Sequence record: LC483177.1
Reading direction: 5' to 3' (one strand)
Length of the DNA stretch: 64,000 nt
Origin: Klebsiella phage 05F01
The translations under genes and the position numbers were made by a program. The notes beneath the pieces were generated by a model, which searched no databases, was not told the DNA's origin, and worked only from the letters and a program-made list of their open reading frames with translations. How positions within the stretch are numbered: position 1 is the first letter of the stretch; each line of letters starts with the position of its first letter. Positions 1-64,000 of the stretch are shown here, piece by piece.

Positions 1-257
1 TACTTCACGCTTACCAATAATAACTTCATCTGGAGAGAAGAGACCATTAAAAAGTAACTCGGACATCACATAAGCAGGGCTGTTAACAGTAAAACCTGCT
101 GCTAAAACTGCATCAGTGGATGTGAATACATCAACTAAATTGCCAGTAGCATTATGACCAGTTAGAATTAATGGGATATCAAATTGTGTTTCAGAAATAG
201 TTGTAGCACCATAAACTAATGTGACGCTAACAACCTTGTCGCGGAAAGTTGCCATTT
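1..257 (-). CDS. 5'-partial structural/hypothetical protein (N-terminus MATFRDKVVSV..., continues beyond window start)
   Basis: ATG at 257 on minus strand with upstream RBS-like sequence; open frame runs off the window edge; sits in the morphogenesis block. Confidence 0.4.
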
Positions 258-265
258 AAGCTCCT

Positions 266-946
266 TTAACTTGTTATCCAGGTATTATACCATGTTGAAT
301 ATGTTAATTTAGGTAGTCCTTCTAAGTCGATAAATTTATATAAGTCAGAGGAACTTAATATAAATGTTAGAGAAGGAAATTCTCTTGTGAACTCTAAAGA
401 TAATTCGTTTATCCTCCAATAGGTTTCACTAGAGGTTAGTGTTGCATTAACACCAACTATTTCACTTGTCTCAGTATCTTCAGAGATAAGTCTAGAATTG
501 AACGTAAGAACTAATCTTGCTCTTTGTTCAGTTTTATCTCCATCCAACACAGTATTAGATTGAGAGATATTTGAAGCTGATAGGAAGCCTATACCTTTAC
601 TTATTAAGTATTGGTATTTTAATTCATCCCAACCTCTAAATGCAGAAAGCAGATATGACAATGCAGTTATTGGTCTTCCTCTGTAGGCCATTATTTCTAT
701 TGTATAAGTCTGGTCCATAACATAAGTAAAAGCACCAGAGGATGACATAGACTGTTTTTGTCCCCATCCCCCTGAGTCATTCGATGTAATTATTCGGATG
801 CCTATATAAGGTTTATCAGGACTTATTGAAGGTTTTCCTATAATATAAATAGGGAGTGCATCATCAAAAACCTTACTTACAAAAGTAGATATATTTTCAA
901 GTATAGCATCCTCATAAGCGATAATTTGATCAAATATATTAGCCAT
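266..946 (-). CDS. hypothetical virion/morphogenesis protein (track ORF 266..994; start probably the internal ATG preceded by GAAGGTGG)
   Basis: six-frame track ORF, co-directional packed array. Confidence 0.5.
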   Translation of the reverse strand: MANIFDQIIAYEDAILENISTFVSKVFDDALPIYIIGKPSISPDKPYIGIRIITSNDSGGWGQKQSMSSSGAFTYVMDQTYTIEIMAYRGRPITALSYLLSAFRGWDELKYQYLISKGIGFLSASNISQSNTVLDGDKTEQRARLVLTFNSRLISEDTETSEIVGVNATLTSSETYWRINELSLEFTREFPSLTFILSSSDLYKFIDLEGLPKLTYSTWYNTWITS

Positions 947-1376
947 AGTTTCCACCTTCTCCACTGTAATCAAATTCACTATTTTGGCTATCAAGAATAG
1001 CTACACATTGATCATGAATAAGGAATGTGGTTCTTGTCCAATCCCGCAGTGAATAAATAGAATACCATTTACCATCTATTAATATCTGGTCTGATAATTG
1101 GTCAGATCCTTCTTCTAGGGACCTAATGTCTGTTTTTGTCCAGAATGTATATTGTGCTTTTGTTCTGTATGCTTCAGGGAGGGCCTGTAGTGTTTTCCCA
1201 CTTATAGGTTGCAAGGAAGAACTTTGGATAGCAAACTCTTCATATGTAATACTATTATTAAGATTCTTAATAACACCACTACCTTGAACATAATTTCTAT
1301 GTCTACCTTGATATTCTGTCAAATCTAATAATTTAAAATCATCTAATAACACTAGGTATCTCCTATTAGTATACAA
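939..1376 (-). CDS. hypothetical morphogenesis protein
   Basis: track ORF 145 aa, start/stop overlaps neighbours. Confidence 0.5.
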   Translation of the reverse strand: MYTNRRYLVLLDDFKLLDLTEYQGRHRNYVQGSGVIKNLNNSITYEEFAIQSSSLQPISGKTLQALPEAYRTKAQYTFWTKTDIRSLEEGSDQLSDQILIDGKWYSIYSLRDWTRTTFLIHDQCVAILDSQNSEFDYSGEGGNYG

Positions 1377-1387
1377 TAAATGTAATA

Positions 1388-1879
1388 TTATTGCAAGTCA
1401 TTTCTTTTATTAGAGACTTTATCACTCAGGGAGTTTATTAGATATCCTCTATCTATTAATATTGCAGATGATCCATTTCCCCTAGCTTGTCTCCAACTTA
1501 GTGTTGCAGGAGATAGTGGTGTAAATCTTTGCATAGCTATTGCTTTAGCTATTGCCTCTCTGCTAACCTTGCCTATCAATTTAAAAGCAGCTAATCCTTT
1601 ATTATGAAGAAAGTAGTCTCTAAAAACTTCGCCCCATAAATGTGAAATATCTTCTGATGCTATAACTGCACCATCTGTCATAAATGGCCTTTCTGGTATA
1701 TTGTTTCTGATACTACCAAATTGGTTAATATAAGCAATTGCTGGAAGAGGGAAATCAGTTTCAGGGTGTTTCTTATTTTCAAGTACACCTGCACTTATCT
1801 CTATTTTATCTAATCTCTCTATTTTCCTGAAGTAAGATTCGAGGGACATATCATCCCCCTTCATTATTTTACACTTCAT
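1388..1879 (-). CDS. hypothetical head-tail joining/morphogenesis protein
   Basis: track ORF 163 aa; position between capsid and tail genes. Confidence 0.45.
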   Translation of the reverse strand: MKCKIMKGDDMSLESYFRKIERLDKIEISAGVLENKKHPETDFPLPAIAYINQFGSIRNNIPERPFMTDGAVIASEDISHLWGEVFRDYFLHNKGLAAFKLIGKVSREAIAKAIAMQRFTPLSPATLSWRQARGNGSSAILIDRGYLINSLSDKVSNKRNDLQ

Positions 1880-2424
1880 TATGGTCTACCAAATGGGTAA
1901 AAAGGGTTTCTCCTACGGTTCCAGTCTGTATTTTTAGATCTTCTGTCAACACTTGCAACAGAACCAAGTCCATTTACAGAAACAGGATTAGAGTTAACTC
2001 TTTCAATCTCACAGGCATTTACACCACCGACTAAGACTTTATCAGAGGCACCATTAACACCAGAACATCCCGGTATCTTAAAATCACCATTAAGGTAACT
2101 TTTATAAATGTCTTCCCAAGGGGAGGTATAGTATGTATTAGGTGTATATGTTACACTTACTTGAACTTCACCTACCTTTTCAGTTCTGCCAGCCATGCTA
2201 CCAACTTCTGTCCCTTGCTTAATAAGATCGGTATTCCATAGATACTCTAAAACAGATATAAGACTGTTCCACAAGACTTTACATTTATTTTTATCATCAT
2301 CCCCAAAAATATCTATCCAACTTTCTATAATCTGTAAGATAGTATCGTCAGAGATCATGTCCTGTGTAGGATTATATGCCAGTAGTCTTATTCTTGCAAC
2401 TAATTCAGATGCTACTAATGCCAT
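1879..2424 (-). CDS. hypothetical morphogenesis protein
   Basis: track ORF 181 aa; ATGA-type overlap with downstream gene. Confidence 0.5.
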   Translation of the reverse strand: MALVASELVARIRLLAYNPTQDMISDDTILQIIESWIDIFGDDDKNKCKVLWNSLISVLEYLWNTDLIKQGTEVGSMAGRTEKVGEVQVSVTYTPNTYYTSPWEDIYKSYLNGDFKIPGCSGVNGASDKVLVGGVNACEIERVNSNPVSVNGLGSVASVDRRSKNTDWNRRRNPFYPFGRP

Positions 2425-2434
2425 ATTTCACCTC

Positions 2435-2791
2435 TTATTTATTATCTGCCTTTGCACGTCTACGTGCAGCAGAAGCTTTAGCTGGGGTAACTACTTCAAC
2501 AGATTCTTCTACAATTTCTGTAGTATTATATACAACAGGTTCATAACTATTGTAGTGGATTAGAAAACCATTGGGAATTTCCTTACATACATTAACACTA
2601 ATATCAATCCCAAGAACATCTCTGATTTTCATCAAGAATACTTGAAAACTGCCAGCCAGAGTAATTAAACCGTCTTTAGTATAGAATGAAAGATAAGGCG
2701 CTTTAATTAAAGTTTTTTCCACATCAAGAATACTTGAAAGGCTACCAAAATCACTGATAAGTGCGTGATAAGAGATATATTCTTTATACAT
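2435..2791 (-). CDS. hypothetical head protein
   Basis: track ORF 118 aa immediately downstream of capsid gene. Confidence 0.45.
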   Translation of the reverse strand: MYKEYISYHALISDFGSLSSILDVEKTLIKAPYLSFYTKDGLITLAGSFQVFLMKIRDVLGIDISVNVCKEIPNGFLIHYNSYEPVVYNTTEIVEESVEVVTPAKASAARRRAKADNK

Positions 2792-2808
2792 TATTTTCTC
2801 CTCAAATT

Positions 2809-2836
2809 AAAAAAGCCCACCCACCAGGGCAGGCTT
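2809..2836 (-). terminator. rho-independent terminator (9-bp GC-rich stem AGCCUGCCC/GGGUGGGCU plus U-run) downstream of capsid gene; also reads as a hairpin on plus
   Basis: inverted repeat followed by T-run on minus-strand RNA. Confidence 0.55.
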
Positions 2837-2853
2837 TTATTAGAAACTATCTA

Positions 2854-3885
2854 TTACGGATTAGCGTCAGACAGTTTAACAACCAGTTCAGGGCGGGTGT
2901 TCATACCCAACAGAGAGAACTCAGTTTGCAGACGCAGAACGCGATTTGCTTCGTCCTGAATCAGGAACTGATAGTAATCCTGACCAATCTGGTTAGCATA
3001 AGAGTAATGGTCAGCAGGTGCATAGTGCGCCTGGAACATGTTTGCAACACCACGTGGGAATGCATATGCTTCAGAGGTTGGGACGTTACCATGAATATCT
3101 TCAACGTAAGTTACGTTACGGAATTCAAAGGTACGTGCATTCAGGCTACCGCCAACACGGTCAAACAGCAGGTTAGGATTACGTCCAGCAGCTACAGCAG
3201 AAGCATAAATGGTGCGGATGTATGGGCTTGTAATCAGTTTGGAGAAGAATGAACGTCCACAAACAACAACCATATCTGTTACAGAACTACCATCTTTGAT
3301 GGTATCAATCATGTAAGCACGAACTTGTTCTTCGATTATATCAGTAGGGTCGATAGTAGTAGAGGTAAAGTCTACAGTAGCGGTTTCCTGAGTAACACCC
3401 CAAAGAGTGTAGTAATCGTAATTGAAGTTCTGGTTAGAGAAACCATCACGGTCAACACCAACATACTGACGCCCCATCAGAGCATTTGCAAGAATAGCTT
3501 CTTTAGTGTAAGCTGCGTTACGCATTGCAGTTGCAACATAACGTGACACTACACTCTGAGTGGCTTCCAGAACAGTGTCAGTAGTAGACAGGAATGCACG
3601 GAAGTCTTGAACATCTTCAGCTTTAATGTTATGGTCAAGTGGGAAGAATGGAATACGAACAGGACGAACGTCATAACCAGTCTGAGTCATCCAGTTACGC
3701 TCACCACCACGCTCACGCGCTGGGATTAATGCATCACCACTAGTGGTTCTTACAATCTCTTGAAGAGTAGTTGCGTGACGATAAGTATCGAAAATATTCA
3801 TGCTCGAAATCAAGGTATTCGGAGTGTCTACCAGTTCGATCATTGGGGTAAAATCAATTACCTTATCATTATCAAAAAATGCCAT
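2854..3885 (-). CDS. major capsid protein (343 aa; size and gene order as lambda gpE-type head module)
   Basis: 343-aa ORF downstream of portal-scaffold-decoration genes; strongest terminator directly after it, as expected for a highly expressed structural gene. Confidence 0.6.
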   Translation of the reverse strand: MAFFDNDKVIDFTPMIELVDTPNTLISSMNIFDTYRHATTLQEIVRTTSGDALIPARERGGERNWMTQTGYDVRPVRIPFFPLDHNIKAEDVQDFRAFLSTTDTVLEATQSVVSRYVATAMRNAAYTKEAILANALMGRQYVGVDRDGFSNQNFNYDYYTLWGVTQETATVDFTSTTIDPTDIIEEQVRAYMIDTIKDGSSVTDMVVVCGRSFFSKLITSPYIRTIYASAVAAGRNPNLLFDRVGGSLNARTFEFRNVTYVEDIHGNVPTSEAYAFPRGVANMFQAHYAPADHYSYANQIGQDYYQFLIQDEANRVLRLQTEFSLLGMNTRPELVVKLSDANP

Positions 3886-3906
3886 TAAATAGCTCCTTTA
3901 TAGTTA

Positions 3907-4299
3907 TTAGGAAGTAGCTAGGATTTTAGCTGTCAGTTTCAGTCCACGTTCTTCAAGAGCAAGAACACCAGCATCGTCTACAGCATCACCTGAGCTATAA
4001 ACACAAAGATAGCGGTTCAGAGTAACATCACGAACTGCTGCAACAGCAGTAAAGGTGTCGCCTACTGGAACGTCATCAATAGAAAACATTGCATTAGTCC
4101 AAACCAGAACTTTGTCAGCATCGGCAGAAGATGCAGCTTCTACATTACTTGCGGAAAGAACACTTCCCAATTTCATGGTTGCGGTTTTAACCAGATTAAC
4201 TTCACGGAAGCTATGTCCAAGGTCAGTGCTAATAACACCACCAAGAACTAGATCGCTATAGAACTGGCGGTTTAATTCTTTAGAAAAATATGTTGCCAT
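3907..4299 (-). CDS. putative head decoration/auxiliary capsid protein (130 aa, Ala/Val/Ser-rich)
   Basis: position between scaffold and major capsid, analogous to lambda D. Confidence 0.35.
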   Translation of the reverse strand: MATYFSKELNRQFYSDLVLGGVISTDLGHSFREVNLVKTATMKLGSVLSASNVEAASSADADKVLVWTNAMFSIDDVPVGDTFTAVAAVRDVTLNRYLCVYSSGDAVDDAGVLALEERGLKLTAKILATS

Positions 4300-4317
4300 T
4301 TATTTACAACTCCTTTA

Positions 4318-5412
4318 TTAGTTTTTACGGGCAGCTTTGATAGCAGCGGCACGTTGAGTTACCAGTTCGCTAGCACTTTTTGCTACTTCAACACCTGCTG
4401 CATCACTACCATGTTCTTTAGTGAATTCATTGCGCAGATCAGTAATAGTTTCGCCAGCTTTTTCAAAAGTCTTAACAATAAGATCTGCAACTTCTGAATC
4501 AGCCATAAGAGCTTTAACAATTTTTTCTACATTTGCTTCTTCAACAAACTCGAAAGATTTAACAACGATTGTATAGTCTTCTTCAATACGTTTTTCTTGA
4601 GCTTTTTTCAGTTCTTCAAGAGCGTTATTAGCTTTAAGAATTTCTGCATCAGCGGATTCTTTGATTACGCTAACTTGTTCAGAAACAGCTTTAGTAATAA
4701 GAGCCTGAATATCTGCGGATTTAAGCAGTTCTTCTAGATTAATATTTTCCAAAGGTTTTTCTCCTTTAATTGTTTCGTTTGTGTTTGCAGGGGCATTTTT
4801 TGTCACTGCTAGGGTGTCCTCTGCAATCACAGAGTTTTCTTCTTTATCAACGCCTTTAGCTTTGATTAGAAATTCTTTAACTGTTTCAGTTTTGAAAGAT
4901 TTTTGAACCAAACTTTGTAGTGCTTCATCGACTAATTTATCGAAGAAATCTACAGAAACTAGTATCTCACCATCAACAACCTGATATTCAGTCACTCTCA
5001 CAACTGGAGTTGCAGTGTCTGCAATAGTAACTAATAAGTCGTTAATTTCAAATGTAGTTGAATATAGTCCATCATCAGTTGCGAATATTACGATACTGTT
5101 ATCGAAGTCAATATCTACTAAATATACCCAATTCCAATCAATACTATATTTTTCATCTAATTTTTCAGATACTAGATTAGATATCTGGCTCATATAAGAT
5201 TTAGTTAGTTGAGTCACATCTTCTCCAAGTTCTGCTAGAGCCTTAATCGCACCCTTAGATGGAGTAGGCTTTACATTTGCTTTAAAAGCTAAAGCAGTAT
5301 TATAACCAGAAGCTGCACCACCTTGTTCTTCAAAGGTGTATGCCAAATGTGCTCCCAGAGAGTCTTCTGTTTCTTCTGAAGAGAAATCAATATCACTTAA
5401 ATATTTTGCCAC
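4318..5412 (-). CDS. putative scaffolding protein (364 aa, acidic, long coiled-coil-like K/E/A-rich C-terminal half)
   Basis: composition and position between portal and capsid. Confidence 0.5.
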   Translation of the reverse strand: MAKYLSDIDFSSEETEDSLGAHLAYTFEEQGGAASGYNTALAFKANVKPTPSKGAIKALAELGEDVTQLTKSYMSQISNLVSEKLDEKYSIDWNWVYLVDIDFDNSIVIFATDDGLYSTTFEINDLLVTIADTATPVVRVTEYQVVDGEILVSVDFFDKLVDEALQSLVQKSFKTETVKEFLIKAKGVDKEENSVIAEDTLAVTKNAPANTNETIKGEKPLENINLEELLKSADIQALITKAVSEQVSVIKESADAEILKANNALEELKKAQEKRIEEDYTIVVKSFEFVEEANVEKIVKALMADSEVADLIVKTFEKAGETITDLRNEFTKEHGSDAAGVEVAKSASELVTQRAAAIKAARKN

Positions 5413-5423
5413 AAGTTGCTCCG

Positions 5424-5900
5424 TTATTTTTCTTCAGTTCTTGCCATGCAACCAATGCTCACACCAAGTAATTTACCTGATTTTCTTGCTTGATATAATT
5501 CTGCATCATAAAACTGAACTTTAACTAAAGGTGTTCCTTCTACGACAAATTCTTCACCAATATAACAATCTGTTTCATTAACCCAAGCTTTCATAGGTTT
5601 GAACTTATCTGTATTTTGGAGATGACCAAGATTGCCTTTGATGTTATTTATATTGTCGTTGAAGTTGTCTACCATTTTTCTAATTTCGATTTCAGACATA
5701 CGTTCACCGTGCAAGTCATCCTTTTCTGGAGGACAATATAGCACTTCTATTACTTGCATTTTTTCTTCGTCGAATTGATTTTTCTTGACAACTTGAGGAG
5801 TTGGTGTAGGATCTTCAGAGTGGGGATCTATTTCACTTTTACCTTTGAAAGACGAGAATGTCTTAAAGAGGTCCCATAAGCTGTCCTTGTTTATTTCCAA
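5424..5900 (-). CDS. hypothetical head assembly protein (158 aa)
   Basis: track ORF between portal and scaffold. Confidence 0.4.
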   Translation of the reverse strand: MEINKDSLWDLFKTFSSFKGKSEIDPHSEDPTPTPQVVKKNQFDEEKMQVIEVLYCPPEKDDLHGERMSEIEIRKMVDNFNDNINNIKGNLGHLQNTDKFKPMKAWVNETDCYIGEEFVVEGTPLVKVQFYDAELYQARKSGKLLGVSIGCMARTEEK

Positions 5901-5978
5901 GGTTGCCTCCGTTTAAGAGTGAATACCCTATAGATGTTATTCTATAGGATATTTTAGTTTTTGTCAAGTAATTATTTG

Positions 5979-7556
5979 TTAATTAGCTAAATTTGAAACA
6001 GAAGTGTCTGTAGATGACACAGAAGTAGAAGTTCCGTTACCAGAAGTTCCTTGTGCCATTCCGTCACCAGACCTTGAAGTTGAGTTTGGTAAATAATTAT
6101 CACAGAACTCTTTAAATTTAACAGGGTCTGAAACTATATCTTCAGGAAGTCTATATTTCATATTTAGCATCTCAAAGAACTCATTGAGTATCTCTGGTGT
6201 TAGAGGAATTGCACCCGCTGCTACCACACGTTGGATAGCTGATGAGTTTGTATCAACATCAGGGTCACCAATATCTTGACTAGCAAATTTAGGTATGTCT
6301 GCATCATCAAGAGAGAATCCATTAATTCTTAAAAGTTGTGGTATGATTTGAGTATTAATCATCTCAATAATAATATTAACATCTCTCTCTATGTAATGAG
6401 AAAGTAATGTTTGTTTATTATCTGAAAGTGAGTAACTACCCCCTTCATTACCCATAATAAGAACACCAGCACCAAATCTATTAAATATATCCAGTTGTCT
6501 TTGCTTTATTAGGACATTAGTATCAAACTGCTTACCATTACCTTCAACACCTTGGAATGTCAATTCATATTGCTGCATACTCGTATTTTCATACAAGTCA
6601 GATGGCATCACCATATATTGCTGTTCACCTGCATGGAGGTTGGCAATATTTTGTTGTAATATTAAAAGAGATTGTGCTTCTTCTCCACCAGGGTCTAAAG
6701 CTGCCCTATTAAGAATAGTTGATGGAACTTTTAATACTGGCATACCACCTAAATCTTTAGAGACACCAACAACTTCATATTCCTGAATAAGACTTTTTTC
6801 TCTCCAGCTTCTATACACGGCTGCAAGAGGACTTTCACCTAATGGATTTCCTTCTGTAATGTTATTACCTACCAAGATCATTTTAGACATTGGGATGTTT
6901 TTAACACCAGATGATTGTGGTGAGAAAAATCTACTATTTAAAGATTTAACTATATTCTGATTAACAGATAATATTTCCCTTCCATCATCAGAAAAGACAA
7001 AAGGGTTAGTTATATCAAGTGTATCTTGTGGACGTGCTGCCAGCTTCTGTAATCTGTAGTATCCATAATAAGGACTAGATGGATTAGTATCTTGCTGATA
7101 AACTTTTTCTGCTAAAGCAAAACCGAATTGCTTATATGAAAGTAGAGACCTGATATACTGTCTCAGTGGTGCTTCCATATTTCTTAATGTGTAATCTACA
7201 AATTTTGCTGCTTTCTTTGATTTTGCAGATTTTGTGTTATAGTTGATTGTGAAATCAAAAAACGCTCTATCTACAAACGTGTATGTGGCATCTAATGCTG
7301 TTGCTACATCAGGGTCATAACCCATTTCTTTATATGTTCGGATACACTCTGGAAATCTTAGCTCATAATTTTGAAGAAAGTTAGTAAATAGCTGTATGGA
7401 GTTAAGACCTAATGTGCCTATCTCTTTAGAGATTACTAATCTGGCCTCTTGAGTGTCAACTGGAGCAGCGGGACTTGCCGCTTTACTAACATTCTTATTC
7501 CAGTATTCCGAGCGTTTAGTATACTTTCTTTTCAACGGCTCCTCCAGAATAAACAA
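5979..7556 (-). CDS. portal protein (525 aa)
   Basis: large ORF immediately downstream of terminase large subunit; size typical of portals. Confidence 0.65.
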   Translation of the reverse strand: MFILEEPLKRKYTKRSEYWNKNVSKAASPAAPVDTQEARLVISKEIGTLGLNSIQLFTNFLQNYELRFPECIRTYKEMGYDPDVATALDATYTFVDRAFFDFTINYNTKSAKSKKAAKFVDYTLRNMEAPLRQYIRSLLSYKQFGFALAEKVYQQDTNPSSPYYGYYRLQKLAARPQDTLDITNPFVFSDDGREILSVNQNIVKSLNSRFFSPQSSGVKNIPMSKMILVGNNITEGNPLGESPLAAVYRSWREKSLIQEYEVVGVSKDLGGMPVLKVPSTILNRAALDPGGEEAQSLLILQQNIANLHAGEQQYMVMPSDLYENTSMQQYELTFQGVEGNGKQFDTNVLIKQRQLDIFNRFGAGVLIMGNEGGSYSLSDNKQTLLSHYIERDVNIIIEMINTQIIPQLLRINGFSLDDADIPKFASQDIGDPDVDTNSSAIQRVVAAGAIPLTPEILNEFFEMLNMKYRLPEDIVSDPVKFKEFCDNYLPNSTSRSGDGMAQGTSGNGTSTSVSSTDTSVSNLAN

Positions 7557-7620
7557 AATGGGGGAATGTTAATCCCCCAATATGATTAATATTAACATGT
7601 ATATCTTTTTTTGTCAATAC

Positions 7621-9720
7621 CTACCGCTTATTGAACCTTGGGATTTTAGATAATGGCCTCTTATTTGTCAGTCCATAACTTGATGCCTTAGTTCTACTTG
7701 AAATAGCTGATGGTATTGCTACAGCAGTAAATATCTGCTCTTGTTGGATTGTATTAAAAGCAGATGCACAAGCATCTGGAATATCATCCTTAACAGTTGC
7801 TGTTGATCTCTCACCATTGAATACTTCAAGTTCACGATAGAAATGGTCTAATGTTTCTTGATTAGGGAATGAATCCTCTACTATATAAACAAAACCGTTT
7901 TGACATGCACTACTAAAAGGGGTGAACTTTTGTAGTTTTTTCTTATTGCCGGGCATTGCATCAGACTTCACAGCAAGTCCATTTGAAATAAGTTTTTTAG
8001 CAGACTCTTGATACTCTACAGCACCTGCTGCTGATGGATCTTTTGGTAACACTACCGTGATATTAATATTATGTTCTTCATTATCGTAAAGAGATTGTTT
8101 CAATATCATTGTATCCCTTTCTCCGGGTAGTCTTCTAAATCTTCCATAGATTTTAGACTTCTCATCTATAGAATCAAGAATATAGTCACCGAAAATATAG
8201 ATATTACCATTAGAATCTTTAGCCATTTTAATAGATACTGTATAGTCAGGGTATTTATATTTTTCAGTGGGGATAGATGCAGCTTTATCCCATGCCCTTA
8301 CATACTTCATGTTCTTTGGTATTTTATCATATGTGATTTTATTTAGCCATTCTCTTTGAAAATAGCTAGATGCTTGTTCACGTGCATACCAACAACCATC
8401 CAAAAGTCTTTCTCTGTTAACTTTTGTTTGTGCTTTAAGAGATGCAAGATACCCTGGATTGAGCCTAATAAGCGCCGGGTTATCAAATATTGTTCCACCT
8501 ATAAACATAAACGTCTTAGGTTTAATTTTAACCATCTCATCTGTGTTTGGATTATACTGTTCACAGAGATCAGGATATTTTTCTTCCAACTCTTCTGCTG
8601 AATCTGAGAAAACAGGTTCATTATTATTAATCAGAAAATATAATTGCTTTCCACACATCTCATCTGTTGGAAAACCTTTATCATCTAAATAAGGTATTAC
8701 CCACTGTAAAACCCAGCTATCAGCATCAGGGTTACATGTAGATAGGCAGAAGCTTTCTGTTTCTGATTCAGAACGTAAACGTCCTATTAGATAGAGAAAT
8801 TGGGTGATACTGAAATGTGTAAGTTCGTCAAATCCTACCATGGAGTACTGTGTACCTTGGTGGTTTGCCTCTGCTGTTGATTCAAGCTCAAGATGGTCAA
8901 ACTTTAATTTTCCACCAGTTGTAGCTTGAAACTCAATTTCCATCACAGTTTCTCTTACAATAGGTCTTAATGGAGCATATAATTTCTTGGCTTCTGTAAA
9001 TAATCCACCTGCACTTCTGTGTGCCTTAGTTGTTCTTCTAAAAAGAACTCCATCAAAAAGGGGGTCTTTGTGAGCAAATTTTAATGCTTTTAATAACAAT
9101 AATCTACTTTTACCACTATTACCTGTTACAAAGGTATGCCCACCTCTTCTTAAAATAAGATAAGATGAAGGAGTTTCAAAGCAATACTTATACCCATCTG
9201 TTGGAACTGTCTCAAATATTTTAAGGTATGTATTCTCTTTACCTAAGATATTGAATGGAATTCTCTTACCATAGTAAGTTTCTACATATCCTCTTAAAGG
9301 GTGTCCTGCCTGTTGAAGAGCGATAAGGTCACCTACAGCTATCTCAAAATGTTTTTTTGATTTTTTCTTTTTATAAAAGACAAATCTATGCTCCATACTA
9401 AGCTCTTGAAATATCCCTGAAGCATTCTCTATGCGATATAGATTATCTTTTGTCTCTATCTCATCAAAGTAAGGGGTAATCTTTTCTATTTTTTTATTAT
9501 CTGGATTATACTGATAGATATCCTCACCAGAATAATCTTTAATTTTTCTCCAACCAAATTCAGATAGATATTCAGTTTCAGCACTGACACAACCAGCAGC
9601 ACCTCCATAAATCATTACATCTGGCATACTATCCATTGCAATAGTTTGTTTTCCTGGCTGTGCTTCTATTTTAAATACTGTATTTTTTAAATCATTCTTT
9701 GCTTGCTTTCTAGGTGCCAC
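7621..9720 (-). CDS. terL: terminase large subunit, intein-containing (699 aa precursor; Walker A GAAG|intein|SGKS)
   Basis: P-loop GGAAG...SGKS reconstitutes GxxxxGKS once a 158-aa insert is removed; ATPase and nuclease-sized C-terminal regions; followed by portal gene. Confidence 0.85.
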   Translation of the reverse strand: MAPRKQAKNDLKNTVFKIEAQPGKQTIAMDSMPDVMIYGGAAGCVSAETEYLSEFGWRKIKDYSGEDIYQYNPDNKKIEKITPYFDEIETKDNLYRIENASGIFQELSMEHRFVFYKKKKSKKHFEIAVGDLIALQQAGHPLRGYVETYYGKRIPFNILGKENTYLKIFETVPTDGYKYCFETPSSYLILRRGGHTFVTGNSGKSRLLLLKALKFAHKDPLFDGVLFRRTTKAHRSAGGLFTEAKKLYAPLRPIVRETVMEIEFQATTGGKLKFDHLELESTAEANHQGTQYSMVGFDELTHFSITQFLYLIGRLRSESETESFCLSTCNPDADSWVLQWVIPYLDDKGFPTDEMCGKQLYFLINNNEPVFSDSAEELEEKYPDLCEQYNPNTDEMVKIKPKTFMFIGGTIFDNPALIRLNPGYLASLKAQTKVNRERLLDGCWYAREQASSYFQREWLNKITYDKIPKNMKYVRAWDKAASIPTEKYKYPDYTVSIKMAKDSNGNIYIFGDYILDSIDEKSKIYGRFRRLPGERDTMILKQSLYDNEEHNINITVVLPKDPSAAGAVEYQESAKKLISNGLAVKSDAMPGNKKKLQKFTPFSSACQNGFVYIVEDSFPNQETLDHFYRELEVFNGERSTATVKDDIPDACASAFNTIQQEQIFTAVAIPSAISSRTKASSYGLTNKRPLSKIPRFNKR
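9118..9591 (-). other. mini-intein (158 aa, no homing-endonuclease domain) inserted in terminase Walker A motif; starts Cys, ends Asn, +1 Ser
   Basis: translated: ...YGGAAG-CVSAETEYLS...GGHTFVTGN-SGKSRLLL...; extein junctions restore canonical P-loop. Confidence 0.7.
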
Positions 9721-9728
9721 ATAATCTC

Positions 9729-10061
9729 CTATTTACTTATAATGTTTTTATCTTTTAATAATTTTATGTAGTCTTGTAATGTTTTTAATCTGTTACGATC
9801 ATTTTCCCAAAGAGCATTATTCAATGTTTGATTTTTAACTACATCAGAAACACTTACACCATGTCTGATTTGTGACTCTGTATATAAAATTGGCGTTGAT
9901 ATTGTATCTAGATCAGACTGATCTGGGGACTTAATATCCTCTGTAGCTACAACTTTACATTGCTCAGTTACTATTGGGGAAACTTTCGTTGATGATGCGC
10001 AGCCCACTACTGTCAGACTTAAAGCAAGTAGAAATACCTTCAGAACTTTTTTCATAGTCAC
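9729..10061 (-). CDS. outer-membrane lipoprotein, putative o-spanin (signal peptide plus lipobox LTVVGC)
   Basis: N-terminal MKKVLKVFLLALSLTVVGCASS; overlaps 3' end of upstream TM/coiled-coil gene in another frame (Rz/Rz1-like architecture). Confidence 0.55.
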   Translation of the reverse strand: MTMKKVLKVFLLALSLTVVGCASSTKVSPIVTEQCKVVATEDIKSPDQSDLDTISTPILYTESQIRHGVSVSDVVKNQTLNNALWENDRNRLKTLQDYIKLLKDKNIISK

Positions 10062-16161: not shown

Positions 16162-17880
16162 TTAAAGTGAAGTCAAATACTTTTTAACTTCTTTTTCAAC
16201 ATTTTCTCGAATATCTTTCAAGGAAACATCTTTAACCAATACACCATCACGGAAAATAACTTCCAGTTGGTTATCTTTTGTATTGATGTCTTTAAATGAT
16301 AAACCATCTTGTAAGAAATAGCTACCATCTTCTTCATCTTTCAATACTGCAAGGAAGCCTTTTGCAGAACGTTTCTTAGCATCTGTTTTAGGTTCTTTAC
16401 TTACCAGGATTTCTTCGCCATCAATGATAGCACCTGTAGCCTTACATGCAAATCCAAATGTATCACGAGTATTGTAGTTATAAGAGAAACTACCGACACC
16501 GTATACGACATTGTTTGATGCAAACCCTTTACGTTTAAGACGGACACTAATCTCTTTGAATCGTTCTACAGAGATTGAATCACCATAAATCAATCCAATA
16601 TGAGAGTCAAGTTCTTTGTATCCTTTACTATTAACTTTTCCACCAAAAGTCTCCCATAAGCAAGAGATTGCTCCAATAGCTTCATGACGTGGGATTTCAT
16701 AATAAGGGTTAAGGCTACCATTAATCGTCTGTTCTCCAGTAATATCATAATAGGCATCCCTATCTTCTAAATAGATTACTTCTGTTAAGACATCAACACT
16801 AGAACATTGCAAGGTTTCCCAATCCTTAAAACTTTCAACATAATATCCAGCAACCACTTTAACCGGATCGCCACTATCAGGACGAATTACAAGTTTACCA
16901 TCTCGTTCCATAATCTTATCTTTAAGATTAGGTAGGATTTTAGTAACGACTGACCAAAAATCATAGCTGTCAGCTACATATGATGAATTACCTTTAGAGT
17001 AGATCTCAGTTGAATAAGTATCAATGAAATCTGTTTCCGCTAGGAAACGTAGCTGGTCAATGTCATTTTCAAGGTGTGGGAAATGCTCTTTTAGTTTATT
17101 AACAATAACACCAATATTAGTCGTCGCTACAGAGTGTTCAGATGCAGGAATACTACCACCAACAAACTCACCTTCCATATTGTAATAATCATTAGCATAC
17201 TGAATTGCAAGAACGCTATCGGTACCCATGAAACTTGCCAGATGACCAATACCAGTGTGATAACTGTCACGAATCCCAGACAAACCACGTGCAGAAAAGT
17301 CATGACATTGCCAAGGCATATGCAAAGTGTTATCACACGTGATATTAGCATATTTTTCAGCCATCAAACGATACTGGAATGCTGTAGTGGCGTTAGTGAT
17401 TACTTTCCAAGTTTCAGCAGACAGTGCTGTTTCAAAATAGTTAGTTAGCCATGCAAAATCAGGGTGAGTGTTATGAATAGTATAACATGGAACCTGAATA
17501 GGGCAAATTGTTCCTTCTGGCAGAGCACGGATTTCAATAGGAAGGTACCCCAAGTCATGAAGCTTACCAATATGAGTAACATCCATATCAACACCTAGGT
17601 AGCCTTTTACAAAGTTCTTGTATTCATTAACTACTTCTGCACGGTCACGATCAAAGAACCCTTCATTCCAAAGATCGATAATGAAGTTTTTAACAACACC
17701 CTGGATACCAACAAACAATACACCACGTGGAGCATCATCTGCATAGTGCTTGAAAAGCTTATCTGCTCGTGGGGTGAAGTTACTGAAAATCAACTCTGTC
17801 TTAGGGTGATACTGCTGAATATGTCCAATTTTATACCCATCAGTTGCAAAAAGTGGGTTAATGTTTTTAGTCTTAGTCAT
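16162..17880 (-). CDS. nadV: nicotinamide phosphoribosyltransferase family protein (NadV/Nampt-like, 572 aa); alternatively a Namat-type nicotinamide ADP-ribose transferase
   Basis: N-terminal NPLFATDGYKIGH resembling Nampt NILLATDSYKVTH; family-typical length and class-II PRTase-like features. Confidence 0.8.
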   Translation of the reverse strand: MTKTKNINPLFATDGYKIGHIQQYHPKTELIFSNFTPRADKLFKHYADDAPRGVLFVGIQGVVKNFIIDLWNEGFFDRDRAEVVNEYKNFVKGYLGVDMDVTHIGKLHDLGYLPIEIRALPEGTICPIQVPCYTIHNTHPDFAWLTNYFETALSAETWKVITNATTAFQYRLMAEKYANITCDNTLHMPWQCHDFSARGLSGIRDSYHTGIGHLASFMGTDSVLAIQYANDYYNMEGEFVGGSIPASEHSVATTNIGVIVNKLKEHFPHLENDIDQLRFLAETDFIDTYSTEIYSKGNSSYVADSYDFWSVVTKILPNLKDKIMERDGKLVIRPDSGDPVKVVAGYYVESFKDWETLQCSSVDVLTEVIYLEDRDAYYDITGEQTINGSLNPYYEIPRHEAIGAISCLWETFGGKVNSKGYKELDSHIGLIYGDSISVERFKEISVRLKRKGFASNNVVYGVGSFSYNYNTRDTFGFACKATGAIIDGEEILVSKEPKTDAKKRSAKGFLAVLKDEEDGSYFLQDGLSFKDINTKDNQLEVIFRDGVLVKDVSLKDIRENVEKEVKKYLTSL

Positions 17881-17889
17881 GATTTCTCC

Positions 17890-18099
17890 TTAGTAGATAA
17901 CTTTAGCTTCTATTACACTTACTTCATAATCTTTACACATAGCATAACTTAGGCCAGTTCTTAATGCTATGCAGATAATGTGATTATCTTCTGGATAATC
18001 AGTTTTTATGAGTAGTTCGCCATCAAATTCAAATGTACCACCACATTGTAGGTCATTCAATGTCACACTTTTCTCATTTTTTATTACTTCCATTATCAA
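17890..18099 (-). CDS. small hypothetical protein (69 aa)
   Basis: track ORF between nadV-like and prs-like genes. Confidence 0.4.
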   Translation of the reverse strand: MIMEVIKNEKSVTLNDLQCGGTFEFDGELLIKTDYPEDNHIICIALRTGLSYAMCKDYEVSVIEAKVIY

Positions 18100-18371
18100 T
18101 CTCCATTAACTACATGGTTATGGATAACTAGTGTTACATCCAGAACTTTCCAGATATTACCTGTCTTCACTAAACTTCCTGATAGGTCACCTTGCCAAGT
18201 AGTCGAATCACTATTACTTGAAATACATACACAAGTGCCTTCCTCTGAAGTTTTCATCCATATTGGGGGATTAACTGCATCTTCTTTTGCGTAAATAAAC
18301 AATTCACCTACAGAGATATCCTCAAGAGAAACAAGAATATCATTAACATTAGGTTTAAATTCCAGTTTCAT
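18096..18371 (-). CDS. small hypothetical protein (91 aa)
   Basis: track ORF, ATGA overlap. Confidence 0.4.
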   Translation of the reverse strand: MKLEFKPNVNDILVSLEDISVGELFIYAKEDAVNPPIWMKTSEEGTCVCISSNSDSTTWQGDLSGSLVKTGNIWKVLDVTLVIHNHVVNGD

Positions 18372-18380
18372 TTTATCTCC

Positions 18381-19259
18381 TTAACATAAAATTTGTTTTT
18401 GAACTTCTTTCTGATTTTCTACCAGAACACCTGTAGTGTTGTCAACATTATTTTCCCAAACATTGAAAGAATGAATTTTATCAATGTAAGTTGAAAGAAT
18501 ATCCACTCCTTTAGAGAAGATACCATGAGTGACATACAACTCAACCTTACCAGCATTTCGTTCTTTAAGAACTTTTGCTAGTTCAATGAACGTCCTTCCT
18601 CCATCACAGATATCATCCACGATCATAAGATTCATTCCATCAAAATCCAATACAGGGATATTAGTCTTAATGATTTCACCTGTCAAGGTGTCTCTTACTT
18701 TTTCTGCACAATGAACTTCTACACCAAGACGTTTACCAAGTTTGAAGATTTTCTTAAGAGCACCACCATCAGGACTAACCAGATGGAAAAATTCTTGCTT
18801 AATCTTCCATGCCAACATATGGAATGCAACATCATCTTGTTCAATGACAGTAAGATTGTTAATCACTGCACGTGACACATCACTGTGTGGGTCAACAACA
18901 ATCACTTCATCAAATTTAAGGCTATTTAAAATGTTTGCGAAAGCTTTAACACCAAATGCCTCTCCTGGCTCACAGAATCGATCCTGGCGGGCGTAAGGGA
19001 TATACATCATCCAAAGACACACCTTTACATCTAAACCTCTTACAACCTCATCCAGAGCGTTTTTGACCATAACCAGTTCCATGAGGTCTTGGGAGTTCTT
19101 AACTTCATGATAGACAGAAACGGTTGTGCCAACTCCTACAAGCTTATCTACATCATTCATATCAAGCTTAACATGAACTTCTCCTCCAGAGAAAACAATC
19201 TTCTCACATCTAATTTCTTCTGTTAAATATGTATACTTATTAAAAACTTCAATCTTCAT
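18381..19259 (-). CDS. prs: ribose-phosphate pyrophosphokinase family protein (Prs-like, 292 aa); alternatively an ADP-ribose pyrophosphokinase (Adps-type)
   Basis: motifs SGGEVHVKL, LMELV...IPYARQDR, PRPP-binding loop VDDICDGGRT align to E. coli Prs. Confidence 0.75.
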   Translation of the reverse strand: MKIEVFNKYTYLTEEIRCEKIVFSGGEVHVKLDMNDVDKLVGVGTTVSVYHEVKNSQDLMELVMVKNALDEVVRGLDVKVCLWMMYIPYARQDRFCEPGEAFGVKAFANILNSLKFDEVIVVDPHSDVSRAVINNLTVIEQDDVAFHMLAWKIKQEFFHLVSPDGGALKKIFKLGKRLGVEVHCAEKVRDTLTGEIIKTNIPVLDFDGMNLMIVDDICDGGRTFIELAKVLKERNAGKVELYVTHGIFSKGVDILSTYIDKIHSFNVWENNVDNTTGVLVENQKEVQKQILC

Positions 19260-19449
19260 TTTTTCCTCCTGTAGCTACTGTTGTAAACTCAACACCATCA
19301 TGAATAAGATCATTCACGTAGGTGTTGTAGATTTCACCTTCAATCTCTTCAATAATCTCCCAATGACGAAGAAACTTATTCCAAGTAAGTTCATACTCTA
19401 CACCTTCTTCAAGGTATGTTCCAGCCGAATTTATGATAATAATTTTCAT
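19249..19449 (-). CDS. small hypothetical protein (66 aa)
   Basis: track ORF. Confidence 0.4.
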   Translation of the reverse strand: MKIIIINSAGTYLEEGVEYELTWNKFLRHWEIIEEIEGEIYNTYVNDLIHDGVEFTTVATGGKNED

Positions 19450-19709
19450 TAGTCTACCACCAGTTCTACGTTAATTTTAGGTTTTACTTTCAGTTTAGGT
19501 CCATACCGCTGAATGATCCCACTTTCAAGGCAAACGACAAGGATATCCTCGTTTTCATCCGCAGTTTCATCTGTTACCATAAAAACTTTATCCTTGTATG
19601 TGAATACAACACCTGCTACAAGGTTTCCTAACTCTTCACTACCAGTATCATTGTAAGTTATTTTCATTTCTTTCCTCTCATGTTGTTTGTGTTCAAACAC
19701 TCTACTCAA
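19449..19709 (-). CDS. small hypothetical protein (86 aa), first gene of minus-strand operon
   Basis: track ORF adjacent to divergent promoter region. Confidence 0.4.
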   Translation of the reverse strand: MSRVFEHKQHERKEMKITYNDTGSEELGNLVAGVVFTYKDKVFMVTDETADENEDILVVCLESGIIQRYGPKLKVKPKINVELVVD

Positions 19710-20108
19710 CTTTAAAAACTAAGTCAATAAAATTTTTATAAATAAAAACATAAAATCTTAGTACCACTTAACTAATAGAACTGGTTTGTACGTACAGAGT
19801 ACTACCTAACCAAAAACCATAAAATCAAAACACTAAAAACACTAAATCTTTTATTTTTTATAAATAAAAAACAAAACATTTAGAATATACTAAACTCATA
19901 ACTCACTTCGTTCGTTATTCGTTAAGTATATTAAAAGATCTTTAAAATAACACAAAAAATTTATTTGTCAAGTCTTTTTACAAAAGTTTTTGCATAGTAT
20001 CTAAAAGCTCTTAGAAGTAAGTATAAGAGGTTTTGTTTTTAAGTGATATGATTTATTGTTTAAGTTATTAAAATTGATTGTGGTTGGTCTGGTGCAGGAT
20101 TTAGGCTA

Positions 20109-20137
20109 TTGACATTGTGCAAGCTGTGTAGTAAGAT
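20109..20137 (+). promoter_or_regulatory. sigma70-consensus promoter TTGACA-N17-TAAGAT driving plus-strand early block
   Basis: exact -35 hexamer, 17-bp spacer, -10 TAAGAT, about 15 nt upstream of first plus ORF. Confidence 0.6.
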
Positions 20138-20152
20138 GTTTGCACGTAACCA

Positions 20153-20347
20153 ATGGAGGAAAAGATGACAAACCCAATTTATAAAGTGTTTTTTGATGGA
20201 GTTTTAACCAAGACTACCTTAAGCTATGAAGAAGCTAAAGTGTCATTTAGTGAATGGAAGGATTACATGCAGGCTTATCTCTGCTTTGATAAAGTGGTGC
20301 AGATCAAAAAAGATAATGAACTTCTGATGGAGTATACCCATGAGTGA
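20153..20347 (+). CDS. small hypothetical early protein
   Basis: track ORF; RBS GGAGGA. Confidence 0.45.
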   Translation: MEEKMTNPIYKVFFDGVLTKTTLSYEEAKVSFSEWKDYMQAYLCFDKVVQIKKDNELLMEYTHE

Positions 20348-20564
20348 TAAATTATATTCTTGTATTGGTAAGGGTGGTGTGTATCAGATCATTGATAGTC
20401 CAACACCTGCTGGTAAGAGCAAAACGTATGAAAGTATTATTATTTATAAAGATGTAAATACAGAGATGACTTTCTGGAGATTCAAGTCAGATTTCTATGA
20501 TCGTATGGAGGAAATAAATGGCAAAAACACCGAAGAAGTCATCCGTTCAAAAGAAAGAACCTAA
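20340..20564 (+). CDS. small hypothetical protein
   Basis: track ORF. Confidence 0.4.
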   Translation: MSDKLYSCIGKGGVYQIIDSPTPAGKSKTYESIIIYKDVNTEMTFWRFKSDFYDRMEEINGKNTEEVIRSKERT

Positions 20565-20841
20565 GACATCATCTAAAAGCTCTTCTAAGCCAATTAGAAA
20601 GGAGAAGTTTGATACTGAGGCATTCGTATTCAATACCCCAATAAAACACATAGAAGAGGCTCTTGAGCGCTTAGAGGAGCAAGACAATGATGACATGGCT
20701 GAACCGCTAACTAAAGATCAGATATACTGGTGGGGAATTTGGACATTACAACTACCTGATGCAAAAAAGAGGGGATTAGAGACAGTTCCTACTTGTGCTA
20801 AGGAAAATGCTGTGTTAAAGTTACCTAAGATTAAAAAATGA
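20518..20841 (+). CDS. lysine-rich hypothetical protein (107 aa)
   Basis: track ORF. Confidence 0.4.
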   Translation: MAKTPKKSSVQKKEPKTSSKSSSKPIRKEKFDTEAFVFNTPIKHIEEALERLEEQDNDDMAEPLTKDQIYWWGIWTLQLPDAKKRGLETVPTCAKENAVLKLPKIKK

Positions 20842-20842
20842 G

Positions 20843-21034
20843 GTGATTATGAAACTAGCATATAGAGGTAGTGCAAAGTACATGAAAGGTCTTAATGTTG
20901 TAGATGTTGTTGGGGAACATAAGATTGGTTCAAATTTCACACTATATATTTTTTATGTTGGTGAAGACAGGTACTGTGTTTCTAAAAAATTAGTTGATAA
21001 CAATAAAACTTGGGGGATTTTTAATGAAGATTAA
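20843..21034 (+). CDS. small hypothetical protein
   Basis: track ORF. Confidence 0.4.
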   Translation: MIMKLAYRGSAKYMKGLNVVDVVGEHKIGSNFTLYIFYVGEDRYCVSKKLVDNNKTWGIFNED

Positions 21035-21323
21035 ACTAGTTCAAACTTGTGGTGCTTGCCCTGAACAATATGAAGCATTCATTTACAATAATGAAACACA
21101 AGAGTTTGATGAGATCGGGTACCTCCGTTTAAGACACGGATACTTCTATGCAGAATACCTCCCTACTGGAGACGTGGTTTATGATTCATACCCGCAAGGT
21201 GATGGATGTTTTGAAACAAATGAAAGACAGCACCACTTAGATAATGCATGTGAAGAGTTAATCAATGCACATACAAAAGGTGGAGAATCAAAATACTATT
21301 ACTTAGGTGATTATGATGAGTAA
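21024..21323 (+). CDS. small Cys-containing hypothetical protein (track ORF 20994..21323; start likely MKIKLVQ)
   Basis: track ORF. Confidence 0.4.
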   Translation: MKIKLVQTCGACPEQYEAFIYNNETQEFDEIGYLRLRHGYFYAEYLPTGDVVYDSYPQGDGCFETNERQHHLDNACEELINAHTKGGESKYYYLGDYDE

Positions 21324-21636
21324 ACATATCATTAAATATGACTGGATTAATGGAGTTAAACTTAAACACCATGAAATCATCACATGGTGTGGTGCAGAAC
21401 CTGGTTGGTTGTTCCAAGATGCACAACATGCTATTCTGAGTGTAGAACAAGGAAGTCGTGTTCTGCCATGCAAAGAATGTATGAAATCTATTTTAGAGGT
21501 CTTAATTTCTGGTCTAGGTGGAGATGAAATTAAACCGCTGGAGTATGATGGGACAAATAAACCTGTAACTGCTATGGACCTGATCCTTAAAAAACAGAAA
21601 ACATATGAGGAGTCTAAAAATGAAAAAAGTAACTAA
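21307..21636 (+). CDS. hypothetical protein
   Basis: track ORF. Confidence 0.4.
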   Translation: MIMMSKHIIKYDWINGVKLKHHEIITWCGAEPGWLFQDAQHAILSVEQGSRVLPCKECMKSILEVLISGLGGDEIKPLEYDGTNKPVTAMDLILKKQKTYEESKNEKSN

Positions 21637-21883
21637 TTATGTTTTTGAAGTTGGTGATGTATTTATAGGAACTGACTTTTCTAATGGAAAAGGGGTTTAT
21701 CTTGATAAAGATTTAGGGGCTGTGTGTAGTAATTTAAGTGCCTATGTTATAACTGATACTGGAAGTATTTATGACGATATTGATATGATAGGTAGTGGTA
21801 AAAGCTTTTACATTTCAAGTGACTATTTAACATCCCTTATTGATGATGGTTATCTTAAACATATTGGAGAAGTCTCACTATGA
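21605..21883 (+). CDS. hypothetical protein
   Basis: track ORF. Confidence 0.4.
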   Translation: MRSLKMKKVTNYVFEVGDVFIGTDFSNGKGVYLDKDLGAVCSNLSAYVITDTGSIYDDIDMIGSGKSFYISSDYLTSLIDDGYLKHIGEVSL

Positions 21884-22098
21884 CATGTAGATTCTTTAAT
21901 GGAGCTATAATTTGTTTCAACCCATCTTATAGATTAAGAACTGGTGATGGTGGATATGTCTATATGGATTGGCATCACTATTGTGGTCCCACATTCTATA
22001 AAGATAAAAGGTTAACCAAAGAAGTTGAAGATTGGTGGGAAAATGAATACATATGCAAAGCATTAGATTGGTTTATTCACCGAGGGGAAAGGGCATGA
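21880..22098 (+). CDS. hypothetical protein
   Basis: track ORF. Confidence 0.4.
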   Translation: MTCRFFNGAIICFNPSYRLRTGDGGYVYMDWHHYCGPTFYKDKRLTKEVEDWWENEYICKALDWFIHRGERA

Positions 22099-22448
22099 AA
22101 GTTATTTGGTTGGATGACTTAAGAGATCCAAAAGATTATGGGTATCCTCATGCTATTTGGTTTAAAACTTCACAGGAAATACTTAACTCACATTATCTGA
22201 GTAGTCTGCAAAAAGGGTATCGTTTTGTTGATGAGTGGCATTTTGACAACGACTTAGGTGAAGAATCTTACCAAGATGGTTATGATGTATTCAAAGTACT
22301 TGAAGAACTTCTGGTGTTTGGTAAACCGTGCTTCGGGAATCCCAAAATCTACGTGCATACATCAAATCCTTCTGCTGCTAACAAATTTATGCTTGCAAAA
22401 GATAGCATGGAAAGGTATGGTGTAGAAATTAAGAGAGTCAACTATTAA
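22053..22448 (+). CDS. hypothetical protein (start possibly internal MKVIWLDD)
   Basis: track ORF. Confidence 0.4.
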   Translation: MQSIRLVYSPRGKGMKVIWLDDLRDPKDYGYPHAIWFKTSQEILNSHYLSSLQKGYRFVDEWHFDNDLGEESYQDGYDVFKVLEELLVFGKPCFGNPKIYVHTSNPSAANKFMLAKDSMERYGVEIKRVNY

Positions 22449-22460
22449 CAGGGGGCTGGT

Positions 22461-22742
22461 ATGAGAGAAATAACAACCTGTGGTGGTAAATACAAGACCA
22501 TATTAACAGATGACGGAAAGTTAATTATTGAAAGATATGGTAATGAGTGGAGAAATGAGACTGGTGACGGGTACATTCTATCACTAATACATCGTATAGA
22601 AGAGTTAGAGTCATCAATTAATGGCATAATTAATTGGCCTGAATTAGATGTTTATTCAAGTGCATGGGAGTTTTGTTATTATGATGGTGAAGAAGCTATG
22701 GCTAAGTTAGGGGAGGCTCTAAATGGAGGTAAATGCTCCTAA
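22461..22742 (+). CDS. hypothetical protein
   Basis: track ORF. Confidence 0.4.
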   Translation: MREITTCGGKYKTILTDDGKLIIERYGNEWRNETGDGYILSLIHRIEELESSINGIINWPELDVYSSAWEFCYYDGEEAMAKLGEALNGGKCS

Positions 22743-23082
22743 TATTTGTTACCAACATCTCTATTGGATTCAGGATGAAGAGACTTACGCACAACGTGTC
22801 ATCGTATGTGCTGCCAATAAGTACACTTTGACAAATGGTGAAGAATTGGTTGTTCCTTGCGTGAGACATACTAATCCTGTATTATCCCAACAGATAAAAG
22901 TTCTAATGGATGCTGGTTTGTTGGAGAAAGGTTGGTGTCTTCCCGATGATCAAGGCTTCATTGATCAGTATTATAACTGGTGGAGTCGCGAAGATGCGTA
23001 TATCATCGCAGAAGCAGCGAATCAGATTAACCATGAAAGAAACGGTCATCACCGTGACCTATTTAGTGAGGGATTATATTAA
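22723..23082 (+). CDS. hypothetical protein
   Basis: track ORF. Confidence 0.4.
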   Translation: MEVNAPNICYQHLYWIQDEETYAQRVIVCAANKYTLTNGEELVVPCVRHTNPVLSQQIKVLMDAGLLEKGWCLPDDQGFIDQYYNWWSREDAYIIAEAANQINHERNGHHRDLFSEGLY

Positions 23083-23573
23083 TGAGAGATATTCTTACAG
23101 AACTAGGAGTAAACCACTGTAGTCATAAACTTAAAGATGACTGGTTAGATTACTATGCAACTAATTATGTGCAATGCCGTAAAAGCTTTAGTGAAGCTTT
23201 ATCCCATGTTCAAGAGTTATTTAATGTAAAAGAAGATGAAGTTTTGGCTAAAACATATACAATAAGTTCTTATGATTACACTAACCCAGAGTTTATGTTA
23301 AAATTTTGGAAAGATGTTAATCAGTTCATTAAAGAAAATACATCAGAGGACTGGACTTTTTCTTGTATTACTGTTGAAGATACTGAAAAATTCCTAGATC
23401 AATATGATGATTTTGGTGAAGATTGTAAAGAAATAAGTGTTTATGCTTATGTTAAAAGCTTTGACCAGTTTACATCACAAGAGCAAAAAGATGCGATCAA
23501 TACAATGAGGTATTGTGAGATGAAGCTGAAAGAAGCAAAAGAAAGTTTGGATAACTACAAAAGGGTGAAATAA
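23082..23573 (+). CDS. hypothetical protein (163 aa)
   Basis: track ORF. Confidence 0.45.
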   Translation: MRDILTELGVNHCSHKLKDDWLDYYATNYVQCRKSFSEALSHVQELFNVKEDEVLAKTYTISSYDYTNPEFMLKFWKDVNQFIKENTSEDWTFSCITVEDTEKFLDQYDDFGEDCKEISVYAYVKSFDQFTSQEQKDAINTMRYCEMKLKEAKESLDNYKRVK

Positions 23574-23575
23574 CT

Positions 23576-24115
23576 ATGTATGTAACCTCAGACTTACATT
23601 TCTTTCATAAGAATGTTCTTGATTTTCAGAGTCATACAAGGCCATTTAAAGACATTGATGAAATGAATCAAGCTTATGTAGACCATTGGAATTCTCTCGC
23701 TGTAAAGAGTGTAATTAAAATGTTTCATCTAGGGGACTTTAGTTTTGGCGGTCCTTCCCAAACAGAGGAGGTTGCATCTCAACTTAAAGGTGATATTATA
23801 TTTTTAAAAGGTAACCATGACCGCTTACATACGATTAAAGTACTTGAGAAGTATGGTGAGGTAAAGGACTACCATGAAGAGAAGTACAAGAAACATTTAT
23901 TCTGCATGATGCATTACCCTATCTATGAGTGGAATAAACAACATCATGGATCTTTCATGCTTCATGGACACTGCCACGGAAAAATGGTAGAGTCAGAAGA
24001 ATCTAGGGGAAGGACTATGGATGTTGGTATAGATGTTCATGGAAGATTCTTGCATTTTGACGAGATAATCGACAAACTAACTGAACGTGAAATTGTAACT
24101 GCTTGGGGTAGATAA
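23576..24115 (+). CDS. calcineurin-like metallophosphoesterase
   Basis: motifs DLHFFH, GD, GNHD, HGH typical of the metallophosphatase fold. Confidence 0.65.
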   Translation: MYVTSDLHFFHKNVLDFQSHTRPFKDIDEMNQAYVDHWNSLAVKSVIKMFHLGDFSFGGPSQTEEVASQLKGDIIFLKGNHDRLHTIKVLEKYGEVKDYHEEKYKKHLFCMMHYPIYEWNKQHHGSFMLHGHCHGKMVESEESRGRTMDVGIDVHGRFLHFDEIIDKLTEREIVTAWGR

Positions 24116-24300
24116 TGAAGAAGTTATATGTTGTGATTAAAGATTCACTTCTTGCTTCTTTTCAAGAAGGTGATAAAATTGAGGTTGAATGGGATAGAGA
24201 GGATGAACCATTTATCCGAAGTATTCGTGACTATGATGATGTCGTTGAATTTAATCACTTAGTTTATCACCATGTATTATTTGAAGTTATTAAGGAGTGA
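24115..24300 (+). CDS. small hypothetical protein
   Basis: track ORF. Confidence 0.35.
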   Translation: MKKLYVVIKDSLLASFQEGDKIEVEWDREDEPFIRSIRDYDDVVEFNHLVYHHVLFEVIKE

Positions 24301-24521
24301 TGATGAATCTTTATGTTAGTTTTGGTCAGCAATATAATCTAAGAAACTCCCTAATGAAATTCTCTGGTATGACAGAGGAACAAGTTAGAAAATATATGAT
24401 AGAAGTTTATAAAAATAAATATGCTTTTATCTACAAAGAAGAGGATGCATTAAAACAAATTGATTTCTTTTGTTTATCCGTAGTGTATCCAGGTGAAGAC
24501 TTGTACGAGAGGGTAAATTAA
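24297..24521 (+). CDS. small hypothetical protein
   Basis: track ORF. Confidence 0.35.
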   Translation: MMMNLYVSFGQQYNLRNSLMKFSGMTEEQVRKYMIEVYKNKYAFIYKEEDALKQIDFFCLSVVYPGEDLYERVN

Positions 24522-24522
24522 T

Positions 24523-24774
24523 ATGGCAGGATATCATTTAGATGAAATTAAAAAACGTAGATATGGTAGTTTAGGTAAAATTCAAGAGGAAGTAGAAGAA
24601 ATCTTAGATGCACATCGTCAAGGTAGTCATGTTATGATCCTTGTTGAGCTTTCAGATTTATATGGAGCTATTGAAGGATTTCTTGAAGAAAACTACCCAT
24701 CAATGAAGATGTCTGATCTTAAGAAATTCTCAGATATCACTAAACGTGCTTTTGAAGGTGGGTATAGAAAATGA
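24523..24774 (+). CDS. small hypothetical protein
   Basis: track ORF. Confidence 0.4.
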   Translation: MAGYHLDEIKKRRYGSLGKIQEEVEEILDAHRQGSHVMILVELSDLYGAIEGFLEENYPSMKMSDLKKFSDITKRAFEGGYRK

Positions 24775-25352
24775 ACATTAATTTAGACCTTATAACTAGT
24801 GCTATCTCTTGGTGGGAGGAGATTGATTTCTCAACATGCAGTAGTGTTCCTTATCTGGTAGATCCAGATATCATGGCATTTACATGCCCACCAGGTGTGA
24901 TAGATAAGAGAATGACACATTCAAACGGTAAACAGTATGTTGCATCTGCTGAACAGTCATTCCTTCAGATGGAAAAAGATGGTAATATCCCTTATACAAA
25001 TAACAAAAAGTATATGGCACTGACACCTTGCTATCGTGATGAAGCAGTTTTAGATGAATTCCATTACAACATCTTTCTGAAACTTGAGTTATTTGTTTAT
25101 CATGTAGTTATTGAAGAAGAGGTTGACTATGGGCTTGCTTGTGAGTTACAATCTTTCTTCAACACGTACGGTATGCAAACTGAAATAGTTAGAACTGATA
25201 TTGGATGGGATGTTGAATACAAAGGACTGGAACTAGGTAGTTTTGGTTATAGAGAATCCCCTAAAGGTGTTCTTTATGTTTATGGCACAGGGCTTGCAGA
25301 GCCACGTGCATCAATCGCAATGGCAATGAATGAGGGTGTATATGGCTGCTAG
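24771..25352 (+). CDS. hypothetical protein (193 aa)
   Basis: track ORF. Confidence 0.45.
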   Translation: MNINLDLITSAISWWEEIDFSTCSSVPYLVDPDIMAFTCPPGVIDKRMTHSNGKQYVASAEQSFLQMEKDGNIPYTNNKKYMALTPCYRDEAVLDEFHYNIFLKLELFVYHVVIEEEVDYGLACELQSFFNTYGMQTEIVRTDIGWDVEYKGLELGSFGYRESPKGVLYVYGTGLAEPRASIAMAMNEGVYGC

Positions 25353-25560
25353 TGTATGTTTAATTGGTTTTGGTGGAGAAGCTGCTTTATTTTGTTTTGA
25401 TGATGCAAGTGATTTATTTTCTATTACACAAGAAATTCAATATGAGTATGAAAGAAATCCTTTCCAAGTCAAAGAATTTATGGTTTGTTGCACAACAAAA
25501 TATTATGAAGATAGTATTATTGATGAAGTATCAGAATTACTAGAGGAGATTGGTATTTGA
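25330..25560 (+). CDS. small hypothetical protein
   Basis: track ORF. Confidence 0.35.
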   Translation: MRVYMAASVCLIGFGGEAALFCFDDASDLFSITQEIQYEYERNPFQVKEFMVCCTTKYYEDSIIDEVSELLEEIGI

Positions 25561-26867
25561 AACAGATTAAAACAACACTTTATGCACTGAATAAAAATGG
25601 TTCACATCAAAAATGGCATGTTTATGTAGATGGAAACACTATTCTTGTCCACTTTGGTCAGGATGGTGGAGCTACTCAAGTTAAGAAAACAGTATGCACA
25701 GGTAAAAATGTAGGTCGTTCAAATGAAACAACTGACGAAGAGCAAGCTGTTCTGGAAGCTATCTCTAAGTGGGAAAAGCAAGTTCGTCTTGGGTATAAGG
25801 AATCTAAAGAGGAACTAGTAACTGATTTTGTTATGTCTCCTATGCTTGCATGTGATGCTCTTAAAAAACCTAATGCAATCAAATATCCTTGCTTTGGTCA
25901 ACCTAAGCTTGATGGACTTCGTTGCTTAGTTACATTTGATGAGAATGGCACTCCTATTTTTAATAGTCGAGGCAATAAAGAGTATGCTATTAAAGGTAAG
26001 ATTGTAGAGCAAATTAAAGATATCAAAGAAAAAACTAACTTCGATATGCTTGATGGTGAAGTGTATATTCATGGTTTGCCTTTACAGAAAATCGTTGCAT
26101 TAGTTAAGAAGTGGCGTACCCATTCCGATATTGAAATTGAGATTGAAAAAGATTATCAAGGTGATATCAAACGTCGAAACAAAGCAATTAAAGATGGAGC
26201 GCCAACATATAAAAACTTTGCAAAACTTGAAGTTTCAGTTGACACTATTCCAGAGAAAGATATTCATCGATATGGTGGATATGAGAGTGCAGACTTACAA
26301 TTCCATATTTTTGATGTTCCAAGTGATCTGGAGTGGGACCCTATTGCAGACCCAGAGGCATCCTATTTAGACTACTCCCTAGAAGAATCTAGATGTAGAT
26401 ATTCAGACCTTATGGATCTAGATATCATTTCATCTGATATGTCACATATCAAAGTTGTTATGGGTAATTACTATAACACTGAAGAAGAAGTTAAGGCTGC
26501 TATAGGTTTCTTTATGGAAAATGGTTATGAAGGAATCATTGTAAGAAACCTTGATGGAGTATATGAATTTGGTCAACGTTCAAATGATTTAATCAAATGG
26601 AAGATCTTCCAGACTACAGAAGCTTTTGTTAATGGATATACTATTGACAAAAACAATGAACTTCTGTTAGAATGTGTCCTTAAATCAGGTGTGGAGTTTG
26701 GTGTTAAAATGAAAGGTTCACATGCATACCGTAGCACATGCACACACTTAGTAAATAACTTCATTACAATAAGTTTCCAAGCATATACTGTTGATGGTGC
26801 ACCTCAATTCGCAGTAGGAATTTCTGAACGTGATGTAAACCCAGAGACTTGGGAACCATTAGAATAA
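25557..26867 (+). CDS. lig: ATP-dependent DNA ligase (non-ATG start in track)
   Basis: adenylation motif I KLDGLR; size 436 aa; OB-fold-sized C-terminus. Confidence 0.75.
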   Translation: MKQIKTTLYALNKNGSHQKWHVYVDGNTILVHFGQDGGATQVKKTVCTGKNVGRSNETTDEEQAVLEAISKWEKQVRLGYKESKEELVTDFVMSPMLACDALKKPNAIKYPCFGQPKLDGLRCLVTFDENGTPIFNSRGNKEYAIKGKIVEQIKDIKEKTNFDMLDGEVYIHGLPLQKIVALVKKWRTHSDIEIEIEKDYQGDIKRRNKAIKDGAPTYKNFAKLEVSVDTIPEKDIHRYGGYESADLQFHIFDVPSDLEWDPIADPEASYLDYSLEESRCRYSDLMDLDIISSDMSHIKVVMGNYYNTEEEVKAAIGFFMENGYEGIIVRNLDGVYEFGQRSNDLIKWKIFQTTEAFVNGYTIDKNNELLLECVLKSGVEFGVKMKGSHAYRSTCTHLVNNFITISFQAYTVDGAPQFAVGISERDVNPETWEPLE

Positions 26868-26883
26868 TAAATAAGGAGAGAAA

Positions 26884-27612
26884 GTGATTAAAGATTTCTT
26901 TAAAGATATTAAAGTAGATAATAATTTTTACATTGAATGCGCAAATAAAGTTGTAGAATGGAACCAAACTGCACAAGGTGTGTCTTCTAGTGAAGATGAG
27001 GACTTTTCAAATGAGAAGTTTCTTCTACAGATTAAACTTGTCGAAGAAGAATTAAAAGAGTACCGTGATGCAGCTAATGTTAATGACCATGTAGAACTGC
27101 TTGATGCAGCAGGAGATATTTTTGTTGTGGCATCTTATCTATCTTATATGTTCTTTGGTAATGCAGCCATTAATGATGTTCTAACTCAACCTGTAGGTGA
27201 TCGTCTTGCAGATGATCCATACGAAACATTCATTAAGTCACAAGAATTTATGGATAAGACATCAGAGAATTCTAGCTTTGGTCTTGGTATGTTAGCTTGT
27301 GCTGTAACACGTATGGCACGTGATACACTTGTTAAATCTGTGTATAACGATAAAAAAGTTATGAAGGAAATTCTTCGTAGTAATTACTCAAAATTCCCTA
27401 CTGCAAAAGTATTAATTAATAAGTGGGAAGTAGGTACTATAGAAGAAGCATTGAAAATTGAGGTTGATTGGATTGAAGAGAATCGCGATTACTCTGGTAT
27501 TACATACAAATTTAATCCTACAAATGGTTTGTATGTTTTCTTTGATGAAAATGGTAAGATCATGAAACCTTCTGTATTCAGCGGTCCAGACATCAAATCT
27601 ATTGTTGGCTAA
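26884..27612 (+). CDS. putative MazG-like all-alpha nucleotide pyrophosphohydrolase
   Basis: EEELKEY...ELLDAAGD acidic helix pairs typical of the MazG/HisE fold; weak. Confidence 0.35.
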   Translation: MIKDFFKDIKVDNNFYIECANKVVEWNQTAQGVSSSEDEDFSNEKFLLQIKLVEEELKEYRDAANVNDHVELLDAAGDIFVVASYLSYMFFGNAAINDVLTQPVGDRLADDPYETFIKSQEFMDKTSENSSFGLGMLACAVTRMARDTLVKSVYNDKKVMKEILRSNYSKFPTAKVLINKWEVGTIEEALKIEVDWIEENRDYSGITYKFNPTNGLYVFFDENGKIMKPSVFSGPDIKSIVG

Positions 27613-27617
27613 TGAGA

Positions 27618-27635
27618 GGGGCGATAGCCCCTTTT
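27618..27635 (+). terminator. intrinsic terminator GGGGCGAUAGCCCC plus UUUU
   Basis: GC hairpin plus T-run after stop of upstream gene. Confidence 0.55.
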
Positions 27636-27647
27636 AAAGGAGGTATT

Positions 27648-27932
27648 TTGAATAAAGAAGATTTAATGGGGTATTACCTAAAACAGATTATTACTAATCT
27701 TAAAAACAATGGCATTAAAGATATTACAACTGAGATCTGCACCTTCATTAACAATAAGAATGGACAAAAACTTAAAGTAAAATTTTTCACTAAGTCTCAG
27801 TGGGAAAGTATCCCTAGTAATAAAGCAAATGCAGCACAAAAAATTATGAAAGTGGATGTTGACGGATTCAAATCACCAGATTACACTGTGACACATGATG
27901 AAGTAACATACTATGTTAAGGTTATTAAATAA
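27648..27932 (+). CDS. small hypothetical protein (track 27612..27932 trimmed past terminator hairpin; RBS AAGGAGG)
   Basis: track ORF; upstream portion is the terminator. Confidence 0.4.
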   Translation: MNKEDLMGYYLKQIITNLKNNGIKDITTEICTFINNKNGQKLKVKFFTKSQWESIPSNKANAAQKIMKVDVDGFKSPDYTVTHDEVTYYVKVIK

Positions 27933-27942
27933 GGAGAAACAC

Positions 27943-28827
27943 ATGTTTACTAAAGCGCTGAAATCTATCATCACCCTGAAAGCAGAAGAAGCTTTAAATA
28001 TTTATGCAGTTGACGAGTTTGAAAATAAGGATTCTATTACTTTTGCACCATGTGGTGAATATGAGGCATATAAAATTGGTTTTGTTCCTCTGGCAGATGA
28101 CGGTGAATTCGTTCGAAGTGTAGTTGACTATCGAATCCTTCAGGTAGGTATCTCAGTTAAGAAAGTAAATAAAAATAAACTCAAAAAACTCACTGCAAAA
28201 GAGATTGAGCGACTTATTAAAGAGGCTGCTGAACGTGGTGAAGAACTAAATCCAACTAAAGATTTTAAGAAAGATATCGAAGAACAAGTTAAATACTCTC
28301 TGCTTCCAGAGACAGAATCAACAGAGAAATTTAGCTATTTGATTTATGATACAACCAATAATCGTTTGCATATTACTGGTGTAACTAAAAACCTTAGTGA
28401 AGATATCACAGCATTCATTCGTAATGTAACTGAGTCTCTCCCTGTGATTCCTTTTGTAGATGATACTCTTGCTGTAGTTCACGCATTTAATGAGTGTGCA
28501 ATTAATGGCCCTGATAACCGATTCACACTTGGTGTGTATATTGTCCTTGAGAATGAAGAAGGCAAGGTTGTGTGGAGTAAGGAATCTCTCTATCAGTGTC
28601 AGGATAAGATTGAAGAGATCGTAGGTGAAGGTAAACATGTAACAACTATTGGACTTGAATTTGATGGGATTGTAAAACTTATTGTTAATAGTGAATTCCA
28701 CCTTACTGGTGTTAAGTTCCCTAAAAATTTCTCTGAGGAAACATCTTTTGATGGTGATGTGATCCTTTGTATGAAAGAGATTCGAAATGTCTTTGAAGAC
28801 CTCAAAGAAATGGTTGACAGCGAATAA
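27943..28827 (+). CDS. rdgC: recombination-associated protein RdgC-like
   Basis: aligns with E. coli RdgC blocks: FAPCGEYEAYKIGFVPL, SLLPETES, ESLPVIPF; about 295 aa; RBS AAGGAG. Confidence 0.6.
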   Translation: MFTKALKSIITLKAEEALNIYAVDEFENKDSITFAPCGEYEAYKIGFVPLADDGEFVRSVVDYRILQVGISVKKVNKNKLKKLTAKEIERLIKEAAERGEELNPTKDFKKDIEEQVKYSLLPETESTEKFSYLIYDTTNNRLHITGVTKNLSEDITAFIRNVTESLPVIPFVDDTLAVVHAFNECAINGPDNRFTLGVYIVLENEEGKVVWSKESLYQCQDKIEEIVGEGKHVTTIGLEFDGIVKLIVNSEFHLTGVKFPKNFSEETSFDGDVILCMKEIRNVFEDLKEMVDSE

Positions 28828-28871
28828 AGATTCTGTTAATATGGCCTCATTGAAACACATGAGGCTTAATT

Positions 28872-29069
28872 ATGAGAAATATCTTATTTACCTTATTACT
28901 ACTTAGTTCAACTACATTTGCAGGTCAGATAACAGTTCCTCTAAGTGATGAATATGTGTCAGGTGACACTAAATACTGTATATATTCACATGGTGGTGAA
29001 GATTACACAGACACAGTGAGAGCAAGTCGTGAGTGTAAGTATACAGAAACTTTTGATACAGACGAGTAG
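28872..29069 (+). CDS. small secreted protein (signal peptide MRNILFTLLLLSSTTFA)
   Basis: hydrophobic N-terminus, Cys pair. Confidence 0.4.
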   Translation: MRNILFTLLLLSSTTFAGQITVPLSDEYVSGDTKYCIYSHGGEDYTDTVRASRECKYTETFDTDE

Positions 29070-29122
29070 GAGGAAAGATTTCAGGATATAAAACTATATC
29101 ACCTGATGAACTCCACAAGTAT

Positions 29123-30217
29123 TTGACAGAAGATGCAGAGTTGGTTATCGACTATGACCAAGTCGCTTTCCAGGCTGCATCTGCTTTAGAGACAAAGCTT
29201 GTTCAGGTTAAACACTTACCATCTGGTAAAGTTAAAGAGTTCAAAAACAAAACAGAGTTCTGTGGTAGAAGTAAAAAAGTAGTTGGTGGTTGGTTAGGTG
29301 ATGTAAATGCTAAAAGAGAGCAAGAAGGTAAATCCCCATTCCCAATTGAAGACTTCGAAATAGAATCCATTCAAAAAGCCCCTGATAAAATCGCATTCAC
29401 ATTTCAAGCAGCAAAGACTAAAGCTTTAGGTATTTCTGAATACTTGAAGGTCCCTAACTACTCTGGTGTTATCGGTGTGGGTAAAACATTCAGACATGTT
29501 CTTCCATTACCTAAAGAGTATAAATCTGAAAATAGGGATGTTAAGCCAATCCAATTAGATGAAACAAAAGATTTCCTAGTCAATTTCCAAAACGGAAGTG
29601 TTGTTGGTGAGATTGAGGCAGATGACGCATTGGAAATAAAAGCTTTTGCAGGTTGGAGAAATTACATTAAAACAGGGAAATTTAACTATATCATTGCTTC
29701 CATTGATAAAGATAGCCTACACACTCCTGGATTACTATTCAATTTCTACAAAGAACCCGGATCCAGTAAATATAAACAACCTGAAATCATTATGATTGAT
29801 GATGGGATTGGTGATATATGGATTAAGGAAGTCACTAATGATAAAGGAAAAGTTAACAAAGATATTAAAGGCTGGGGCAGTTATTGGTTAGCTTATCAAT
29901 TGCTTTGTGGAGATTCTACAGATGTAATTAGGCCATATCAAGACTTTGATATTAAATTTGGAGACTTAGCTTGCTATGAGTATATAAAGGACTCTAAAAG
30001 CCAGTATGATTTATTTGAGAAAGTAAGATTAAAATATGCAGAATGGTTCCCTGATGGAGTTAAATATACATCTTGGGATGGAAAAGATATAGACATTACT
30101 TCAGATGAATGGTTAGAAATGATATTTAAACTAGTATATATGCGAAGAACATACAATGATAAGACAACATTTGCAGCTATGCTAGCACATTATAAAAAAT
30201 TAGAGGAGGTAGTTTGA
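29123..30217 (+). CDS. rnh: flap endonuclease / 5'-3' exonuclease (T4 RNase H-like)
   Basis: LVIDYDQVAFQAASAL vs T4 Rnh CLIDFSQIALSTALV; IEADDALEI vs YEADDHIAV. Confidence 0.6.
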   Translation: MTEDAELVIDYDQVAFQAASALETKLVQVKHLPSGKVKEFKNKTEFCGRSKKVVGGWLGDVNAKREQEGKSPFPIEDFEIESIQKAPDKIAFTFQAAKTKALGISEYLKVPNYSGVIGVGKTFRHVLPLPKEYKSENRDVKPIQLDETKDFLVNFQNGSVVGEIEADDALEIKAFAGWRNYIKTGKFNYIIASIDKDSLHTPGLLFNFYKEPGSSKYKQPEIIMIDDGIGDIWIKEVTNDKGKVNKDIKGWGSYWLAYQLLCGDSTDVIRPYQDFDIKFGDLACYEYIKDSKSQYDLFEKVRLKYAEWFPDGVKYTSWDGKDIDITSDEWLEMIFKLVYMRRTYNDKTTFAAMLAHYKKLEEVV

Positions 30218-31182
30218 GTAGATTAACAGACCAACAGAAAGCTGATATATTCGCTATGCGTAGTCAAGGTTTTTCATCTCGTGCAATTGCAAGCGCAGTT
30301 CTTGGTAGTAGCACTAAGAAGAGCACAGTAAATGATTTAATTTCTCGTGAAGAAAGCACAAACGCTATTCAGGCTATAGCGGGGAAAGATAAACCTAATA
30401 TCCTTGTTATTGATGTTGAAACAGCACCTGAGATTGGATATTTCTTCCGAAGATTTAAAGCTTTCATTGCACCAGAACAAGTCATCAAACGTGGATATCT
30501 CCTTTCTTACTCTGCCGTTGGTTTAGATGACGGTGATGAAGTGATTGGACGTAATCTTACTAGTTATAATTTGTTTGAAATTGACCATACTGATGATTAT
30601 GAATTATGTCTTGAACTTTGGGACCTTCTTGATGAAGCCGATGTTGTTATTGCACATAATGGTCAGAAATTTGACAGAGCTTATATTAATCAGCGATTTG
30701 CATACCATGAATTGCCACCTCCGTCTAACTACGTTGTTATTGATACCCTTCGGGCTGCTAAAAAACAATTTGCACTTCCTTCTAATGCTCTTAAAGAGAT
30801 TTGTATGTATTTTGAAACAGAAAACTTTAAACTAGAGAATGAAGGTTTCACTTTATGGAAAGCTTGTTGTGAAGGTGATGAGAATGCATTCCAGCGTATG
30901 CAGACCTATAATGATGGTGATGTAATCTCTTTACGTGATGTCTATCGTAAACTTCTCCCTTGGATCCCTCAACATCCAAATGTAGCAGCGTATTACAAAG
31001 ACTCTGCTTGTCGTTGCCCACGTTGTGGTAGCACAGAAGTTTCTGTTGTTAAAGATAAGTTCTATAACACAGGTGTAAGCACATTTGAAATTTTACGTTG
31101 TTCTTCTTGTAATGGATTGTCACGTGCACGTGTAAATCTTCGCACTAAGGAAAAACGAGTCAATACAATTATCGGGGTGTAA
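30214..31182 (+). CDS. DEDDh (DnaQ-like) 3'-5' exonuclease with N-terminal HTH and C-terminal Cys4 zinc ribbon
   Basis: Exo I VIDVET, Exo III HNGQKFD; CRCPRCG...CSSCNG. Confidence 0.55.
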   Translation: MSRLTDQQKADIFAMRSQGFSSRAIASAVLGSSTKKSTVNDLISREESTNAIQAIAGKDKPNILVIDVETAPEIGYFFRRFKAFIAPEQVIKRGYLLSYSAVGLDDGDEVIGRNLTSYNLFEIDHTDDYELCLELWDLLDEADVVIAHNGQKFDRAYINQRFAYHELPPPSNYVVIDTLRAAKKQFALPSNALKEICMYFETENFKLENEGFTLWKACCEGDENAFQRMQTYNDGDVISLRDVYRKLLPWIPQHPNVAAYYKDSACRCPRCGSTEVSVVKDKFYNTGVSTFEILRCSSCNGLSRARVNLRTKEKRVNTIIGV

Positions 31183-31197
31183 TACCCCGTTTTTATT
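31173..31197 (+). terminator. intrinsic terminator CGGGGUGUAAUACCCCG plus UUUUU (includes stop codon of upstream gene)
   Basis: hairpin plus T-run. Confidence 0.6.
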
Positions 31198-31604
31198 TGG
31201 AGGTTAAAATGGAAGCGTCTAAAATGCAAGTTGATGGTACCCACTACACAGATATGCCTATGCAACCAATTGAGTTAACATACCTTATTGGAGGGACACC
31301 TTGTTTTTGTAAACTTGCCAAGTATGGGAGTAGAATTAAGCACTCAGATCGCACTATTGATCTTAATAAAGCAATTCACTGTATCCGCCTAGAGCAGGAG
31401 TTTGTATCTAAAAATGAAAATATATTCTTAAAAAACTACAAAAAACCTGGTTACGTCTCATGTGAGACGGAATTAGCCACTACATTTATTAATATCTTTA
31501 CTCAAGATCAAGATCTTCGTGATGCACTTCTATTCATGTACATTGGTGAGTATGAAATGGCTATTGTTCGTGTTCAAAATATAATCTCTCGTGTCTCAGT
31601 ATAA
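31197..31604 (+). CDS. hypothetical protein (135 aa)
   Basis: track ORF. Confidence 0.4.
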   Translation: MEVKMEASKMQVDGTHYTDMPMQPIELTYLIGGTPCFCKLAKYGSRIKHSDRTIDLNKAIHCIRLEQEFVSKNENIFLKNYKKPGYVSCETELATTFINIFTQDQDLRDALLFMYIGEYEMAIVRVQNIISRVSV

Positions 31605-31773
31605 AGAAGGTGAAGTTTATAAAATATACAGAGTCCATAATAATATTAAGGAATTTGTATGTAAAATAACCATAAACAATGGGATGTGTCAAAAAGAGTT
31701 CAATAGGATGTTATTTTTTAAATATAACTTGACTCCTAATGACTACAAAGCTATAAAGATAGAGGTGAAGTGA
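31591..31773 (+). CDS. small hypothetical protein
   Basis: track ORF. Confidence 0.3.
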   Translation: MSQYKEGEVYKIYRVHNNIKEFVCKITINNGMCQKEFNRMLFFKYNLTPNDYKAIKIEVK

Positions 31774-32333
31774 CGAAAGAACCTAAACAAATGTGGGGAG
31801 ATGGAACTCCCTGGAAAACTAAGGCTGCTTTTTACTCTTATTTGAGGGGTGGCCTACGTAAGGTGTGGATGACACATCCTTGTAAGATAAGTAAGATAAC
31901 CTCTTGTCGTTTCCAGGTAGATAGGTATGATAAGAACGGTAAAATCATGCTTGACAAGAAAGGTAATCCACGTAAAATATGGAACTGTAAGTGTGAAATC
32001 TGTAGTCATCAAGGTGTTATGACAGACTTTCATGTAGATCATATAATTTCAGCAGGAAGTTTGATTGGATATGAAAACTTACTTGATTTCACATACAGAT
32101 TGCTTTATGTTACTGAAAAAGATTTAAGAGTTATTTGTAAAGAATGTAATTATATACTTGCATATGCAGATAAGAATGGAGTTACTTTTGAAGAAGCAAA
32201 AGCTGAGAAAACGGCAATTAGTTTGGTGGGAAGTAATAAAGACAAAGAATGGCTTAAAGAGAGAGGAATATCTCCAGAGTCAAGTAAACAAAAGAGAAGA
32301 AAACAAATAGTAGAGTTTCTTCTTAAGCAATAG
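31770..32333 (+). CDS. HNH endonuclease
   Basis: CKCEIC...HVDHII...CKECN zinc-binding HNH motif. Confidence 0.55.
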   Translation: MTKEPKQMWGDGTPWKTKAAFYSYLRGGLRKVWMTHPCKISKITSCRFQVDRYDKNGKIMLDKKGNPRKIWNCKCEICSHQGVMTDFHVDHIISAGSLIGYENLLDFTYRLLYVTEKDLRVICKECNYILAYADKNGVTFEEAKAEKTAISLVGSNKDKEWLKERGISPESSKQKRRKQIVEFLLKQ

Positions 32334-32341
32334 GAGAATAT

Positions 32342-32929
32342 ATGCGAGTCGTATGTGATTGCGATTTAGTTATAGCTCCAGCAGATGTAAAATGGTATAA
32401 CTGGCTTTGTGCTATTAGTGGTGAGAGTCCAGTTATCCCAGAACACAATGCAGACTATAATCTAGCTAATTACTTTCCAGACTTTGAGAAGAAGTATGGA
32501 TATAATCCTCACTCCTTTTGGGATAGTCCTTATCTGTACCATAATATGCCTGTAATTAAAGGTGCAGATAAGATTCTAGGTAGGATTGCATTAGGTGGTG
32601 GTAATGTTTTAATTGCAAGCCACACAAAAGGTGGACACTTTAGCTCCAAGTATAAATATAATGTCCTCAATTTGAAGAATGTTGACTTCAGTCGTGGTTC
32701 AGGTAATGGATTTTTTGCAACTAAAGAAAAATACCTACTGCCTTGTGATATGGCTATTGACGATAGGGCAGAAAATTTAGTATTATTCCCAAGTGATGTA
32801 ATTAAGGTTTACTTTAAAACAAGATATTTTGACCCTTATCTTGATGAATTAAAAACACAAGAAAATGTCTTTATAACAGGTATTGATGATCCTTGGAAAG
32901 ATATTGAAAATTATTTAGAAGGAGTATAA
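32342..32929 (+). CDS. putative 5'(3')-deoxyribonucleotidase (HAD-like, NT5C family)
   Basis: N-terminal VVCDCDLVIAPAD resembling DxDxV/T HAD motif I of NT5C proteins; weak. Confidence 0.35.
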   Translation: MRVVCDCDLVIAPADVKWYNWLCAISGESPVIPEHNADYNLANYFPDFEKKYGYNPHSFWDSPYLYHNMPVIKGADKILGRIALGGGNVLIASHTKGGHFSSKYKYNVLNLKNVDFSRGSGNGFFATKEKYLLPCDMAIDDRAENLVLFPSDVIKVYFKTRYFDPYLDELKTQENVFITGIDDPWKDIENYLEGV

Positions 32930-32930
32930 A

Positions 32931-33257
32931 ATGAGACAAGATCAGATTGATGAATTAAAACCACAATATCGTGAAATCACAGAAGCAATTTTTGGAGCAA
33001 TGCTTTCTTCAGAAGGTGTGACTACCCTTGAAGATGTTCTCCCTAATCCTGATGAATTTATTGAAGGTATGATTAAGAGTGCTTACAGTGAAGGATTTAC
33101 TGAAAAAGATATTGATGCTATCATTAAATTCAATAAGAAGTATGAGAAGAAAAACAATACTGCTAAACTGCGTTCTCAAATGTTTATTGAAAAATATTTT
33201 GAAGAGAATATTGCAAGCATTGAAGCACATTTTAATAAATTTAAGGAGAATAAATGA
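32931..33257 (+). CDS. hypothetical protein
   Basis: track ORF. Confidence 0.4.
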   Translation: MRQDQIDELKPQYREITEAIFGAMLSSEGVTTLEDVLPNPDEFIEGMIKSAYSEGFTEKDIDAIIKFNKKYEKKNNTAKLRSQMFIEKYFEENIASIEAHFNKFKENK

Positions 33258-34234
33258 CAAACCAGATTTCAGCAAAGGTAATTGCCCATAGTGTAGCATT
33301 TGGTAGTGATAATGAAATTGTGACATTTGAACTGGAATATCCACGAATTATTCACAGTGAATTAATGACACATCGTCTGTTTAGTCGTAATGCAGCATCA
33401 AGTCGTGCTATTCCTGTAAAAACCTTAATTGAAATGGTTAGAAATGAGCCAGCAATGCCTTATCGGTTTGGTGCAAACCAGCCGGGGATGCAGGATAAAG
33501 GCGTAGAGCACGACAGTGAAGTTGGTGCAGGATATTCCGGTAGAGATTGGTGGAGACTCGCTGCTCTTAGTGCTGCAAACTTTGCGGAGCAACTGTCCGA
33601 CGCAGGGTATCATAAACAAATTGCAAATCGATTACTAGAGCCTTTCCAGCGTATCAAGACGGTTCTTACAGCTACGGAGTTTGCTAATTTTTGGTGGTTG
33701 CGTTTAGATAAGGATGCTGACCCTACCATTAAAAAGTTAGCAGAAGTTATGAAAGAAGCTTACGATGCTTCTGAAAAAGAAGTTCTGAAACCGGGTGAAT
33801 GGCATACTCCTTATGTCTTACATTCAGAAGGTAAAGATGGTGAAATTGGTTATTATGTTCTTGACGAAAGTGGTAAATGGCCTGTAGATTTATCTCTTGA
33901 AGAAGCATTGGGTATTTCTTCTTCATGTTGTGCTCAAGTTAGTTATCGTCGTCTTAACTCTACTAAAGATAAGGCACTTGATATCTATGGTCGTTTATTG
34001 TCTGGTGATAAAGTTCATGCCTCCCCTTTCGAGCATCAGGCAACACCGATGAAGAAAAAGTATAATAAGACCAATGAATGGGGAGACACCTTATGGACCA
34101 TTAATAACCCAACAGATGTAGATTCTTGGGAGAAAGGTATTACACACATGGATAGAAATAAGAACTTATGGTCTGGTAATTTCAAAGGATTTATTCAACA
34201 CCGTCAACTATTAAATAACCATACTGTTTGGTAA
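33254..34234 (+). CDS. thyX: flavin-dependent thymidylate synthase ThyX
   Basis: ThyX signature RHRx7S present as HRLFSRNAASSR. Confidence 0.8.
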   Translation: MTNQISAKVIAHSVAFGSDNEIVTFELEYPRIIHSELMTHRLFSRNAASSRAIPVKTLIEMVRNEPAMPYRFGANQPGMQDKGVEHDSEVGAGYSGRDWWRLAALSAANFAEQLSDAGYHKQIANRLLEPFQRIKTVLTATEFANFWWLRLDKDADPTIKKLAEVMKEAYDASEKEVLKPGEWHTPYVLHSEGKDGEIGYYVLDESGKWPVDLSLEEALGISSSCCAQVSYRRLNSTKDKALDIYGRLLSGDKVHASPFEHQATPMKKKYNKTNEWGDTLWTINNPTDVDSWEKGITHMDRNKNLWSGNFKGFIQHRQLLNNHTVW

Positions 34235-34264
34235 TAAGAATTATCTAAATTTCTGCTTTATCTA

Positions 34265-34293
34265 TTGACAAAGAAGTCATAATATTGTAGTAT
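34265..34293 (+). promoter_or_regulatory. sigma70-consensus promoter TTGACA-N17-TAGTAT
   Basis: exact -35, 17-bp spacer; followed by GAGAGG/CCTCTC hairpin at about 34301..34330. Confidence 0.5.
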
Positions 34294-34344
34294 CATTAAA
34301 CATTAGAGAGGAAGAAATCCCTCTCAATAAGTAAGGAGTAATTT

Positions 34345-34773
34345 ATGTCATCTATCGAAGATATCATTGATCGTGGTCACAAAAACGTTGTATGGGCTAA
34401 AGTTTCCATTGAAACAATCAAACAAACTCCAGTATGGAAAGAGAATCGTGATTCAAAAGGAAAAATCCCACATCAGATCTTCAATGAAGTTCTTGCAAAA
34501 GCTTTGATCTTTCTTGGTCATAGTCCAAAAACAGGTGGTTATGTAAAAGACCATAACTGTAATATCCGATCTAATAAATCTAAAGAACTGGTTTATAAAA
34601 CCACACTATATACTTTCCCCGTTCAACATAACCACAAATACTCTCGTGCTTATGAAAAGAACCCTATTCTTCATTATGGTAATGAATCTTTTAAAGGATG
34701 GGGAATTTCACACTTTAAGATGGATAATTTTGGTGTAGAAGATAGCAATACTCCTTTCGATGAAAATGATTAA
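34345..34773 (+). CDS. hypothetical protein (142 aa)
   Basis: track ORF, RBS AAGGAG. Confidence 0.45.
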   Translation: MSSIEDIIDRGHKNVVWAKVSIETIKQTPVWKENRDSKGKIPHQIFNEVLAKALIFLGHSPKTGGYVKDHNCNIRSNKSKELVYKTTLYTFPVQHNHKYSRAYEKNPILHYGNESFKGWGISHFKMDNFGVEDSNTPFDEND

Positions 34774-34791
34774 ATAAATTCGAGAGGTTAA

Positions 34792-35046
34792 ATGCAGAAT
34801 AAAAATATTTATGAAGGTATTGTTACAGAGTCATATTTTGATGAAGAAGTTGGTTGCAATGTTACAGTAATTCTTGATACAAGTGGTAGATTATCTGATA
34901 AAAGAAAAATTATAAATCAGAAAGCTAAAGAAAAAGGTTTTATGGATATCGACCACTATGAGGGATTTCTTTATGCCAATAGTCTATTTAATGAGATGAG
35001 AAATGGCTATGATGTAGATATCCTAAAAATGCACAATAAGGAGTAA
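34792..35046 (+). CDS. hypothetical protein (84 aa)
   Basis: track ORF. Confidence 0.4.
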   Translation: MQNKNIYEGIVTESYFDEEVGCNVTVILDTSGRLSDKRKIINQKAKEKGFMDIDHYEGFLYANSLFNEMRNGYDVDILKMHNKE

Positions 35047-35048
35047 GA

Positions 35049-37307
35049 GTGATTAATTTTGTTACGAAAGAGAATGGTAAAAAGGAAGAATTCAAAGTAG
35101 AGAAACTCCGAAAATGGTCGGAGTTTTCATGGAATAACTCAAAAGGTAAGGTTAATTGGTCAGAGATTGAACTTGAAGCTATTAAACGTTGCTATGATGG
35201 TATCCCAACACGTGACCTACATAAGGCAATGATTGATGTCTGTGTTGATAAGCAAGAAGAACGGTATCTTATCCCTGCTGGTCGTCTTCTTATTGGTCAA
35301 GTGTATAAGGATGCACATGGTGGATTTAATATGATCCCTAAATTCACTGACTTCAATAAAGATATGATTAAGCGTGGCCTTTGGGAAGATATGCATTATT
35401 CTGAACAAGAACTCCTGCAATTTGAAAAAGCAATTAATCATAATAAAAACCTTGAATATGGGTATTCAGTTATCCGACAGTTAGTTGATAAATATCTTAT
35501 CAAAGATAACGTAAATAACATCGTTCATGAATCCCCTCAATTTGCCTTTATGGGGATTGCAATGAAGGTTATGCAGAAGCAACCTTTAGATCGACGCAGC
35601 GAAGATGTCATTAAGCTTTATAAATATGTTAGTGAGTTGAAGATTAATTTACCTTCACCTTACCTGACCACTCTTCGGACACCAATTACAGGTAGTGCTA
35701 GTTGTTGTGTATTCCGTGCAGATGATACAGCCAGTAGCTTGAGCGTTGCTAACCACATTGCACATGAATTCACATTAAACAATGCAGGTATCGGTGTTTA
35801 CCTACAGACCCGTGCAACAGGTCGTGGCGTTAAAAAGAACCGTATCGTTCATGGAGGTTTACTCCCTTATTGGCGTTGGATGGAGTCAAGTGTAGGTGCT
35901 TCTAAACAAAGCTCTCGTGGTGGTAATGCTACAGTGACATTTACTTGTCTTGAACCTGACTGGAAAGACCTTATTCAGACTAAAAATCCACTTACCCCAG
36001 CAGAGAAACGAGTAGATAAACTTGATTACTCTGTAGTAGTTAATAACGCATTCCTTCGTCGTGCTGCTAAAAAGCAAGACTGGATGTTAGTCAGTTATGA
36101 CGATGCACCGGAACTTTATGAAGCTCTATATAAATCAGAAGAAGTTTTTGATGAGGTTTATGAGAAAGTAAGTCGTAAACGTATTAAAAAGACAATTGTT
36201 AATGCACAGAAGATGCTTCTTGATATTGTTAAGCAACGTTATGAAACAGGACGTATCTACCTGTTCTTTGCAGATAATGCAAACACGCATACACCTTTTA
36301 AAGAGACGATTTATCAGAGTAACCTTTGTCAAGAGATCTTTCTGCCAACAAAACCTTTCCATAGTGTAGCTAATCTGTACTCTGGAGAAGATATTAATGA
36401 TGGTGAAGTTGCTTTATGTTTTCTTTCTGCTATTGTAGCAGGTCGTGTTAAGCCAGAAGAGTATGAAGATGTTGCATACTACACTGTATTAACTATCGAT
36501 AACGTAATTGACACTATGAAGTACCCATTCAAACACACAGAGATTACAGCTAAAGCACGTCGTTCTATTGGTGTTGGTATCACAAACCTGGCACACTATC
36601 TTGCATCAAATATGGTTAGCTACTCATCAGAGAAAGGTAAGCAGATGATGCACGAATTAGCTGAACTTCATTACTATAGCTTGGCGAAAGCTTCTTTGCG
36701 TCTTGGTAAAGAAAAAGGTAATGCAGAATGGATGGATAAAACAAAATGGCCCGAAGGTTGGTTACCAATTGATACCTACTCTAAGAACTTAGATTCAGTT
36801 GCTGATTTCGAGAATAAATGTGATTGGGAAACACTACGTAAAGAGATTATTGAAAATGGTGGTATCCGTAATAGCGTTCTAGTTGCTCATATGCCTTGTG
36901 AATCTAGCAGCGTTGTCAGCAATACAGTTAATGGGTTATATCCTATTCGTGATTTAGCACTGTTTAAGCAGTCTCAGAAAGGTAACGTTTCATTTATTGC
37001 CCCTGATGCTGATAAGCTTAAATTGTTCTATGATTATGCTTATGAAATGGAAAAAGAGCCTGTAGCTGATACTTATGCAATCTTTAGTAAATTCACTGAT
37101 CAAGGTATTTCTGCTGATGAGTATGAAAACTTAACTAAAGAAATGAGTAGTGAAGAACGAACTAAACGTTCAGTAAAATTCATTCTGCGATGTGCTAAGA
37201 ATGGTGTTAAGAGTATCTACTATCTAAACAGTAAAACAAAATCTTCTAATACGATTGCCCAAGATGTTGAAGAAGATGAATCAGGATGCGAGTCCTGTGC
37301 AATGTAG
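35049..37307 (+). CDS. nrdA: ribonucleoside-diphosphate reductase alpha subunit (class Ia NrdA), non-ATG start
   Basis: 752 aa; ATP-cone N-terminus; C-terminal CxxC tail (CESCAM). Confidence 0.9.
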   Translation: MINFVTKENGKKEEFKVEKLRKWSEFSWNNSKGKVNWSEIELEAIKRCYDGIPTRDLHKAMIDVCVDKQEERYLIPAGRLLIGQVYKDAHGGFNMIPKFTDFNKDMIKRGLWEDMHYSEQELLQFEKAINHNKNLEYGYSVIRQLVDKYLIKDNVNNIVHESPQFAFMGIAMKVMQKQPLDRRSEDVIKLYKYVSELKINLPSPYLTTLRTPITGSASCCVFRADDTASSLSVANHIAHEFTLNNAGIGVYLQTRATGRGVKKNRIVHGGLLPYWRWMESSVGASKQSSRGGNATVTFTCLEPDWKDLIQTKNPLTPAEKRVDKLDYSVVVNNAFLRRAAKKQDWMLVSYDDAPELYEALYKSEEVFDEVYEKVSRKRIKKTIVNAQKMLLDIVKQRYETGRIYLFFADNANTHTPFKETIYQSNLCQEIFLPTKPFHSVANLYSGEDINDGEVALCFLSAIVAGRVKPEEYEDVAYYTVLTIDNVIDTMKYPFKHTEITAKARRSIGVGITNLAHYLASNMVSYSSEKGKQMMHELAELHYYSLAKASLRLGKEKGNAEWMDKTKWPEGWLPIDTYSKNLDSVADFENKCDWETLRKEIIENGGIRNSVLVAHMPCESSSVVSNTVNGLYPIRDLALFKQSQKGNVSFIAPDADKLKLFYDYAYEMEKEPVADTYAIFSKFTDQGISADEYENLTKEMSSEERTKRSVKFILRCAKNGVKSIYYLNSKTKSSNTIAQDVEEDESGCESCAM

Positions 37308-37310
37308 AAT

Positions 37311-37335
37311 AAGGGGCGAAAGCCCCTTTTTATTT
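37311..37335 (+). terminator. intrinsic terminator GGGGCGAAAGCCCC plus UUUUU
   Basis: hairpin plus T-run after nrdA stop. Confidence 0.65.
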
Positions 37336-37352
37336 AAATAAGGAGGAATAAT

Positions 37353-38432
37353 TTGTCAGCTATAAATTTTGATAATAAGAATTATGAAAGTGGTAAATAC
37401 CCATTATTTTTAGGTGAAGATTTAGGTTTGTATGATACAATCAATATTACATATAACAGTATTGAGAAAAATTACCTTAAGCAACGTGCTCAGATGTGGG
37501 CTGAAACTGAAGTTAGTTTAGACCAGTCTCGTAAGGACTTTGCTACCTGTTCTGAAAATAACTACAATGTAATGATCAAGAACTTGTCCTATCAATGGAG
37601 TGCAGATTCATTGGCAAAATCTATTATTGCATTATTCAGCCCTTTCATTTCCAATAATGAACTGGCGGGGGGCTTTATGTTCCAAAGTGCAATGGAAATC
37701 ATTCACTCAAGAACATACTCTGAAATTATTCGTCAGTGTATTAAAGATCCACAAGAGATTTTTACTGAGATCCGAGCTAACAGTAACATCTTTGATAGGA
37801 TGGAAACTGTTGAAAAAGCCTTCTCAGAACTAAAAAAAGCAGGGCATGAATATTCTTTAGGCATGATTGAGGTAAATGACAACCTTCGCCTTATTATTCT
37901 CAAAGGTGTATTTGCACTACTGGCACTTGAAGGTATCCAGTTTATGTCTTCATTCTCTGCAACATTTGCAATGGGTGAACAACAACTCTTTGTAGGCGCT
38001 TGTAAGCTTATTTCTAAAATAATGCTTGACGAGATACTGCATTCTCAGTTAGACTTAGACATCATTGAGAGTTTACTTAAAGAACCAGAATGGAAACGTG
38101 TTTATGATAATAACTCTGGTGAATTAAAAGCAATTCTTGATGAAGTTGTAAAATCAGAGGAACAATGGGCAGATTATTTGTTCTCTGAAGGACGTGTTGT
38201 GCTTGGTTTGAATGCTCCACTAATGAAAGAGTGGCTATGGCATAATGCATCTCCAATTTATCGTCGTCTGAAACTTCCTTACGATTTTCCTGCTACGTCA
38301 AAAAATCCACTGCCTTGGATGGATAAATGGATGAACCCAGATAAAGTTCAGACTGCTAATATGGAGATACAAAAGACTGAGTATAAACTTAATGTTTCTT
38401 CTACAGATATTGATGAGGAGTTTGATTTCTAA
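37353..38432 (+). CDS. nrdB: ribonucleoside-diphosphate reductase beta subunit (NrdB), TTG start after GGAGGA
   Basis: 359 aa; ferritin-like di-iron motifs; C-terminal acidic tail EEFDF for R1 binding. Confidence 0.85.
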   Translation: MSAINFDNKNYESGKYPLFLGEDLGLYDTINITYNSIEKNYLKQRAQMWAETEVSLDQSRKDFATCSENNYNVMIKNLSYQWSADSLAKSIIALFSPFISNNELAGGFMFQSAMEIIHSRTYSEIIRQCIKDPQEIFTEIRANSNIFDRMETVEKAFSELKKAGHEYSLGMIEVNDNLRLIILKGVFALLALEGIQFMSSFSATFAMGEQQLFVGACKLISKIMLDEILHSQLDLDIIESLLKEPEWKRVYDNNSGELKAILDEVVKSEEQWADYLFSEGRVVLGLNAPLMKEWLWHNASPIYRRLKLPYDFPATSKNPLPWMDKWMNPDKVQTANMEIQKTEYKLNVSSTDIDEEFDF

Positions 38433-38606
38433 TGCAAAATGTATACTTTTTAAATAAAAAAGATTTTTATGAGAAACTCTTGGAGTTTAACTTTAAAAGT
38501 TTTATTTATAGCAATGAAGTAAATCTGCAAAGAATTTCTAATGCAGGGAATAAAAGAACACTGCTAGTAAATGGCACTCTTTACATAGAGAATGAGGAAG
38601 AGTAAA
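38433..38606 (+). CDS. small ORF (57 aa) below track cutoff, overlapping stop/start with neighbours
   Basis: read directly from sequence. Confidence 0.25.
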
Positions 38607-38830
38607 TGGAAGCAATGATAAGTAGTCAGAAAAGTATCAGGTTAGGGGGTTTAGCTTATATGCTGCTGGAAACAGCAGCTAAAGAAAAATGCCCTTTTGC
38701 ATATAAAGAGAATATTAAATCATTCGAGTCACAACCTGATTCTTTCACTTTCTGTGGTGTGATCTATGTTAAAGAGGAAGAGAAGTCTTTATTCAATTCA
38801 GTAAAAAGTATTTGGGAGAGCTATTCTTGA
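38606..38830 (+). CDS. small hypothetical protein (74 aa)
   Basis: track ORF. Confidence 0.4.
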
Positions 38831-39810
38831 GATATCTTATTACAGGAGGATTAGGTTTCATAGGAAGTGCTGTAGTTAGAAAACTACTTGAAAGTAAGGA
38901 TAATGTAGTAGGAATTATTGATTCAGAAACCTATGCGGCAGATAGCAGAAATGTTCCACTATTCTTTGTAGATTATTTTAATGTTGACTTATCTAACAAA
39001 GATGATGTAAATTCTGTTGTTAAAGAATTTAATCCAGATTATGTAATGCACCTTGCTGCGGAGAGTCATGTAGATAATTCAATAAAGTCACCTTCATTGT
39101 TTATTGAATCTAATATCATAGGTACTTTTAATCTACTAGAGGCTGTCCGTTTCTACGCACCCAATTTAATTAAATTCCATCACATTTCTACCGATGAAGT
39201 GTATGGAGACCTTAGTGACAGAGAAGAACTGAATTCACTGTTTAAGGAGACAGATGCATATGATCCTAGCAGCCCTTACTCTGCTTCGAAAGCAGCAAGT
39301 GACCATCTGGTGAGGGCATGGCACCGAACTTACGGTTTACCTACGGTAATCACCAATTGTTCAAATAACTATGGACCATATCATCACCCGGAGAAGCTGA
39401 TTCCACGTGTAATCACAAATGCTCTTTTGGGTAAGGAAATTCCTATCTATGGTGCAGGTAGTCAAATTCGTGATTGGCTCTATGTAGAAGACCATGCAAA
39501 GGCACTGATTACTGCCGTAATGAATGCTGTTCCTGGTAGCACCTATAATATAGGTGGACATAACGAAAGGTCTAACTTACGTGTAGTAGAAATAATTCTT
39601 AATCTCCTTAAAGATAAGACAGGCAAAGACTACACTCACTTAATTAAATACGTTACAGATCGTCCTGGTCATGATTTAAGGTATGCTATTGATGCCACCA
39701 AGATTGGTGATGAATTAGGTTGGCATCCAGAAGAAACTTTTGAATCTGGTATTGATAAAACAGTAACATGGTATCTTGAAAATAGAGAATGGTGGGAGGG
39801 CAAGATTTGA
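38812..39810 (+). CDS. rmlB: dTDP-glucose 4,6-dehydratase (RmlB); true start probably TTG at 38827 ([14 protein letters not shown])
   Basis: Rossmann TGGxGFIGS; SDR extended family; YxxxK catalytic motif (YSASK). Confidence 0.85.
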
Positions 39811-40673
39811 AAGGTATTATTTTAGCTGGCGGGAGTGGTACCCGCCTATACCCAATAACAAAAGGTGTAAGTAAACAGCTACTACCAATTTATGATAAGC
39901 CAATGATTTACTACCCACTATCAGTTCTTATGTTAGCTGATATTAGAGAAATTCTAATTATTACAACTAGAGAAGATCAAGATAACTTCGTATCATTGCT
40001 AGGGGATGGCAGCAGCATAGGTATTAGTCTATCTTATGCTATTCAAGACCAACCTAAAGGTTTAGCTGAAGCTTTCATTATTGGTGAGGACTTTATTGAC
40101 GGAGATGATGTTGCACTTGTATTAGGTGACAACCTCTTTTTCGGTCAAGGTTTTAGTAGCAAGCTGAATAGAGCTAAAGACTTAGTTAGTCACTCTGGAG
40201 GTGCTGTTTTATTTGGTTATGAAGTAAAAGACCCTGAAAGATTTGGTGTAGTAGAGTTTAAAGGTAATGAGGTAATTAGCATTGAGGAAAAACCTGCCAA
40301 TCCTAAGTCTAATTGTGCAGTAACAGGACTATATTTTTATGACCACACTGTAGTGGAAAAAGCAAAAAGTATTTCTCCATCCATCCGGGGTGAACTTGAG
40401 ATCACTGACATCAATAATCTATACTTAATTGATGAAAATCTCTCAGTAGAGGTATTAGGGAGAGGTTTTGCATGGTTAGACACAGGCACCCATGAGAGTA
40501 TGTTAGATGCATCACAATTTGTTAGAACAATACAAAAGCAACAAGGTATGTATGTCGCATGTTTAGAGGAGATTGCGTATAAAAAGGGCTGGATAGGTAA
40601 GAAAACTCTTTTAGAGATATCTAAATCTATGTTAAAGAATGACTATGGACAATACATTATGGAGCTAATATGA
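39789..40673 (+). CDS. rmlA: glucose-1-phosphate thymidylyltransferase (RmlA)
   Basis: [16 protein letters not shown] signature; start overlaps rmlB stop. Confidence 0.85.
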
Positions 40674-41245
40674 TGATTCAAAATGCAGGTGCAGATGGAC
40701 TATATGTCATTACACCTGATGTTTTTAAAGACTCACGAGGATATTTTCTAGAGACAAGTAATAATATCACATATAAAGATATTCTCAATGGAGAGTCTTT
40801 TGTTCAGAGTAATGCATCCCTTTCTAAGAAAGGGGTGTTACGTGGGCTACATTATCAAACTAAAAATGTTCAAGGTAAGTTGGTTTCTGTTAGCAATGGT
40901 TCTGTTATAGATGTGGTGGTAGACTTAAGAAAAGAGTCAGATACTTATCTTAAGTACTTTACTCAGTTCCTTTCATCTGATAATAACTTACAATTTTATG
41001 TCCCACCAGGTTTTGCTCATGGATTTGTATCTCTTGAAGAAAATACAAGGTTTGAATATAAATGCACAGACTACTACGCACCAAAGAGTGAAAAAACATT
41101 GTTGTGGTCTGACTCTGATATAGGTATAGATTGGGATAGTATTCTATATGAATTCAACCTTGACTATTTCATCCTCTCAGATAAAGACCAAAGAGGACTA
41201 ACTCTTAAGGAGATTTTGATTGAAAATCCTAGTATTTGGGGCTAA
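40670..41245 (+). CDS. rmlC: dTDP-4-dehydrorhamnose 3,5-epimerase (RmlC)
   Basis: cupin RmlC blocks: [17 protein letters not shown]...GFAHGF. Confidence 0.8.
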
Positions 41246-42029
41246 TGGTCAACTTGGAAGTATCTTTTGTGAAAAATACAGAGATCTGTCTGTCCCTTTA
41301 ACATCAAAAGATGTTGACATAACTAACTACAATGATGTAAGATATGCACTATTAAACATTAAGCCTGATATTGTCATTAACTGTGCTGCATACACTGATG
41401 TAGCTAAAGCAGAAGTTGATTTAGACTTGGCTTACAATGTAAATGCTACTGGTGCTTATTCTATATCATCAATCTCTAAAGAGATTTCAGCAAAAGTTAT
41501 CCACATATCTACAGATTATGTATATAATCAAGATGGCCCTATCTATGTAGGTGATAAAACAAACCCAATAAATAATTATGGTAAGACAAAGTTAGATGGG
41601 GACAAATTAGTATCCTATGCAGATAAGAATAACTTAGTGATAAGAACCGGTTCATTATTTTCTGACAGAGGTAAAAATTTCATTCTAACTTTGATAAATG
41701 CATATAAAAATGGCAAGATGGATTTTGATATTGTTGATGATATGTTATCAAGACCTACATCTGCATTTGATCTAGCTGATGTAATCTATAAAAATAGGGA
41801 TTTATCTGGGACAGTTCATTTTTCAGGGGACACATTAATATCATGGTATGACTATGCTAAATTGATATTTAAATTTGACCCATTAGTTAAGATTAATGCC
41901 GTAAAATCTGCTGAATCAAAAGTAAAAAGACCAATGGTATCTGACCTCATTTCTACACCTATCTTTGATGTATCTGATTTTAAATATAATCTAGAAAAAA
42001 CACTAACACTACTTGGAGTATCTAAATGA
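41220..42029 (+). CDS. rmlD: dTDP-4-dehydrorhamnose reductase (RmlD), TTG start overlapping rmlC
   Basis: [15 protein letters not shown]-terminus; about 270 aa. Confidence 0.8.
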   Translation: MKILVFGANGQLGSIFCEKYRDLSVPLTSKDVDITNYNDVRYALLNIKPDIVINCAAYTDVAKAEVDLDLAYNVNATGAYSISSISKEISAKVIHISTDYVYNQDGPIYVGDKTNPINNYGKTKLDGDKLVSYADKNNLVIRTGSLFSDRGKNFILTLINAYKNGKMDFDIVDDMLSRPTSAFDLADVIYKNRDLSGTVHFSGDTLISWYDYAKLIFKFDPLVKINAVKSAESKVKRPMVSDLISTPIFDVSDFKYNLEKTLTLLGVSK

Positions 42030-42250
42030 TCACTATTTATGGAAAAGAAGATTGCCCTTATTGTGAGGCAGCACAAATGTTAATGGAAGCACGTGGACTG
42101 GATTTCGAATATAAAGATATGAAATCTGATCCAGAAGTATTTGATGAAGTGACTAAACGCCTTGGTGGCATTCCTCCACGACTCGCACCTCAAATTTTTG
42201 ATGGTGAGGTTTATGTTGGTGGATTTGATAAAGCAAAAGACTACTTTTAA
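42026..42250 (+). CDS. grx: glutaredoxin / NrdH-like redoxin
   Basis: CPYC active site; 74 aa. Confidence 0.75.
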   Translation: MITIYGKEDCPYCEAAQMLMEARGLDFEYKDMKSDPEVFDEVTKRLGGIPPRLAPQIFDGEVYVGGFDKAKDYF

Positions 42251-42258
42251 GGAGATAA

Positions 42259-42404
42259 AAATGAAAACTAAACAGAAACGTAAAATGTATAACCGTGCTC
42301 TTAGTTCAGAACTGAAAGCTAAAACCAACAAAACACGTAAACCACGTAAGATTTCTCCTGAACATGCACTTTTCGATTTAATTGATAACGGAACAGAGGA
42401 CTAA
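42259..42404 (+). CDS. small highly basic protein (48 aa)
   Basis: ATG with RBS GGAG; part of track ORF 42162..42404. Confidence 0.3.
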
Positions 42405-42986
42405 TTGAGTATAACAGAAGACCAGTATAAAAAGGCTGCTAGTGACCTTGGGGTTTCAGTAGCCGCAATTAAAGCAGTTGCAGAGGTTGAATCTAATGGT
42501 AGTGGATTTATTGCCTCTACAGGACAACCAAAGATACTTTTTGAACGTCATATCATGTATAAGCAGCTTGTTAAAAACGGACTGCAAGCAGTAGCTGATG
42601 AAGCACTGAAAACACACCCTACAGTGGTTAATAAAACAGCAGGTGGGTATAAAGGAGGTGTTAATGAGTGGCTTCGCCTAGATGAAGCAGTTGACTTGGA
42701 CCGCAAATCTGCGCTAGAGTCCTGTTCATGGGGAGCATTTCAAATCATGGGATTCTACTGGAAAACCTTGGGATACTCTTCTATACAAGACCTTGTTAAT
42801 GCAGCTTATAGTGGTGATGCAGGTCAACTTGATATGTTTGTAAGATTTATCAAAGCAAACCCAGGGATTGTAAAGGCTATGAAGAATCTTGATTGGGCGA
42901 GCGTAGCCAAGCAGTATAACGGTGTTAACTATGCTAAAAACAAGTATGATGTTAAATTACGTGATGCTTATAAAAAATATAGTTGA
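42405..42986 (+). CDS. putative endolysin (N-acetylmuramidase-family peptidoglycan hydrolase)
   Basis: N-terminal AIKAVAEVESNGSGF...ILFERHIMY pattern typical of the phage muramidase family. Confidence 0.45.
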   Translation: MSITEDQYKKAASDLGVSVAAIKAVAEVESNGSGFIASTGQPKILFERHIMYKQLVKNGLQAVADEALKTHPTVVNKTAGGYKGGVNEWLRLDEAVDLDRKSALESCSWGAFQIMGFYWKTLGYSSIQDLVNAAYSGDAGQLDMFVRFIKANPGIVKAMKNLDWASVAKQYNGVNYAKNKYDVKLRDAYKKYS

Positions 42987-43011
42987 CAAACAGACTAGAA
43001 TTATGTAATAT
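42983..43011 (+). promoter_or_regulatory. sigma70-consensus promoter TTGACA-N17-TAATAT followed by 9-bp stem 5'-UTR hairpin (43014..43038)
   Basis: exact hexamers; AGACUCACC-GCUUAAU-GGUGAGUCU hairpin at predicted TSS. Confidence 0.6.
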
Positions 43012-43053
43012 CAAGACTCACCGCTTAATGGTGAGTCTATAAGGAGAGAACAT

Positions 43054-43806
43054 ATGCCAAGCAGCAAAGTCCGTAGCAACAAACGTCGGGAAAAATTTAA
43101 TTCAGAAGAATCAATTCGTGAGAGCCGTTACTCACAAAAATTTGGGCTTGAAACATCAGATTATAAACTGAATGATTTCACTCCTACGGAAGAGCAGCAA
43201 GCTATAGTTCAGAGTATGGTTTGGAATGACTTGACAGTAATCAATGGCCCGGCAGGTGTAGGTAAAACTACAGCAGCACTGTGGAAAGCATTAAAAATGC
43301 TTCGTGAAGGGGATTTCCGTCGCTTAATCTTTATTAAGAATCCAAGCGAGGTCGGGGATGATGCTATTGGATTCCTTTCTGGAGATAAAAACGAAAAACT
43401 GACTGCACACTATGAATCTACTAAGCGTATTTTTCATACTTTCATGGCACCTAACAAACTTGAGAATGACATTAAGTCAATGAAGATTGAATTGACTATC
43501 CCTAACTATGCACTTGGGGCTACTTGGGATAATGCCATCATCCTTATTGATGAAGCACAGCTTATGTCACCTAATACTATTAAGCTACTTCTTGAACGAA
43601 CTGGTGCAAATAGTCGTGTAGTTCTGATGGGTGATGTTAAACAAGTATACTCTATCAAAAAACGTGACAATGGTTTATCTGATTTAATGAGCAAAATTTT
43701 GGATGAGAATGGTAACCCTATTGAAGACTTTGTTGGGTATATCAAGCTTTCTACTAAAGATAACCAGCGATCACGTCTGTCGCAATACATTACTGAGATT
43801 TACTAA
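43054..43806 (+). CDS. phoH: PhoH-like ATPase
   Basis: Walker A GPAGVGKT and PhoH-like length and organisation. Confidence 0.8.
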   Translation: MPSSKVRSNKRREKFNSEESIRESRYSQKFGLETSDYKLNDFTPTEEQQAIVQSMVWNDLTVINGPAGVGKTTAALWKALKMLREGDFRRLIFIKNPSEVGDDAIGFLSGDKNEKLTAHYESTKRIFHTFMAPNKLENDIKSMKIELTIPNYALGATWDNAIILIDEAQLMSPNTIKLLLERTGANSRVVLMGDVKQVYSIKKRDNGLSDLMSKILDENGNPIEDFVGYIKLSTKDNQRSRLSQYITEIY

Positions 43807-43847
43807 TAATAAAATTAGCCAAGGAAGGCTATATAATAGGAGAGATT

Positions 43848-44348
43848 ATGGGGCAACAATTAGTAGAGATTGATTATGCTGGAATTGATAGTGCATATGC
43901 ATCAGGTGTAGTCAAACCTAACGAGTATCGTCAGATTGTTTCAAATATTGTAGAAAAAGAAGTCTTACTTAGAAAAGAATCTTTATCTACTATTCAAAAA
44001 TATAAGATGTTCTTTTCAGTTTTAGTCGGTAAAAACTTCTTTGAAGAATTCTATACCAAACAAACATCAGAAAATTCACTAACCGAAGCTATTATAACTA
44101 TCGCATCTAATGAACCAGAAAAGTTATTAATTGACGAAGAAGAATCGAAATACCTATTCCTTAGTGATGTATTTTATAAGAAAGCAGTTTTAGTTCGTGA
44201 TTGTAGTGATGTACATAAAAGCGAATATAATATTAATAAATCAAAGATGTTCGTGGATAAGCCAACTCTTCGTGCTATAGAATATTTAAATAAATATGCA
44301 GCATCGGGCAGAATGTTAATTAACCTTTTTGAAGGGGGGAAAGTATGA
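43848..44348 (+). CDS. hypothetical protein (166 aa)
   Basis: track ORF. Confidence 0.45.
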   Translation: MGQQLVEIDYAGIDSAYASGVVKPNEYRQIVSNIVEKEVLLRKESLSTIQKYKMFFSVLVGKNFFEEFYTKQTSENSLTEAIITIASNEPEKLLIDEEESKYLFLSDVFYKKAVLVRDCSDVHKSEYNINKSKMFVDKPTLRAIEYLNKYAASGRMLINLFEGGKV

Positions 44349-44896
44349 CAACAATTATCGCAACTCGCACAAAGATCCTTAGTGATGGTAAAGTCACTGT
44401 AGGTAGTCGTATTGACAGTGTTGATACAAAGAAGGTTCGTAATGTTTCTGGATATCTTATTGGTGGGGCAGGTCGTTATTCATCTATTCTAACATTCTTT
44501 GATTGGTATCAACAAAACCTCTTATGTCAAGATGCTCAGTCTATGATTCCTGGTTTATCTATTATGGATGACAGCAAAGAAGATGAGCAATTCACTGCTT
44601 TAGTAGTTCATCCAGACGGAGTTATCTATTTACATGAAGGAAGTAATCCTTCCCGTGCATATCCACTAGATGTAGATTACTATGCTATTGGTAGTGGTGC
44701 AGATTTTGCACTAGCTGCGCTTAAAGGTGGGGCAACACCTGAAGAAGCTATGGAAGTGGCTAAACAGATGGACGTATTCTCTGGTGGAGAAACTTTTGTA
44801 GAAGAACTACAAGAACAAGTACAATTAACTCGTGAATCTTTTGAAAGCAAGACTAAGAAAGAGATCCTTGATACACTCTTTCCAAAGGAAGAGTAA
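44345..44896 (+). CDS. HslV / proteasome beta-like Ntn-hydrolase peptidase
   Basis: Thr2 after Met (TTIIATR), KKVR, GxAG and AIGSGADFALAAL blocks align to E. coli HslV. Confidence 0.6.
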   Translation: MTTIIATRTKILSDGKVTVGSRIDSVDTKKVRNVSGYLIGGAGRYSSILTFFDWYQQNLLCQDAQSMIPGLSIMDDSKEDEQFTALVVHPDGVIYLHEGSNPSRAYPLDVDYYAIGSGADFALAALKGGATPEEAMEVAKQMDVFSGGETFVEELQEQVQLTRESFESKTKKEILDTLFPKEE

Positions 44897-44900
44897 TTAA

Positions 44901-44926
44901 AAGCCCTACGGGGCTTTATTTATATT
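44901..44926 (+). terminator. intrinsic terminator AAGCCC-UACG-GGGCUU plus U-rich tail
   Basis: hairpin plus T-rich run. Confidence 0.5.
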
Positions 44927-44941
44927 GGAGGATAAGTTATT

Positions 44942-45238
44942 GTGGAAATAATTAATACTTATATTTGGTGGTGTGGTGTTGCTTTAAATATAGTAATGTG
45001 GATTGTATTTTCTATCCTATTATGGAGTATCTTAATCCACCCATCTATTCAGGCAATAAGCCTTGCTAGAGTGTATATAAAGGCGCTTGGTAAAGAGAGA
45101 ACTGTATCACGTATAAAGATTTATTGGTGGGCACAAAAGGAACTCTTCTTAGGAAAATCTTTTGAAACTATCAGAACAAATAGATTTGAATGGTCTGATA
45201 TTAACGATTGGGTAATTTATCAGGAATTAGAGGAGTAG
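44942..45238 (+). CDS. small membrane protein (2 TM)
   Basis: hydrophobic segments WWCGVALNIVMWIVFSILLWSILI. Confidence 0.4.
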   Translation: MEIINTYIWWCGVALNIVMWIVFSILLWSILIHPSIQAISLARVYIKALGKERTVSRIKIYWWAQKELFLGKSFETIRTNRFEWSDINDWVIYQELEE

Positions 45239-45240
45239 CC

Positions 45241-45672
45241 ATGAAGATCAAAAAAGATTATGTTAAGAGAGTTAATTTCCATTTTGAACAGGTGTGTAAA
45301 AGGGCTGAAAACCTCATCAGTTATCATAATAGTAGATACTATAATTTCCAGCACGGTGGGAAGTCCCATAGTGTTACAATCTTTGGGGAAGCTTCACTAC
45401 TTCTTGGTAATAAAAAAGACGATGAATCGGGAGTGCTACTCAAACTCCTCGAAATTGACAAAATTTCTGTCGAAGATTATCAACTTATGTCTTTCTATGA
45501 GTCCTGCTACAGTTTTGCGCGTGATCTTCTTGATGACCTGCTGGATATAAATAAAGATGTGATGGATATTTATGATGATGTCTTCGATGCATTATTTGCT
45601 ATTGAAAGTTTTGAAGAAGGGACTCTAGGTTTAGATAAAAAGTATTACTTAGGGAGTGATAGTGCCAAATAA
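45241..45672 (+). CDS. hypothetical protein (track 45208..45672; start likely MKIKKDY)
   Basis: track ORF. Confidence 0.4.
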   Translation: MKIKKDYVKRVNFHFEQVCKRAENLISYHNSRYYNFQHGGKSHSVTIFGEASLLLGNKKDDESGVLLKLLEIDKISVEDYQLMSFYESCYSFARDLLDDLLDINKDVMDIYDDVFDALFAIESFEEGTLGLDKKYYLGSDSAK

Positions 45673-46174
45673 TTATGACTTACCTGAAAAGGAATACTAC
45701 CCTACACCACAAGAGTCTATAAAATGGTTATTTGAAATTATAGATTTTAAAAACTTAGTCGAAGAGGGATTTACATTTGCAGAGCCATGTAAGGGTGAGG
45801 CATCTGCAATATATCAGCATTTTCCAAAAGGAAGTGAATACTGTGAGATACAAGAAGGGAAAGATTATTTAGAATCATCTTGGGACAAAAATCCAGATAT
45901 TATTATAACGAATCCACCATTTTCACTTGCAGTACCATTTTTAATTAAAAGTATGAAAGAAAGTGAGGTTCAGATTTACTTACTAAAACTTGCATTCCTT
46001 GAAAGCAAGGGAAGACATGAGTTTAATAAAGAAAATCCACCTGATCACTTAATTATCATGAGTAAGCGACCTTCTTTTGTTGGAGGTGGGACAGACAAGG
46101 CACCTTATGGTTGGTTTATTTATGACAGAAAAGGTATCCTAGGTTTACAAAAACCATTTTATTTCATTTTATAG
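45656..46174 (+). CDS. small putative DNA N6-adenine (amino) methyltransferase
   Basis: YYPTP (motif X-like), EPCKGEASAI (motif I-like), NPPF (motif IV). Confidence 0.45.
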   Translation: MIVPNNYDLPEKEYYPTPQESIKWLFEIIDFKNLVEEGFTFAEPCKGEASAIYQHFPKGSEYCEIQEGKDYLESSWDKNPDIIITNPPFSLAVPFLIKSMKESEVQIYLLKLAFLESKGRHEFNKENPPDHLIIMSKRPSFVGGGTDKAPYGWFIYDRKGILGLQKPFYFIL

Positions 46175-46444
46175 GAGGACATATGGCAATAGAATATAGT
46201 TATTATTTAGTTTACTATGCAAAAGGTAGTGGGGGATGAGATTTCTACTAACGTCTATGCAGCTAATGAGGATTCAGCATCTCTAGTTGGGGCAGCTTTA
46301 CTCACCACTATGTATGGTATGTATATCCCTAAATCTGGGGTTTTAGTGGAACTTGTTGATGGACTTTCTTCTAACACTGCAACTACTACTTGACACACTA
46401 GTACATATATGAGACACTTCTACTAAATAAATAGGAGTGTCTAT

Positions 46445-47116
46445 ATGAACAGAAATATTGCATACAAACGTGTATCAACAGACCAGCAAGATACTGAAAG
46501 ACAGTTCCACAACTCAGGTATGGTTTTTGATCTTGAATTTGAAGAGAAACTCTCTGGTAAAAATACAGACCGCCCTGAACTAAAGAAATGTCTATCAGTA
46601 CTTTGCAAAGGTGATACACTACATGTTTGGGAAGTTAGTCGTCTTTCTCGTAACCTGACTGATACTCGTGAGATTGTGTTCTCTCTCTTAGATAGAGGGG
46701 TAAGCATTAAATTTCATAAGGAGGGATTGGAGTTTGTTTCAGGTAGTGAAGATGGTATGAAGGATGCTATCAGCAAAATGATGCTTAACGTAATGGGCAG
46801 TTTTGCTGAATTTGAAAGGTCATTGATTTGTGGTAGAGTTAAAGAAGGTGTTGCAGTAGCTAAAAGTAAAGGAATATTAATGGGAGCAGCAAACCCTAAG
46901 TATAATAGAACTGATTATTCTAAAAAGAATGCAGCTAAAAAATCCTATGAATTTGCACTCACACTGAAAGAATCTTTAGTGTCTTATCGTCAAAAAGGGT
47001 TATCTTTTTTGACTATTGCTGAAAGGTTAAATGAAGCGGGAAAAACTACAAATAAAGGTAGTGAGTTTAAAGCAATGACTGTAAAAAGGTTATGTGAAAA
47101 ATTGGAGATCAAATGA
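46445..47116 (+). CDS. serine recombinase (resolvase/invertase family) with C-terminal HTH
   Basis: catalytic N-terminus IAYKRVSTDQQDTERQ; 223 aa. Confidence 0.75.
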   Translation: MNRNIAYKRVSTDQQDTERQFHNSGMVFDLEFEEKLSGKNTDRPELKKCLSVLCKGDTLHVWEVSRLSRNLTDTREIVFSLLDRGVSIKFHKEGLEFVSGSEDGMKDAISKMMLNVMGSFAEFERSLICGRVKEGVAVAKSKGILMGAANPKYNRTDYSKKNAAKKSYEFALTLKESLVSYRQKGLSFLTIAERLNEAGKTTNKGSEFKAMTVKRLCEKLEIK

Positions 47117-47316
47117 CAGAAGCTATCACAGACACTTTCCAATCGAGAGAAGAGATGATTAGGAAGTTAAATTTCCTGTTGATGACAGGTGGCACAAACG
47201 ATGCCAGAATTATTAGGGGAAATGGTATTTACCAATTAACCTTTACTAAAAATATTAATACATTTGATGGAGAATTTGATGAACTTAGTAGCTCACAAAC
47301 ACTTGAAACTACCTGA
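47113..47316 (+). CDS. small hypothetical protein
   Basis: track ORF. Confidence 0.3.
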   Translation: MTEAITDTFQSREEMIRKLNFLLMTGGTNDARIIRGNGIYQLTFTKNINTFDGEFDELSSSQTLETT

Positions 47317-48016
47317 TGACAAGCGCCTGTTCATCATCGGAGATTTACATGGTTGTTGGGACCTGTATAAAAAAGGCACTAAGGTGTTGGGTATTGATAA
47401 TGACGATATCGTAATATCTCTTGGGGATTTAGTTGATCGTGGACCTGAAGCATTTAAATGTGTATTAGAGTTCACCCGTAAAGAGAATAGATATGCTATC
47501 ATGGGTAATCATGAGCATATGTTAGTAAAAGGCATGCTTGATGGTGACCGAAGTTACTATGAATGCTGGTACCAAAATGGTGGTAATGTCCTCTGGGATC
47601 AATTTGATGAAGAAGGCGTTACATTAATAGCCAGTATGCTAGAAAACCTTCCTGTAATCCTAACAGTAGAGTATCGTGGGATGGTACTTGCTTTTTCTCA
47701 TGGAGGCTGGTGTGCTCAGTTAAGTTATTATTCTCCATATGAGTTAGGGAGTCTATTAACACAGAAAAATAACGACAATATCCTGGAAGCAATTATGTGG
47801 GACAGAGATAGCATCAGGTGTGCAATGGAAGAGTATCCTGTAGGTGATGTTAAAGATGTTGATTACATTTTTCATGGTCACTCTTATGTAAAAGAACCAA
47901 TCATTCACCATAACCGTGTTTATATGGATACTGGTAGCTGTTTTAATGGCAACCTCACATTTGCATCGTTTGATAAAAGAGATTTGTGGTTTTATTCAAC
48001 ATTAGAGGAAGATTAA
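47264..48016 (+). CDS. Ser/Thr protein phosphatase (lambda PPase-like metallophosphatase)
   Basis: GDLHG, GDLVDRG, GNHE motifs. Confidence 0.75.
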   Translation: MMENLMNLVAHKHLKLPDDKRLFIIGDLHGCWDLYKKGTKVLGIDNDDIVISLGDLVDRGPEAFKCVLEFTRKENRYAIMGNHEHMLVKGMLDGDRSYYECWYQNGGNVLWDQFDEEGVTLIASMLENLPVILTVEYRGMVLAFSHGGWCAQLSYYSPYELGSLLTQKNNDNILEAIMWDRDSIRCAMEEYPVGDVKDVDYIFHGHSYVKEPIIHHNRVYMDTGSCFNGNLTFASFDKRDLWFYSTLEED

Positions 48017-48017
48017 T

Positions 48018-48260
48018 ATGCTCCGTGTAAGATTTAAAGCAAATGCAGATGACTATCGACCAGTTAACTGGCCTGTAAAACATCCTTATTGGTGCACAGG
48101 ATATGGAGGTGATTACAGTATTGTCATCTCATACGCAGATAATGAGGAGTATATTTATAATAACTGGCCTGAAGCTTCAGATCTTGATATTGAAGAAGTT
48201 GAAGGGTACGTTTTCACAGACAGATTTGAAAAGCCTGAATGGTCTGAGGAGAATAAATGA
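48018..48260 (+). CDS. small hypothetical protein
   Basis: track ORF. Confidence 0.4.
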   Translation: MLRVRFKANADDYRPVNWPVKHPYWCTGYGGDYSIVISYADNEEYIYNNWPEASDLDIEEVEGYVFTDRFEKPEWSEENK

Positions 48261-48445
48261 TTAAAGTTACACTTACTGAAACTCTAGGTAAGATGTCAAA
48301 TTCTATCAGCATAGAATCTGAAGATATCAATATAATTAATGCTTTTCTTGAATCAAAAGGTGAAAGAGTAATCACTTCATTTGAGTGTAGTTTTCCTAAT
48401 AACTTAGATAAAGATAAATTAAAGAGGGTATTAGATGACATTTAA
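48257..48445 (+). CDS. small hypothetical protein
   Basis: track ORF. Confidence 0.35.
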   Translation: MIKVTLTETLGKMSNSISIESEDINIINAFLESKGERVITSFECSFPNNLDKDKLKRVLDDI

Positions 48446-49001
48446 ATATTACACTGGAGTAGGTAGTAGAGATGTATCTGAAGAAGAATGGAATCTAATG
48501 GTAGGTATCGGTAAGTGGTTAGCTAATAAAGGGTATTGGTTACGTAGTGGCAAAGCCGAAGGGAGTGACAGTGCATTTGAATTTGGTGTGTCTCAATCTG
48601 AAAATGTAAATAATAAAGAGATCTACATCCCTTGGTCTACATTTAAAGGCAATCAATTAGATGGTGAGGTTATTGTGCTTTCTGGACCAACTACTGATAA
48701 CTTTGCTATCTCAAGTGATTGGGTTAGACGTATACATAAATACCCTGATGGATTGAAACAAGGTGCATTTAAATTACATCAAAGAAATATCCATCAAGTT
48801 TTAGGGAAAGATCTAACCACACCTAATCCATCTACATTCTTACTTGCTTGTGCAGATCTAGAAAAGGACCTTGAAACACCCACTGGTGGTACAAGAACTG
48901 CTTGGGTATTAGCTAAACAGTTTGGCGTTCCTTGCTTAAATGTACGAGGTAAAACAAAGAAAGAAATATTCGACTGGCTAAAACAATTTGTTGACATCTA
49001 A
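48435..49001 (+). CDS. putative SLOG/DprA-like Rossmann-fold nucleotide-binding protein
   Basis: GVGSRD...RSGKAEGSDSAF glycine-rich pattern; weak. Confidence 0.3.
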   Translation: MTFKYYTGVGSRDVSEEEWNLMVGIGKWLANKGYWLRSGKAEGSDSAFEFGVSQSENVNNKEIYIPWSTFKGNQLDGEVIVLSGPTTDNFAISSDWVRRIHKYPDGLKQGAFKLHQRNIHQVLGKDLTTPNPSTFLLACADLEKDLETPTGGTRTAWVLAKQFGVPCLNVRGKTKKEIFDWLKQFVDI

Positions 49002-49024
49002 CACGTATTTTGTTAGATTACTTA

Positions 49025-49048
49025 AAGGGGCAAAAGCCCCTTTTAATT
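49025..49048 (+). terminator. intrinsic terminator GGGGCAAAAGCCCC plus UUUU
   Basis: hairpin plus T-run. Confidence 0.6.
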
Positions 49049-49204
49049 TATTTGGAGTGATGATGAAATTTCTAAAGAAAACTGTATATTTTTCTTATCT
49101 ATCTAAAGATAAGCAACGGTATTTTGGTAAGAAGGTGACACATGCAGGTGGAGATGTAACTTGCTATGGGTTTTGGTTTTTTCATATCTATTGGTGGAAT
49201 TAAT

Positions 49205-49435
49205 ATGTGGACTAAAGAAGATTTCTATAATTTAGAAAAAGCTCTAAAGTATGTAAGGGACTATGAACAAGATACTGCCGAAAGGAATAAATACCTTATT
49301 CCTGATGTAAAAGAAAAGAGTGACTGTATGCATGATAATTGTCCTAATTGTCATGGTACGGGTATTAATAAATTAGGTGGAATGTGTGTTCATGGTATTA
49401 GTTGTCCTTGTAGTAAATGCAGAACATATTGTTAA
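49205..49435 (+). CDS. small Cys-rich (DnaJ-like CxxCxGxG zinc-finger) protein
   Basis: CPNCHGTG...CPCSKC; track 49166..49435. Confidence 0.4.
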   Translation: MWTKEDFYNLEKALKYVRDYEQDTAERNKYLIPDVKEKSDCMHDNCPNCHGTGINKLGGMCVHGISCPCSKCRTYC

Positions 49436-49467
49436 AAACAAAGGATAGACTGTAGATAGGGGGTTAT

Positions 49468-49812
49468 ATGGTAACAAAAACAAAGTTTGACTCTATAGCA
49501 ACACTGTACCGACTATGTCGTGCTAGTATGGTTAGTCAGTTAAAGTTACAAGGATTGAGCGACTTAAAAATTGCGCATTCCCTAACACTTACAAAAAATA
49601 CTCTGTTATCTTTTATTAAATGCACAGAGGACACAAGTACCATACCTTTTGTATTAGATGCACCACAATATATGTTTGCTAATCGTGAAGTAACACCCAC
49701 TACATATATTGATATTCAAGTGATGGGTCTTGATACTTATCCCCTCTCTAATGGTACCGCTCTGTTGGTAGACCCTGTGACAAGAGAATTCTGTTATGTT
49801 TTTTTGGGATGA
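49468..49812 (+). CDS. hypothetical protein (114 aa)
   Basis: track ORF. Confidence 0.4.
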   Translation: MVTKTKFDSIATLYRLCRASMVSQLKLQGLSDLKIAHSLTLTKNTLLSFIKCTEDTSTIPFVLDAPQYMFANREVTPTTYIDIQVMGLDTYPLSNGTALLVDPVTREFCYVFLG

Positions 49813-49982
49813 GGTAGGACAATCTTCCAATCCATACCAAACGCATTGGGAAGCTTTATATGCATCCAGATGCTATATGCAGGGCTTGGCTGGAGATGCA
49901 TTAAGTATGGCAGAAGAAATGAATGAAAATATGCAGTTATATGGTACAATAGATAAACCTAAAAATAAATAAAGGAGAATGT

Positions 49983-50774
49983 ATGCGTAGGGTTATTTTA
50001 ATTAGTGGGGCAGGATTAAGTGTAGAAAGTGGTATACGTGCATTCAGAACAGATACTGAAAGTGGCAAAGCATTGTGGGTTTCAAATGATTTTAATTCTG
50101 ATACTGGTGAAAGCAAAGAAGTTCAATATAAGGTAGAAGAGGTTTGTGATATTCATGCTTTCAGGGGTAATTTTTACCACAAAACTCACTCTTTCTATAA
50201 CAAAAGACGGGAAGAATTGTCAACAGTTCACCCTAATGCAGCACATCTACAGATTGGTGAATGGTTTAATAAATACCCAGGACAAGTAATTAATATTTCA
50301 ACTAACGTAGATGATCTTCTGGAAAGAAGCGGAATCCCACGTGATGAAGTAATTCATGTTCACGGCTTCCTGAAAGAGTTGAGGTATAAACTAAATGAAG
50401 GGGATGAGGAATCCATTGTTGATATTGGATATACACAAATTGAACCTGATGACTATCATTGGGCTAAACCTAATGTAGTATTCTTTGGTGAAGCTGCACC
50501 TTTATATGCTGATATGTATAATGTGTTTGATAGTCTAACTAGTCAAGATATGGTGATAGTTGTAGGTTGTTCTAACCAAGTGATTAATTTCAATTGGGAA
50601 CTCTTTCCTTCACTATCAAAAGGTGTAAAAATGTTAGTTGTCAATAATGGGATTAACTACCTTGAACAAGAGTTATATGAAAACAACGGAGTTCTTGTTT
50701 ATTATGCAGGTGCGGTTGAGACATTTACTAACAAAAATTTCATTAAACTGATCGAAAAACATTTGGAGGGTTAG
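49983..50774 (+). CDS. Sir2-family (sirtuin-like) NAD-binding protein lacking the zinc-ribbon cysteines
   Basis: ISGAGLSVESGIRAFR matches sirtuin GAGISxxSGIPxFR; later NxDxL and HG blocks; no CxxC pairs. Confidence 0.55.
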   Translation: MRRVILISGAGLSVESGIRAFRTDTESGKALWVSNDFNSDTGESKEVQYKVEEVCDIHAFRGNFYHKTHSFYNKRREELSTVHPNAAHLQIGEWFNKYPGQVINISTNVDDLLERSGIPRDEVIHVHGFLKELRYKLNEGDEESIVDIGYTQIEPDDYHWAKPNVVFFGEAAPLYADMYNVFDSLTSQDMVIVVGCSNQVINFNWELFPSLSKGVKMLVVNNGINYLEQELYENNGVLVYYAGAVETFTNKNFIKLIEKHLEG

Positions 50775-50776
50775 TA

Positions 50777-51103
50777 ATGAATTACTATATTATTTCACAA
50801 GCAGTTTTCCCAATTTTTCTGGTTTTACTTACTTTAGGATATTTTCTAAGTGCTAAGGTAAATTCATACAAGAAAGAAGAACTATCTGGCCCACTTGGTG
50901 GGCTAACTAAAAGTGTTGGTCTTAAATTTGCAACAATTACATTCTACTTATTTGACCTTACAGTTAGTGTAGTTCTCTTTGCAATAGCAGCGAGTGAATG
51001 GTGGTATGTTATTCTTCTTATTATTGAGGTATTCATCTACCTTGCTGTTTGTTTGCAAGCTAATAAGAACCTAAATAAATTGTCATCCATAAAAACTTCA
51101 TAA
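50777..51103 (+). CDS. small integral membrane protein (3 TM)
   Basis: hydrophobic segments. Confidence 0.45.
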   Translation: MNYYIISQAVFPIFLVLLTLGYFLSAKVNSYKKEELSGPLGGLTKSVGLKFATITFYLFDLTVSVVLFAIAASEWWYVILLIIEVFIYLAVCLQANKNLNKLSSIKTS

Positions 51104-51104
51104 A

Positions 51105-51132
51105 ACAAAGGAGCCTTTCGGCTCCTTTTTTA
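51105..51132. terminator. bidirectional intrinsic terminator GGAGCC-UUUCG-GCUCC flanked by A-run/T-run between convergent genes
   Basis: hairpin with poly-A upstream and poly-T downstream. Confidence 0.65.
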
Positions 51133-51354
51133 TTTTCCTTTACTATATAATTCTATAACTAACTCATCGCTATCATCTATCCTGGATAGGTATTGTTCAT
51201 TAATTACTACATCCTCATACTTGAATGGTTTCTCATAAACACAAGCCCAATCTCCCATCCCAATATAGCCATTAACAAAGACTTTATCTCCCGGTTTGAA
51301 TTTATCTAAACCAAAAACGATAGCCTGGCACCCTTCCATTAGTGGTAAACTCAT
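51130..51354 (-). CDS. small hypothetical protein (74 aa)
   Basis: track ORF. Confidence 0.4.
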   Translation of the reverse strand: MSLPLMEGCQAIVFGLDKFKPGDKVFVNGYIGMGDWACVYEKPFKYEDVVINEQYLSRIDDSDELVIELYSKGK

Positions 51355-51836
51355 AACACCTCCGACACAATTTTAATGGTCTCTAAGTAACGACTGATCC
51401 TCCGTTTATCTCCACTTTGAATAGAGCAAGTCAAGTTACACAACGAATCAGATAGCTTCACTTTAACTGCAACCTTATCTACAGTCAACCAGTTTAAGTA
51501 TTCTTTACGTGTGATGCTATCACCTTTAGTCAGATACCCAACTGATTTGCAGATAGCTAAGGATTCCTCTTGAGTGAATAACCCCTTTTTCTCAAAGTTA
51601 AGCATCATCTCTGCCATATCCATTCGTGCTAATGATTTATCTCCTGCATCTTCAATTAAGTCATGGAGCATAGAAACTACCCAGATAACTTTGTCCTCAC
51701 CCCATAGGTCTTCACTCTTTGATGTCACCATCTCTAAATGGTAAAGGTAAGGATGTTCACCATACTTCTGGTCTCCATGCCATTTATTCACTAAAGCATA
51801 AACACTTTCTTTTATTTCTGAATCAATATAATTCAT
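51351..51836 (-). CDS. HD-domain phosphohydrolase (possible small alarmone/(p)ppGpp hydrolase-like)
   Basis: H...HD...D pattern: EHPYLYHLEMV, MLHDLIEDAGD; track ORF 51351..51896 trimmed to MNYIDSEIK because 5' part is a terminator hairpin. Confidence 0.4.
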   Translation of the reverse strand: MNYIDSEIKESVYALVNKWHGDQKYGEHPYLYHLEMVTSKSEDLWGEDKVIWVVSMLHDLIEDAGDKSLARMDMAEMMLNFEKKGLFTQEESLAICKSVGYLTKGDSITRKEYLNWLTVDKVAVKVKLSDSLCNLTCSIQSGDKRRISRYLETIKIVSEVL

Positions 51837-51851
51837 ATCATCTCCTATAAA

Positions 51852-51886
51852 CGAAAAAAGGACCAAGAGTTTCCTCAAGGTCCTTA
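51852..51886 (-). terminator. intrinsic terminator AAGGACC...GGUCCUU plus U-run on minus strand
   Basis: 7-bp stem plus T-run. Confidence 0.5.
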
Positions 51887-51895
51887 ACAATAACA

Positions 51896-52153
51896 TTATT
51901 TTGAAACGTAGTAAAGTAGTAAAGCTAAAATTATAATGAGAATGATGTTTTTAAAAACACTTCCTCCACTAGCTCGCTTAGTCTCATAACTCAACCCGGT
52001 TCCTGGCAAACCTACAGTAGTCTTCGTTCCGTTTCTATTAACATTTGCAGTAAGTCCGTTTCCACCAACAGAAACTGAGTTTACACCTTTCTTACCAAAG
52101 TTAATGTATACACCAGGAATTACTTTTATGCGTTTCCTAAATCTCAGTCCCAT
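51896..52153 (-). CDS. Gly-rich small protein with C-terminal TM anchor (85 aa)
   Basis: track ORF. Confidence 0.4.
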   Translation of the reverse strand: MGLRFRKRIKVIPGVYINFGKKGVNSVSVGGNGLTANVNRNGTKTTVGLPGTGLSYETKRASGGSVFKNIILIIILALLLYYVSK

Positions 52154-52252
52154 TATTTTGATGAGTCCAGTACTTCTTTTACCTTAGCTATTACGGTATC
52201 TTTATAAATACCAACAACGACACCTACTACAAAAGCAAAAATAGTAAACATA

Positions 52253-52447
52253 TTACCTCCTATTAAAAATTTCTGTTAACTTAACTACTATAGCAATAAT
52301 TGAAAATATAATCCATAAAAACATTATTATTTTTAATGTAATTAAAGATTCGTATAAAGACAGACTGAACGAATTTAATCCAAGAAAGAATACGAATACT
52401 GCAAGAGAAGCAATAGACATCCAACAGATAAATTCTTTAATGTTCAC
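52253..52447 (-). CDS. small membrane protein (64 aa)
   Basis: track ORF, two hydrophobic helices. Confidence 0.4.
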   Translation of the reverse strand: MNIKEFICWMSIASLAVFVFFLGLNSFSLSLYESLITLKIIMFLWIIFSIIAIVVKLTEIFNRR

Positions 52448-52448
52448 T

Positions 52449-52739
52449 TTACTCTACCTCACCAATTAACTTACTATAGTGACGATAATGATACACCTTT
52501 TTAACCTTGTTTGCAATAGCTTCTTCAGATGGTAGGAAAGAAAAATCTTCTTCATCGTTAAGAAGTTGAATAATTCCCATTACATCATTTAACTCATCAT
52601 GTAGACGTTGAATATTTGACTTTTGGTTTCCTGTCTGTTGCTCATACATGCCAAATTGTTGACATTTATGCGCCATCTGTGCAACTTCAACACACTCTTC
52701 TGCAAGTTTTGTTAGAAGGTATTGGACATTATTCATCAT
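52449..52739 (-). CDS. hypothetical protein (96 aa)
   Basis: track ORF. Confidence 0.4.
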   Translation of the reverse strand: MMNNVQYLLTKLAEECVEVAQMAHKCQQFGMYEQQTGNQKSNIQRLHDELNDVMGIIQLLNDEEDFSFLPSEEAIANKVKKVYHYRHYSKLIGEVE

Positions 52740-53298
52740 CTTTTACCACCTGTGGGAATTTCCCTTCAATATACAAAGTTGTTAGATGTTCTGCAATTGA
52801 TTTTCTCATACGGTCATTTTGAAAGTAATTTTGTGGCAGTTCTTTGTAGATAAAGTCCACAATTTCATCATTAGGATCATATTTAATTAAATCCCCTCTT
52901 TCACTAGTGCTATAAAGAAATCCAACATCTACTGTAACACCTTTATTTCCAGAATAAACTACAACACCTGTCAACCATTCCTTATCTAGGTCAGAATGCT
53001 TATAATCAGATTCATACCAAACTTTCACTTTGACACCAACTTGAGGGAAAATATCTAATTCTACCCAATCTACAAGAAAATAGCTAGTATAATCATAAAA
53101 TTTATCTGTTACACAAATTCTATGACTAGGGTTATCAAAGTTTCCTCCCCAGACACCTATGACATTCATTGAAGGTTCTTTATAAAACCCTTTAACCTCA
53201 CCATCTGCATCTTGGGTAATATAATTAAATTTACACATATTTAAATAAATATTATTATTTTTCTCTTTTTCTTTTAAGAAGAATTCTTTTAATTTCAT
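52729..53298 (-). CDS. hypothetical protein (189 aa)
   Basis: track ORF. Confidence 0.45.
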   Translation of the reverse strand: MKLKEFFLKEKEKNNNIYLNMCKFNYITQDADGEVKGFYKEPSMNVIGVWGGNFDNPSHRICVTDKFYDYTSYFLVDWVELDIFPQVGVKVKVWYESDYKHSDLDKEWLTGVVVYSGNKGVTVDVGFLYSTSERGDLIKYDPNDEIVDFIYKELPQNYFQNDRMRKSIAEHLTTLYIEGKFPQVVKDDE

Positions 53299-53304
53299 AT
53301 TTCC

Positions 53305-53517
53305 TCACTTAGTATAGACAGTGTTCACAGGTTTATCACATAGCTCAACCAGTTCATCAACTAGACGAATAGCATCTTCTTTATTCCAAAAAGAGGCATT
53401 TTCTACATCCACCCAAAAAGTCATAAACAGAAAGTTATATGCTTTTTGAACAACATACTTAGTTGATACTGACCTCATTGAGTAGAAATCAACTTTTATT
53501 ACTCGGTATTTAGCCAC
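53305..53517 (-). CDS. small hypothetical protein
   Basis: track ORF. Confidence 0.4.
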   Translation of the reverse strand: MAKYRVIKVDFYSMRSVSTKYVVQKAYNFLFMTFWVDVENASFWNKEDAIRLVDELVELCDKPVNTVYTK

Positions 53518-53658
53518 TGCGCCTCCTTAAAATAAATCAATTTCTCTTAATAAACCCACCACAACCACATCTAGGACACATTGTATATTCAACACCATCC
53601 TTATCCAACCTATTTTCCCTTTTATGTTCTAATCCACATGCTACACAAATAATAGTCA

Positions 53659-53847
53659 TTACTTTTCCTTAATGTCAAATGACACAAATTTACCTTGTGC
53701 TTTAATACATTTATACTCTTCTTCATAAGAATTTGAAGGCCATTGTGTAGCAATGTAGCACTGCTCAGGTGATTTATAGAAACCTTCTCCAATAGTCTTT
53801 TTAATTTCCCCATGAGAAATCATTACTGCAATATAAAATGACAACAT
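53659..53847 (-). CDS. small hypothetical protein
   Basis: track ORF. Confidence 0.35.
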   Translation of the reverse strand: MLSFYIAVMISHGEIKKTIGEGFYKSPEQCYIATQWPSNSYEEEYKCIKAQGKFVSFDIKEK

Positions 53848-53856
53848 AATATCTCC

Positions 53857-54114
53857 TTAGTGAAAAGTTAATCTTAGTGGATCGTTCTCTTCCAATGGTT
53901 TAGCATATAAAGTGTGAAGCTGCTCAAAATACCCATGATAAGGCAGGCTTGTAACTCTTCTTTCACCCTCTTCATTAACTAAAACATTAGCTGAATACTG
54001 ATAATATTCTTTAACACAATAAGGTTTAGCTAATAAAGTTTTTAATGCCTCTTCATGATCCGAACGTTTCCAGATCCTATCTGTCATCTCAACTAAGTCA
54101 TGGTGTTCCTTCAA
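53857..54114 (-). CDS. small hypothetical protein
   Basis: track ORF. Confidence 0.4.
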   Translation of the reverse strand: MKEHHDLVEMTDRIWKRSDHEEALKTLLAKPYCVKEYYQYSANVLVNEEGERRVTSLPYHGYFEQLHTLYAKPLEENDPLRLTFH

Positions 54115-54214
54115 TTCTTCTAATGCTTTAGCTGCAACTTCGTATGATGAACAAACTATCCCAAGACTAACCTCTCTTTCATCATAATGGCTCTCGCTAT
54201 CACCTGTTTCGTAA

Positions 54215-64000: not shown

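Follow-up and report, generated by a model that had tools for sequence, protein, structure and literature searches.

Among structurally solved inteins, the one that best matches the intein considered here in both sequence and structure is the AceL NrdHF split intein (PDB 6ZGQ; Hoffmann et al., 2020; PMC7891396). AceL NrdHF is a probably phage-derived intein of 146 aa. Its two halves are naturally separate, a GIY-YIG gene lying between them, and its insertion site is IRDE/S in the RNR NrdF (a slash marks the interrupted bond throughout). It has an alanine at position 1, which makes class 1 chemistry impossible. Substitution of its catalytic cysteine (C124A/S) leaves a dead protein, and in the model the thiol lies 3.0 Å from the scissile carbonyl (PMC7891396). 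The roles of the block B residues have been assigned by mutagenesis; Arg B:11 partly makes up for the missing penultimate histidine, while introduction of a histidine at that position (G145H) abolishes activity (PMC7891396). Splicing is fast, with a half-life of about 4 min over a broad range of pH and temperature and with negligible side reactions (PMC7891396).

Two further groups of inteins are relevant. The TerL1-a and TerL1-b inteins of mycobacteriophages interrupt the Walker A motif of phage TerL, and before splicing their host has no ATPase activity and does not form a pentamer (Kelley et al., 2016; PMC5050341). Mycobacteriophage inteins with a penultimate glycine splice well (PMC5050341). 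The canonical WCT class 3 inteins (MP-Be DnaB, Msm DnaBi1, and MchDnaB1; PMC2807308, PMC5222942, PMC7664689) are phage-associated and favor ATPase P-loops, including those of terminases. These have Cys F:4, Thr G:5, and Ser or Thr at +1, together with Trp B:12 and usually His G:6, and they require no N-terminal nucleophile. An intein in a TerL P-loop, or a phage intein with a penultimate glycine, is therefore not new in kind, as both have been described before.

The window, i.e., the whole 64,000-nucleotide stretch of Klebsiella phage 05F01 (LC483177.1) that was analyzed, encodes a terL gene whose product is a large terminase according to PHROG 979 ("terminase large subunit," E = 1.3e-198), Pfam Terminase_6N (TerL residues 202-460, E = 2.2e-21), and a Terminase_6C/psiM2_ORF9 match at residues ~550-660 (Table 1). 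A sequence-only reading of this DNA had proposed that a 158-aa in-frame insert at 9118-9591 separates GAAG from SGKS in the Walker A motif, and these limits match exactly, on the minus strand. Translation of the interval gives 158 residues, CVSAETEYLS...GGHTFVTGN. The first Cys, last Asn, and following Ser that were pointed out in that reading are seen in the translation as well as in the codons (Asn158 AAT, 9118..9120; Ser+1 AGT, 9115..9117; minus strand), and its S-x-x-H motif resembling block B is SMEH at intein residues 65-68. The N-extein is collinear with the N-termini of intein-less TerLs as far as GGAAG, and the C-extein, starting with SGKSRLLLLKAL, continues into the rest of the ATPase and the nuclease domain.

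Table 1. Features of the interrupted terL gene; positions are those of the window.
Feature	Coordinates	Strand	Remarks
terL precursor ORF	7621..9720	minus	699 aa, GTG start; N-extein + intein + C-extein
N-extein, TerL residues 1-43	9592..9720	minus	ends ...VMIYGGAAG, first half of Walker A
Probable mini-intein, TerL residues 44-201	9118..9591	minus	158 aa, Hint splicing domain
Cys1 (block A:1)	9589..9591	minus	codon TGT; canonical N-terminal nucleophile position of class 1
Block B, G59-F72	9376..9417	minus	GIFQELSMEHRFVF; Ser65 B:7, His68 B:10, Arg69 B:11, Phe70 B:12
Cys137 (block F:4)	9181..9183	minus	branch-point cysteine position of class 3
Block G end and Ser+1	9115..9126	minus	Thr156 G:5, Gly157 G:6 (penultimate), Asn158 G:7
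C-extein, TerL residues 202-699 and stop codon	7621..9117	minus	starts with second half of Walker A

Comparison with 120 TerL homologs shows that the same bond is occupied in some and free in others. The uninterrupted motif GGAAGSGKS (pattern G[GS]AGSGKS) is present in 63, and 37 are interrupted at exactly this bond, which makes 38 inserts with that of the window. The inserts are either small (146-159 aa) or of a larger form (246-328 aa), and all 38 begin with Cys, end with GN, and are followed by Ser, the full junction being [TS]GN/S with only Thr or Ser at G:5. Positions C1, H68, Y136, C137, G157, and N158 are invariant in these alleles, and the junction residues and His B:10 are kept down to ~30% intein identity. 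Removal of the insert had been predicted to restore the P-loop GAAGSGKS; this motif is contiguous in the 63 homologs, and an alignment of the spliced TerL with 10 intein-less TerLs runs without a gap across the junction. Near-identical exteins are found with and without the intein, namely P0025 and the intein-less P0064 (87% identity), and P0022 and P0060 (86% identity). This insertion pattern is far beyond chance. Relative to phAPEC8, the intein is 74.1% identical at the amino acid level (dN 0.228) and the extein 68.7% (dN 0.274), a comparison made on dN only, as synonymous sites are saturated. By this measure constraint is equally strong in intein and extein, and the intein is under purifying selection.

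Structural prediction assigns the insert to the Hint fold. The AlphaFold model (pLDDT 85.1) consists of one Hint domain, the fold that was anticipated from the sequence, with an all-beta topology, and the top 50 Foldseek matches in the PDB comprise only inteins, Hedgehog domains, and BIL domains. The best of these is 6zgq (E = 2e-7, TM 0.61-0.64), while the canonical class 3 structures 6bs8 and 6rix are weaker fold matches only. Searches with the single sequence were uninformative: Pfam Intein_splicing scored below threshold (E = 0.019), NCBIfam gave no match, and phmmer with the lone insert against PDB sequences returned noise, with a WW-domain protein as the best match (E = 0.039). A family profile was therefore needed. 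Against PDB sequences this profile matched 6zgq at E = 3.5e-12 and left the canonical WCT class 3 inteins unmatched at E ≤ 10, and hhalign of the family against AceL NrdHF gave a probability of 96.8%. Domain and PHROG searches of the 158-aa insert found no match to a homing-endonuclease family, which agrees with its earlier description as a mini-intein too short for such an enzyme. One of two tested sister TerL alleles of 301-328 aa has a sub-threshold match to LAGLIDADG_3 (E = 0.012), and clear LAGLIDADG_3 matches are found in family members from other host proteins. The window intein has probably lost its LAGLIDADG endonuclease, and would now be inherited vertically within the phage clade.

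The window intein and AceL NrdHF are ~17-19% identical overall. They have in common Ser B:7, His B:10, Arg B:11, a non-Trp hydrophobic residue at B:12 (Phe and Met, respectively), Cys F:4, Thr G:5, Gly G:6, Asn G:7, and Ser+1, and both are without His at F:13 and G:6. Block B of the window intein aligns with VSPNHRMIY of AceL NrdHF (S65/H68/R69/M70), and Cys137 aligns with 6zgq residue 124, the catalytic cysteine that is replaced (C124A) in the structure. The two are similar in size (146 and 158 aa) but differ in their sites (NrdF and P-loop) and at position 1, where the Ala1 of AceL NrdHF contrasts with the invariant Cys1 of the window intein. The TerL1 inteins, which share with it the location in Walker A, reside in a Terminase_1 protein, whereas the host here is a Terminase_6. 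TerL1-a separates the invariant Lys from the Thr, and TerL1-b is displaced from it by one residue, as opposed to G/SGKS in the window. In a tblastn search with the window intein, no mycobacteriophage match was obtained at E ≤ 0.01, and no close sequence similarity to the TerL1 inteins was detected.

Could the insert be a degenerate Hint-like domain that is retained in TerL without splicing, or terL a pseudogene? The lack of the penultimate His, the F:13 His, and the F:4 Asp, as well as the sub-threshold scores with curated intein models, would agree with such a loss of function, but the same atypical residues occur in a proven splicing intein (PMC7891396). Moreover, 158 aa retained between the G and S of GxxxxGKS would ruin the P-loop, and loss of splicing is hard to reconcile with an intein dN as low as that of the extein or with C1, N158, S+1, and His B:10 being invariant over 38 alleles. 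The cultured and viable phage phAPEC8 has no annotated terL other than the interrupted one. A non-splicing insert is thus highly improbable. It is instead very likely that the insert is a genuine mini-intein of a phage-borne P-loop family, very probably splicing, and the proposal that a mini-intein splits the TerL Walker A motif is borne out by the same-bond polymorphism, the junction residues, the Hint fold, and the profile homology to a solved intein. As TerL is essential, the insert is under purifying selection, and viable cultured phages have the same interrupted allele, we infer that splicing does occur.

Splicing would proceed as follows. In the 699-aa precursor (predicted mass ~79 kDa), Walker A is split into GAAG and SGKS and would not bind ATP. 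The 158-aa Hint domain would fold and excise itself, beginning with a thioester at the Gly43-Cys44 bond, after which the N-extein would move onto the side chain of Ser+1 (Ser202). Asn158 would then cyclize and thereby sever the C-terminal junction, and the Gly-Ser peptide bond would arise through an O-to-N shift. The predicted products are a 541-aa TerL of ~61 kDa with an intact P-loop, GAAGSGKS, and a free intein of ~18 kDa. In the scheme that is preferred here, Cys1 would initiate through class 1 chemistry, with block-F Cys137 at the position where Asp F:4 is usual. A penultimate His would be dispensable in this lineage, and Arg69 would be the counterpart of the compensating Arg B:11.

The family to which the intein belongs is large and mostly phage-borne, and it targets the P-loop bond G/[SCT]GK in many unrelated ATPases. 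With the intein profile, a word-indexed search yielded 8 proteins only, and it was an exhaustive HMMER search that revealed the family. From the best 150 of ~2,300 members at E ≤ 1e-10, 155 copies were parsed, and TGN/[SCT] is near-universal among them. Cys1 and Cys F:4 occur together in 148 of these 155 copies, a frequency that is soft, as ranking by the best 150 favors cysteine-containing copies; Cys1, likewise counted in 148 of the 155, is retained at pairwise identities of 25-35%. The penultimate Gly had been singled out as a peculiarity of this intein. It is real and non-canonical, but it is fixed family-wide and does not set this copy apart. Rare members are without Cys1 and have Ala1, Pro1, or Lys1 in its place, among them the Ala1 intein AceL NrdHF, which is class 3 by experiment; other rare members are without Cys F:4 and have Gly there.

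The assignment of the initiating step to Cys1 is a best guess only. The sequence-only reading had named Cys1 as the N-terminal nucleophile; the residue is present and invariant and may initiate splicing, but Cys137 of block F is equally invariant and together with Thr156 constitutes a class 3 signature. Both are conserved as strongly as Cys1. None of the class 1 assisting residues (Asp F:4, His F:13, and His G:6) is present, as F:4 is Cys137, G:6 is Gly157, and no His occurs in ETPSSYLILRR, the latter half of block F. Alternatively, then, Cys137 could attack the Gly43 carbonyl itself or take the acyl group from Cys1, and the branched thioester at block F would be passed to Ser+1, with Cys1 being dispensable, auxiliary, or the first relay station. 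We regard this route as possible, albeit on the doubtful side. In its favor, the nearest solved homolog, with the residue matches given above, is proven class 3. Class 3 inteins typically have Ser or Thr at +1 and typically reside in helicase and phage terminase P-loops (PMC2807308). An N-terminal nucleophile is termed "not required" in class 3 (PMC5222942), and Ser or Cys is N-terminal in 3 of 37 WCT inteins (Tori et al.; PMC2807308). Within the present family, members with Pro1, Ala1, or Lys1 keep Cys F:4. WCT inteins with Ser1 or Cys1 reportedly splice by the class 3 route, a finding ascribed to Tori and Perler in 2011. On the other hand, the presence of Cys1 in 38 of 38 TerL alleles and in nearly all family copies would be unexpected of a dispensable residue and departs from the class 3 trait that no position-1 nucleophile is required. 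Of the WCT triplet, Trp B:12 is missing as well, residue 70 being Phe and the family having V/F/I/L/M. Class 3, as defined operationally by Hoffmann et al., also demands that Cys be absent from position 1. Finally, two copies, both at the NrdF site, have Cys1 with Gly at F:4, and Cys1 alone is thus apparently enough in this scaffold. Initiation by Cys1 is favored.

It is conceivable, if rather unlikely, that these inteins make up an undescribed "double-cysteine" family, characterized by Cys1, Cys F:4, Thr G:5, and Gly G:6, and possibly a stepping-stone from class 1 to class 3. Were both cysteines in use, for example as redundant initiators or in a relay from Cys1 via Cys137 to Ser+1, this family would represent a natural intermediate of this kind and, if true, class 3 chemistry would have had a second, independent origin. 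Conversion from class 1 to class 3 has been argued to be implausible (Beyer et al.; PMC7664689).

Since the insert splits the P-loop, packaging would need prior splicing. That splicing also gates DNA packaging, the potential regulatory point of the sequence-only reading, is an attractive idea but a matter of speculation. Conditional splicing could act as a packaging checkpoint, e.g., through a disulfide between Cys1 and Cys137, neighbors in the active site, that holds TerL inactive under oxidizing conditions until they become reducing. Precedents exist in the class 3 intein Msm DnaBi1, portrayed as an oxidative-stress sensor (PMC6195587), and in the argument that phage inteins tune protein production (Kelley et al.; PMC5050341). 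Both active-site cysteines of the window intein are invariant, and there would be no ATPase activity before the P-loop is joined. Stress sensing by Msm DnaBi1 is said to operate via a disulfide with its catalytic Cys. A checkpoint is nevertheless improbable, given the rapid splicing of its closest relative, AceL NrdHF, under widely varying conditions (PMC7891396) and given that closely related TerLs have no intein; that the family occupies the P-loops of many ATPases unrelated to one another is better explained by homing to conserved DNA sites than by adaptation to the regulation of TerL.

The same-site TerL inteins of Stephanstirmvirinae coliphages and of Vibrio phages (e.g., PWH3a-P1) are orthologous alleles of the pattern C...[TS]GN/SGKS. 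In ~135 cultured Stephanstirmvirinae-like (phAPEC8/phi92-like) phages the terL insert is 71-74% identical to that of the window, compared with ~25-35% in the Vibrio phages. The C-extein is 67-70% identical to the TerLs of Justusliebigvirus and Phapecoctavirus, and the window phage, with a TerL identity of only ~68-70%, is related to the Stephanstirmvirinae coliphages but lower in GC. A megablast search of terL against phage genomes gave no match, so that at the DNA level no sequenced phage is closely related to it. None of ~85 GenBank/RefSeq records among the matches listed has an intein annotation, and according to a 2024 paper inteins had not been reported in coliphages (PMC11162368). The terL product annotated here and in the ~135 phAPEC8/phi92-like phages, which are therapeutic candidates, would thus be a precursor rather than the mature enzyme. 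These phages offer a genetically tractable E. coli system in which to ask whether Cys1 or Cys137, both conserved in the active site, starts the splicing of an intein whose nearest characterized relative is class 3, and the answer bears on the origin of class 3 inteins. Fast inteins of this lineage with a penultimate Gly are already of interest to protein engineering.

With regard to genomic context, neither a free-standing homing endonuclease adjoining terL nor a second intein of the same family within the window was found, and a composition check showed no sharp GC break as a sign of recent acquisition. Spanin-like ORFs and the portal gene lie next to terL.

The insert in the large terminase (TerL) of the window phage is a real mini-intein, placed within the Walker A loop, that very probably splices. 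The host protein matches PHROG 979 'terminase large subunit' (E=1.3e-198) and, over TerL residues 202-460, Pfam Terminase_6N (E=2.2e-21), with weaker matches to nuclease domains. Translation of the interval reproduced exactly the coordinates and the 158 residues given by the sequence-only reading, which had left the minus strand unstated. The insert is flanked by ...VMIYGGAAG on its N side and SGKSRLLLLKAL on its C side, and its removal restores GAAGSGKS, as in intein-less homologs.

Coordinates of terL, its intein and neighboring features in the window
Feature	Coordinates	Strand	Source or position
terL precursor ORF, 699 aa, GTG start	7621..9720	minus	ORF list
158-aa insert CVSAETEYLS...GGHTFVTGN	9118..9591	minus	translation
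Cys1 codon TGT	9589..9591	minus	DNA sequence
Asn158 codon AAT	9118..9120	minus	DNA sequence
Ser+1 codon AGT	9115..9117	minus	DNA sequence
Lysine run YKKKKSKKHF, intein residues 74-83	~9343..9372	minus	between blocks B and F
ORF of overlapping pair directly upstream of terL	9729..10061	minus	ORF list
ORF of overlapping pair directly upstream of terL	9964..10398	minus	ORF list
13 tRNA genes: Phe, Leu x2, Pro, Cys, Gly, Thr, Gln, Asn, Tyr, Ser, Arg, Met	12487..16073	minus	upstream of terL module

Querying 5.8 billion proteins with the complete ORF gave 1,459 relatives; Walker A was parsed in the 120 of these that were listed. The motif is uninterrupted in 63 of the 120 (typically IYGGAAGSGKSRLLL), carries an insert exactly at the G|S bond in 37 (38 inserts with the window's own), and lies in fragments or otherwise unclassified sequences in the other 20. 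All 38 TerL inserts begin with Cys, end with [T/S]-G-N and are followed by SGKS; by size they form a mini group (146-159 aa) and a larger group (246-328 aa). When the spliced window TerL was aligned with ten intein-less TerLs, the junction was free of gaps in all ten, as the sequence-only reading had anticipated. Some intein-bearing and intein-less TerLs share 86-87% of their extein residues (database proteins P0025/P0064 and P0022/P0060). Among the aligned sequences, such presence/absence polymorphism is the pattern expected of a mobile element, and it contradicts the alternative of a collinear, conserved segment lacking the junction residues.

Libraries searched with the single sequence are nearly blind to the proposed Hint domain: Pfam Intein_splicing matched the insert below its cut-off (E=0.019), no NCBIfam profile matched it, and phmmer of the insert alone against PDB sequences gave noise and no intein match. 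Its C-terminal 30 residues are, however, matched by PHROG profiles of PhoH and RNR families that contain inteins. A family profile (A1) built from 19 same-site inserts matches the sequence of the AceL NrdHF intein (PDB 6ZGQ) over almost its full length (E=3.5e-12) and other inteins among the PDB sequences more weakly; hhalign of the family against AceL NrdHF gave a probability of 96.8% for the N-terminal half of the intein. The AlphaFold model from the family alignment has an all-beta topology (mean pLDDT 85.1). In Foldseek comparisons with the PDB, 6ZGQ ranks first (E=2e-7, TM 0.61-0.64), and the best 50 matches are inteins, Hedgehog autoprocessing domains and bacterial intein-like domains, with nothing else among them. 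The predicted structure is that of a Hint domain. The 158 aa are modelled as this one domain, and profile libraries gave no endonuclease match in them, which bears out the reading as a mini-intein. One of two larger same-site TerL alleles tested gave a sub-threshold LAGLIDADG_3 signal (E=0.012); clear LAGLIDADG_3 matches occur in family members from other host proteins.

According to sequence, predicted fold and homology, it is established that the precursor P-loop is split and that the Hint domain has all residues needed for the splicing steps. Ser B:7 and His B:10 would serve N-terminal activation, Asn158 would resolve the branch, and ligation would proceed via Ser+1; excision would then restore the P-loop and release a 541-aa (~61 kDa) TerL and an ~18 kDa intein. 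C1, H68 (block B:10), Y136-C137 (block F), G157-N158 and S+1 are invariant in the TerL alleles, and the catalytic positions stay fixed while identity between TerL inteins drops to about 28-35%. Relative to phAPEC8, where the insert sits in the sole annotated terL, the intein is 74.1% identical (dN 0.228) and the extein 68.7% (dN 0.274), synonymous sites being saturated; the intein is therefore under as tight constraint as its host enzyme. By tblastn, about 135 cultured Phapecoctavirus/Justusliebigvirus-like phages carry the insert in terL at 71-74% identity. To judge from the motif, a 158-aa domain within GxxxxGKS must abolish nucleotide binding unless removed, yet the phages that carry it are viable. 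AceL NrdHF, the nearest characterized relative, lacks the same usual residues and still splices to completion with a t1/2 of about 4 min (PMC7891396). Together, the invariant catalytic residues, low dN, viable carriers and a splicing relative with the same gaps argue for splicing of the window intein.

One of these gaps is the penultimate Gly, which the sequence-only reading had singled out as non-canonical. The residue is real, but it is no peculiarity of this copy, as Gly occupies G:6 in 38 of 38 TerL alleles and in almost every one of 155 family copies, and it has already been explained (PMC7891396; PMC5050341). In AceL NrdHF, Arg69 (B:11), which the window intein shares, contacts the C-scissile carbonyl and partly makes up for the missing His, while a G145H substitution at the equivalent position, where His would clash with Arg69, eliminates activity (PMC7891396). 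The penultimate His is often missing in mycobacteriophage inteins, and the Bethlehem RDF intein, which has Gly, splices faster than its own G-to-H mutant (Kelley et al., PMC5050341).

AceL NrdHF belongs to class 3 and begins with Ala; its obligatory first nucleophile is block-F Cys124, part of an 'MCT' triplet that is a variant of WCT (PMC7891396). The window intein resembles it in S65, H68, R69, Thr G:5, Gly G:6, Asn G:7 and Ser+1, B:12 is hydrophobic in both (Phe70 and Met70, respectively), and Cys137 (F:4) aligns with the C124A position of AceL NrdHF. In contrast, residue 1 is an invariant Cys in the window intein and Ala in AceL NrdHF. With the family profile, an exhaustive HMMER scan of 1.84 billion representatives gave 10,442 proteins at E<=1e-3 (2,321 at E<=1e-10), and block positions were read off 155 copies extracted from the best 150 of the 10,442 together with the TerLs. 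Cys1 and Cys F:4 occur together in 148 of the 155, a proportion biased by a ranking that favors copies matching both cysteines. Across the 155, G:5 is Thr/Ser, G:6 Gly and G:7 Asn; the +1 residue is most frequently Ser, then Cys, then Thr, and B:12 is occupied by V/F/I/L/M, very rarely by Trp. Of the exceptions, three lack Cys1 and have Cys F:4 (database proteins P0182, Pro1; P0155, Ala1; P0151, Lys1). Conversely, two copies with Cys1 have Gly at F:4, both at the NrdF site IRDE|S.H (second inteins of P0151 and P0203), which is also the site of AceL NrdHF. On alignment, all three nucleophile states (both cysteines, Cys F:4 without Cys1, and Cys1 without Cys F:4) are thus found on one scaffold.

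Cys1 is favored as the residue that would initiate splicing, by class 1 chemistry, because a highly divergent family has kept it in nearly every copy and because copies with Cys1 and Gly F:4 exist. The same two points weigh against class 3 or relay splicing via Cys137, a serious though less probable alternative, which would be in keeping with the equal conservation of Cys137, Thr156 and Cys1, with the dependence of the sole characterized relative on its block-F Cys, and with the retention of Cys F:4 in copies lacking a residue-1 nucleophile. WCT inteins with Ser1 or Cys1 were reportedly shown by Tori and Perler in 2011 to splice by the class 3 route.

The majority of family copies are inserted either at GxxxG|[S/C/T]GK[S/T] in the P-loops of TerL, PhoH, DnaB-like primase-helicases, RecD-like helicases and clamp-loader subunits or at GVDIG|CGM in RtcB. 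Since one copy (C...FC...ITGN|S) lies within an N6/N4 DNA methyltransferase (P0127) at WLYG|SGFPKS, the family, as read from these sites, is not limited to P-loops and targets G|SG sites. Several single proteins contain two to four family inteins. The proposal that the TerL intein is a regulatory point is sound insofar as no packaging ATPase would exist before splicing, an argument made by Kelley et al. for pentamer assembly (PMC5050341); conditional splicing is unsupported. A Cys1-Cys137 disulfide switch gating TerL splicing is conceivable, purely as a hypothesis, by analogy with the Msm DnaBi1 intein, described as redox-sensitive (PMC6195587). However, the family uses the P-loops of unrelated ATPases indiscriminately, which points to conservation of the homing site rather than TerL-specific regulation.

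The region 7000..10500 of the window is AT-rich (GC 0.30-0.39); the intein (0.31-0.33) is barely below the C-extein (0.34-0.39), and no sharp GC break was seen at the intein borders. Among the 120 of 1,459 relatives listed, every TerL at least 68% identical has the intein. Both observations are in keeping with an old copy that lacks an endonuclease and is inherited vertically. No megablast-level relative of the window phage was found among 50,697 phage records. Homing endonucleases of inteins are usually located between blocks B and F. The lysine run found there, encoded by A5/A6/A7 homopolymer runs, is nearly invariant in aligned phAPEC8-type alleles (3 of 10 have a single conservative change) and missing from aligned Vibrio-type mini-inteins. 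In the frameshifted database protein P0124 the break falls exactly at this run, which may be a vestigial DNA-binding patch or a slippage-prone tract. The window phage and phAPEC8 have a common gene order (tRNAs, small ORFs, spanin, TerL, portal). The ORFs upstream of terL, a 110-aa one that has a signal peptide and a lipobox-like ...LSLTVVGC and a 144-aa one that has a transmembrane segment at its N-terminus and a coiled-coil-like tail, look like an o-spanin/i-spanin pair, and the equivalent place in phAPEC8 is annotated 'Rz-like spanin'.

Among phage inteins, those of large terminases are the most frequent, and insertion into a P-loop is classic (PMC5050341; PMC2807308; bioRxiv 10.1101/2025.01.02.630785); inteins of mini size and inteins with a penultimate Gly are likewise already known. 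A literature search (intein with phAPEC8, phi92 and genus names) suggests that a TerL intein in Stephanstirmvirinae coliphages has no earlier description, and the absence of reported inteins in coliphages is stated explicitly in PMC11162368. The exact insertion bond, G|SGKS, also appears to be new to the literature searched, the mycobacteriophage TerL1-a/-b sites being instead at or beside a Lys|Thr bond, as does the large Cys1, Cys F:4 and TGN family around AceL NrdHF. Beyer et al. considered direct evolution from class 1 to class 3 impossible, as several compensating changes would be needed at once (PMC7664689). A family with both nucleophiles, and with rare members lacking one or the other, would be an intermediate that makes this question testable, and it could be approached in an E. 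coli phage. Two features keep the element of interest: its dual-cysteine active site and its unannotated presence within a well-used coliphage group. None of the records listed annotates an intein in terL, the labels being 'terminase large subunit', 'hypothetical protein', 'terminase-like family protein' and 'large terminase with endonuclease'. Intein-bearing but unlabelled coliphage terL genes include those of OR525700.1 (vB-Eco-KMB37) and LC739533-39 (phiWec phages). Some records labelled as Campylobacter, Acinetobacter, Pseudomonas or Serratia phage have almost the same allele as E. coli phages.

Follow-up and report, generated by a model that had tools for sequence, protein, structure and literature searches.

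A gene pair of Klebsiella phage 05F01 that very probably constitutes an NAD+ reconstitution pathway 1 (NARP1) operon

We analysed a 64-kb window (the whole stretch of DNA considered here, out of a genome of 147 kb) from Klebsiella phage 05F01 (LC483177, Stephanstirmvirinae). The original prediction drew attention to open reading frames (ORFs) of 572 and 292 amino acids that are encoded on the same strand, 0.5 kb apart and separated by two tiny ORFs, and all of these elements are found in the sequence. The genes, referred to here as namat and adps, form part of a tightly packed leftward string in the order 72-aa gene, 66-aa gene, adps, 91-aa gene, 67-aa gene and namat, followed by a tRNA array:

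19944..19971, minus strand: promoter-like site, TG-extended TTGACA-16 nt-TATTTT (10/12 consensus match), located upstream of the string between divergently oriented genes
19449..19667, minus strand: first small gene of the string, 72 aa from a conserved ATG, with a Shine–Dalgarno sequence (the listed ORF is 86 aa and starts at 19709)
19249..19449, minus strand: 66-aa gene, overlapping the start of adps by 11 nt
18381..19259, minus strand: adps, 292 aa (LC483177_00181)
18096..18371, minus strand: 91-aa orphan gene (LC483177_00180), inside the adps–namat gap
17890..18093, minus strand: 67-aa gene (LC483177_00179), inside the same gap; 69 aa if the start is placed at 18099 (17890..18099)
16162..17880, minus strand: namat, 572 aa (LC483177_00178)

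The 67-aa version of LC483177_00179, with its ATG at 18093, is also the call made on an independent public contig. Transcription of the string probably starts in the divergent promoter region near 19.95 kb; the site at 19944..19971 is only plausible as the start of the transcription unit, because the promoter scan overall showed no enrichment compared with shuffled sequences. The position of namat three genes downstream of adps on the same strand matches the published linkage: Namat is encoded within 10 genes in 97% of the Adps clade, and Supplementary Table 1 of Osterman et al. contains the identical 292-aa sequence as an Adps homologue, with ‘Yes’ for a Namat within 10 genes in 05F01.

The 572-aa protein matches the broad families NAPRTase (PF04095, E = 1.2 × 10−34), PHROG 448 (E = 4 × 10−195) and NCBIfam PRK09198 (E = 3 × 10−146). 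A phmmer search distinguishes more sharply, with 428 bits to the crystal structures of SpβL1 Namat (9W5W and 9W5X) compared with scores of about 179 bits for mammalian and 175 bits for Xcc Nampt. In the alignment the catalytic core is complete (D14, Y16, F195, R198, D221, H249, R333 and D335, for D13′, Y15′, F189, R192, D215, the catalytic His, R306 and D308 in SpβL1 Namat). Four further features of the protein are of note:

17725..17766, minus strand: selectivity-clamp loop region, ADKLFKHYADDAPR, Namat aa 39–52
17014..17115, minus strand: insertion 1, aa 256–289, relative to SpβL1 Namat and Nampt
16675..16845, minus strand: insertion 2, aa 346–402
16462..16494, minus strand: selectivity-clamp helix signature GSFSYNYNTRD, aa 463–473

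The clamp helix of Namat functions in recognition of the adenine ring and has a published signature, GS-X-Φ1-X-Φ2-X-Φ3-TRD with aromatic X, that is not present in Nampt (PMC12774641). The 05F01 sequence GSFSYNYNTRD conforms to it, whereas six Nampt-type references carry a GGGLLQ-type sequence at this helix (GGGLLQ..RD in NMNAT-linked enzymes and mouse Nampt). Among 50 Namat loci from IMG/VR, essentially every one carries this Namat motif, and in 46 of them an Adps is encoded within 6 kb on the Namat strand. The clamp loop is expected to provide an extra adenine-stacking residue, the third residue being Arg, Lys or Tyr; Lys41 of the 05F01 protein, followed by Leu-Phe, aligns with the stacking Arg40 of SpβL1 and is only a candidate for this role, in a loop that is longer than that of SpβL1, as it also is in the phages Paula and KP2025. 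Phylogenetically, the protein groups with validated Namats at 100% bootstrap support, apart from NMNAT-linked, KVP40-like and mouse Nampts, and Supplementary Table 2 of Osterman et al. lists LC483177_00178 as an ‘Adps-associated’ Namat homologue. As judged from these features, the 572-aa protein is Namat, a predicted nicotinamide ADP-ribose transferase (ADPR-PP + nicotinamide → NAD+ + PPi). Its excess of about 80 aa over typical Nampt, which had been offered as a hint of function, is accounted for by the two insertions (34 and 57 aa). Both occur in Paula (Justusliebigvirus) and KP2025; the extra length characterizes the phi92-like lineage of Namats, and so is not functionally diagnostic and makes a weak side argument.

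The 292-aa protein has the two-domain architecture of PRPS-like enzymes and matches Pribosyltran_N, Pribosyltran, Pribosyl_synth, PHROG 619 (E = 4 × 10−87) and TIGR01251 (E = 1 × 10−32). Its score on TIGR01251, a generic Prs model, is 113 bits, close to the 96–106 bits of validated Adps proteins and far below the 423 bits of Escherichia coli Prs. A leave-clade-out Adps profile gives it 230 bits, versus 72–103 bits for true Prs. In the Adps tree it joins the validated Adps of Vibrio phage ICP1 at 94% bootstrap support and Prs proteins split off at 96%, with an outgroup of three Prs sequences only, two of them partial. Two sites in the protein are of particular relevance:

18690..18707, minus strand: catalytic beta-hairpin lysine K187 in AEKVRD, equivalent to K185 of ICP1 and K162 of SpβL1
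18588..18617, minus strand: PP loop DDICDGGRTF, a remodelled ATP-donor site, aa 215–224

The role of the PP loop in Adps has been described, and the loop is remodelled and kept among Adps homologues (PMC13586617). The 05F01 loop (DDICDGGRTF) is similar to that of ICP1 (DDICDGAASF), compared with DD[MI]I[DS]TGGT[LI] in E. coli and archaeal Prs. K187 is also conserved in Prs and therefore shows competence rather than discriminating between the two enzymes. ICP1 Adps, which is characterized biochemically and structurally (PMC13586617), is the closest validated Adps at 40% identity, and its DDICDG motif, catalytic lysine, His121 and Asp212/213 have equivalents in 05F01. Among its contacts to the adenine of ADPR (F18, R87 and F92), the Phe and Arg equivalents are present and F92 is replaced by Cys; in addition, Phe223 is replaced by Glu, and the 05F01 protein extends 12 aa further at the C terminus. 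Adps enzymes are also marked by loss of the C-terminal regulatory helices of PRPS; here the C-terminal region of the 292-aa protein aligns ambiguously with E. coli Prs (315 aa). On this evidence the 292-aa protein is Adps, a Prs-like enzyme with predicted ADP-ribose pyrophosphokinase activity (ADPR + ATP → ADPR-PP + AMP).

We also searched the window for other NAD-related genes. Pfam was run on all coding-strand ORFs of 110 aa or more and, in the region from about 10.5 to 28 kb, on the small ORFs as well. There was no CTP_transf_like match, and thus no NMN adenylyltransferase (NMNAT), and no match to Nudix, NadR or PnuC; six-frame tblastn and hmmsearch analyses of the 64 kb with three phage NadM-Nudix queries reached a best E value of 0.07. 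These searches bear out the earlier claim that no NMNAT is encoded anywhere in the 64 kb, and its absence from the other 83 kb is taken from a published whole-genome survey. The phage-encoded NMN adenylyltransferase that defines NARP2 is thus absent from the window, as is, by Pfam, the combination of a PnuC-like transporter and a NadR-like enzyme that defines NARP3. No Macro domain was detected by Pfam in the operon ORFs or their neighbours, so that the Adpp in or beside the operon that marks NARP1-AP is lacking, and 05F01 does not appear in the supplementary tables of the NARP1-AP study. Neither of the ORFs embedded between adps and namat has a Macro or RyR (PF02026) domain (Pfam, E ≤ 0.01), the latter being the mark, inside the operon, of RyDEP-extended NARP1. 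A Sir2-like gene had been cited as reinforcing an NAD-centred theme; the ORF is present (49983..50774, plus strand; PF02146, 64 bits; PHROG 2162, 321 bits), but it adds little to that theme because 980 phage records, T5-like phages among them, contain a member of the Sir2 family.

The clamp signature, the placement among validated enzymes, the scores on the Prs model and the linkage without an NMNAT all agree with the original prediction of a NARP1-like module rather than classical salvage, and in the comparison with canonical Nampt and Prs that it had proposed, both proteins fall with Adps and Namat (94–100% bootstrap support; 96% for the Prs split). We are highly confident that the gene pair is the NARP1 operon of 05F01; indeed, Adps and Namat of this phage were already published as NARP1 in the 2024 paper by Osterman et al. 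that discovered the pathway. According to this model, host defences (type I Thoeris, DSR1/2, SIR2-HerA, SEFIR, Kongming or SPARSA) would split NAD+ into ADP-ribose and nicotinamide. Adps would move the beta,gamma-pyrophosphate of ATP to the terminal ribose of ADP-ribose, yielding ADPR-PP, the adenine of which would be gripped by the selectivity clamp of Namat while nicotinamide takes the place of the pyrophosphate. NAD+ would thus be regenerated directly, without NMN or an NMN adenylyltransferase. We infer both reactions and the anti-defence role at this locus from the homologues of SpβL1, Bas63, FADO, ICP1 and DyoEdafos; among validated enzymes, the nearest share only 40% identity with the 05F01 proteins for Adps (ICP1) and 48% for Namat (SpβL1 and FADO).

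The same two-enzyme logic operates in SpβL1 (Bacillus phage SPbetaL1; Adps gp190, Namat gp191). Its Namat has identical catalytic residues and the clamp helix GSFTYQYNTRD, and differs from that of 05F01 by lacking both insertions, by its shorter clamp loop and by Arg40 in place of Lys; its Adps is only 26% identical, with the PP loop DDLSSFGGTF, and its two genes abut, whereas those of 05F01 have two small genes between them. The closest sequences come from other Stephanstirmvirinae, the phi92-like phages (Justusliebigvirus: Paula, and phi92 with gp107/gp108) and Klebsiella phage KP2025 (Namat 54–58% and Adps 58–62% identity), which share both Namat insertions and the order adps, namat, tRNA array. 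The pair adjoins in Paula (71-bp gap) and is separated by one unrelated 67-aa ORF in KP2025 and by two lineage-specific ORFs in 05F01. Escherichia phage Bas63 (JohannRWettstein, Felixounavirus), the NARP1 of which was validated by deletion, has the same pathway but comes from another phage family, and its genes adjoin; EC6, used as a genus proxy, shows 44% (Namat) and 35% (Adps) identity to 05F01 and the clamp helix GSYTYQYMTRD. NARP2 of Vibrio phage KVP40 (Nampt plus Nmnat/Nudix) serves the same purpose, NAD+ restoration during infection, but proceeds through PRPP and NMN and requires an NMNAT; its Nampt is a Namat homologue (about 32% identity, with ValKK3 as proxy) from another clade, with GGGLLQ at the equivalent of the clamp helix.

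The Pfam, PHROG and NCBIfam names of both proteins would imply classical salvage, in which the Prs-like protein provides PRPP, the Nampt-like protein provides NMN and the host NadR or PncC–NadD route completes NAD+; as the host converts NMN, the phage would need no NMNAT of its own. SpβL1 Namat does form NMN from PRPP in vitro, and some classical activity of 05F01 Namat is therefore possible. As an account of the operon, however, we regard classical salvage as very unlikely: the homologous Bas63 operon rescued NAD+ even in a pncC nadR double-deletion host, the product of SpβL1 Adps was undetectable in a Prs-type assay without ADPR, and the 05F01 proteins combine the Namat clamp motif with an Adps-type PP loop, lie outside the Nampt and Prs clades at 96–100% support and, for the Prs-like protein, reach a quarter of the true Prs score on the curated model. 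The probability that the 572-aa protein is instead a true Nampt that acts together with an NMNAT from the 83 kb beyond the window, as in NARP2, is smaller still and close to negligible. Our scan covered 64 of 147 kb, but the complete LC483177 was analysed by Osterman et al., who assigned the label ‘Adps-associated’ and not ‘Nmnat-associated’ and in whose survey the two pathways never occurred in one phage; moreover, the protein does not have the GGGLLQ motif common to all NMNAT-linked Nampts examined and is placed opposite them across a split with 100% bootstrap support.

With NARP1 as the reading of the pair, a separate question is whether the embedded 91-aa and 67-aa genes extend the pathway, by analogy with Adpp (a Macro phosphatase) and RyDEP (a RyR glycosidase) elsewhere; such partners might, for example, supply the pathway with a non-canonical NAD+ breakdown product or block a defence protein. 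Accessory genes embedded in the operon have published precedent. Both genes have intact frames and Shine–Dalgarno sequences, are under purifying selection and keep their position in a diverged relative, L068 (91-aa protein, 68% identity, dN/dS = 0.49; 67-aa protein, 75%, dN/dS = 0.23). They evolve much faster than adps (91% identity) and namat (98%), as is often seen for proteins engaged in arms races. The 91-aa protein is conserved at its termini and hypervariable in the centre; it belongs to only 6 clusters among 5.8 billion proteins, searching 1.84 billion representatives exhaustively with a profile recovered only its own cluster, and it has no tblastn match among phages and no Pfam match.

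Several observations weigh against such a role. Neither embedded ORF has a Macro, RyR or other Pfam domain, their structure models are unusable (pLDDT of 37 and 59), intervening ORFs are usual (the gap is at least 400 bp in 29 of 46 IMG/VR loci) and the corresponding position in KP2025 is taken by an unrelated small ORF. The 67-aa protein, for which only 2 close clusters were found, is a remote member of PHROG 6570, 7832, 16423 and 8365 (E = 3 × 10−5 to 6 × 10−4) and thus of a generic, multi-copy small-protein family with another copy upstream of adps. That copy is the first gene of the string (pairwise z = 4.5 against its 86-aa ORF), the 72-aa product of which matches PHROG 8365, 6570 and 7832 (E ≈ 10−5), a widespread family of small phage proteins, and is 93% identical in L068 (dN/dS = 0.33). 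The neighbouring 66-aa gene (92% identity in L068, dN/dS = 0.19) had no match in PHROG and Pfam searches. We consider it improbable that the embedded pair are pathway partners; in the same unlikely event, LC483177_00180 and LC483177_00179 would be unrecognized NARP1 accessory or anti-defence factors that widen the range of NAD+-targeting defences overcome.

NARP1 is present in about 4% of sequenced phages. The operon of 05F01 adds nothing new to the field, as the pathway is known and this exact operon is already catalogued. Because NARP1 undoes the NAD+ depletion caused by many unrelated defences, its presence helps to predict which hosts Klebsiella phages can infect and how useful they are in therapy.

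The Nampt-like and Prs-like genes lie on the same strand, 500 bp apart, with two tiny ORFs between them, exactly as the original prediction described. The four features are as follows.

16162..17880, minus strand: namat, 572-aa ORF (NAPRTase/Nampt family; PF04095, 1e-34; PHROG 448, 4e-195; NCBIfam PRK09198, 3e-146)
17890..18099, minus strand: 69-aa ORF between adps and namat
18096..18371, minus strand: 91-aa ORF between adps and namat
18381..19259, minus strand: adps, 292-aa ORF (PHROG 619, 4e-87; TIGR01251, ribose-phosphate pyrophosphokinase, 1e-32)

The start of adps is overlapped by 11 nt by a 66-aa ORF; 9 nt separate adps from the 91-aa ORF, which overlaps the 69-aa ORF by 4 nt, and another 9 nt lead to namat. 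Every gene of this compact minus-strand string has a Shine-Dalgarno sequence, and strong promoter-like sites were found only in the divergent intergenic region at ~19.95–20.1 kb. The promoter and terminator scan gave no enrichment relative to shuffles and no convincing terminator within the operon. Directly after namat come 13–14 tRNA genes, as in the phages Paula (Justusliebigvirus) and KP2025 (Klebsiella), and the Rfam scan returned tRNAs only. The fourteenth tRNA-like sequence, at 13445–13518 (minus strand), is weak (Rfam 31 bits, gathering score 29) and has no ARAGORN call. Within the array, a P-loop-containing ORF of 201–236 aa at 13535–14245 (minus strand) has no Pfam match; its longest reading overlaps tRNA-Gln (14185–14260), and the 201-aa gene is called on an independent public contig.

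The predicted absence of an NMN adenylyltransferase (NMNAT) from the 64 kb was borne out, with Pfam and six-frame searches both empty. Among the ORFs scanned with Pfam (every coding-strand ORF of 110 aa or more, together with the small ORFs at ~10.5–28 kb), there were no matches to CTP_transf_like, Nudix, NadR, PnuC, Macro or RyR, and six-frame tblastn, phmmer and profile searches of the window with three phage NadM–Nudix queries reached a best E value of 0.07. For the 83 kb of 05F01 beyond the window, the best available answer is the survey of complete genomes by Osterman et al. (bioRxiv 10.1101/2024.02.11.579819), in which no phage had both NARP1, the pathway that rebuilds NAD+ from ADP-ribose (ADPR) and nicotinamide using Adps and then Namat, and NARP2, which uses Nampt and NMNAT.

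To place the Nampt-like protein, we used references that were either validated or defined by gene context. The Namat side comprised SpβL1, FADO, ICP1, Staphylococcus ESa2, Mycobacterium Kahlid, Felixounavirus EC6, Paula and KP2025; the Nampt side comprised the NMNAT-adjacent proteins of Rhizobium V1VFA-S, Caulobacter CcrBL10 and Stenotrophomonas Ps15, together with those of KVP40-like ValKK3 (standing in for KVP40 Nampt), Klebsiella Miro and mouse. EC6 serves as a genus proxy for Bas63, which is a Felixounavirus; treating Bas63 as phi92-like was wrong. In the phylogenetic and profile comparison suggested with the original prediction, the Namat and Nampt groups split at 100% (neighbour-joining, 500 bootstraps), with the window protein on the Namat side. 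Against all PDB sequences, it scored 428 bits to 9W5W/9W5X, which are SpβL1 Namat (PMC12774641), whereas the scores to the Nampts of mammals and of Xanthomonas were ~179 and 175 bits, respectively.

The 2026 structural study of SpβL1 Namat (PMC12774641) describes a retained Nampt catalytic core to which a ‘selectivity clamp’ has been added. The clamp helix follows the signature GS-X-Φ1-X-Φ2-X-Φ3-TRD, in which aromatic X residues stack on the adenine of ADPR-PP, and Nampt is without this signature. At aa 463–473 the window protein has GSFSYNYNTRD, where SpβL1 Namat has GSFTYQYNTRD and mouse Nampt has GSGGALLQKLTRD; the aromatic motif is present in all of the Adps-linked proteins aligned, and GGGLLQ in all of the NMNAT-linked ones. 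The catalytic residues are complete (D14, Y16, F195, R198, D221, H249, R333 and D335). In the clamp loop, Lys41 shares an alignment column with Arg40, the stacking residue of SpβL1, although the loop is longer than that of SpβL1 and sequence alone fixes no stacking residue; Lys is allowed at the stacking position (PMC12774641). The extra length of ~80 aa that had been noted is accounted for by two insertions, at aa 256–289 and aa 346–402, that neither SpβL1 Namat nor Nampt has. Both are shared by Paula (58% identical) and KP2025 (54% identical), so the insertions are a trait of the lineage and not a peculiarity of the 05F01 protein.

Two other Nampt-like proteins deserve mention in their own right. 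PDB entries 9KE8/9KEO, deposited as ‘nicotinamide phosphoribosyltransferase’, scored 376 bits to the window Namat, far above the Nampt scores; their clamp helix is GAQTYQRNTRD, with two of the three aromatic positions missing. In Aeromonas phage 65 (1171–4907), five small ORFs lie between the Prs-like and Nampt-like genes; the latter is annotated as two pieces and is ‘Adps-associated’ according to Osterman et al., despite a divergent clamp helix (GSWGFLKNASRD).

A separate tree and profile comparison put the Prs-like protein on the Adps side. Three Prs proteins were separated from all phage proteins at 96% bootstrap, and the window protein grouped with ICP1 Adps at 94%. When a profile was built solely from Namat-linked proteins, with the window's own clade left out, the window protein scored 230 bits and the Prs of E. 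coli and of two archaea 72–103 bits. With the generic curated Prs model (TIGR01251), it scored 113 bits, beside 98, 106 and 96.5 bits for the validated Adps of ICP1, SpβL1 and FADO, respectively, 119 bits for Paula and 423 bits for E. coli Prs. The ADPR-pyrophosphorylating activity and structures of ICP1 Adps have been published, along with a remodelled ATP-donor site, the PP loop, that is conserved among Adps (PMC13586617). This loop is DDICDGGRTF in the window protein, DDICDGAASF in ICP1 and DD[MI]I[DS]TGGT[LI] in Prs. The catalytic lysine, K187, is present, as it is in Prs; F92 and F223, two ligand contacts of ICP1 Adps, have no conserved counterpart, and the alignment of the C-terminal region to Prs is ambiguous.

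Both proteins already have entries in the supplement to Osterman et al.; the NARP1-like reading of the pair was therefore right, and the locus had already been catalogued. The entry LC483177_00181 is identical in sequence to the 292-aa protein, and LC483177_00178, which matches the 572-aa protein over the ~400 residues displayed, is entered under ‘Namat homologs’ with the genomic environment ‘Adps-associated’ (bioRxiv 10.1101/2024.02.11.579819). On the sequence evidence, we regard the locus as very probably a NARP1 operon, the chemistry of its enzymes being inferred from homologues that are 26–48% identical. The phage itself, whose 147,331-bp contig encodes a hypothetical protein 100% identical to the 91-aa ORF product, is listed in the NCBI taxonomy as an unclassified member of the Stephanstirmvirinae; a nucleotide search of the phage collection returned a sole match, of 288 nt at 73%, and a search of IMG/VR for closer relatives reached at most 56% identity.

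Tblastn against 50,697 phage records matched neither the 91-aa nor the 67/69-aa ORF (the latter with two possible starts), and both are without a Pfam domain. For the 91-aa protein there are six clusters among 5.8 billion proteins, and its profile, searched exhaustively against 1.84 billion representatives, recovered its own cluster only. Two close clusters exist for the 67/69-aa protein; both this protein and the first gene of the string (the 86-aa ORF) match PHROG 6570, 7832 and 8365, families of unknown function, which places the 67/69-aa protein in a generic, multi-copy small-protein family. Support for a relationship between the 69-aa and 86-aa proteins is limited to these shared matches and a z score of 4.5, direct hhalign giving E = 0.022. 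Paralogy of the 91-aa protein with the other two, suggested by eye, found no support (phmmer E > 3, z = 1.7–2.3; hhalign E = 0.26 and 0.026, probability <3%). A 55.7-kb public contig from a diverged relative (L068) has the same six-gene layout, and comparison with the window gave the following values.

namat: dN/dS 0.046, 98% amino acid identity
adps: dN/dS 0.19, 91% amino acid identity
67-aa ORF: dN/dS 0.23, 75% amino acid identity
91-aa ORF: dN/dS 0.49, 68% amino acid identity

This layout and these values indicate that both embedded ORFs are real genes, kept in position and fast-evolving; the 91-aa protein varies mainly in its centre. Published examples show that a gene lying within a NARP1 operon can act as a partner of the pathway: Adpp, a Macro-domain ADPR-1''-phosphate phosphatase found in 15% of NARP1 phages, and RyDEP, a RyR-domain cADPR glycosidase. 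We nevertheless consider a functional link between the two embedded ORFs and the pathway improbable: intervening ORFs are usual, the two enzyme genes being adjacent in only 9 of the 46 IMG/VR loci that have both and separated by at least 400 bp in 29, and KP2025 has an unrelated ORF at the equivalent place. That KP2025 ORF, of 67 aa, was unconvincing as a positional homologue of the 69-aa ORF (z = 3.4, no PHROG in common). The structure models predicted for the two embedded proteins were not of usable quality (mean pLDDT of 37 and 59, five models in disagreement).

The Sir2-like gene is present as described (49983..50774, plus strand; full-length; PF02146, 64 bits; PHROG 2162, 321 bits); it lends little weight to an NAD-centred theme. 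The family is represented in 980 phage records, among them phi92 gp038/039, T5-like phages and Vequintavirinae, and the presence of the gene says little about the operon. Lytic phages carry an NAD+-consuming Sir2 enzyme as well as an NAD+-rebuilding operon.

Other features of the window include a complete dTDP-L-rhamnose pathway at 38812–42029 (plus strand; RmlB-like dehydratase, RmlA nucleotidyltransferase, RmlC epimerase and RmlD reductase; Pfam 2.8e-82 to 1e-56), just past the ribonucleotide reductase genes of this lytic Klebsiella phage; the pathway may serve DNA or surface-sugar modification. A 131-aa protein at 22053–22448 (plus strand) has a cREC_REC ‘cyclic-phosphate processing receiver’ domain (PF20274, 5e-13; PHROG 1479). 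Only a few genes separate its homologue in L068 (5505–5858) from an RNA ligase of the T4 Rnl1 type and an AAA_33 kinase, neither of which has a match in the window; an RNA-repair module appears to have been gained or lost between the two phages. These neighbours point to RNA repair, and a role for the protein in handling ADPR cyclic phosphate was dropped. A serine recombinase (46445–47116, plus strand; Resolvase N-terminal domain, 5e-28) adjoins a NinI-like Ser/Thr phosphatase (47264–48016, plus strand; Metallophos; PHROG 246) in a genome that otherwise looks virulent. A 193-aa protein at 24771–25352 (plus strand) matches PHROG 4806, ‘histidyl tRNA synthetase’ (4.6e-60), with no Pfam match, and is far too short for a complete synthetase. 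GC skew changes sign at ~19.9 kb and ~50.9 kb, where the coding strand switches (minus, plus, minus).

The NARP1 locus of 05F01 was already known, and only the embedded small genes fall outside the published catalogue. Because the operon is without Adpp and RyDEP, it would not be expected, alone, to handle aRES-type cleavage to ADPR-1''-phosphate or cADPR signals; its expected effect is to replenish NAD+ that effectors of the SIR2, TIR or SEFIR type have cleaved.

Follow-up and report, generated by a model that had tools for sequence, protein, structure and literature searches.

Klebsiella phage 05F01 (LC483177) carries, within the 64-kb stretch of DNA analysed here (the window), an rmlB-rmlA-rmlC-rmlD operon at 38827-42029 on the + strand, with all four open reading frames (ORFs) intact. 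We put at about 0.6 the probability that this is a functional, vertically inherited operon whose product would act as donor for phage glycosyltransferases (GTs) encoded outside the window, on an acceptor other than bulk DNA. The rmlBACD operon of phi92-like phages is itself already known, since the complete dTDP-rhamnose pathway of these phages was described by Olsen 2020 (PMC7552041) and is also covered by Maffei 2021 (PMC8594841), while GenBank names at least RmlB and RmlD for 05F01, the RmlD of the window being 100% identical to the 05F01 'putative dTDP-4-dehydrorhamnose reductase'. An earlier, sequence-only reading had implied that such an operon is rare, a view that gives way to these reports and to its presence throughout the clade; its suggestions of hypermodified DNA and of draining fared no better, whereas its picture of an intact, phage-adapted operon that is not contamination, in a window free of GTs, stands. 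New here are the distinction between a core rmlC-rmlD and an accessory rmlB-rmlA, a GT (GT-A) distributed as rmlD is, a link between GT-A and a mycobacteriophage cassette, and the use of restriction sensitivity in phi92-like phages as an argument against bulk DNA glycosylation.

The operon and its neighbourhood

The genes and hairpins referred to below are as follows.

33254-34234, + strand: divergent ThyX-type thymidylate synthase, signature THRLFSRNAASSR (PHROG 85, E 4.8e-104)
35049-37307, + strand: nrdA, class I ribonucleotide reductase (RNR) large subunit (752-aa ORF; 68% identity to phiWec187 NrdA)
37311-37328, + strand: terminator-like GC-rich hairpin, then a T run, in the nrdA/nrdB gap
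37353-38432, + strand: nrdB, ribonucleotide reductase small subunit (359-aa ORF; 59% identity to phiWec187 NrdB)
38606-38830, + strand: 74-aa ORF, function unassigned, stop overlapping the rmlB start (TTGA)
38827-39810, + strand: rmlB, dTDP-glucose 4,6-dehydratase, 327 aa, TTG start, short phage-type form
39807-40673, + strand: rmlA, glucose-1-phosphate thymidylyltransferase, 288 aa, TTG start
40670-41245, + strand: rmlC, dTDP-4-dehydrorhamnose 3,5-epimerase, 191 aa, ATG start
41220-42029, + strand: rmlD, dTDP-4-dehydrorhamnose reductase, 269 aa, TTG start
42026-42250, + strand: glutaredoxin, 74 aa, CPYC (Pfam Glutaredoxin, 46.6 bits), coupled to rmlD
42261-42404, + strand: 47-aa basic ORF, function unassigned (AAGGAG, then ATG)
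42405-42986, + strand: endolysin, an N-acetylmuramidase (Pfam Muramidase, 218 bits)
43054-43806, + strand: PhoH-like ATPase (Pfam PhoH, 139 bits; 65% identity to the phiWec187 ortholog)
44900-44917, + strand: next terminator-like hairpin on this strand after that at 37311-37328

The order of the four genes, their integrity and their translational coupling are as first read, and all the protein motifs then quoted, including the glutaredoxin CPYC, are found in the translated sequence. The starts needed revision. That of rmlB, previously placed at 38812, is the TTG at 38827, which lies in a TTGA stop/start overlap with the preceding ORF, follows a GGGAGAG and yields a 327-aa product, exactly the protein that NCBI lists for phage 05F01. 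For rmlA, an ATG at 39789 was rejected in favour of the TTG at 39807, again within a TTGA overlap and in agreement with the 288-aa gene call in relatives. Because these two starts were corrected, TTG opens three of the four genes (rmlB, rmlA and rmlD) and not two as claimed. The start of rmlC sits in an ATGA overlap with the end of rmlA, rmlD overlaps rmlC by 26 nt and is preceded by AAGGAG, and the glutaredoxin start in turn shares an ATGA with rmlD, an arrangement indicative of translational coupling.

Family membership was judged by NCBIfam equivalog cut-offs together with Pfam and PDB matches. RmlB (440 bits against TIGR01181, cut-off 365), RmlA (463 bits against TIGR01207, cut-off 361) and RmlC (203 bits against TIGR01221, cut-off 156) all pass; RmlD scores 192 bits against TIGR01214, under the cut-off of 224, with 198 bits against Pfam RmlD_sub_bind and with RmlD-type reductases as all eight of its best eight PDB matches (1vl0 at E 3e-42). 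Alignment to solved enzymes reveals STDE (TDE) and YSASK (YxxxK) conserved in RmlB (1g1a, E 5.7e-119), matches at GGSGTRL, EEKP and WLDTGT in RmlA (4ho0, E 2e-123) and at LRGLHYQ, QGKLV, YKCTDYY and SDKD in RmlC (PDB RmlC entries, E 3e-46), and the catalytic STDY and YGKTK (T/Y/K triad) kept in RmlD. The four genes are thus free of frameshifts and of missing catalytic residues, and homology and conserved active sites show them to encode the predicted enzymes of the canonical dTDP-L-rhamnose pathway. Because RmlD falls under its cut-off and is fast-diverging (40% identity to the phi92-type RmlD), it is an assumption that the product is L-rhamnose and not another stereoisomer such as 6-deoxy-L-talose.

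The neighbours originally named are all present, with nrdA and nrdB directly upstream, ThyX (32.8 bits against Pfam Thy1, cut-off 24.8) further upstream and the CPYC glutaredoxin downstream. In the close relative L015, the nrdA ortholog matches Pfam Ribonuc_red_lgN/lgC and the nrdB ortholog Ribonuc_red_sm. The glutaredoxin is 39% identical to a phiWec187 ORF in the same position, and that ORF is annotated in PaulScherrer as putative glutaredoxin 1. Of the two unassigned ORFs, the one preceding rmlB is conserved in L015 (dN/dS 0.13) and has no Pfam or NCBIfam match, and the 47-aa ORF is kept in the same place as a 47-aa gene in L015 and a 144-nt gene in PaulScherrer. Terminator-like sites number 14, versus 6.9 +/- 2.6 in shuffles; the hairpin at 37311-37328 is the last on the + strand ahead of 44900, and that at 44900-44917 probably ends a unit holding nrdB, rmlBACD, the glutaredoxin gene, the endolysin gene and phoH. 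As read from the DNA, the rml genes lie translationally coupled in a stretch free of predicted terminators that they share with nrdB, glutaredoxin, endolysin and phoH.

Inheritance and distribution in phi92-like phages

The sequence-only reading had judged codon usage and AT-richness to be phage-like by eye and had argued against recent host contamination, and both points are borne out. The operon resembles the rest of the phage in GC (0.350 versus 0.359 +/- 0.030) and GC3 (0.248 versus 0.259 +/- 0.041), and its codon-usage distance of 0.070 compares with 0.065 +/- 0.014 for same-sized blocks, 27.5% of which lie at an equal or greater distance; a search for flanking repeats around the operon, as mobile-element scars, found none. 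Against L015, dN/dS is 0.094 for rmlB, 0.053 for rmlA, 0.079 for rmlC and 0.099 for rmlD, values (0.05-0.10) that indicate purifying selection on all four genes. Recent host capture, or an assembly artefact without adapted phage function, could draw on the fact that the nearest cellular RmlB proteins are gammaproteobacterial, including Klebsiella, at 57-61% identity. These nevertheless rank behind a short-form clade of 325-330 aa, several members of which lie on contigs of 58-148 kb, and among the matches listed no cellular RmlB exceeds ~61%, while RmlD homologs besides 05F01's own peak at ~43%, the named ones being bacterial or archaeal. With the same locus also in >130 related phage records and independent metagenomic contigs, the capture or artefact account has a next to negligible probability and can, on these comparisons, be taken as already refuted. 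Vertical inheritance within the phage lineage is instead indicated by the shared gene order, the graded identities to phiWec187 and the short-form RmlB clade as nearest relatives. Among the four rml genes, rmlD is the fastest-evolving.

Synteny ties the block to phi92-like phages (Stephanstirmvirinae), and the same operon occupies the same place across the phi92-like/Phapecoctavirus clade. PaulScherrer (bas60_0210-0213), phi92 (gp064-067) and phiWec187 carry all four rml genes, ordered as in 05F01, between nrdB and the glutaredoxin, endolysin and PhoH genes, and PaulScherrer, phiWec187 and FKP3 agree in gene order all the way from thymidylate synthase to sirtuin. The sequences are nonetheless distant, with amino-acid identities between 05F01 and phiWec187 of 68% for NrdA, 59% for NrdB, 59% for RmlB, 71% for RmlA, 51% for RmlC, 40% for RmlD and 65% for PhoH, TerL ~70% identical to that of phi92-like phages and core structural DNA ~68%. 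Unlike these three comparison phages, 05F01 has Klebsiella as host, and the Dcm-like methyltransferase that PaulScherrer carries between its sirtuin and DprA-like genes is missing from the 05F01 window.

Not all members keep the whole pathway. The Klebsiella phage FKP3 shares the 05F01 locus and its flanks (thyX, nrdA and nrdB, then a thioredoxin-fold protein, endolysin and PhoH) and has rmlC-rmlD (RmlC 51% and RmlD 41% identical) without rmlB-rmlA, and ESCO37 also lacks rmlA and rmlB (PMC10269720). RmlC is found in records of 106 Escherichia and 7 Klebsiella phages and RmlD in 107 and 7, whereas RmlA has 88 Escherichia records and RmlB 91, with Klebsiella absent among the ten names listed for each. 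The two-gene locus was read in FKP3; the other Klebsiella-infecting relatives KP13-26, KP2025 and ZCKP1, known from RmlC and/or RmlD matches, probably share it. This pattern suggests that rmlC-rmlD is the conserved core of the clade, kept almost everywhere, and that rmlB-rmlA is dispensable.

Proposed role and its alternatives

In the proposed scheme, ThyX, upstream in the nucleotide-metabolism block, would supply dTMP for dTTP, which RmlA would join with glucose-1-phosphate to form dTDP-glucose; RmlB would convert this to dTDP-4-keto-6-deoxy-D-glucose, RmlC would turn that into dTDP-4-keto-L-rhamnose, and RmlD would reduce the latter to dTDP-L-rhamnose. The rml genes would be co-expressed with the phage's dTTP-building genes, the source of one of the two substrates. 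Enterobacterales make dTDP-4-keto-6-deoxyglucose via RffH/RffG for enterobacterial common antigen (ECA); 05F01 has all four genes and would therefore need the host for no step. Since relatives keep rmlC-rmlD yet lose rmlA-rmlB, comparative genomics suggests that selection keeps the pathway end product, which would serve as donor for GTs outside the window, in relatives one GT-A enzyme and two GT-B paralogs adjoining replication genes.

As first noted, the window has no GT: a domain scan of all window ORFs of at least 85 aa detected none, and tblastn of the relatives' GTs against the 64 kb gave no match, ~83 kb of 05F01 lying outside. PaulScherrer has four GT-like genes (bas60_0048-0051), which adjoin primase/helicase and DNA polymerase. 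Records of the GT-A family (Escherichia 107, Klebsiella 8, Campylobacter 5, Justusliebigvirus 3, Phapecoctavirus 3) have the same distribution among phages as RmlD, and GT-A also occurs in Tr1 and FKP3, two relatives that branch deeply, although this co-distribution may reflect only shared ancestry in one clade, without functional coupling. GT-A is homologous to mycobacteriophage Pacc40 gp98 (hmmsearch 2e-24), which is partnered in its cassette by gp100, a protein 85% identical to Che8 gp110; the latter is named as essential for capsid glycosylation (PMC12363180; see also PMC11256854). Direct comparison of the GT-A family with Che8 gp108-110 gave nothing significant. In mycobacteriophage virion glycosylation cassettes (Che8 gp108-110 and Corndog gp38; Freeman et al. 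2023, as relayed in PMC12363180 and PMC11256854), phage GTs act on the phage's own particle, and by analogy the position of Pacc40 gp98 beside a Che8 gp110 ortholog may link the phi92-like clade to virion glycosylation. Unlike 05F01, the three cassettes inspected, including Che8 and Pacc40, have no sugar-nucleotide synthesis genes annotated. Donor supply for phage GTs on a putative non-DNA acceptor is the most likely role, the choice of an acceptor other than bulk phage DNA being its most speculative step; virion proteins, bearing a glycan coat as in mycobacteriophages, would be the leading candidate and host envelope glycans the second. In the literature searched, virion glycans are nowhere reported for the clade.

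One alternative to a non-DNA acceptor is that a modified base in phage DNA, such as a hydroxymethyl-pyrimidine, receives the dTDP-L-rhamnose, shielding the genome from host nucleases in the manner of hmC glucosylation in T4. The operon's place in a DNA and nucleotide-metabolism module and the replication-gene neighbours of the PaulScherrer GTs fit this, and 13 of 19 GT-A members score weakly, below threshold, against TAGT, a Pfam family of glycosyltransferases that act on DNA bases (best E 6.7e-5), leaving room for sparse DNA glycosylation; the match is, however, confined to the nucleotide-binding/DxD region (residues 16-75), and six members match generic GT2 about as well. T4-type systems likewise place sugar transfer among DNA-metabolism genes, but T4 takes its UDP-glucose from the host and does not itself synthesise a donor. 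The window yielded no ThyA-type hydroxymethylase, TET/JBP dioxygenase or other hypermodification enzyme, nor does the PaulScherrer annotation list any. A DNA-modification role was the guess of Olsen 2020 (PMC7552041), yet phi92-like phages are 'exceptionally susceptible' to RM systems although credited with putative dTDP glycosylation machinery (PMC8594841), a sensitivity recorded for E. coli phi92-like phages and not for 05F01, and incompatible with bulk base glycosylation. We therefore consider hypermodification, which the sequence-only reading had floated, improbable, while sparse, motif-specific modification is possible.

Rather unlikely, in our judgement, is an alteration of host surface glycans, in which the phage raises dTDP-rhamnose supply, rhamnosylates LPS, ECA or capsule, or draws dTDP-4-keto-6-deoxyglucose off from ECA (dTDP-Fuc4NAc), so that receptors are masked or removed, giving superinfection exclusion or keeping progeny from adsorbing to debris. 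An rmlC-rmlD pair alone, as in FKP3, exactly suits pulling the ECA precursor into another branch, and in structure GT-A comes closest to glycosyltransferases for polysaccharides and teichoic acids; but diversion alone fails to explain why most members retain rmlA-rmlB, and the window yielded neither a Gtr-type membrane glycosyltransferase nor a flippase or acetyltransferase. Documented phage seroconversion systems, moreover, belong to temperate phages, whereas 05F01 is presumably a large myovirus of virulent type that completes its infection cycle quickly. The operon is physically linked to the RNR, ThyX and glutaredoxin genes, probably also in transcription, and the window lacks a GT; both points would also suit a purely metabolic role, in which the operon soaks up or buffers dTTP or glucose-1-phosphate, or drains dTDP-glucose, without a dedicated acceptor. 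This is very hard to credit: the dTTP-consuming rmlA, and rmlB, are what relatives lose while the rhamnose-specific last two steps are kept, which also undoes the draining proposed earlier; RmlA alone would suffice as a sink, and a phage investing in ThyX and RNR for dTTP gains nothing obvious by wasting it.

Comparison with bacterial pathways

Bacterial rml/rfb genes (O-antigen, capsule) and rffG/rffH (ECA) share enzyme families and catalytic residues with 05F01. The best PDB matches of RmlB are Salmonella RmlB (1g1a) and an E. coli dTDP-glucose 4,6-dehydratase (1bxk, which we take to be RffG); those of RmlA are the RmlA-family thymidylyltransferases 4ho0 and 1mc3 (presumably Aneurinibacillus RmlA and E. 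coli RffH), and those of RmlD the RmlD-type reductases 1vl0 and 3sc6 (assumed to come from Clostridium and Bacillus, respectively). Unlike the bacterial rml/rfb clusters, the 05F01 operon lacks neighbouring genes for a glycosyltransferase, flippase or polymerase and shows AT-rich phage codon usage. Its RmlB is trimmed to 327 aa, versus 340-367 aa in cellular homologs, and its gene order is B-A-C-D, whereas the enterobacterial order is B-D-A-C or B-A-D-C.

The rml operon and its four enzymes

Between 38.8 and 42.3 kb, four consecutive plus-strand ORFs are followed by one small ORF. The sequence-only reading of this region had described four intact rml genes in the order rmlB-rmlA-rmlC-rmlD, joined through overlapping stop and start codons and followed by a CPYC glutaredoxin, and family scores, catalytic residues and gene junctions all bear this out; the overlaps also stand, but two of its start codons have been corrected, to TTG 38827 for rmlB and TTG 39807 for rmlA.

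Starts and junctions of the operon genes
38827 (+), rmlB, start most probably TTG; TTGA overlap with the stop of an upstream 74-aa ORF, GGGAGAG 8 nt upstream; 327 aa
39807 (+), rmlA, start TTG; TTGA overlap, GGGAGGG upstream; 288 aa
40670 (+), rmlC, start ATG; ATGA overlap
41220 (+), rmlD, start TTG; 26-nt overlap, AAGGAG upstream
42026 (+), glutaredoxin gene, start ATG; ATGA overlap

The 327-aa RmlB and 288-aa RmlA products match independent gene calls. Homology shows the four products to be the enzymes predicted to convert glucose-1-phosphate and dTTP to dTDP-L-rhamnose in four steps. RmlB exceeds the equivalog cut-off of NCBIfam TIGR01181 (440.4 against 365.1 bits) and aligns with the Salmonella RmlB 1g1a over residues 1-323 (E 5.7e-119), with the GxxGxxG NAD-binding motif, the catalytic T-D-E and the YxxxK motif (PYSASK) all conserved. 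RmlA, also above the equivalog cut-off of its model (TIGR01207, 463.1 against 360.65 bits), aligns with 4ho0 and 1mc3 (E 2e-123) through GGSGTRL, the nucleotide-binding loop, EEKP and WLDTGT. RmlC likewise scores above its equivalog cut-off (TIGR01221, 203.3 against 155.75 bits), and when it is aligned with solved RmlC structures, LRGLHYQ, QGKLV, YKCTDYY and SDKD are all shared; on the model of the Salmonella enzyme, we take its cupin active-site His, Lys, Tyr and Asp to be catalytic.

RmlD scores 192.2 bits against TIGR01214, under the equivalog cut-off of 224.05, and 197.6 bits against the Pfam family RmlD_sub_bind. Its GxxGxxG motif and Thr/Tyr/Lys triad (YGKTK) align with 1vl0 (E 3e-42), 3sc6 and 1kbz, and all of its best eight PDB matches are RmlD-type reductases. 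The ortholog in the relative phiWec187 is named merely 'NAD(P)-dependent oxidoreductase' in its record, and the NCBIfam scan returned no talose-forming reductase model among its matches. As RmlD falls under the equivalog cut-off and is fast-evolving, we assume that its product is L-rhamnose, as opposed to 6-deoxy-L-talose or another 6-deoxyhexose.

Terminator-like sites are more numerous here than in shuffled sequence (14, against 6.9 +/- 2.6), and two plus-strand hairpins of this kind, with no other plus-strand site between them, enclose the operon.

Terminator-like hairpins
37311-37328 (+), between nrdA and nrdB
44900-44917 (+), the next plus-strand site

This terminator-free stretch, together with the stop/start overlaps, points to a single transcription unit made up of nrdB, the small ORFs, rmlBACD and the glutaredoxin, endolysin and phoH genes. 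A sigma-70 promoter scan gave 53 sites against 62 +/- 8.5 expected, and because promoter-like sites are at chance level we draw no promoter inference from it. Small ORFs come and go beside the operon: a 57-aa ORF after nrdB (38432-38605, plus strand) is absent from L015, a metagenomic contig of a close relative, which itself carries an extra 64-aa ORF (L015 7488-7682) between the glutaredoxin gene and a conserved 47-aa ORF.

Descent and retention of the pathway

LC483177 is the accession of Klebsiella phage 05F01 (PMC13055002), whose genome of 147,331 bp is covered by the window for 64 kb. The window is that of a large myovirus-type genome: it has 13 tRNA genes, and its major head, portal and terminase genes can be recognised. 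Compared with the phi92-like phages and Phapecoctavirus (Stephanstirmvirinae), identity is about 70% for TerL and about 68% for the core structural DNA. The operon lies between nrdB and the glutaredoxin/endolysin/phoH genes, in a block that is collinear gene by gene with phiWec187, PaulScherrer and FKP3 and that runs through thymidylate synthase, nrdA, nrdB, small ORFs, rmlB, rmlA, rmlC, rmlD, glutaredoxin, a small ORF, endolysin, PhoH, a proteasome-like protein, an adenine methyltransferase, a recombinase, a phosphatase, a DprA-like protein and a sirtuin. Amino-acid identities to phiWec187 are 68% for NrdA, 59% for NrdB, 59% for RmlB, 71% for RmlA, 51% for RmlC, 40% for RmlD, 39% for the glutaredoxin and 65% for PhoH.

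The earlier view that a whole pathway of this kind is rare in phages is not supported by these comparisons. RmlB and RmlD are 100% identical to 05F01 GenBank proteins already named there as rhamnose-pathway enzymes, the four genes are annotated in many GenBank phage records, and the phage rhamnose pathway had been described both by Olsen et al. (PMC7552041), who called it 'peculiar', and by Maffei et al. (PMC8594841). The rml operon is a known, annotated and already published hallmark of phi92-related phages; its presence in such a sequence is nothing unusual and leaves existing knowledge unchanged.

The composition of the operon, judged phage-like by eye in the sequence-only reading, proves so by GC, GC3 and codon-usage distance: GC is 0.350 and GC3 0.248 (other long genes of the window: 0.359 +/- 0.030 and 0.259 +/- 0.041), and the codon-usage distance from the rest is 0.070, where same-sized blocks give 0.065 +/- 0.014 and 27.5% lie as far or farther. 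Frameshifts, lost catalytic residues, host-like composition and mobile-element scars were all looked for, and none was found; a repeat search at the flanks returned just short, chance-like two-copy matches, and no Rfam model matched around the operon. Host contamination or recent transfer is ruled out by the phage-like composition, the lack of flanking repeats and the sharing of the locus with relatives.

The nearest relatives of RmlB, the point that had been put forward for deciding between phage and host affinity, form a short-form clade (325-330 aa, 63-88% identity), several located on 58-148 kb contigs, and cellular gammaproteobacterial RmlB proteins rank behind (57-61% identity, 340-367 aa). 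RmlD homologs among the matches listed reach at most about 43% identity, 05F01's own protein apart, and an IMG/VR scan with RmlD returned distant relatives only, at no more than 35% identity. Exact-sequence contig look-up placed RmlC on two short Logan contigs only and gave no match for RmlD, and searching the phage collection, which does not include LC483177, with the operon DNA at near-identity gave none either. The collinear block, the graded identities and the nearest-relative pattern of RmlB and RmlD together indicate that the operon is old in the phi92-related lineage and vertically inherited. Against the L015 contig, which has the gene order of the window and an RmlB 88% identical, dN/dS is 0.094 for rmlB, 0.053 for rmlA, 0.079 for rmlC and 0.099 for rmlD, against 0.007 for nrdA and 0.009 for the endolysin gene; purifying selection on all four rml genes is thus clear, and weaker than on nrdA or endolysin.

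The four genes are kept unequally across the clade, as is seen when the records of the phage collection are counted by the host names Escherichia and Klebsiella.

Phage-collection records by host name, per protein
RmlC: Escherichia 106, Klebsiella 7
RmlD: Escherichia 107, Klebsiella 7
RmlA: Escherichia 88, Klebsiella not among the ten names listed
RmlB: Escherichia 91, Klebsiella not among the ten names listed

At the matching locus FKP3, a Klebsiella phage, has rmlC-rmlD without rmlB and rmlA, and according to PMC10269720 ESCO37 has neither rmlA nor rmlB. Since RmlC and RmlD outnumber RmlA and RmlB, and given FKP3 and ESCO37, rmlCD are, by gene content, the predicted core of the clade and rmlBA its dispensable part, with selection apparently keeping the last two, rhamnose-specific steps; 05F01 retains all four genes. 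The host enzymes RffH and RffG, of the enterobacterial common-antigen pathway, can supply dTDP-4-keto-6-deoxyglucose, and retention of rmlCD alone makes sense if the end product is what matters and the host provides this intermediate. A simple sink for dTTP or dTDP-glucose, the draining of the latter having been among the roles proposed earlier, is rejected because rmlBA are lost while rmlCD are kept. In more than 100 sequenced coliphages and Klebsiella phages, candidates for therapy, purifying selection has kept rhamnose synthesis in place.

Glycosyltransferases and possible acceptors of rhamnose

As the sequence-only reading had noted, no glycosyltransferase is found in the 64-kb window, either by Pfam domains among ORFs of at least 85 aa or by tblastn, where bas60_0048-0051, the FKP3 glycosyltransferase, Che8 gp108-110 and 17 members of the GT-A family gave nothing significant. 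PaulScherrer has four glycosyltransferase-like genes (bas60_0048-0051) adjoining its primase/helicase gene: two GT-B paralogs, the GT-A-like bas60_0050 and one whose product has no Pfam match. The family of bas60_0050, here called GT-A, is small (17 clusters in a large database), and its records by name (Escherichia 107, Klebsiella 8, Campylobacter 5, Justusliebigvirus 3, Phapecoctavirus 3) are distributed in the phage collection as those of RmlD are, a co-distribution that may be only clade ancestry. Five 'Campylobacter phage' records (MG065639, MG065645, MG065656, MG065689 and MG065650) are phi92-like or Phapecoctavirus-like genomes in which TerL, RmlB, RmlD and GT-A match as for coliphages, and their host labels are probably wrong.

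GT-A is also present in the deep-branching Citrobacter phage Tr1 (3924-4535) and in FKP3 (4516-5148), in both about 17.5 kb downstream of rmlD, and in FKP3 it sits in an early-gene block, convergent with Sir2. Because this site, unlike that of PaulScherrer, is not beside the primase/helicase gene, GT-A has changed its place in the course of the clade's history. At the corresponding position of the window (about 53-54 kb, minus strand) there is no homolog.

Beyond the clade, phage homologs of GT-A occur only in about 60 mycobacteriophage records. In Pacc40 gp98 it is the central domain that the family profile matches (hmmsearch E 2e-24), and gp98 shares a cassette with gp100, itself 85% identical to Che8 gp110. 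The latter is counted, in a passage of PMC12363180 citing Freeman 2023, among the glycosyltransferases without which the capsid is not glycosylated, and the capsids of cluster F1 phages carry glycans (PMC11256854). The profile has no significant match to Che8 gp108, gp109 or gp110 and only chance matches among PDB sequences. Any likeness to mycobacteriophage virion glycosylation is indirect: it lies in the homology of the relatives' GT-A to Pacc40 gp98, reaches Che8 gp110 through a cassette neighbour, and has no counterpart gene in the window.

With a probability of about one in four, large virulent myoviruses of Enterobacterales, among them the phi92-like phages and relatives such as 05F01, would put a coat of rhamnose-containing glycans on the proteins of their virions by means of self-encoded rmlCD, with or without rmlBA, and GT-A and GT-B glycosyltransferases. 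The rml genes would be co-expressed with the dTTP-building genes, and their dTDP-L-rhamnose would be used by glycosyltransferases encoded elsewhere in the genome, a set read here in the relatives. Among acceptors we would, speculatively, place virion proteins ahead of host envelope glycans, and these ahead of sparse DNA sites.

Modified DNA was suggested both by the sequence-only reading, as hypermodified bases, and by Olsen et al., whose guess was rhamnosylation of hydroxymethylated nucleotides (PMC7552041). In its bulk form, as in T4 or with TAGT, a TET-associated family of DNA-base glycosyltransferases, it is unlikely: 13 of 19 GT-A members do have a match to Pfam TAGT, below threshold, but only the nucleotide-binding/DxD region is covered by it, and for six members generic GT2 is about as good a match. 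An enzyme that would make the acceptor base, whether a dNMP hydroxymethylase or a TET/JBP dioxygenase, is found neither among window ORFs of at least 85 aa nor in the PaulScherrer annotation, and the sole pyrimidine-C5 enzyme in the window is the ThyX-type synthase. Moreover, phi92-like relatives that infect E. coli are 'exceptionally susceptible' to restriction-modification systems (Maffei et al., PMC8594841). It is the missing hydroxymethylase or TET enzyme, this restriction sensitivity and the partial nature of the TAGT match that make bulk DNA glycosylation unlikely; sparse, motif-specific rhamnosylation of DNA, to which the same TAGT match could point, is less likely than a virion coat.

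Modification of host envelope glycans, including diversion of common-antigen precursors, comes second in our ranking; Gtr-type seroconversion finds no GtrA/GtrB/GtrC-type or O-acetyltransferase Pfam domains among the window ORFs. Rhamnose on the virion, first in that ranking, would make a Gram-negative counterpart of the mycobacteriophage glycan shield and, to our knowledge, the first case of a phage also making the activated sugar itself. Antibody recognition of therapy phages would be affected if the acceptor is the virion; if it is a host glycan, virulent phages would be managing receptors in a new way. The comparative pattern of an rmlCD core, GT-A co-distribution, the mycobacteriophage link and restriction sensitivity narrows the question of function to a few experiments.

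Other genes of the window

The ThyX homolog (33254-34234, plus strand) is unusually long at 326 aa and weak against Pfam Thy1 (32.8 bits), and where the canonical RHR signature would stand it reads THR...S....S.R; relatives annotate a predicted thymidylate synthase. Directly upstream lies a gene for an NT5C-like deoxyribonucleotide 5'-nucleotidase (32342-32929, plus strand; Pfam E 7e-6), an odd partner for a dTTP-building module. A serine recombinase (46445-47116, plus strand; Pfam Resolvase E 3e-28), called 'putative site-specific recombinase' in PaulScherrer, is found here in a virulent-type myovirus. PaulScherrer has a Dcm-like C5-cytosine methyltransferase gene (109141-110130) between its sirtuin and DprA-like genes, where the window (48988-49812, plus strand) has three small ORFs only.

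The tRNA genes (12487-16073, minus strand) are those for Phe, Leu (two), Pro, Cys, Gly, Thr, Gln, Asn, Tyr, Ser, Arg and Met; a 236-aa P-loop ORF (13535-14245, minus strand) overlaps tRNA-Gln at its listed 5' end, and its true start is probably further in. An NAD-related trio, all annotated in PaulScherrer too, may serve NAD+ salvage or counter-defence.

NAD-related genes
16162-17880 (-), nicotinamide phosphoribosyltransferase, PHROG 448
18381-19259 (-), PRPP-synthetase-like protein
49983-50774 (+), Sir2-family protein

Two domain matches fall among early genes.

Early-gene domain matches
22053-22448 (+), protein with a cREC_REC domain (cyclic-phosphate processing receiver), E 3e-13
51896-52153 (-), DUF4236 protein, E 3e-18

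What the first reader, a model, noticed from the sequence alone, without database searches (positions are those of the whole stretch)
44345..44896. Phage-encoded HslV/proteasome-beta-like Ntn-hydrolase peptidase
A 183-aa protein begins Met-Thr-Thr (Thr2 would become the N-terminal nucleophile after Met removal). It aligns block-by-block with E. coli HslV: TTIIATR vs TTIVSVR, KKVRNV vs KKVRRL, GGAGRY vs GFAGGT, AIGSGADFALAAL vs AIGSGGPYAQAAA. No HslU-like ATPase is nearby. This could be the missing prohead protease: the head module here has no obvious protease gene between portal and scaffold. Alternatively it could be a modulator of host proteolysis.
Basis: partly seen in the sequence, partly recalled or inferred. 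Interest (0 to 1): 0.6.

Follow-up and report, generated by a model that had tools for sequence, protein, structure and literature searches.

The report
Phage proteasome-like peptidase (PPH class)
This Klebsiella-phage gene encodes a small proteasome/HslV-like threonine peptidase of a phage family that is already catalogued but has never been studied experimentally, and it is not the missing head-maturation protease because a conventional one sits in the head gene cluster.

Summary
ORF 44345-44896 (+) encodes a 183-aa protein starting Met-Thr-Thr that is homologous to HslV/proteasome beta (PHROG 1040 E 2.5e-49; PDB HslV E 1e-5; Foldseek prob 1.0). The catalytic residues are invariant or nearly so across relatives down to 28% identity. 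It is not a true HslV: it scores 33 bits against a cutoff of 137 on the curated HslV models, lacks helix H2, lacks Lys28, and has an acidic loop where HslV has a basic pore cluster. [quoted passage not shown] Hundreds of deposited phage genomes already annotate the orthologue as "peptidase HslV family" or "putative 20S proteasome". A Peptidase_S78_2 (XkdF-type) protease lies between portal and scaffold at 5424-5900 (-). The HslV-like gene sits about 37 kb away on the other strand, in a PhoH / 166-aa ORF / PPH unit closed by a positionally conserved terminator. My best reading is an active Thr peptidase that works without HslU on cytoplasmic substrates during infection. The substrates are unknown. 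It is a new member of a known, uncharacterised kind, of modest interest.

The parts
44345..44896 (+). PPH-class proteasome/HslV-like N-terminal-threonine peptidase gene (183 aa). The Ntn core is residues 2 to about 155. An acidic loop (68-82) replaces helix H2. A conserved two-helix C-terminal tail spans 163-178.
   Evidence: ORF. PHROG 1040 E 2.5e-49. PDB HslV hits. AF2 model pLDDT 91.5. Foldseek vs PDB and BFVD. Catalytic conservation.
43848..44348 (+). Upstream 166-aa ORF (phrog_14834, function unknown). Its stop overlaps the PPH start (ATGA), so the two are probably translationally coupled. A possible lineage-specific partner, unproven.
   Evidence: The same gene pair is found in phage alia. 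It is not a PPH paralogue by BLAST. The AF2 model is unreliable (pLDDT 45.5, helical). It is 100% identical to a Klebsiella phage 05F01 protein.
43054..43806 (+). PhoH-like P-loop ATPase, first gene of the putative three-gene unit. It is not an AAA+ unfoldase.
   Evidence: Pfam PhoH 138.7 bits. PHROG 170. PhoH lies within 3 genes of PPH in 5 of 43 lineage groups.
42983..43011 (+). Sigma70-like promoter match (TTGACA-17-TAATAT, 10/12) in the endolysin-PhoH gap. A consensus match only.
   Evidence: The number of promoter-like sites in the region is not above the shuffled expectation, so only its position is suggestive.
44900..44917 (+). Intrinsic-terminator-like hairpin (AAAGCCC-TACG-GGGCTTT) followed by a T-rich tract, 4 nt after the PPH stop codon. 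It closes the transcription unit.
   Evidence: -11.6 kcal/mol, z -2.0. A hairpin plus T-run is present at the same position, with different stem sequences, in 11 of 15 related loci, including Aeromonas phage 2L372D.
5424..5900 (-). The actual candidate prohead protease: Peptidase_S78_2 (XkdF-type), between portal (5979-7556) and the putative scaffold (4318-5412). It is not part of the PPH unit; it is listed because it refutes the 'missing protease' premise.
   Evidence: Pfam PF14550 44.8 bits against GA 24. phrog_3017, phrog_34096 and phrog_15223 protease hits. The alia orthologue gp002 scores 44.1 bits.

Best explanation
[quoted passage not shown] This is a compact Ntn-hydrolase subunit with no propeptide.

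Proposed mechanism, with the status of each step:
1. Host methionine aminopeptidase exposes Thr2 as the N-terminal nucleophile, as it does for E. coli HslV (inferred).
2. Thr2 works with Asp14, Lys30, the Gly40/Gly43 oxyanion loop, Ser117, and Asp143/Ser146/Gly147. These correspond to proteasome Thr1/Asp17/Lys33/Gly47/Ser129/Asp166/Ser169/Gly170 (conservation shown; activity inferred).
3. The gene is expressed from a non-structural PhoH / 166-aa ORF / PPH unit, and the enzyme acts in the infected cell's cytoplasm, not in the prohead (location shown; timing inferred).
4. It most likely works as a stand-alone, probably oligomeric, threonine peptidase that does not dock to host HslU. It has lost helix H2, Lys28 and the basic pore cluster of HslV. 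In their place it carries an acidic loop, as in the ATPase-independent bacterial homologue BPH (losses shown; consequence inferred).
5. The substrates are unknown. They may be host or phage proteins or peptides relevant to takeover or counter-defence.

Shown overall: homology, fold, strict conservation of catalytic residues, loss of HslV-specific features, genomic placement, and the presence of a separate prohead protease. Inferred overall: activity, oligomeric state, HslU independence, timing and substrates.
For: Identity:
- PHROG 1040 E 2.5e-49.
- HslV hits in the PDB by sequence and by fold (TM about 0.65, prob 1.0; then 20S beta and BPH).
- AF2 model pLDDT 91.5, pTM 0.81.

Active site (30 family members down to 28% identity):
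- M1, T2, D14, G43, G116, S117 and G118 are invariant.
- K30, G40, D143 and G147 are at least 90% conserved.
- Mapped on E. coli HslV: Thr1 30/30, Asp17 30/30, Lys33 28/30, Gly45 29/30, Gly48 30/30, Ser124-Gly125 30/30.
- Nearly all homologues start M-T-T, with no propeptide.

PPH traits:
- H1 (45-67) is followed by a coil (68-82), so H2 is absent. PMC8665760 describes this for PPH/RPC.
- Distant relatives are 135-155 aa.
- The family is phage-borne.

Not an HslV and probably not HslU-dependent:
- NCBIfam HslV equivalogs score 32.8/137 and 29.9/157.75 bits.
- Lys28 is kept in 2/30. Arg89 is replaced by E/D in 23/30 and Lys90 by D/E in 24/30.
- BPH, which has an acidic pore loop and non-conserved HslU-interface residues, has no partner ATPase (PMC5777263).
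- PPH also occurs in Actinobacteria, where HslV is not listed (Table 1 of PMC8665760), and proteasome-like folds occur in Gordonia phage.
- There is no AAA+ gene in the window.
- The two AAA ATPases of relatives do not co-distribute with PPH.

Non-structural role:
- Synteny with the alia auxiliary-gene block.
- Opposite strand, about 37 kb from the head genes.
- Promoter-like site and a positionally conserved terminator.
- An S78_2 prohead protease is present.
Against: - No biochemical or genetic data exist for any PPH (literature searches), so activity, oligomeric state and substrates are all inferred.
- HslU independence rests on absent features and on analogy with BPH. The role of Lys28 as the anchor for the HslU tail carboxylate is from my memory of the HslUV structures, not from a tool result.
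- All cultured hosts of the closest relatives (Escherichia, Klebsiella, Aeromonas, Vibrio) do possess HslU (general knowledge).
- Even BPH showed no peptidase activity in standard assays, so an intact active site does not guarantee general protease activity.
- Promoter and terminator calls are consensus matches, and the promoter count is not above chance.
- Only a monomer could be modelled.
- Distant minimal PPHs often sit just upstream of terminase genes, so a late or morphogenetic role in some lineages cannot be excluded.
Confidence: 0.55

Rival explanations
1. HslU hijacker. The phage subunit assembles into HslV-like rings (alone or mixed with host HslV), docks onto the host HslU (ClpY) unfoldase, and so retargets or titrates the host's ATP-dependent HslUV proteolysis.
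For: HslV is the closest solved relative by sequence and by fold. The phage carries the peptidase but no unfoldase (the same is noted for a Salmonella jumbo phage in PMC7823757). The hosts of the close relatives are gamma-proteobacteria that encode HslU (general knowledge).
Against: The protein fails the HslV equivalog models by more than 100 bits. H2 is absent. Lys28 is kept in only 2/30, and the basic pore cluster that responds to HslU binding is replaced by acidic residues (PMC5777263). PPH also occurs in Actinobacteria, where HslV is not listed.
Confidence: 0.15
2. Prohead (head-maturation) protease. It would be packaged into or act on proheads to cleave scaffold and capsid proteins.
For: In Sinorhizobium phage phiM5 the homologue lies between the terminase and portal genes, and no other protease is annotated. 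In 12 of 43 distant lineage groups a minimal PPH lies within 10 genes of TerL or portal. The ORFs after the portal in those loci show no protease domain.
Against: In this genome an S78_2/XkdF prohead protease sits in the canonical slot, and the same is true in alia. The PPH gene is about 37 kb away on the opposite strand, in a unit with PhoH and its own terminator. No lineage places PPH between portal and capsid genes; it is almost always upstream of TerL, a common site for accessory genes. The portals in those loci are P22-, SU10- or T7-like, and those groups classically assemble heads without a protease (general knowledge). The phiM5 record marks portal, scaffold and capsid as detected in the particle proteome, but not the peptidase. 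The 2026 phi92 virion paper mentions no such protein. No known prohead protease family has the Ntn fold (general knowledge).
Confidence: 0.04
3. A specialised non-degradative Ntn enzyme. It would be monomeric or dimeric, like the proteasome-family ligase connectase or other Ntn amidohydrolases, and would carry out one specific cleavage, ligation or small-molecule amide hydrolysis rather than compartmentalised proteolysis.
For: The proteasome-like family includes a monomeric, highly specific ligase, and Fuchs et al. warn that several new homologues may not form rings. Loss of H2 removes a helix from one face of the sandwich. BPH shows no activity on standard substrates. The conserved C-terminal two-helix tail could be a specific docking element.
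Against: The full proteasome-type catalytic constellation is conserved, including the Asp166/Ser169/Gly170-like D-x-x-S-G-G motif. The protein lacks the S3/S4 insertion that Fuchs et al. call the signature element of connectase. Its nearest neighbours in sequence space, HslV and BPH, are ring-forming proteases.
Confidence: 0.12

Closest known systems
[quoted passage not shown]
   Same: Carried by tailed phages. No propeptide. Proteasome catalytic triad plus oxyanion Gly. A compact core that lacks helix H2. Sequence links to HslV and BPH.
   Different: This protein and its Stephanstirmvirinae, Plateaulakevirus and Vibrio-phage relatives add a conserved tail of about 25 aa with two helices (L-T-R-E...K-E-x-L), and usually a further variable acidic or extra C-terminal region. 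In that respect they resemble the 'RPC' group (related to PPH, with a C-terminal extension), which was reported only from proteobacteria. The window protein is the shortest of its clade, at 183 aa. I could not cluster it directly against the published PPH or RPC representatives.
HslV (ClpQ), the peptidase of bacterial HslUV
   Same: Best solved match by sequence and by fold. Same Met-Thr-Thr start. Same Thr1/Asp17/Lys33/Gly45/Gly48/Ser124-Gly125 positions.
   Different: Fails the curated HslV models. A 4-residue shorter first hairpin. No H2. Lys28 absent. The basic pore residues Arg89/Lys90 are replaced by acidic ones. No cognate HslU gene.
BPH (bacterial proteasome homolog; Fuchs et al. 2018, PMC5777263)
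   Same: An HslV-derived group I homologue. No propeptide, no partner ATPase, HslU-interface residues not conserved, and an acidic pore-region loop. Among the top fold hits.
   Different: BPH keeps H2 and has a long acidic pore loop. It is chromosomal in bacteria and forms tetradecamers. TM to BPH (about 0.55) is lower than to HslV (about 0.65).
20S proteasome beta subunits
   Same: The same fold and catalytic residues. The phage family even has the proteasome-like D-x-x-S-G-G motif (D143...S146-G147-G148).
   Different: No propeptide, no alpha-type partner, no H2, no C-terminal H5. Pfam PF00227 is just under threshold for this sequence.

Membership tests
PPH class / PHROG 1040 (phage proteasome homologs) | Significant match to the family profile | tested here: met
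   phrog_1040 E 2.5e-49, 169 bits, full length. Homologues from Aeromonas, Vibrio, Caulobacter and Sinorhizobium phages fall in the same PHROG.
PPH class / PHROG 1040 (phage proteasome homologs) | Proteasome-like beta-sandwich core with Thr1/Asp17/Lys33 and oxyanion Gly47 | tested here: met
   AF2 model pLDDT 91.5. Foldseek prob 1.0 to HslV, 20S beta and BPH. Residues are invariant or at least 90% conserved.
PPH class / PHROG 1040 (phage proteasome homologs) | Second helix (H2) missing (stated for PPH/RPC in PMC8665760) | tested here: met
   DSSP on the model shows H1 at 45-67, then a coil at 68-82, then a strand at 83-88.
PPH class / PHROG 1040 (phage proteasome homologs) | No propeptide; Thr directly after the initiator Met | tested here: met
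   M1-T2 is invariant in 30/30. Nearly all of 53 viral-contig homologues contain MTT at or near the start.
PPH class / PHROG 1040 (phage proteasome homologs) | Compact size of about 140 residues | tested here: inconclusive
   The core is about 155 aa plus a 28-aa tail (183 aa). Close relatives are 195-380 aa, and distant relatives are 135-155 aa. The long forms could equally be filed under the related 'RPC' group.
PPH class / PHROG 1040 (phage proteasome homologs) | Clusters with the published PPH representative (WP_042125023.1) rather than the AAH, CPH or RPC representatives | not tested
   The representative sequences and the CLANS map are not available through these tools (one search lists only accession numbers).
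HslV (ClpQ) proper | Scores above the curated equivalog models NF003964 / TIGR03692 | tested here: not met
   32.8 bits against a cutoff of 137, and 29.9 bits against 157.75.
HslV (ClpQ) proper | N-terminal Thr nucleophile with Asp17, Lys33, Gly45 and Ser124 | tested here: met
HslV (ClpQ) proper | Basic pore cluster Arg86/Arg89/Lys90, and Lys28 (the HslU-tail anchor; its role is recalled from memory) | tested here: not met
   The window has K78/E81/Q82 and S25 at these positions. In the family, Arg89 is E/D in 23/30, Lys90 is D/E in 24/30, and Lys28 is kept in 2/30. The significance of the basic cluster comes from PMC5777263.
HslV (ClpQ) proper | Cognate HslU AAA+ partner encoded alongside | tested here: not met
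   No AAA+ gene in the window. Relatives carry two distant AAA paralogues that do not co-distribute with PPH.
HslV (ClpQ) proper | Dodecameric double-ring assembly activated by HslU | not testable with these tools
   Only monomer prediction was available.
Pfam PF00227 Proteasome | Score at or above the gathering threshold | tested here: not met
   20.2 bits against 22.4. Many 60-68% identical relatives do carry a precomputed PF00227 hit, so this is a borderline miss rather than an exclusion from the superfamily.
Prohead (head-maturation) proteases | Encoded in the head module, typically between portal and scaffold/capsid, as the only protease there | tested here: not met
   The gene is about 37 kb from the head module on the opposite strand. 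The canonical slot is occupied by the S78_2 protease at 5424-5900.
Prohead (head-maturation) proteases | Homology to a known prohead protease family (S78/U35 HK97-type, S77 T4 gp21-type, S80, ClpP/S14, S49) | tested here: not met
   Only Proteasome/HslV-type hits were found.
Prohead (head-maturation) proteases | Present in proheads; required for capsid or scaffold processing | not testable with these tools
   This needs prohead proteomics or genetics. There is indirect negative evidence only: the protein is not flagged in the phiM5 particle proteome and is not mentioned in the phi92 virion study.

The most novel reading that the evidence does not exclude
The protein assembles, without any ATPase, into a proteasome-like particle with an acidic pore. 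The phage deploys it from an early or middle PhoH-linked operon to destroy specific host proteins, such as defence or stress-response factors, or to recycle host peptides. That would make it the first functionally defined viral proteasome. A variant of this reading: in small podophages, where the gene sits beside the terminase, the same enzyme has a morphogenetic role.
Probability: 0.2. Interest if true: 0.65.

Novelty: new member of a known kind. Interest (0 to 1): 0.3.

Why it matters
Proteasome-like peptidases are widespread in tailed phages. The tblastn search found 217 deposited genomes at E <= 1e-5. The profile search found 790 cluster representatives at E <= 1e-10. BFVD holds 48 viral fold clusters at E <= 0.001. 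Their catalytic residues are strictly conserved, yet I found no experimental study of any of them.

Knowing what a virus does with its own mini-proteasome would add a new class of phage effector. Possible roles are host takeover, counter-defence or peptide recycling.

For this particular window the value is mostly corrective:
- It places the gene in the right family (PPH, not HslV).
- It removes the prohead-protease idea.
- It shows that the real prohead protease is hidden behind a misleading "DNA methyltransferase" PHROG label.

Tried and rejected
1. Nucleotide identification of the window: megablast against the phage collection found nothing. The source was identified only later, through a 100% protein match to Klebsiella phage 05F01.
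2. The upstream coupled ORF as a divergent, alpha-like proteasome paralogue (an idea prompted by two adjacent phrog_1040 genes in Aeromonas phage 2L372D). BLAST shows no similarity, Pfam and NCBIfam give nothing, and the AF2 model is unreliable (pLDDT 45.5) and helical. Rejected as a paralogue; its function remains unknown.
3. The Aeromonas tandem paralogue gp210 as a catalytically dead subunit implying hetero-rings. It keeps Thr/Asp/Lys but has GCG in place of GSG. Uninformative.
4. A conserved neighbour across 43 lineage groups. No universal partner emerged. TerL (11 groups), PhoH (5) and portal (4) recur.
5. A canonical protease after the portal in distant loci. No Pfam hits, so this neither supports nor excludes a head role there.
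6. A phage-encoded unfoldase. The window has none. Alia gp071 and gp101 are weak PF00004 AAA proteins whose best PDB hits are p97/spastin, limited to the Walker region. Their distribution (many Firmicutes phages; not seen in the Vibrio or Caulobacter PPH carriers) argues against coupling.
7. Literature on experimental work, using the terms 'HslV' with 'phage-encoded', 'peptidase HslV family', 'HslV-like', 'proteasome homolog' with 'PPH', and 'Lys28'. Only annotations and the 2021 bioinformatic survey turned up.
8. The phi92 virion and rV5 proteome papers do not mention the protein or a head protease.
9. My first residue mapping, done with mafft --keeplength, was wrong. It was redone correctly.
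Full report
**1. The observation**

The ORF is at exactly 44345..44896 on the + strand and encodes 183 aa starting MTTIIATR. A purine-rich Shine-Dalgarno-like run (GAAGGGGGG) ends 5 nt before the ATG. The ATG overlaps the stop codon of the upstream 166-aa ORF as ATGA. Thermotoga HslV is the best solved match (E 1.1e-5). PHROG 1040 'peptidase HslV family' matches over the full length at E 2.5e-49. Pfam Proteasome (PF00227) scores 20.2 bits, just under its 22.4 cutoff. The similarity is therefore real and far beyond chance.

**2. Where the window comes from**

The window has no near-identical DNA in the INPHARED copy. The upstream ORF is 100% identical to a protein of Klebsiella phage 05F01, on a 147-kb contig. 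By protein similarity, the HslV-like gene's best deposited relatives are Justusliebigvirus and Phapecoctavirus (Stephanstirmvirinae: phi92, phAPEC8, alia) at 62-69% identity. Those records annotate the orthologue variously as 'peptidase HslV family', 'putative 20S proteasome', 'putative proteasome component', 'nucleophile aminohydrolase' or 'ATP-dependent protease subunit'.

Gene order is syntenic with phage alia: dTDP-rhamnose genes, glutaredoxin, endolysin, PhoH, a phrog_14834 ORF, the HslV-like gene, a small ORF, a DNA methyltransferase, an invertase, then a Ser/Thr phosphatase.

**3. Is it a functional Ntn peptidase?**

I built a close alignment (A1, 21 sequences) and a diverse one (A2, 30 sequences down to 28% identity).

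- In A2, M1, T2, D14, G43, G116, S117 and G118 are invariant.
- T3, K30, G40, A42, W54, I115, D143 and G147 are at least 90% conserved.

Mapped onto E. coli HslV:

| E. coli HslV position | In the phage family |
|---|---|
| Thr1 | 30/30 |
| Asp17 | 30/30 |
| Lys33 | 28/30 |
| Gly45 | 29/30 |
| Gly48 | 30/30 |
| Ser124-Gly125 | 30/30 |

The close family also has D143-x-x-S146-G147-G148, which mirrors the proteasome Asp166/Ser169/Gly170 motif. No member has a propeptide, and nearly all of 53 further viral-contig homologues carry MTT at the start.

AlphaFold2 on A2 gives a confident model (pLDDT 91.5, pTM 0.81) with the expected strand order. Foldseek against the PDB returns HslV (TM about 0.65), archaeal and eukaryotic 20S beta subunits, and BPH, all at probability 1.0.

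**4. What kind of proteasome homologue**

It is not an HslV orthologue. The curated NCBIfam equivalog models give 32.8 bits (cutoff 137) and 29.9 bits (cutoff 157.75). It differs from HslV in four ways:

- **Helix H2 is missing.** The model has one long helix H1 (45-67), followed by a 15-residue coil (68-82) where HslV and proteasome subunits have H2.
- **The coil is acidic.** Its sequence is PGLSIMDDSKEDEQF. HslV's pore residues Arg89 and Lys90 align with Glu/Asp in 23/30 and Asp/Glu in 24/30 family members.
- **Lys28 is not kept.** It is present in 2/30. I recall Lys28 as the anchor for the HslU C-terminal carboxylate; that role is from memory.
- **The first beta-hairpin is 4 residues shorter**.

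[quoted passage not shown] They describe it as about 140 residues, found in Caudovirales and prophages, lacking H2 (together with the related RPC group, which has a C-terminal extension), without a propeptide, and radiating from BPH and HslV. The window protein fits this description. Profile searches lead from it continuously to hundreds of 135-155-aa proteins (790 representatives at E <= 1e-10).

Its own clade adds a conserved two-helix tail (residues 163-178, motif L-T-R-E...K-E-x-L). That tail is also present in the Aeromonas phage orthologue at 37% identity. Most relatives then add a variable acidic or extra C-terminal region. The window protein stops right after the conserved tail and is the shortest of its clade. 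I could not cluster it directly against the published PPH and RPC representatives, so 'PPH class (long-tailed subgroup)' is my placement.

**5. The 'missing prohead protease' idea**

The head module lies at about 266-9720 on the minus strand:

| Coordinates (- strand) | Gene |
|---|---|
| 7621-9720 | TerL |
| 5979-7556 | portal |
| 5424-5900 | 158-aa ORF |
| 4318-5412 | 364-aa putative scaffold |
| 3907-4299 | head decoration |
| 2854-3885 | major capsid protein |

The 158-aa ORF is Peptidase_S78_2, the XkdF-type phage serine protease (44.8 bits against GA 24). It also hits three protease PHROGs. Its best PHROG (1530) is mislabelled 'DNA methyltransferase', and RefSeq carries that label for the alia orthologue gp002, which is likewise S78_2 (44.1 bits). 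That mislabel probably explains why no protease looked obvious. The premise is therefore false.

The HslV-like gene lies about 37 kb from the head genes, on the opposite strand, in the auxiliary and nucleotide-metabolism block.

**6. Transcription unit**

- A sigma70-like promoter match (TTGACA-17-TAATAT) sits in the endolysin-PhoH gap at 42983-43011.
- A hairpin plus T-run lies at 44900-44917, 4 nt after the stop codon.
- A hairpin plus T-run occurs at the same position, with different stem sequences, in 11 of 15 relatives examined, including Aeromonas phage 2L372D.

The gene therefore appears to close a PhoH / 166-aa ORF / PPH unit. The promoter call is weak, because the count of such sites is not above the shuffled expectation.

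**7. Partner search**

- **In the window.** It has no AAA+ unfoldase. PhoH is a PhoH/SF1-like P-loop protein. The other large ORFs are NAPRTase-family, DNA ligase, RNase H-like, ThyX, RdgC, PRPP-synthetase-like and Sir2.
- **In relatives.** Alia encodes two paralogous, divergent PF00004 AAA ATPases (gp071 and gp101) outside the region equivalent to this window. Their only PDB matches are weak Walker-region hits to p97/Cdc48 and spastin. These ATPases are common in large Firmicutes phages without PPH and did not appear in the listed hits from Vibrio or Caulobacter PPH carriers. I see no coupling.
- **The upstream 166-aa ORF.** It is restricted to the subfamily, has no detectable family beyond phrog_14834, and could not be modelled (pLDDT 45.5).
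- **Across viral contigs.** Among 43 lineage groups no universal neighbour exists. The most recurrent neighbours are TerL (11 groups), PhoH (5) and portal (4).

**8. Wider context for the head-role question**

In 12 of 43 distant lineage groups the minimal PPH lies within 10 genes of TerL or portal. It is almost always upstream of TerL and never between portal and capsid. In Sinorhizobium phage phiM5 it lies between TerL and portal. The portals in these loci are P22-, SU10- or T7-like, and those lineages classically mature without a protease (general knowledge). The region upstream of the terminase is also a common site for accessory genes. This is worth noting, but it does not rescue the hypothesis for this genome.

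**9. Mechanism**

My best reading is that Met removal exposes Thr2, and that the enzyme is an active proteasome-type threonine peptidase. It is expressed from a non-structural unit and works in the cytoplasm without HslU.

The closest functional analogy is BPH. BPH is an HslV descendant with no propeptide, non-conserved HslU-interface residues, an acidic pore loop and no partner ATPase (PMC5777263). PPH is also listed for Actinobacteria, where HslV is not.

Oligomeric state, activity and substrates are all inferred, and no experimental work on any PPH was found. The rival readings are HslU hijacking (0.15), a specialised connectase-like enzyme (0.12) and a prohead protease (0.04).

**10. Verdict**

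The sequence observation is correct and the family assignment is broadly right. The headline hypothesis is wrong for this genome, and the protein belongs to a class that is already catalogued and widely annotated. It is a new member of a known but functionally unexplored kind. Interest is modest (0.3). The residual interest lies in the open question of what phages do with a private proteasome-like peptidase.

Noticed in passing
window 5424-5900 (-); L086 1410-1889 (alia gp002): The XkdF-type Peptidase_S78_2 prohead protease is hidden behind a misleading label. Its top PHROG (1530) is described as 'DNA methyltransferase', and RefSeq annotates the alia orthologue that way.
   Followed up: yes
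window 43848-44348 (+): A 166-aa ORF (phrog_14834) is translationally coupled (ATGA) to the PPH gene. It is conserved only in Stephanstirmvirinae-like phages, has no domain hit, and gave an unreliable helical AF2 model. It is 100% identical to a Klebsiella phage 05F01 protein, which identifies the window's source.
   Followed up: partly
L002 3432-3983 and 4001-4885 (Aeromonas phage 2L372D gp210, gp211): There are two adjacent phrog_1040 paralogues. The upstream one keeps Thr1/Asp/Lys but has G-C-G in place of G-S-G and an altered oxyanion loop. It might be a hetero-oligomeric, two-subunit phage proteasome-like system.
   Followed up: partly
L003 2090-2611 (Sinorhizobium phage phiM5); L025-L084 (viral contigs): In small phages the minimal PPH often sits next to packaging genes. 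It lies between TerL and portal in phiM5, and within 10 genes upstream of TerL or portal in 12 of 43 lineage groups. The ORFs after the portal in those loci show no protease domain.
   Followed up: partly
L087 8476-9636 (-) and 23617-24744 (+) (alia gp071, gp101; outside the region equivalent to this window): There are two paralogous, divergent PF00004 AAA ATPases of unknown role. Their weak best PDB hits are p97/Cdc48/spastin. The family is also common in large Firmicutes phages. Their distribution does not track PPH.
   Followed up: partly
window 16162-17880 (-), 18381-19259 (-), 49983-50774 (+): A NAPRTase-family protein sits next to a PRPP-synthetase-like protein, which looks like an NAD+ salvage or reconstitution pair. 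A Sir2-family protein lies elsewhere in the window. They may be relevant to NAD+-depletion defences.
   Followed up: no
window about 38812-42029 (+): A dTDP-rhamnose biosynthesis cluster (the last gene, at 41220-42029, was confirmed as a nucleotide-sugar epimerase/reductase), followed by glutaredoxin. It is syntenic with phAPEC8 and alia.
   Followed up: no
window 46445-47116 (+): A serine recombinase / DNA invertase (phrog_125, E 2e-50) in a large virulent-type myovirus. It is conserved in alia (gp178). Its target is unknown.
   Followed up: no
window 44942-45238 (+): A 98-aa ORF (phrog_2531) right after the terminator has a strongly hydrophobic N-terminal stretch (WWCGVALNIVMWIVFSILLWSILI), so it is probably a membrane protein. 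It starts the next unit.
   Followed up: no
phage records MG065639, MG065645, MG065656, MG065689, MG065650: Unannotated records of about 146-150 kb named 'Campylobacter phage' carry PPH and AAA genes with the same identity to the queries as Justusliebigvirus and Phapecoctavirus coliphages. They look like coliphage genomes deposited under a Campylobacter host label.
   Followed up: no

Follow-up and report, generated by a model that had tools for sequence, protein, structure and literature searches.

Two publications have already dealt with the lack of the zinc site and the link to NAD salvage in phage sirtuins (PMC5107563, PMC9503650). The first of these publications, from 2016, described the zinc-less state of phage sirtuins together with their link to NAD salvage, and proposed a deacetylase reading for the zinc-less homologues of KVP40 and phiSt2 (PMC5107563). 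A different view was taken by Iyer et al. in 2022, who considered a clade holding the sirtuins of rV5, Mydo, SP15 and Serratia BF and argued for an RNA substrate from the gene neighbourhoods (PMC9503650). RNA 2'-phosphate removal is a published prediction, of which no experimental test was found in the literature, and our literature search also found no biochemical study and no experimentally characterised phage sirtuin.

The Sir2-family gene analysed here is carried by Klebsiella phage 05F01 (LC483177.1), and the window refers to the whole 64-kb stretch of its DNA that was analysed. When the locus and the surrounding 24 kb were compared with phage genomes in a search for near-identical DNA, no useful match was obtained, and at the DNA level the phage is new. 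The Sir2 gene itself is a member of a widespread, already annotated family of zinc-less phage sirtuins. Sir2 homologues were present in 980 of 50,697 phage records (~2%), the carriers including T5-like phages, Vequintavirinae/Mydovirus and KVP40-like phages, and a family of this size does not agree with the rarity of phage Sir2 implied by the preliminary description. The protein showed 63% identity to that of Mydovirus KB57, 49-58% to those of rV5-like and T5-like phages and 39% to that of Serratia BF. Identity to isolates and IMG/VR loci was 46-65%, and no sequenced isolate exceeded 65%. By sequence, the protein falls within the clade of rV5, Mydo, SP15 and Serratia BF sirtuins mentioned above. 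The features of the locus are listed in Table 1.

Table 1 Features of the Sir2 locus and of the NAD-salvage genes in the window.
Feature	Position	Strand	Evidence
NadV (nicotinamide phosphoribosyltransferase)	16162..17880	-	PHROG 448 E=4.4e-195
Prs (ribose-phosphate pyrophosphokinase)	18381..19259	-	PHROG 619 E=4.2e-87
Metallophos, calcineurin-like phosphoesterase, 2.7 kb upstream of Sir2	47264-48016		
AAGGAG ribosome-binding site, 5 nt 5' of the Sir2 ATG	49972..49977	+	read from sequence
Sir2-family (sirtuin) gene, zinc-less, 263 aa, ATG start	49983..50774	+	Pfam, PHROG, AF2, homologue alignment
In-frame insertion after W32, 42 nt, 14 aa, residues 33-46 VSNDFNSDTGESKE	50079..50120	+	alignments
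GGAGG ribosome-binding site of TM108, within the Sir2 3' end	50765..50769	+	read from sequence
TM108, 108-aa membrane protein, three hydrophobic segments	50777..51103	+	hydropathy
Bidirectional terminator-like hairpin AAAGGAGCC-TTTC-GGCTCCTTT + T run	51107..51128	.	terminator scan, both strands
HD gene, just downstream of Sir2	51351-51896		
MazG-like gene, just downstream of Sir2	52449-52739		

In line with the preliminary description, the protein has the sirtuin NAD-binding signature at its N-terminus (residues 7-22, ISGAGLSVESGIRAFR), and the later NxDxL and HG blocks are present as N108-V-D110-D-L112 and H127-G128. Pfam SIR2 (PF02146) matched the ORF with E=2.9e-19 and a score of 70.2 bits, the cut-off being 24, over profile positions 1-178 of 180, which as a sequence match is well above chance level. 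PHROG 2162 gave a full-length match (E=1.1e-95), and PF02146 was the sole Pfam family reported at E<=1. The AlphaFold (AF2) model of the protein had a pLDDT of 89.9. E. coli CobB (1s5p) was the top PDB match both by sequence and by fold, and Foldseek matched the model to CobB, Sir2Af1, SIRT5 and Sir2Tm (E 1e-17 to 1e-12, TM up to 0.84). The Sir2 fold, which the preliminary description had left to be checked, was borne out by these comparisons, with Pfam SIR2 as the only family and CobB, Sir2Af1 and SIRT5 as the top sequence and fold matches. A DHS-like or TPP-binding Rossmann family, which had been considered for the same N-terminal motif, was ruled out because only Sir2 profiles matched. Taking sequence and model together, the ORF encodes a true Sir2-family protein with the Sir2 fold. 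The gene is under purifying selection, with a dN/dS of 0.09-0.14, and its origin among the true sirtuins lies in the class III branch, that of CobB and SIRT5.

No CxxC...CxxC zinc ribbon and no Cys pair was found, as originally noted. The protein has two cysteines, C55 and C196, which are far apart and both outside the segment aligned with the zinc cysteines of CobB, where RC of CobB is replaced by RY and CHCC by YHWA. Residues 128-166 contain no Cys, the same region has 0-2 Cys across 56 homologues, and not one of these 56 aligned sequences has a four-Cys zinc site. The beta strands of the small domain were still predicted in the AF2 model despite the absent zinc cysteines.

The key residues of the protein are GAGLS (9-13), F21/R22, Y72/R75, N108/D110, H127, FFGE (167-170), S197 and N221. 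Among the 56 homologues (down to ~55% identity), G9-A10-G11, S13, S16, F21, R22, Y72 and R75 were invariant, as were N108, D110, H127, G128, F167, F168, E170, S197 and N221. The catalytic His and Asn, whose identification had been suggested as a check, were found as H127 and N108, and the catalytic core and the NAD+ site of phage Sir2 are intact. The Tyr-x-x-Arg motif marks the recognition of acidic acyl groups by class III sirtuins (SIRT5, CobB), and FYNKRR of the phage protein aligns with FYNARR of CobB in this pocket. All 56 homologues have Thr (T107) in place of the conserved Gln of TQNxD, and the V-x-P (V-Y-P) that follows GTS in CobB, where it contacts the peptide substrate, is V-I-N-F in phage Sir2. 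Because of these two changes, the substrate cleft of the phage sirtuin may be different from that of CobB. With 70 bits, the protein stayed far under the NCBIfam equivalog cut-off of prot_deacyl_CobB, which is 320, and the best NCBIfam subfamily model gave 87 bits against a cut-off of 243.

The 14-aa insertion was not found in the closest Sir2 relatives in the alignments. Judged from the alignment with CobB, it would come after the NAD-binding motif and before the helical module, in the region of the cofactor-binding loop. Around the insertion, nucleotide identity to the related locus L004 dropped from 97-100% to ~80%, and the AF2 confidence was lower there (pLDDT 61-75). An insert similar to residues 33-46 is present in P0068/L008.

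As the best explanation we propose, with moderate confidence, that phage Sir2 is an active NAD-consuming sirtuin of the deacylase type, the nicotinamide being recycled by NadV and Prs. A deacylase or ADP-ribosyl-transferring activity is plausible. Sir2 would bind NAD+, nicotinamide would be cleaved off, and ADP-ribose would be transferred to an oxygen nucleophile positioned beside Y72/R75. The likeliest substrate would be acetyl- or acidic-acyl-lysine of host or phage proteins, giving a CobB-like deacylation, and the freed nicotinamide could be converted to NMN by phage NadV with PRPP from Prs. In E. coli, a CobB-Prs complex has been reported in which deacetylation is stimulated and CobB is protected from nicotinamide inhibition (bioRxiv 10.1101/2020.12.09.417477). 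The NadV/Prs pair described earlier for this phage is present within the window, both genes lying on the minus strand. NadV is not contiguous with Sir2, the two being ~32 kb apart. In 6 of 14 Mydovirus-type loci NadV and Prs were located 5-8 kb upstream of Sir2, and in the T5-like carriers neither was seen within 10 kb of Sir2, so that salvage coupling is not general. Against the deacylase reading stand the CobB scores far under the NCBIfam cut-offs, the changes of the substrate cleft from Q to T and to V-I-N-F, and the RNA substrate argued by Iyer et al.

The alternative that survives best, which we nevertheless consider unlikely, is that phage Sir2 is an RNA-repair enzyme like Tpt1/KptA, moving ADP-ribose to the 2'-phosphate of RNA that has been broken or religated. 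In this scheme, attack by the ADP-ribose 2''-OH would depend on promotion by the catalytic His, and the Y72/R75 pocket would hold a phosphate and not a carboxylate. This role was predicted in 2022 for exactly the phage clade in question (PMC9503650), and the two-step chemistry of Tpt1 formally parallels that of sirtuins (PMC11417386). Our locus census reproduced the contexts of the prediction, since RNA ligase, kinase, Sir2, DNA ligase and MazG were grouped in Mydovirus-type loci, and T5-type loci had a HAD 'Swiss-army-knife' phosphatase at a distance of ~1 kb from Sir2. In the window, a calcineurin-like phosphoesterase gene lies upstream of Sir2, and HD and MazG-like genes follow downstream. 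However, KB57 queries found no homologue of RNA ligase or of polynucleotide kinase in any part of the 64-kb window, a counterpart of the HAD_PNKP gene of locus L006 is absent from it, and ~23 kb separate Sir2 from the DNA ligase/MazG block. Moreover, the genes around Sir2 are those of general nucleotide metabolism, typical of phage early regions, and acyl-lysine binding explains the class III Y-x-x-R and the FGE loop equally well. For the DprA-like protein encoded nearby, searching the PDB by sequence gave nothing informative. For the zinc-less phage sirtuins as a family, we also find it doubtful that they are not protein deacylases and act instead on a phosphate or another non-protein nucleophile, e.g. 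RNA 2'-phosphates.

More improbable still is an ADP-ribosyltransferase for proteins or small molecules, or a plain NAD+ glycohydrolase, which would assist host takeover as T4 Alt/Mod do, with no deacylation involved. SirTM, and weakly Sir2Tm, ADP-ribosylate proteins (PMC8120803), and an intact NAD site combined with family-specific cleft changes (Q to T107, V-x-P lost) would be compatible with such an activity. The SirTM enzymes are defined by the replacement of the catalytic His by Gln and by an operon with a MacroD-type hydrolase (PMC8120803), but H127 is kept in phage Sir2 and a scan of neighbouring genes detected no macrodomain partner; membership of SirTM was rejected on these grounds. 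The nearest relatives by sequence and by fold are also bona fide deacylases.

The preliminary description had further suggested that Sir2 forms a two-gene cassette with the ATGA-linked gene next to it. The ORF of this 108-aa triple-TM protein (TM108) is indeed present, and in the hydropathy profile its hydrophobic segments, three in number, span residues ~3-26, ~49-72 and ~75-95. The junction is a different one: Sir2 ends with TAG (50772-50774), TM108 begins with the ATG at 50777, and the TA between them makes a 2-nt spacer, with no overlap. TM108 is a real gene, with a dN/dS of ~0.19 and with copies that are 88% identical in L004 and 61% in L006. An exhaustive phmmer search revealed one genuine relative among 1.84 billion (1.84e9) representative proteins, and a second match, to a 1137-aa protein, was spurious (22 residues matched, one of 17 short stretches). 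Only chance-level matches were obtained by tblastn against the 50,697 phage records and in Pfam, PHROG, PADLOC and NCBIfam, where no family was assigned (e.g. Cpta_toxin, E=0.31). Across 66 Sir2 loci the gene 3' of Sir2 was usually DNA ligase, a 60-aa soluble ORF or other, and no conserved membrane partner was seen. The order Sir2-TM108 was confined to the window and to L004-L007, which are close relatives of it, while the downstream gene of the 61 other loci was unrelated to TM108 and usually soluble; a few T5-type loci (L019, L047) had an unrelated small hydrophobic ORF after Sir2. The terminator-like hairpin lies between converging plus-strand and minus-strand gene blocks, and by position only, Sir2 and TM108 would be co-transcribed. 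TM108 is a clade-specific orphan accessory ORF at a shared operon end, and there is no indication that it is a functional partner of Sir2.

It is very unlikely that the two genes form a module in which an NAD-derived signal is made or consumed by Sir2 and the 3-TM protein acts at the membrane, with a role in superinfection exclusion or in an abortive response. In favour of such a module, the genes have a spacing of 2 nt and come last in a transcription unit closed by the terminator, they stay together in L004-L007, and between the window and L006 they are less alike (77-82% for Sir2 and 61% for TM108) than most flanking genes (89-97%). Against this, TM108 has its single relative in 1.84e9 proteins and no match in phage genomes, and unrelated genes stand in its place at the other Sir2 loci, and the cassette is not supported. 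In PADLOC, neither Sir2 nor TM108 had any match at E<=1, and the one Pfam match of Sir2 at E<=1, PF02146, is the family to which the characterised deacylases belong. The same results disfavour a defence-type NADase, and membership among the defence-associated Sir2 NADases (ThsA, DSR1/2, Sir2-HerA, SPARSA) was rejected, the sole adjacent candidate, TM108, being an orphan. Sir2 and an orphan 3-TM protein as a new two-gene exclusion module of this phage clade are still less likely than a sirtuin acting on a non-protein nucleophile. The catalytically dead decoy, put forward at first, or an NAD+-binding sponge is hardly credible, because the missing zinc site could be taken as a sign of decay but the catalytic and NAD-contact residues are invariant family-wide, dN/dS is ~0.1 and the predicted fold is confident.

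The family includes the sirtuins of model phages, T5-like as well as rV5-like, for which no report of a substrate was found in the literature. An NAD+-spending phage enzyme is of current interest, because many bacterial defences destroy NAD+ and phages rebuild it, and its function, be it the reset of host protein acylation, RNA repair or another, would close a gap in what is known of early phage genes. T5 or rV5 would be a better place to ask this, since the window copy adds little more than a further divergent sequence, an inserted loop and a genomic context that is new. If the zinc-less phage sirtuins did act on phosphate, the sirtuin fold would have given rise, by convergence, to a second enzyme of the Tpt1 type, in which RNA 2'-phosphates would be removed in the repair of host-inflicted tRNA or mRNA cuts and the Tyr/Arg pocket would be re-used for phosphate.

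Compared with known systems, Tpt1/KptA RNA 2'-phosphotransferase is the predicted analogue, with an NAD+-consuming two-step ADP-ribosyl transfer and nicotinamide release, but its fold, of the ART superfamily, is unrelated to that of sirtuins (PMC9503650). The zinc-less Sir2/CobB proteins of KVP40, phiSt2 and phiGrn1 resemble the window in that their genomes have NAD-salvage genes, NAMPT/NadV (PMC5107563); KVP40-type phages pair the sirtuin with NMNAT, whereas the window has NadV and Prs. Vibrio phage sirtuins are distant, F86, the only Vibrio phage among the matches listed, being ~40% identical over 83% of the query. E. coli CobB (1S5P, 6RXJ), a class III deacetylase/desuccinylase, matched with a profile E of 1.3e-28 and a Foldseek E of 1.4e-17 (TM 0.73/0.84). 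The two proteins share GAGxSxESGIRxFR, FYNxRR, PNAAH, NxD, HG and FGE, and they differ in that identity is ~24%, the zinc cysteines are all lost from the window Sir2, TQN is TTN and V-Y-P is V-I-N-F. In Mydovirus KB57 DNA ligase directly follows Sir2 and RNA ligase lies ~2 kb upstream, whereas DNA ligase is ~23 kb off in the window. Full-length homology was found with the T5 'Sir2-like protein' family (PHROG 2162; DT571/2 sir2, KB57_107, rV5-like 'cobB'), which has in common with the window Sir2 the invariant motifs, the lack of zinc cysteines and an early nucleotide-metabolism setting, and from which the window Sir2 is distinguished by the 14-aa loop insertion (residues 33-46) and by the orphan membrane gene next to it.

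The Sir2 protein opens with the sirtuin signature MRRVILISGAGLSVESGIRAFR, followed by N108-V-D110-D-L and H127-G128, in agreement with the preliminary description, which had named this signature and the later NxDxL/HG blocks. Its only cysteines, C55 and C196, are widely separated, and the description of the protein as zinc-less proved correct, because the zinc-cysteine segment of the E. coli class III sirtuin CobB (…RC…/…CHCC…) reads …RY…/…YHWA… in the aligned phage protein. The sole Pfam match was SIR2 (PF02146; 70 bits against a cut-off of 24, E=2.9e-19), and the PHROG match was phrog_2162, 'Sir2 (NAD-dependent deacetylase)', over the full length (E=1.1e-95). CobB was the closest solved structure (E=6e-14 with the single sequence, E=1.3e-28 with the family profile), followed in the profile search by archaeal Sir2Af2, Sir2Af1 and then SIRT5. 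A confident AlphaFold2 model with 56 homologues as input (pLDDT 89.9, pTM 0.86) was compared with the PDB by Foldseek, and the top match was again CobB (E=1.4e-17, TM 0.73/0.84), then Sir2Af1 and SIRT5, placing the protein in the Sir2 fold and not in an unrelated Rossmann family. A defence-type Sir2 was disfavoured by the lack of any match to the PADLOC defence models, and a CobB orthologue by scores far below the cut-offs of the NCBIfam CobB equivalog models. From these family, fold and model results, the protein is a genuine sirtuin in the CobB/SIRT5 branch but is not an orthologue of CobB and not of the defence type.

Features of the window around Sir2 and of the NAD-salvage genes
Feature	Position	Strand	Remark
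NadV	16162-17880	-	
Prs	18381-19259	-	
Metallophos (NinI-like metallophosphatase)	47264-48016		near Sir2
DprA-like gene (PHROG 768)	48435-49001		near Sir2
Ribosome-binding site AAGGAG before Sir2	49972-49977	+	read from sequence
Sir2 ORF	49983-50774	+	ATG start, 263 aa
In-frame 42-nt insertion in Sir2	50079-50120		residues 33-46, after W32
GGAGG site upstream of TM108	50765-50769		
TM108	50777-51103	+	108 aa; three hydrophobic stretches, ~3-26, 49-72, 75-95
Hairpin and T run	51107-51128		ends Sir2-TM108 unit; also serves converging minus-strand genes
HD phosphohydrolase	51351-51896	-	near Sir2
MazG-like gene	52449-52739	-	near Sir2

Sir2 homologues were found by tblastn in 980 of 50,697 phage records, nearly full-length in 907, with at most 65% identity to the window's protein. 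Among the carriers are T5-like Demerecviridae, Vequintavirinae/Mydovirus, rV5-like phages, Vibrio phages and jumbo phages. 'Sir2-like' and 'NAD-dependent deacetylase' are the usual annotations of the homologues, and BFVD contains predicted structures for such proteins. The absence of zinc ligands was noted in 2016 for Vibrio phages phiSt2 and phiGrn1, and also for KVP40, in a paper that named T5 among further carriers, discussed how the sirtuin relates to phage NAD salvage through NAMPT and suggested that it acts as a deacetylase (PMC5107563). Iyer et al. 2022 set apart 'a distinct clade' among the phage sirtuins, exemplified by rV5, Mydo, SP15 and Serratia BF (PMC9503650). The window's Sir2 is a new, divergent member of this known, widely annotated phage family, for which a literature search for experimental characterisation found no report of biochemical function; T5 or rV5 would be better systems in which to study it.

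Conservation was examined in 56 homologues with identity down to ~55%. Invariant residues were G9, A10, G11, S13, S16, F21, R22, Y72, R75, R76, N85, H88, T107, N108, V109, D110, H127, G128, F167, F168, E170, G195, S197 and N221. Y72-x-x-R75 aligns with CobB FYNARR, and in SIRT5 and CobB this Y-x-x-R motif forms the class III pocket that accepts acidic acyl groups. Two departures are family-wide: the usual Gln of TQNxD is Thr, and CobB V-Y-P after GTS is V-I-N-F. None of the 56 homologues has a four-Cys site; residues 128-166 hold no Cys in 31, one in 24 and two in one, and beta strands are still modelled in this region (128-136, 144-147, 160-165; AlphaFold2).

Three recurring contexts of Sir2 emerged from a census of 66 loci plus the window. 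Context A, in Mydovirus and relatives, consists of phosphoesterase, RNA ligase, kinase, Sir2, DNA ligase and MazG; some of these loci also have NadV/Prs at a distance of 5-8 kb upstream. Context B, in T5-likes, consists of PhoH, NrdD, Sir2 and a HAD 'Swiss-army-knife' phosphatase. Context C, to which the window belongs, has a NinI-like metallophosphatase and DprA-like pair within 1.5-7.5 kb of Sir2, and is shared by lineages in which Sir2 identity is as low as 46-60%. The two genes of the pair are ~1 kb apart, and the pair may stand on one side of Sir2 or the other; it was also seen at L008, L016-L018, L021-L022, L055-L057 and L063-L066. The DprA-like protein had no informative Pfam or PDB sequence match.

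In the window's Sir2 the sirtuin NAD+ site is intact, the catalytic His is present and the pocket is of class III type, and there is no zinc site. The enzyme would split NAD+ and hand the ADP-ribose on to an oxygen nucleophile positioned next to Y72/R75. The most likely substrate, tentatively, is an acyl-lysine in a protein of the host or the phage, since deacylases are the closest relatives in both sequence and fold, the FGE loop and Y-x-x-R motif are intact, and the phage encodes nicotinamide-recycling NadV/Prs, a pair confirmed on the minus strand. E. coli Prs binds and stimulates CobB and relieves nicotinamide inhibition (bioRxiv 10.1101/2020.12.09.417477). NadV/Prs may also reconstitute NAD+ in counter-defence, independently of Sir2; NARP2 is described as a converter of nicotinamide to NAD+ (PMC13464706). 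A serious, if unlikely, rival is action on an RNA 2'-phosphate, as Iyer et al. predicted from gene neighbourhoods in proposing an RNA-repair role like that of the phosphotransferase KptA/Tpt1 (PMC9503650): its chemistry parallels that of sirtuins and it accounts for contexts A and B, but no RNA ligase or kinase homologue was found within the 64-kb window. A plain ADP-ribosyltransferase or NADase is rather improbable beside the acyl-lysine reading.

The preliminary description suggested that Sir2 and the adjacent membrane protein TM108 may make up a two-gene cassette. The 108-aa ORF with three hydrophobic segments exists, and it is a real gene, with copies at the same place in the close relatives L004 (88% identical; dN/dS 0.19) and L006 (61%). 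The supposed ATGA link was an error, as two nucleotides (TA) separate the Sir2 stop TAG (50772-50774) from the ATG of TM108 and the genes do not overlap. TM108 is an orphan: tblastn against the phage collection gave nothing even at E<=1, Pfam, PHROG, PADLOC and NCBIfam held no family match, and exhaustive phmmer found one genuine relative among 1.84 billion representative proteins. In the downstream-gene census, which 56 additional loci brought to 66 plus the window, it was restricted to the window and L004-L007. Mydovirus-type loci usually have DNA ligase next, most T5-type loci a soluble 60-aa ORF that overlaps the Sir2 stop and carries a W-x-DGSWCYR motif, and the remainder assorted soluble ORFs, except for T5-type L019 and L047, where a small hydrophobic ORF unrelated to TM108 follows. 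Only the 2-nt spacing, the common operon end and the divergence of both genes from L006 beyond that of their flanks speak for a membrane cassette, and other nearby genes are equally diverged; with an orphan partner and unrelated genes downstream elsewhere, the cassette is very unlikely. The T5-type ~60-aa ORF, annotated as a T5.104 homologue, is a better candidate for a conserved companion; the overlap is 10-26 nt (L002 4755-4937, L003 4816-4998).

Sir2 dN/dS was 0.09-0.14 against two relatives; Sir2 is therefore under purifying selection, which leaves the earlier idea of a decoy, a dead Sir2, scarcely credible. Judged by the CobB alignment, the 14-aa insertion would separate the NAD-binding motif from the helical module, in the putative cofactor-binding loop region; AlphaFold2 confidence there is lower (pLDDT 61-75). 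It is missing from the three closest relatives, but the more distant, 59%-identical P0068/L008 carries a comparable insert (…ND…TGESKE…). Most of the gene matches L004 at 97-100% nucleotide identity, with a fall to ~80% around the insert, which suggests a small recombination patch.

Upstream of Sir2, 114-aa and 58-aa ORFs (49468-49972, +) correspond to a single 167-aa gene in L004, absent in L006. They are split by one extra T at ~49797-49803 (T7 against T6), the remaining nucleotides being ~98-99% identical, so that the split reflects either a sequencing error in the homopolymer or a frameshift of recent origin. A serine-recombinase (resolvase)-like gene (46445-47116, +; 223 aa) is the best conserved of the neighbourhood, 97-99% identical in L004 and L006 with dN/dS 0.01-0.04. 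Converging on the Sir2 operon, 51351-52153 (-) encodes the HD phosphohydrolase, with weak RelA/SpoT-type HD similarity and only 76-80% identity in close relatives, and a DUF4236 protein. Thirteen tRNA genes (12487-16073, -; Phe, Leu x2, Pro, Cys, Gly, Thr, Gln, Asn, Tyr, Ser, Arg, Met) adjoin NadV/Prs. A nucleotide-sugar block (38812-42029, +), with two epimerase-like ORFs and dTDP-4-dehydrorhamnose 3,5-epimerase, is flanked by ribonucleotide reductase genes and an endolysin-like gene and might serve DNA or surface sugar modification.

The window is phage DNA, encoding terminase and portal as well as DNA ligase, a DNA polymerase exonuclease subunit, ribonucleotide reductase and thymidylate synthase. 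The phage collection held no near-identical DNA, metagenome contigs of ~140 kb showed the same local gene order, and several genes are in common with Mydovirus KB57. In KB57 an RNA ligase lies ~2 kb upstream of Sir2 and a DNA ligase directly after it. The window, in contrast, lacks homologues of the RNA ligase and ATPase/kinase, and retains the phosphoesterase, DNA ligase and MazG of the flanks at 25557-27612 with no adjoining Sir2, which lies 23 kb off.
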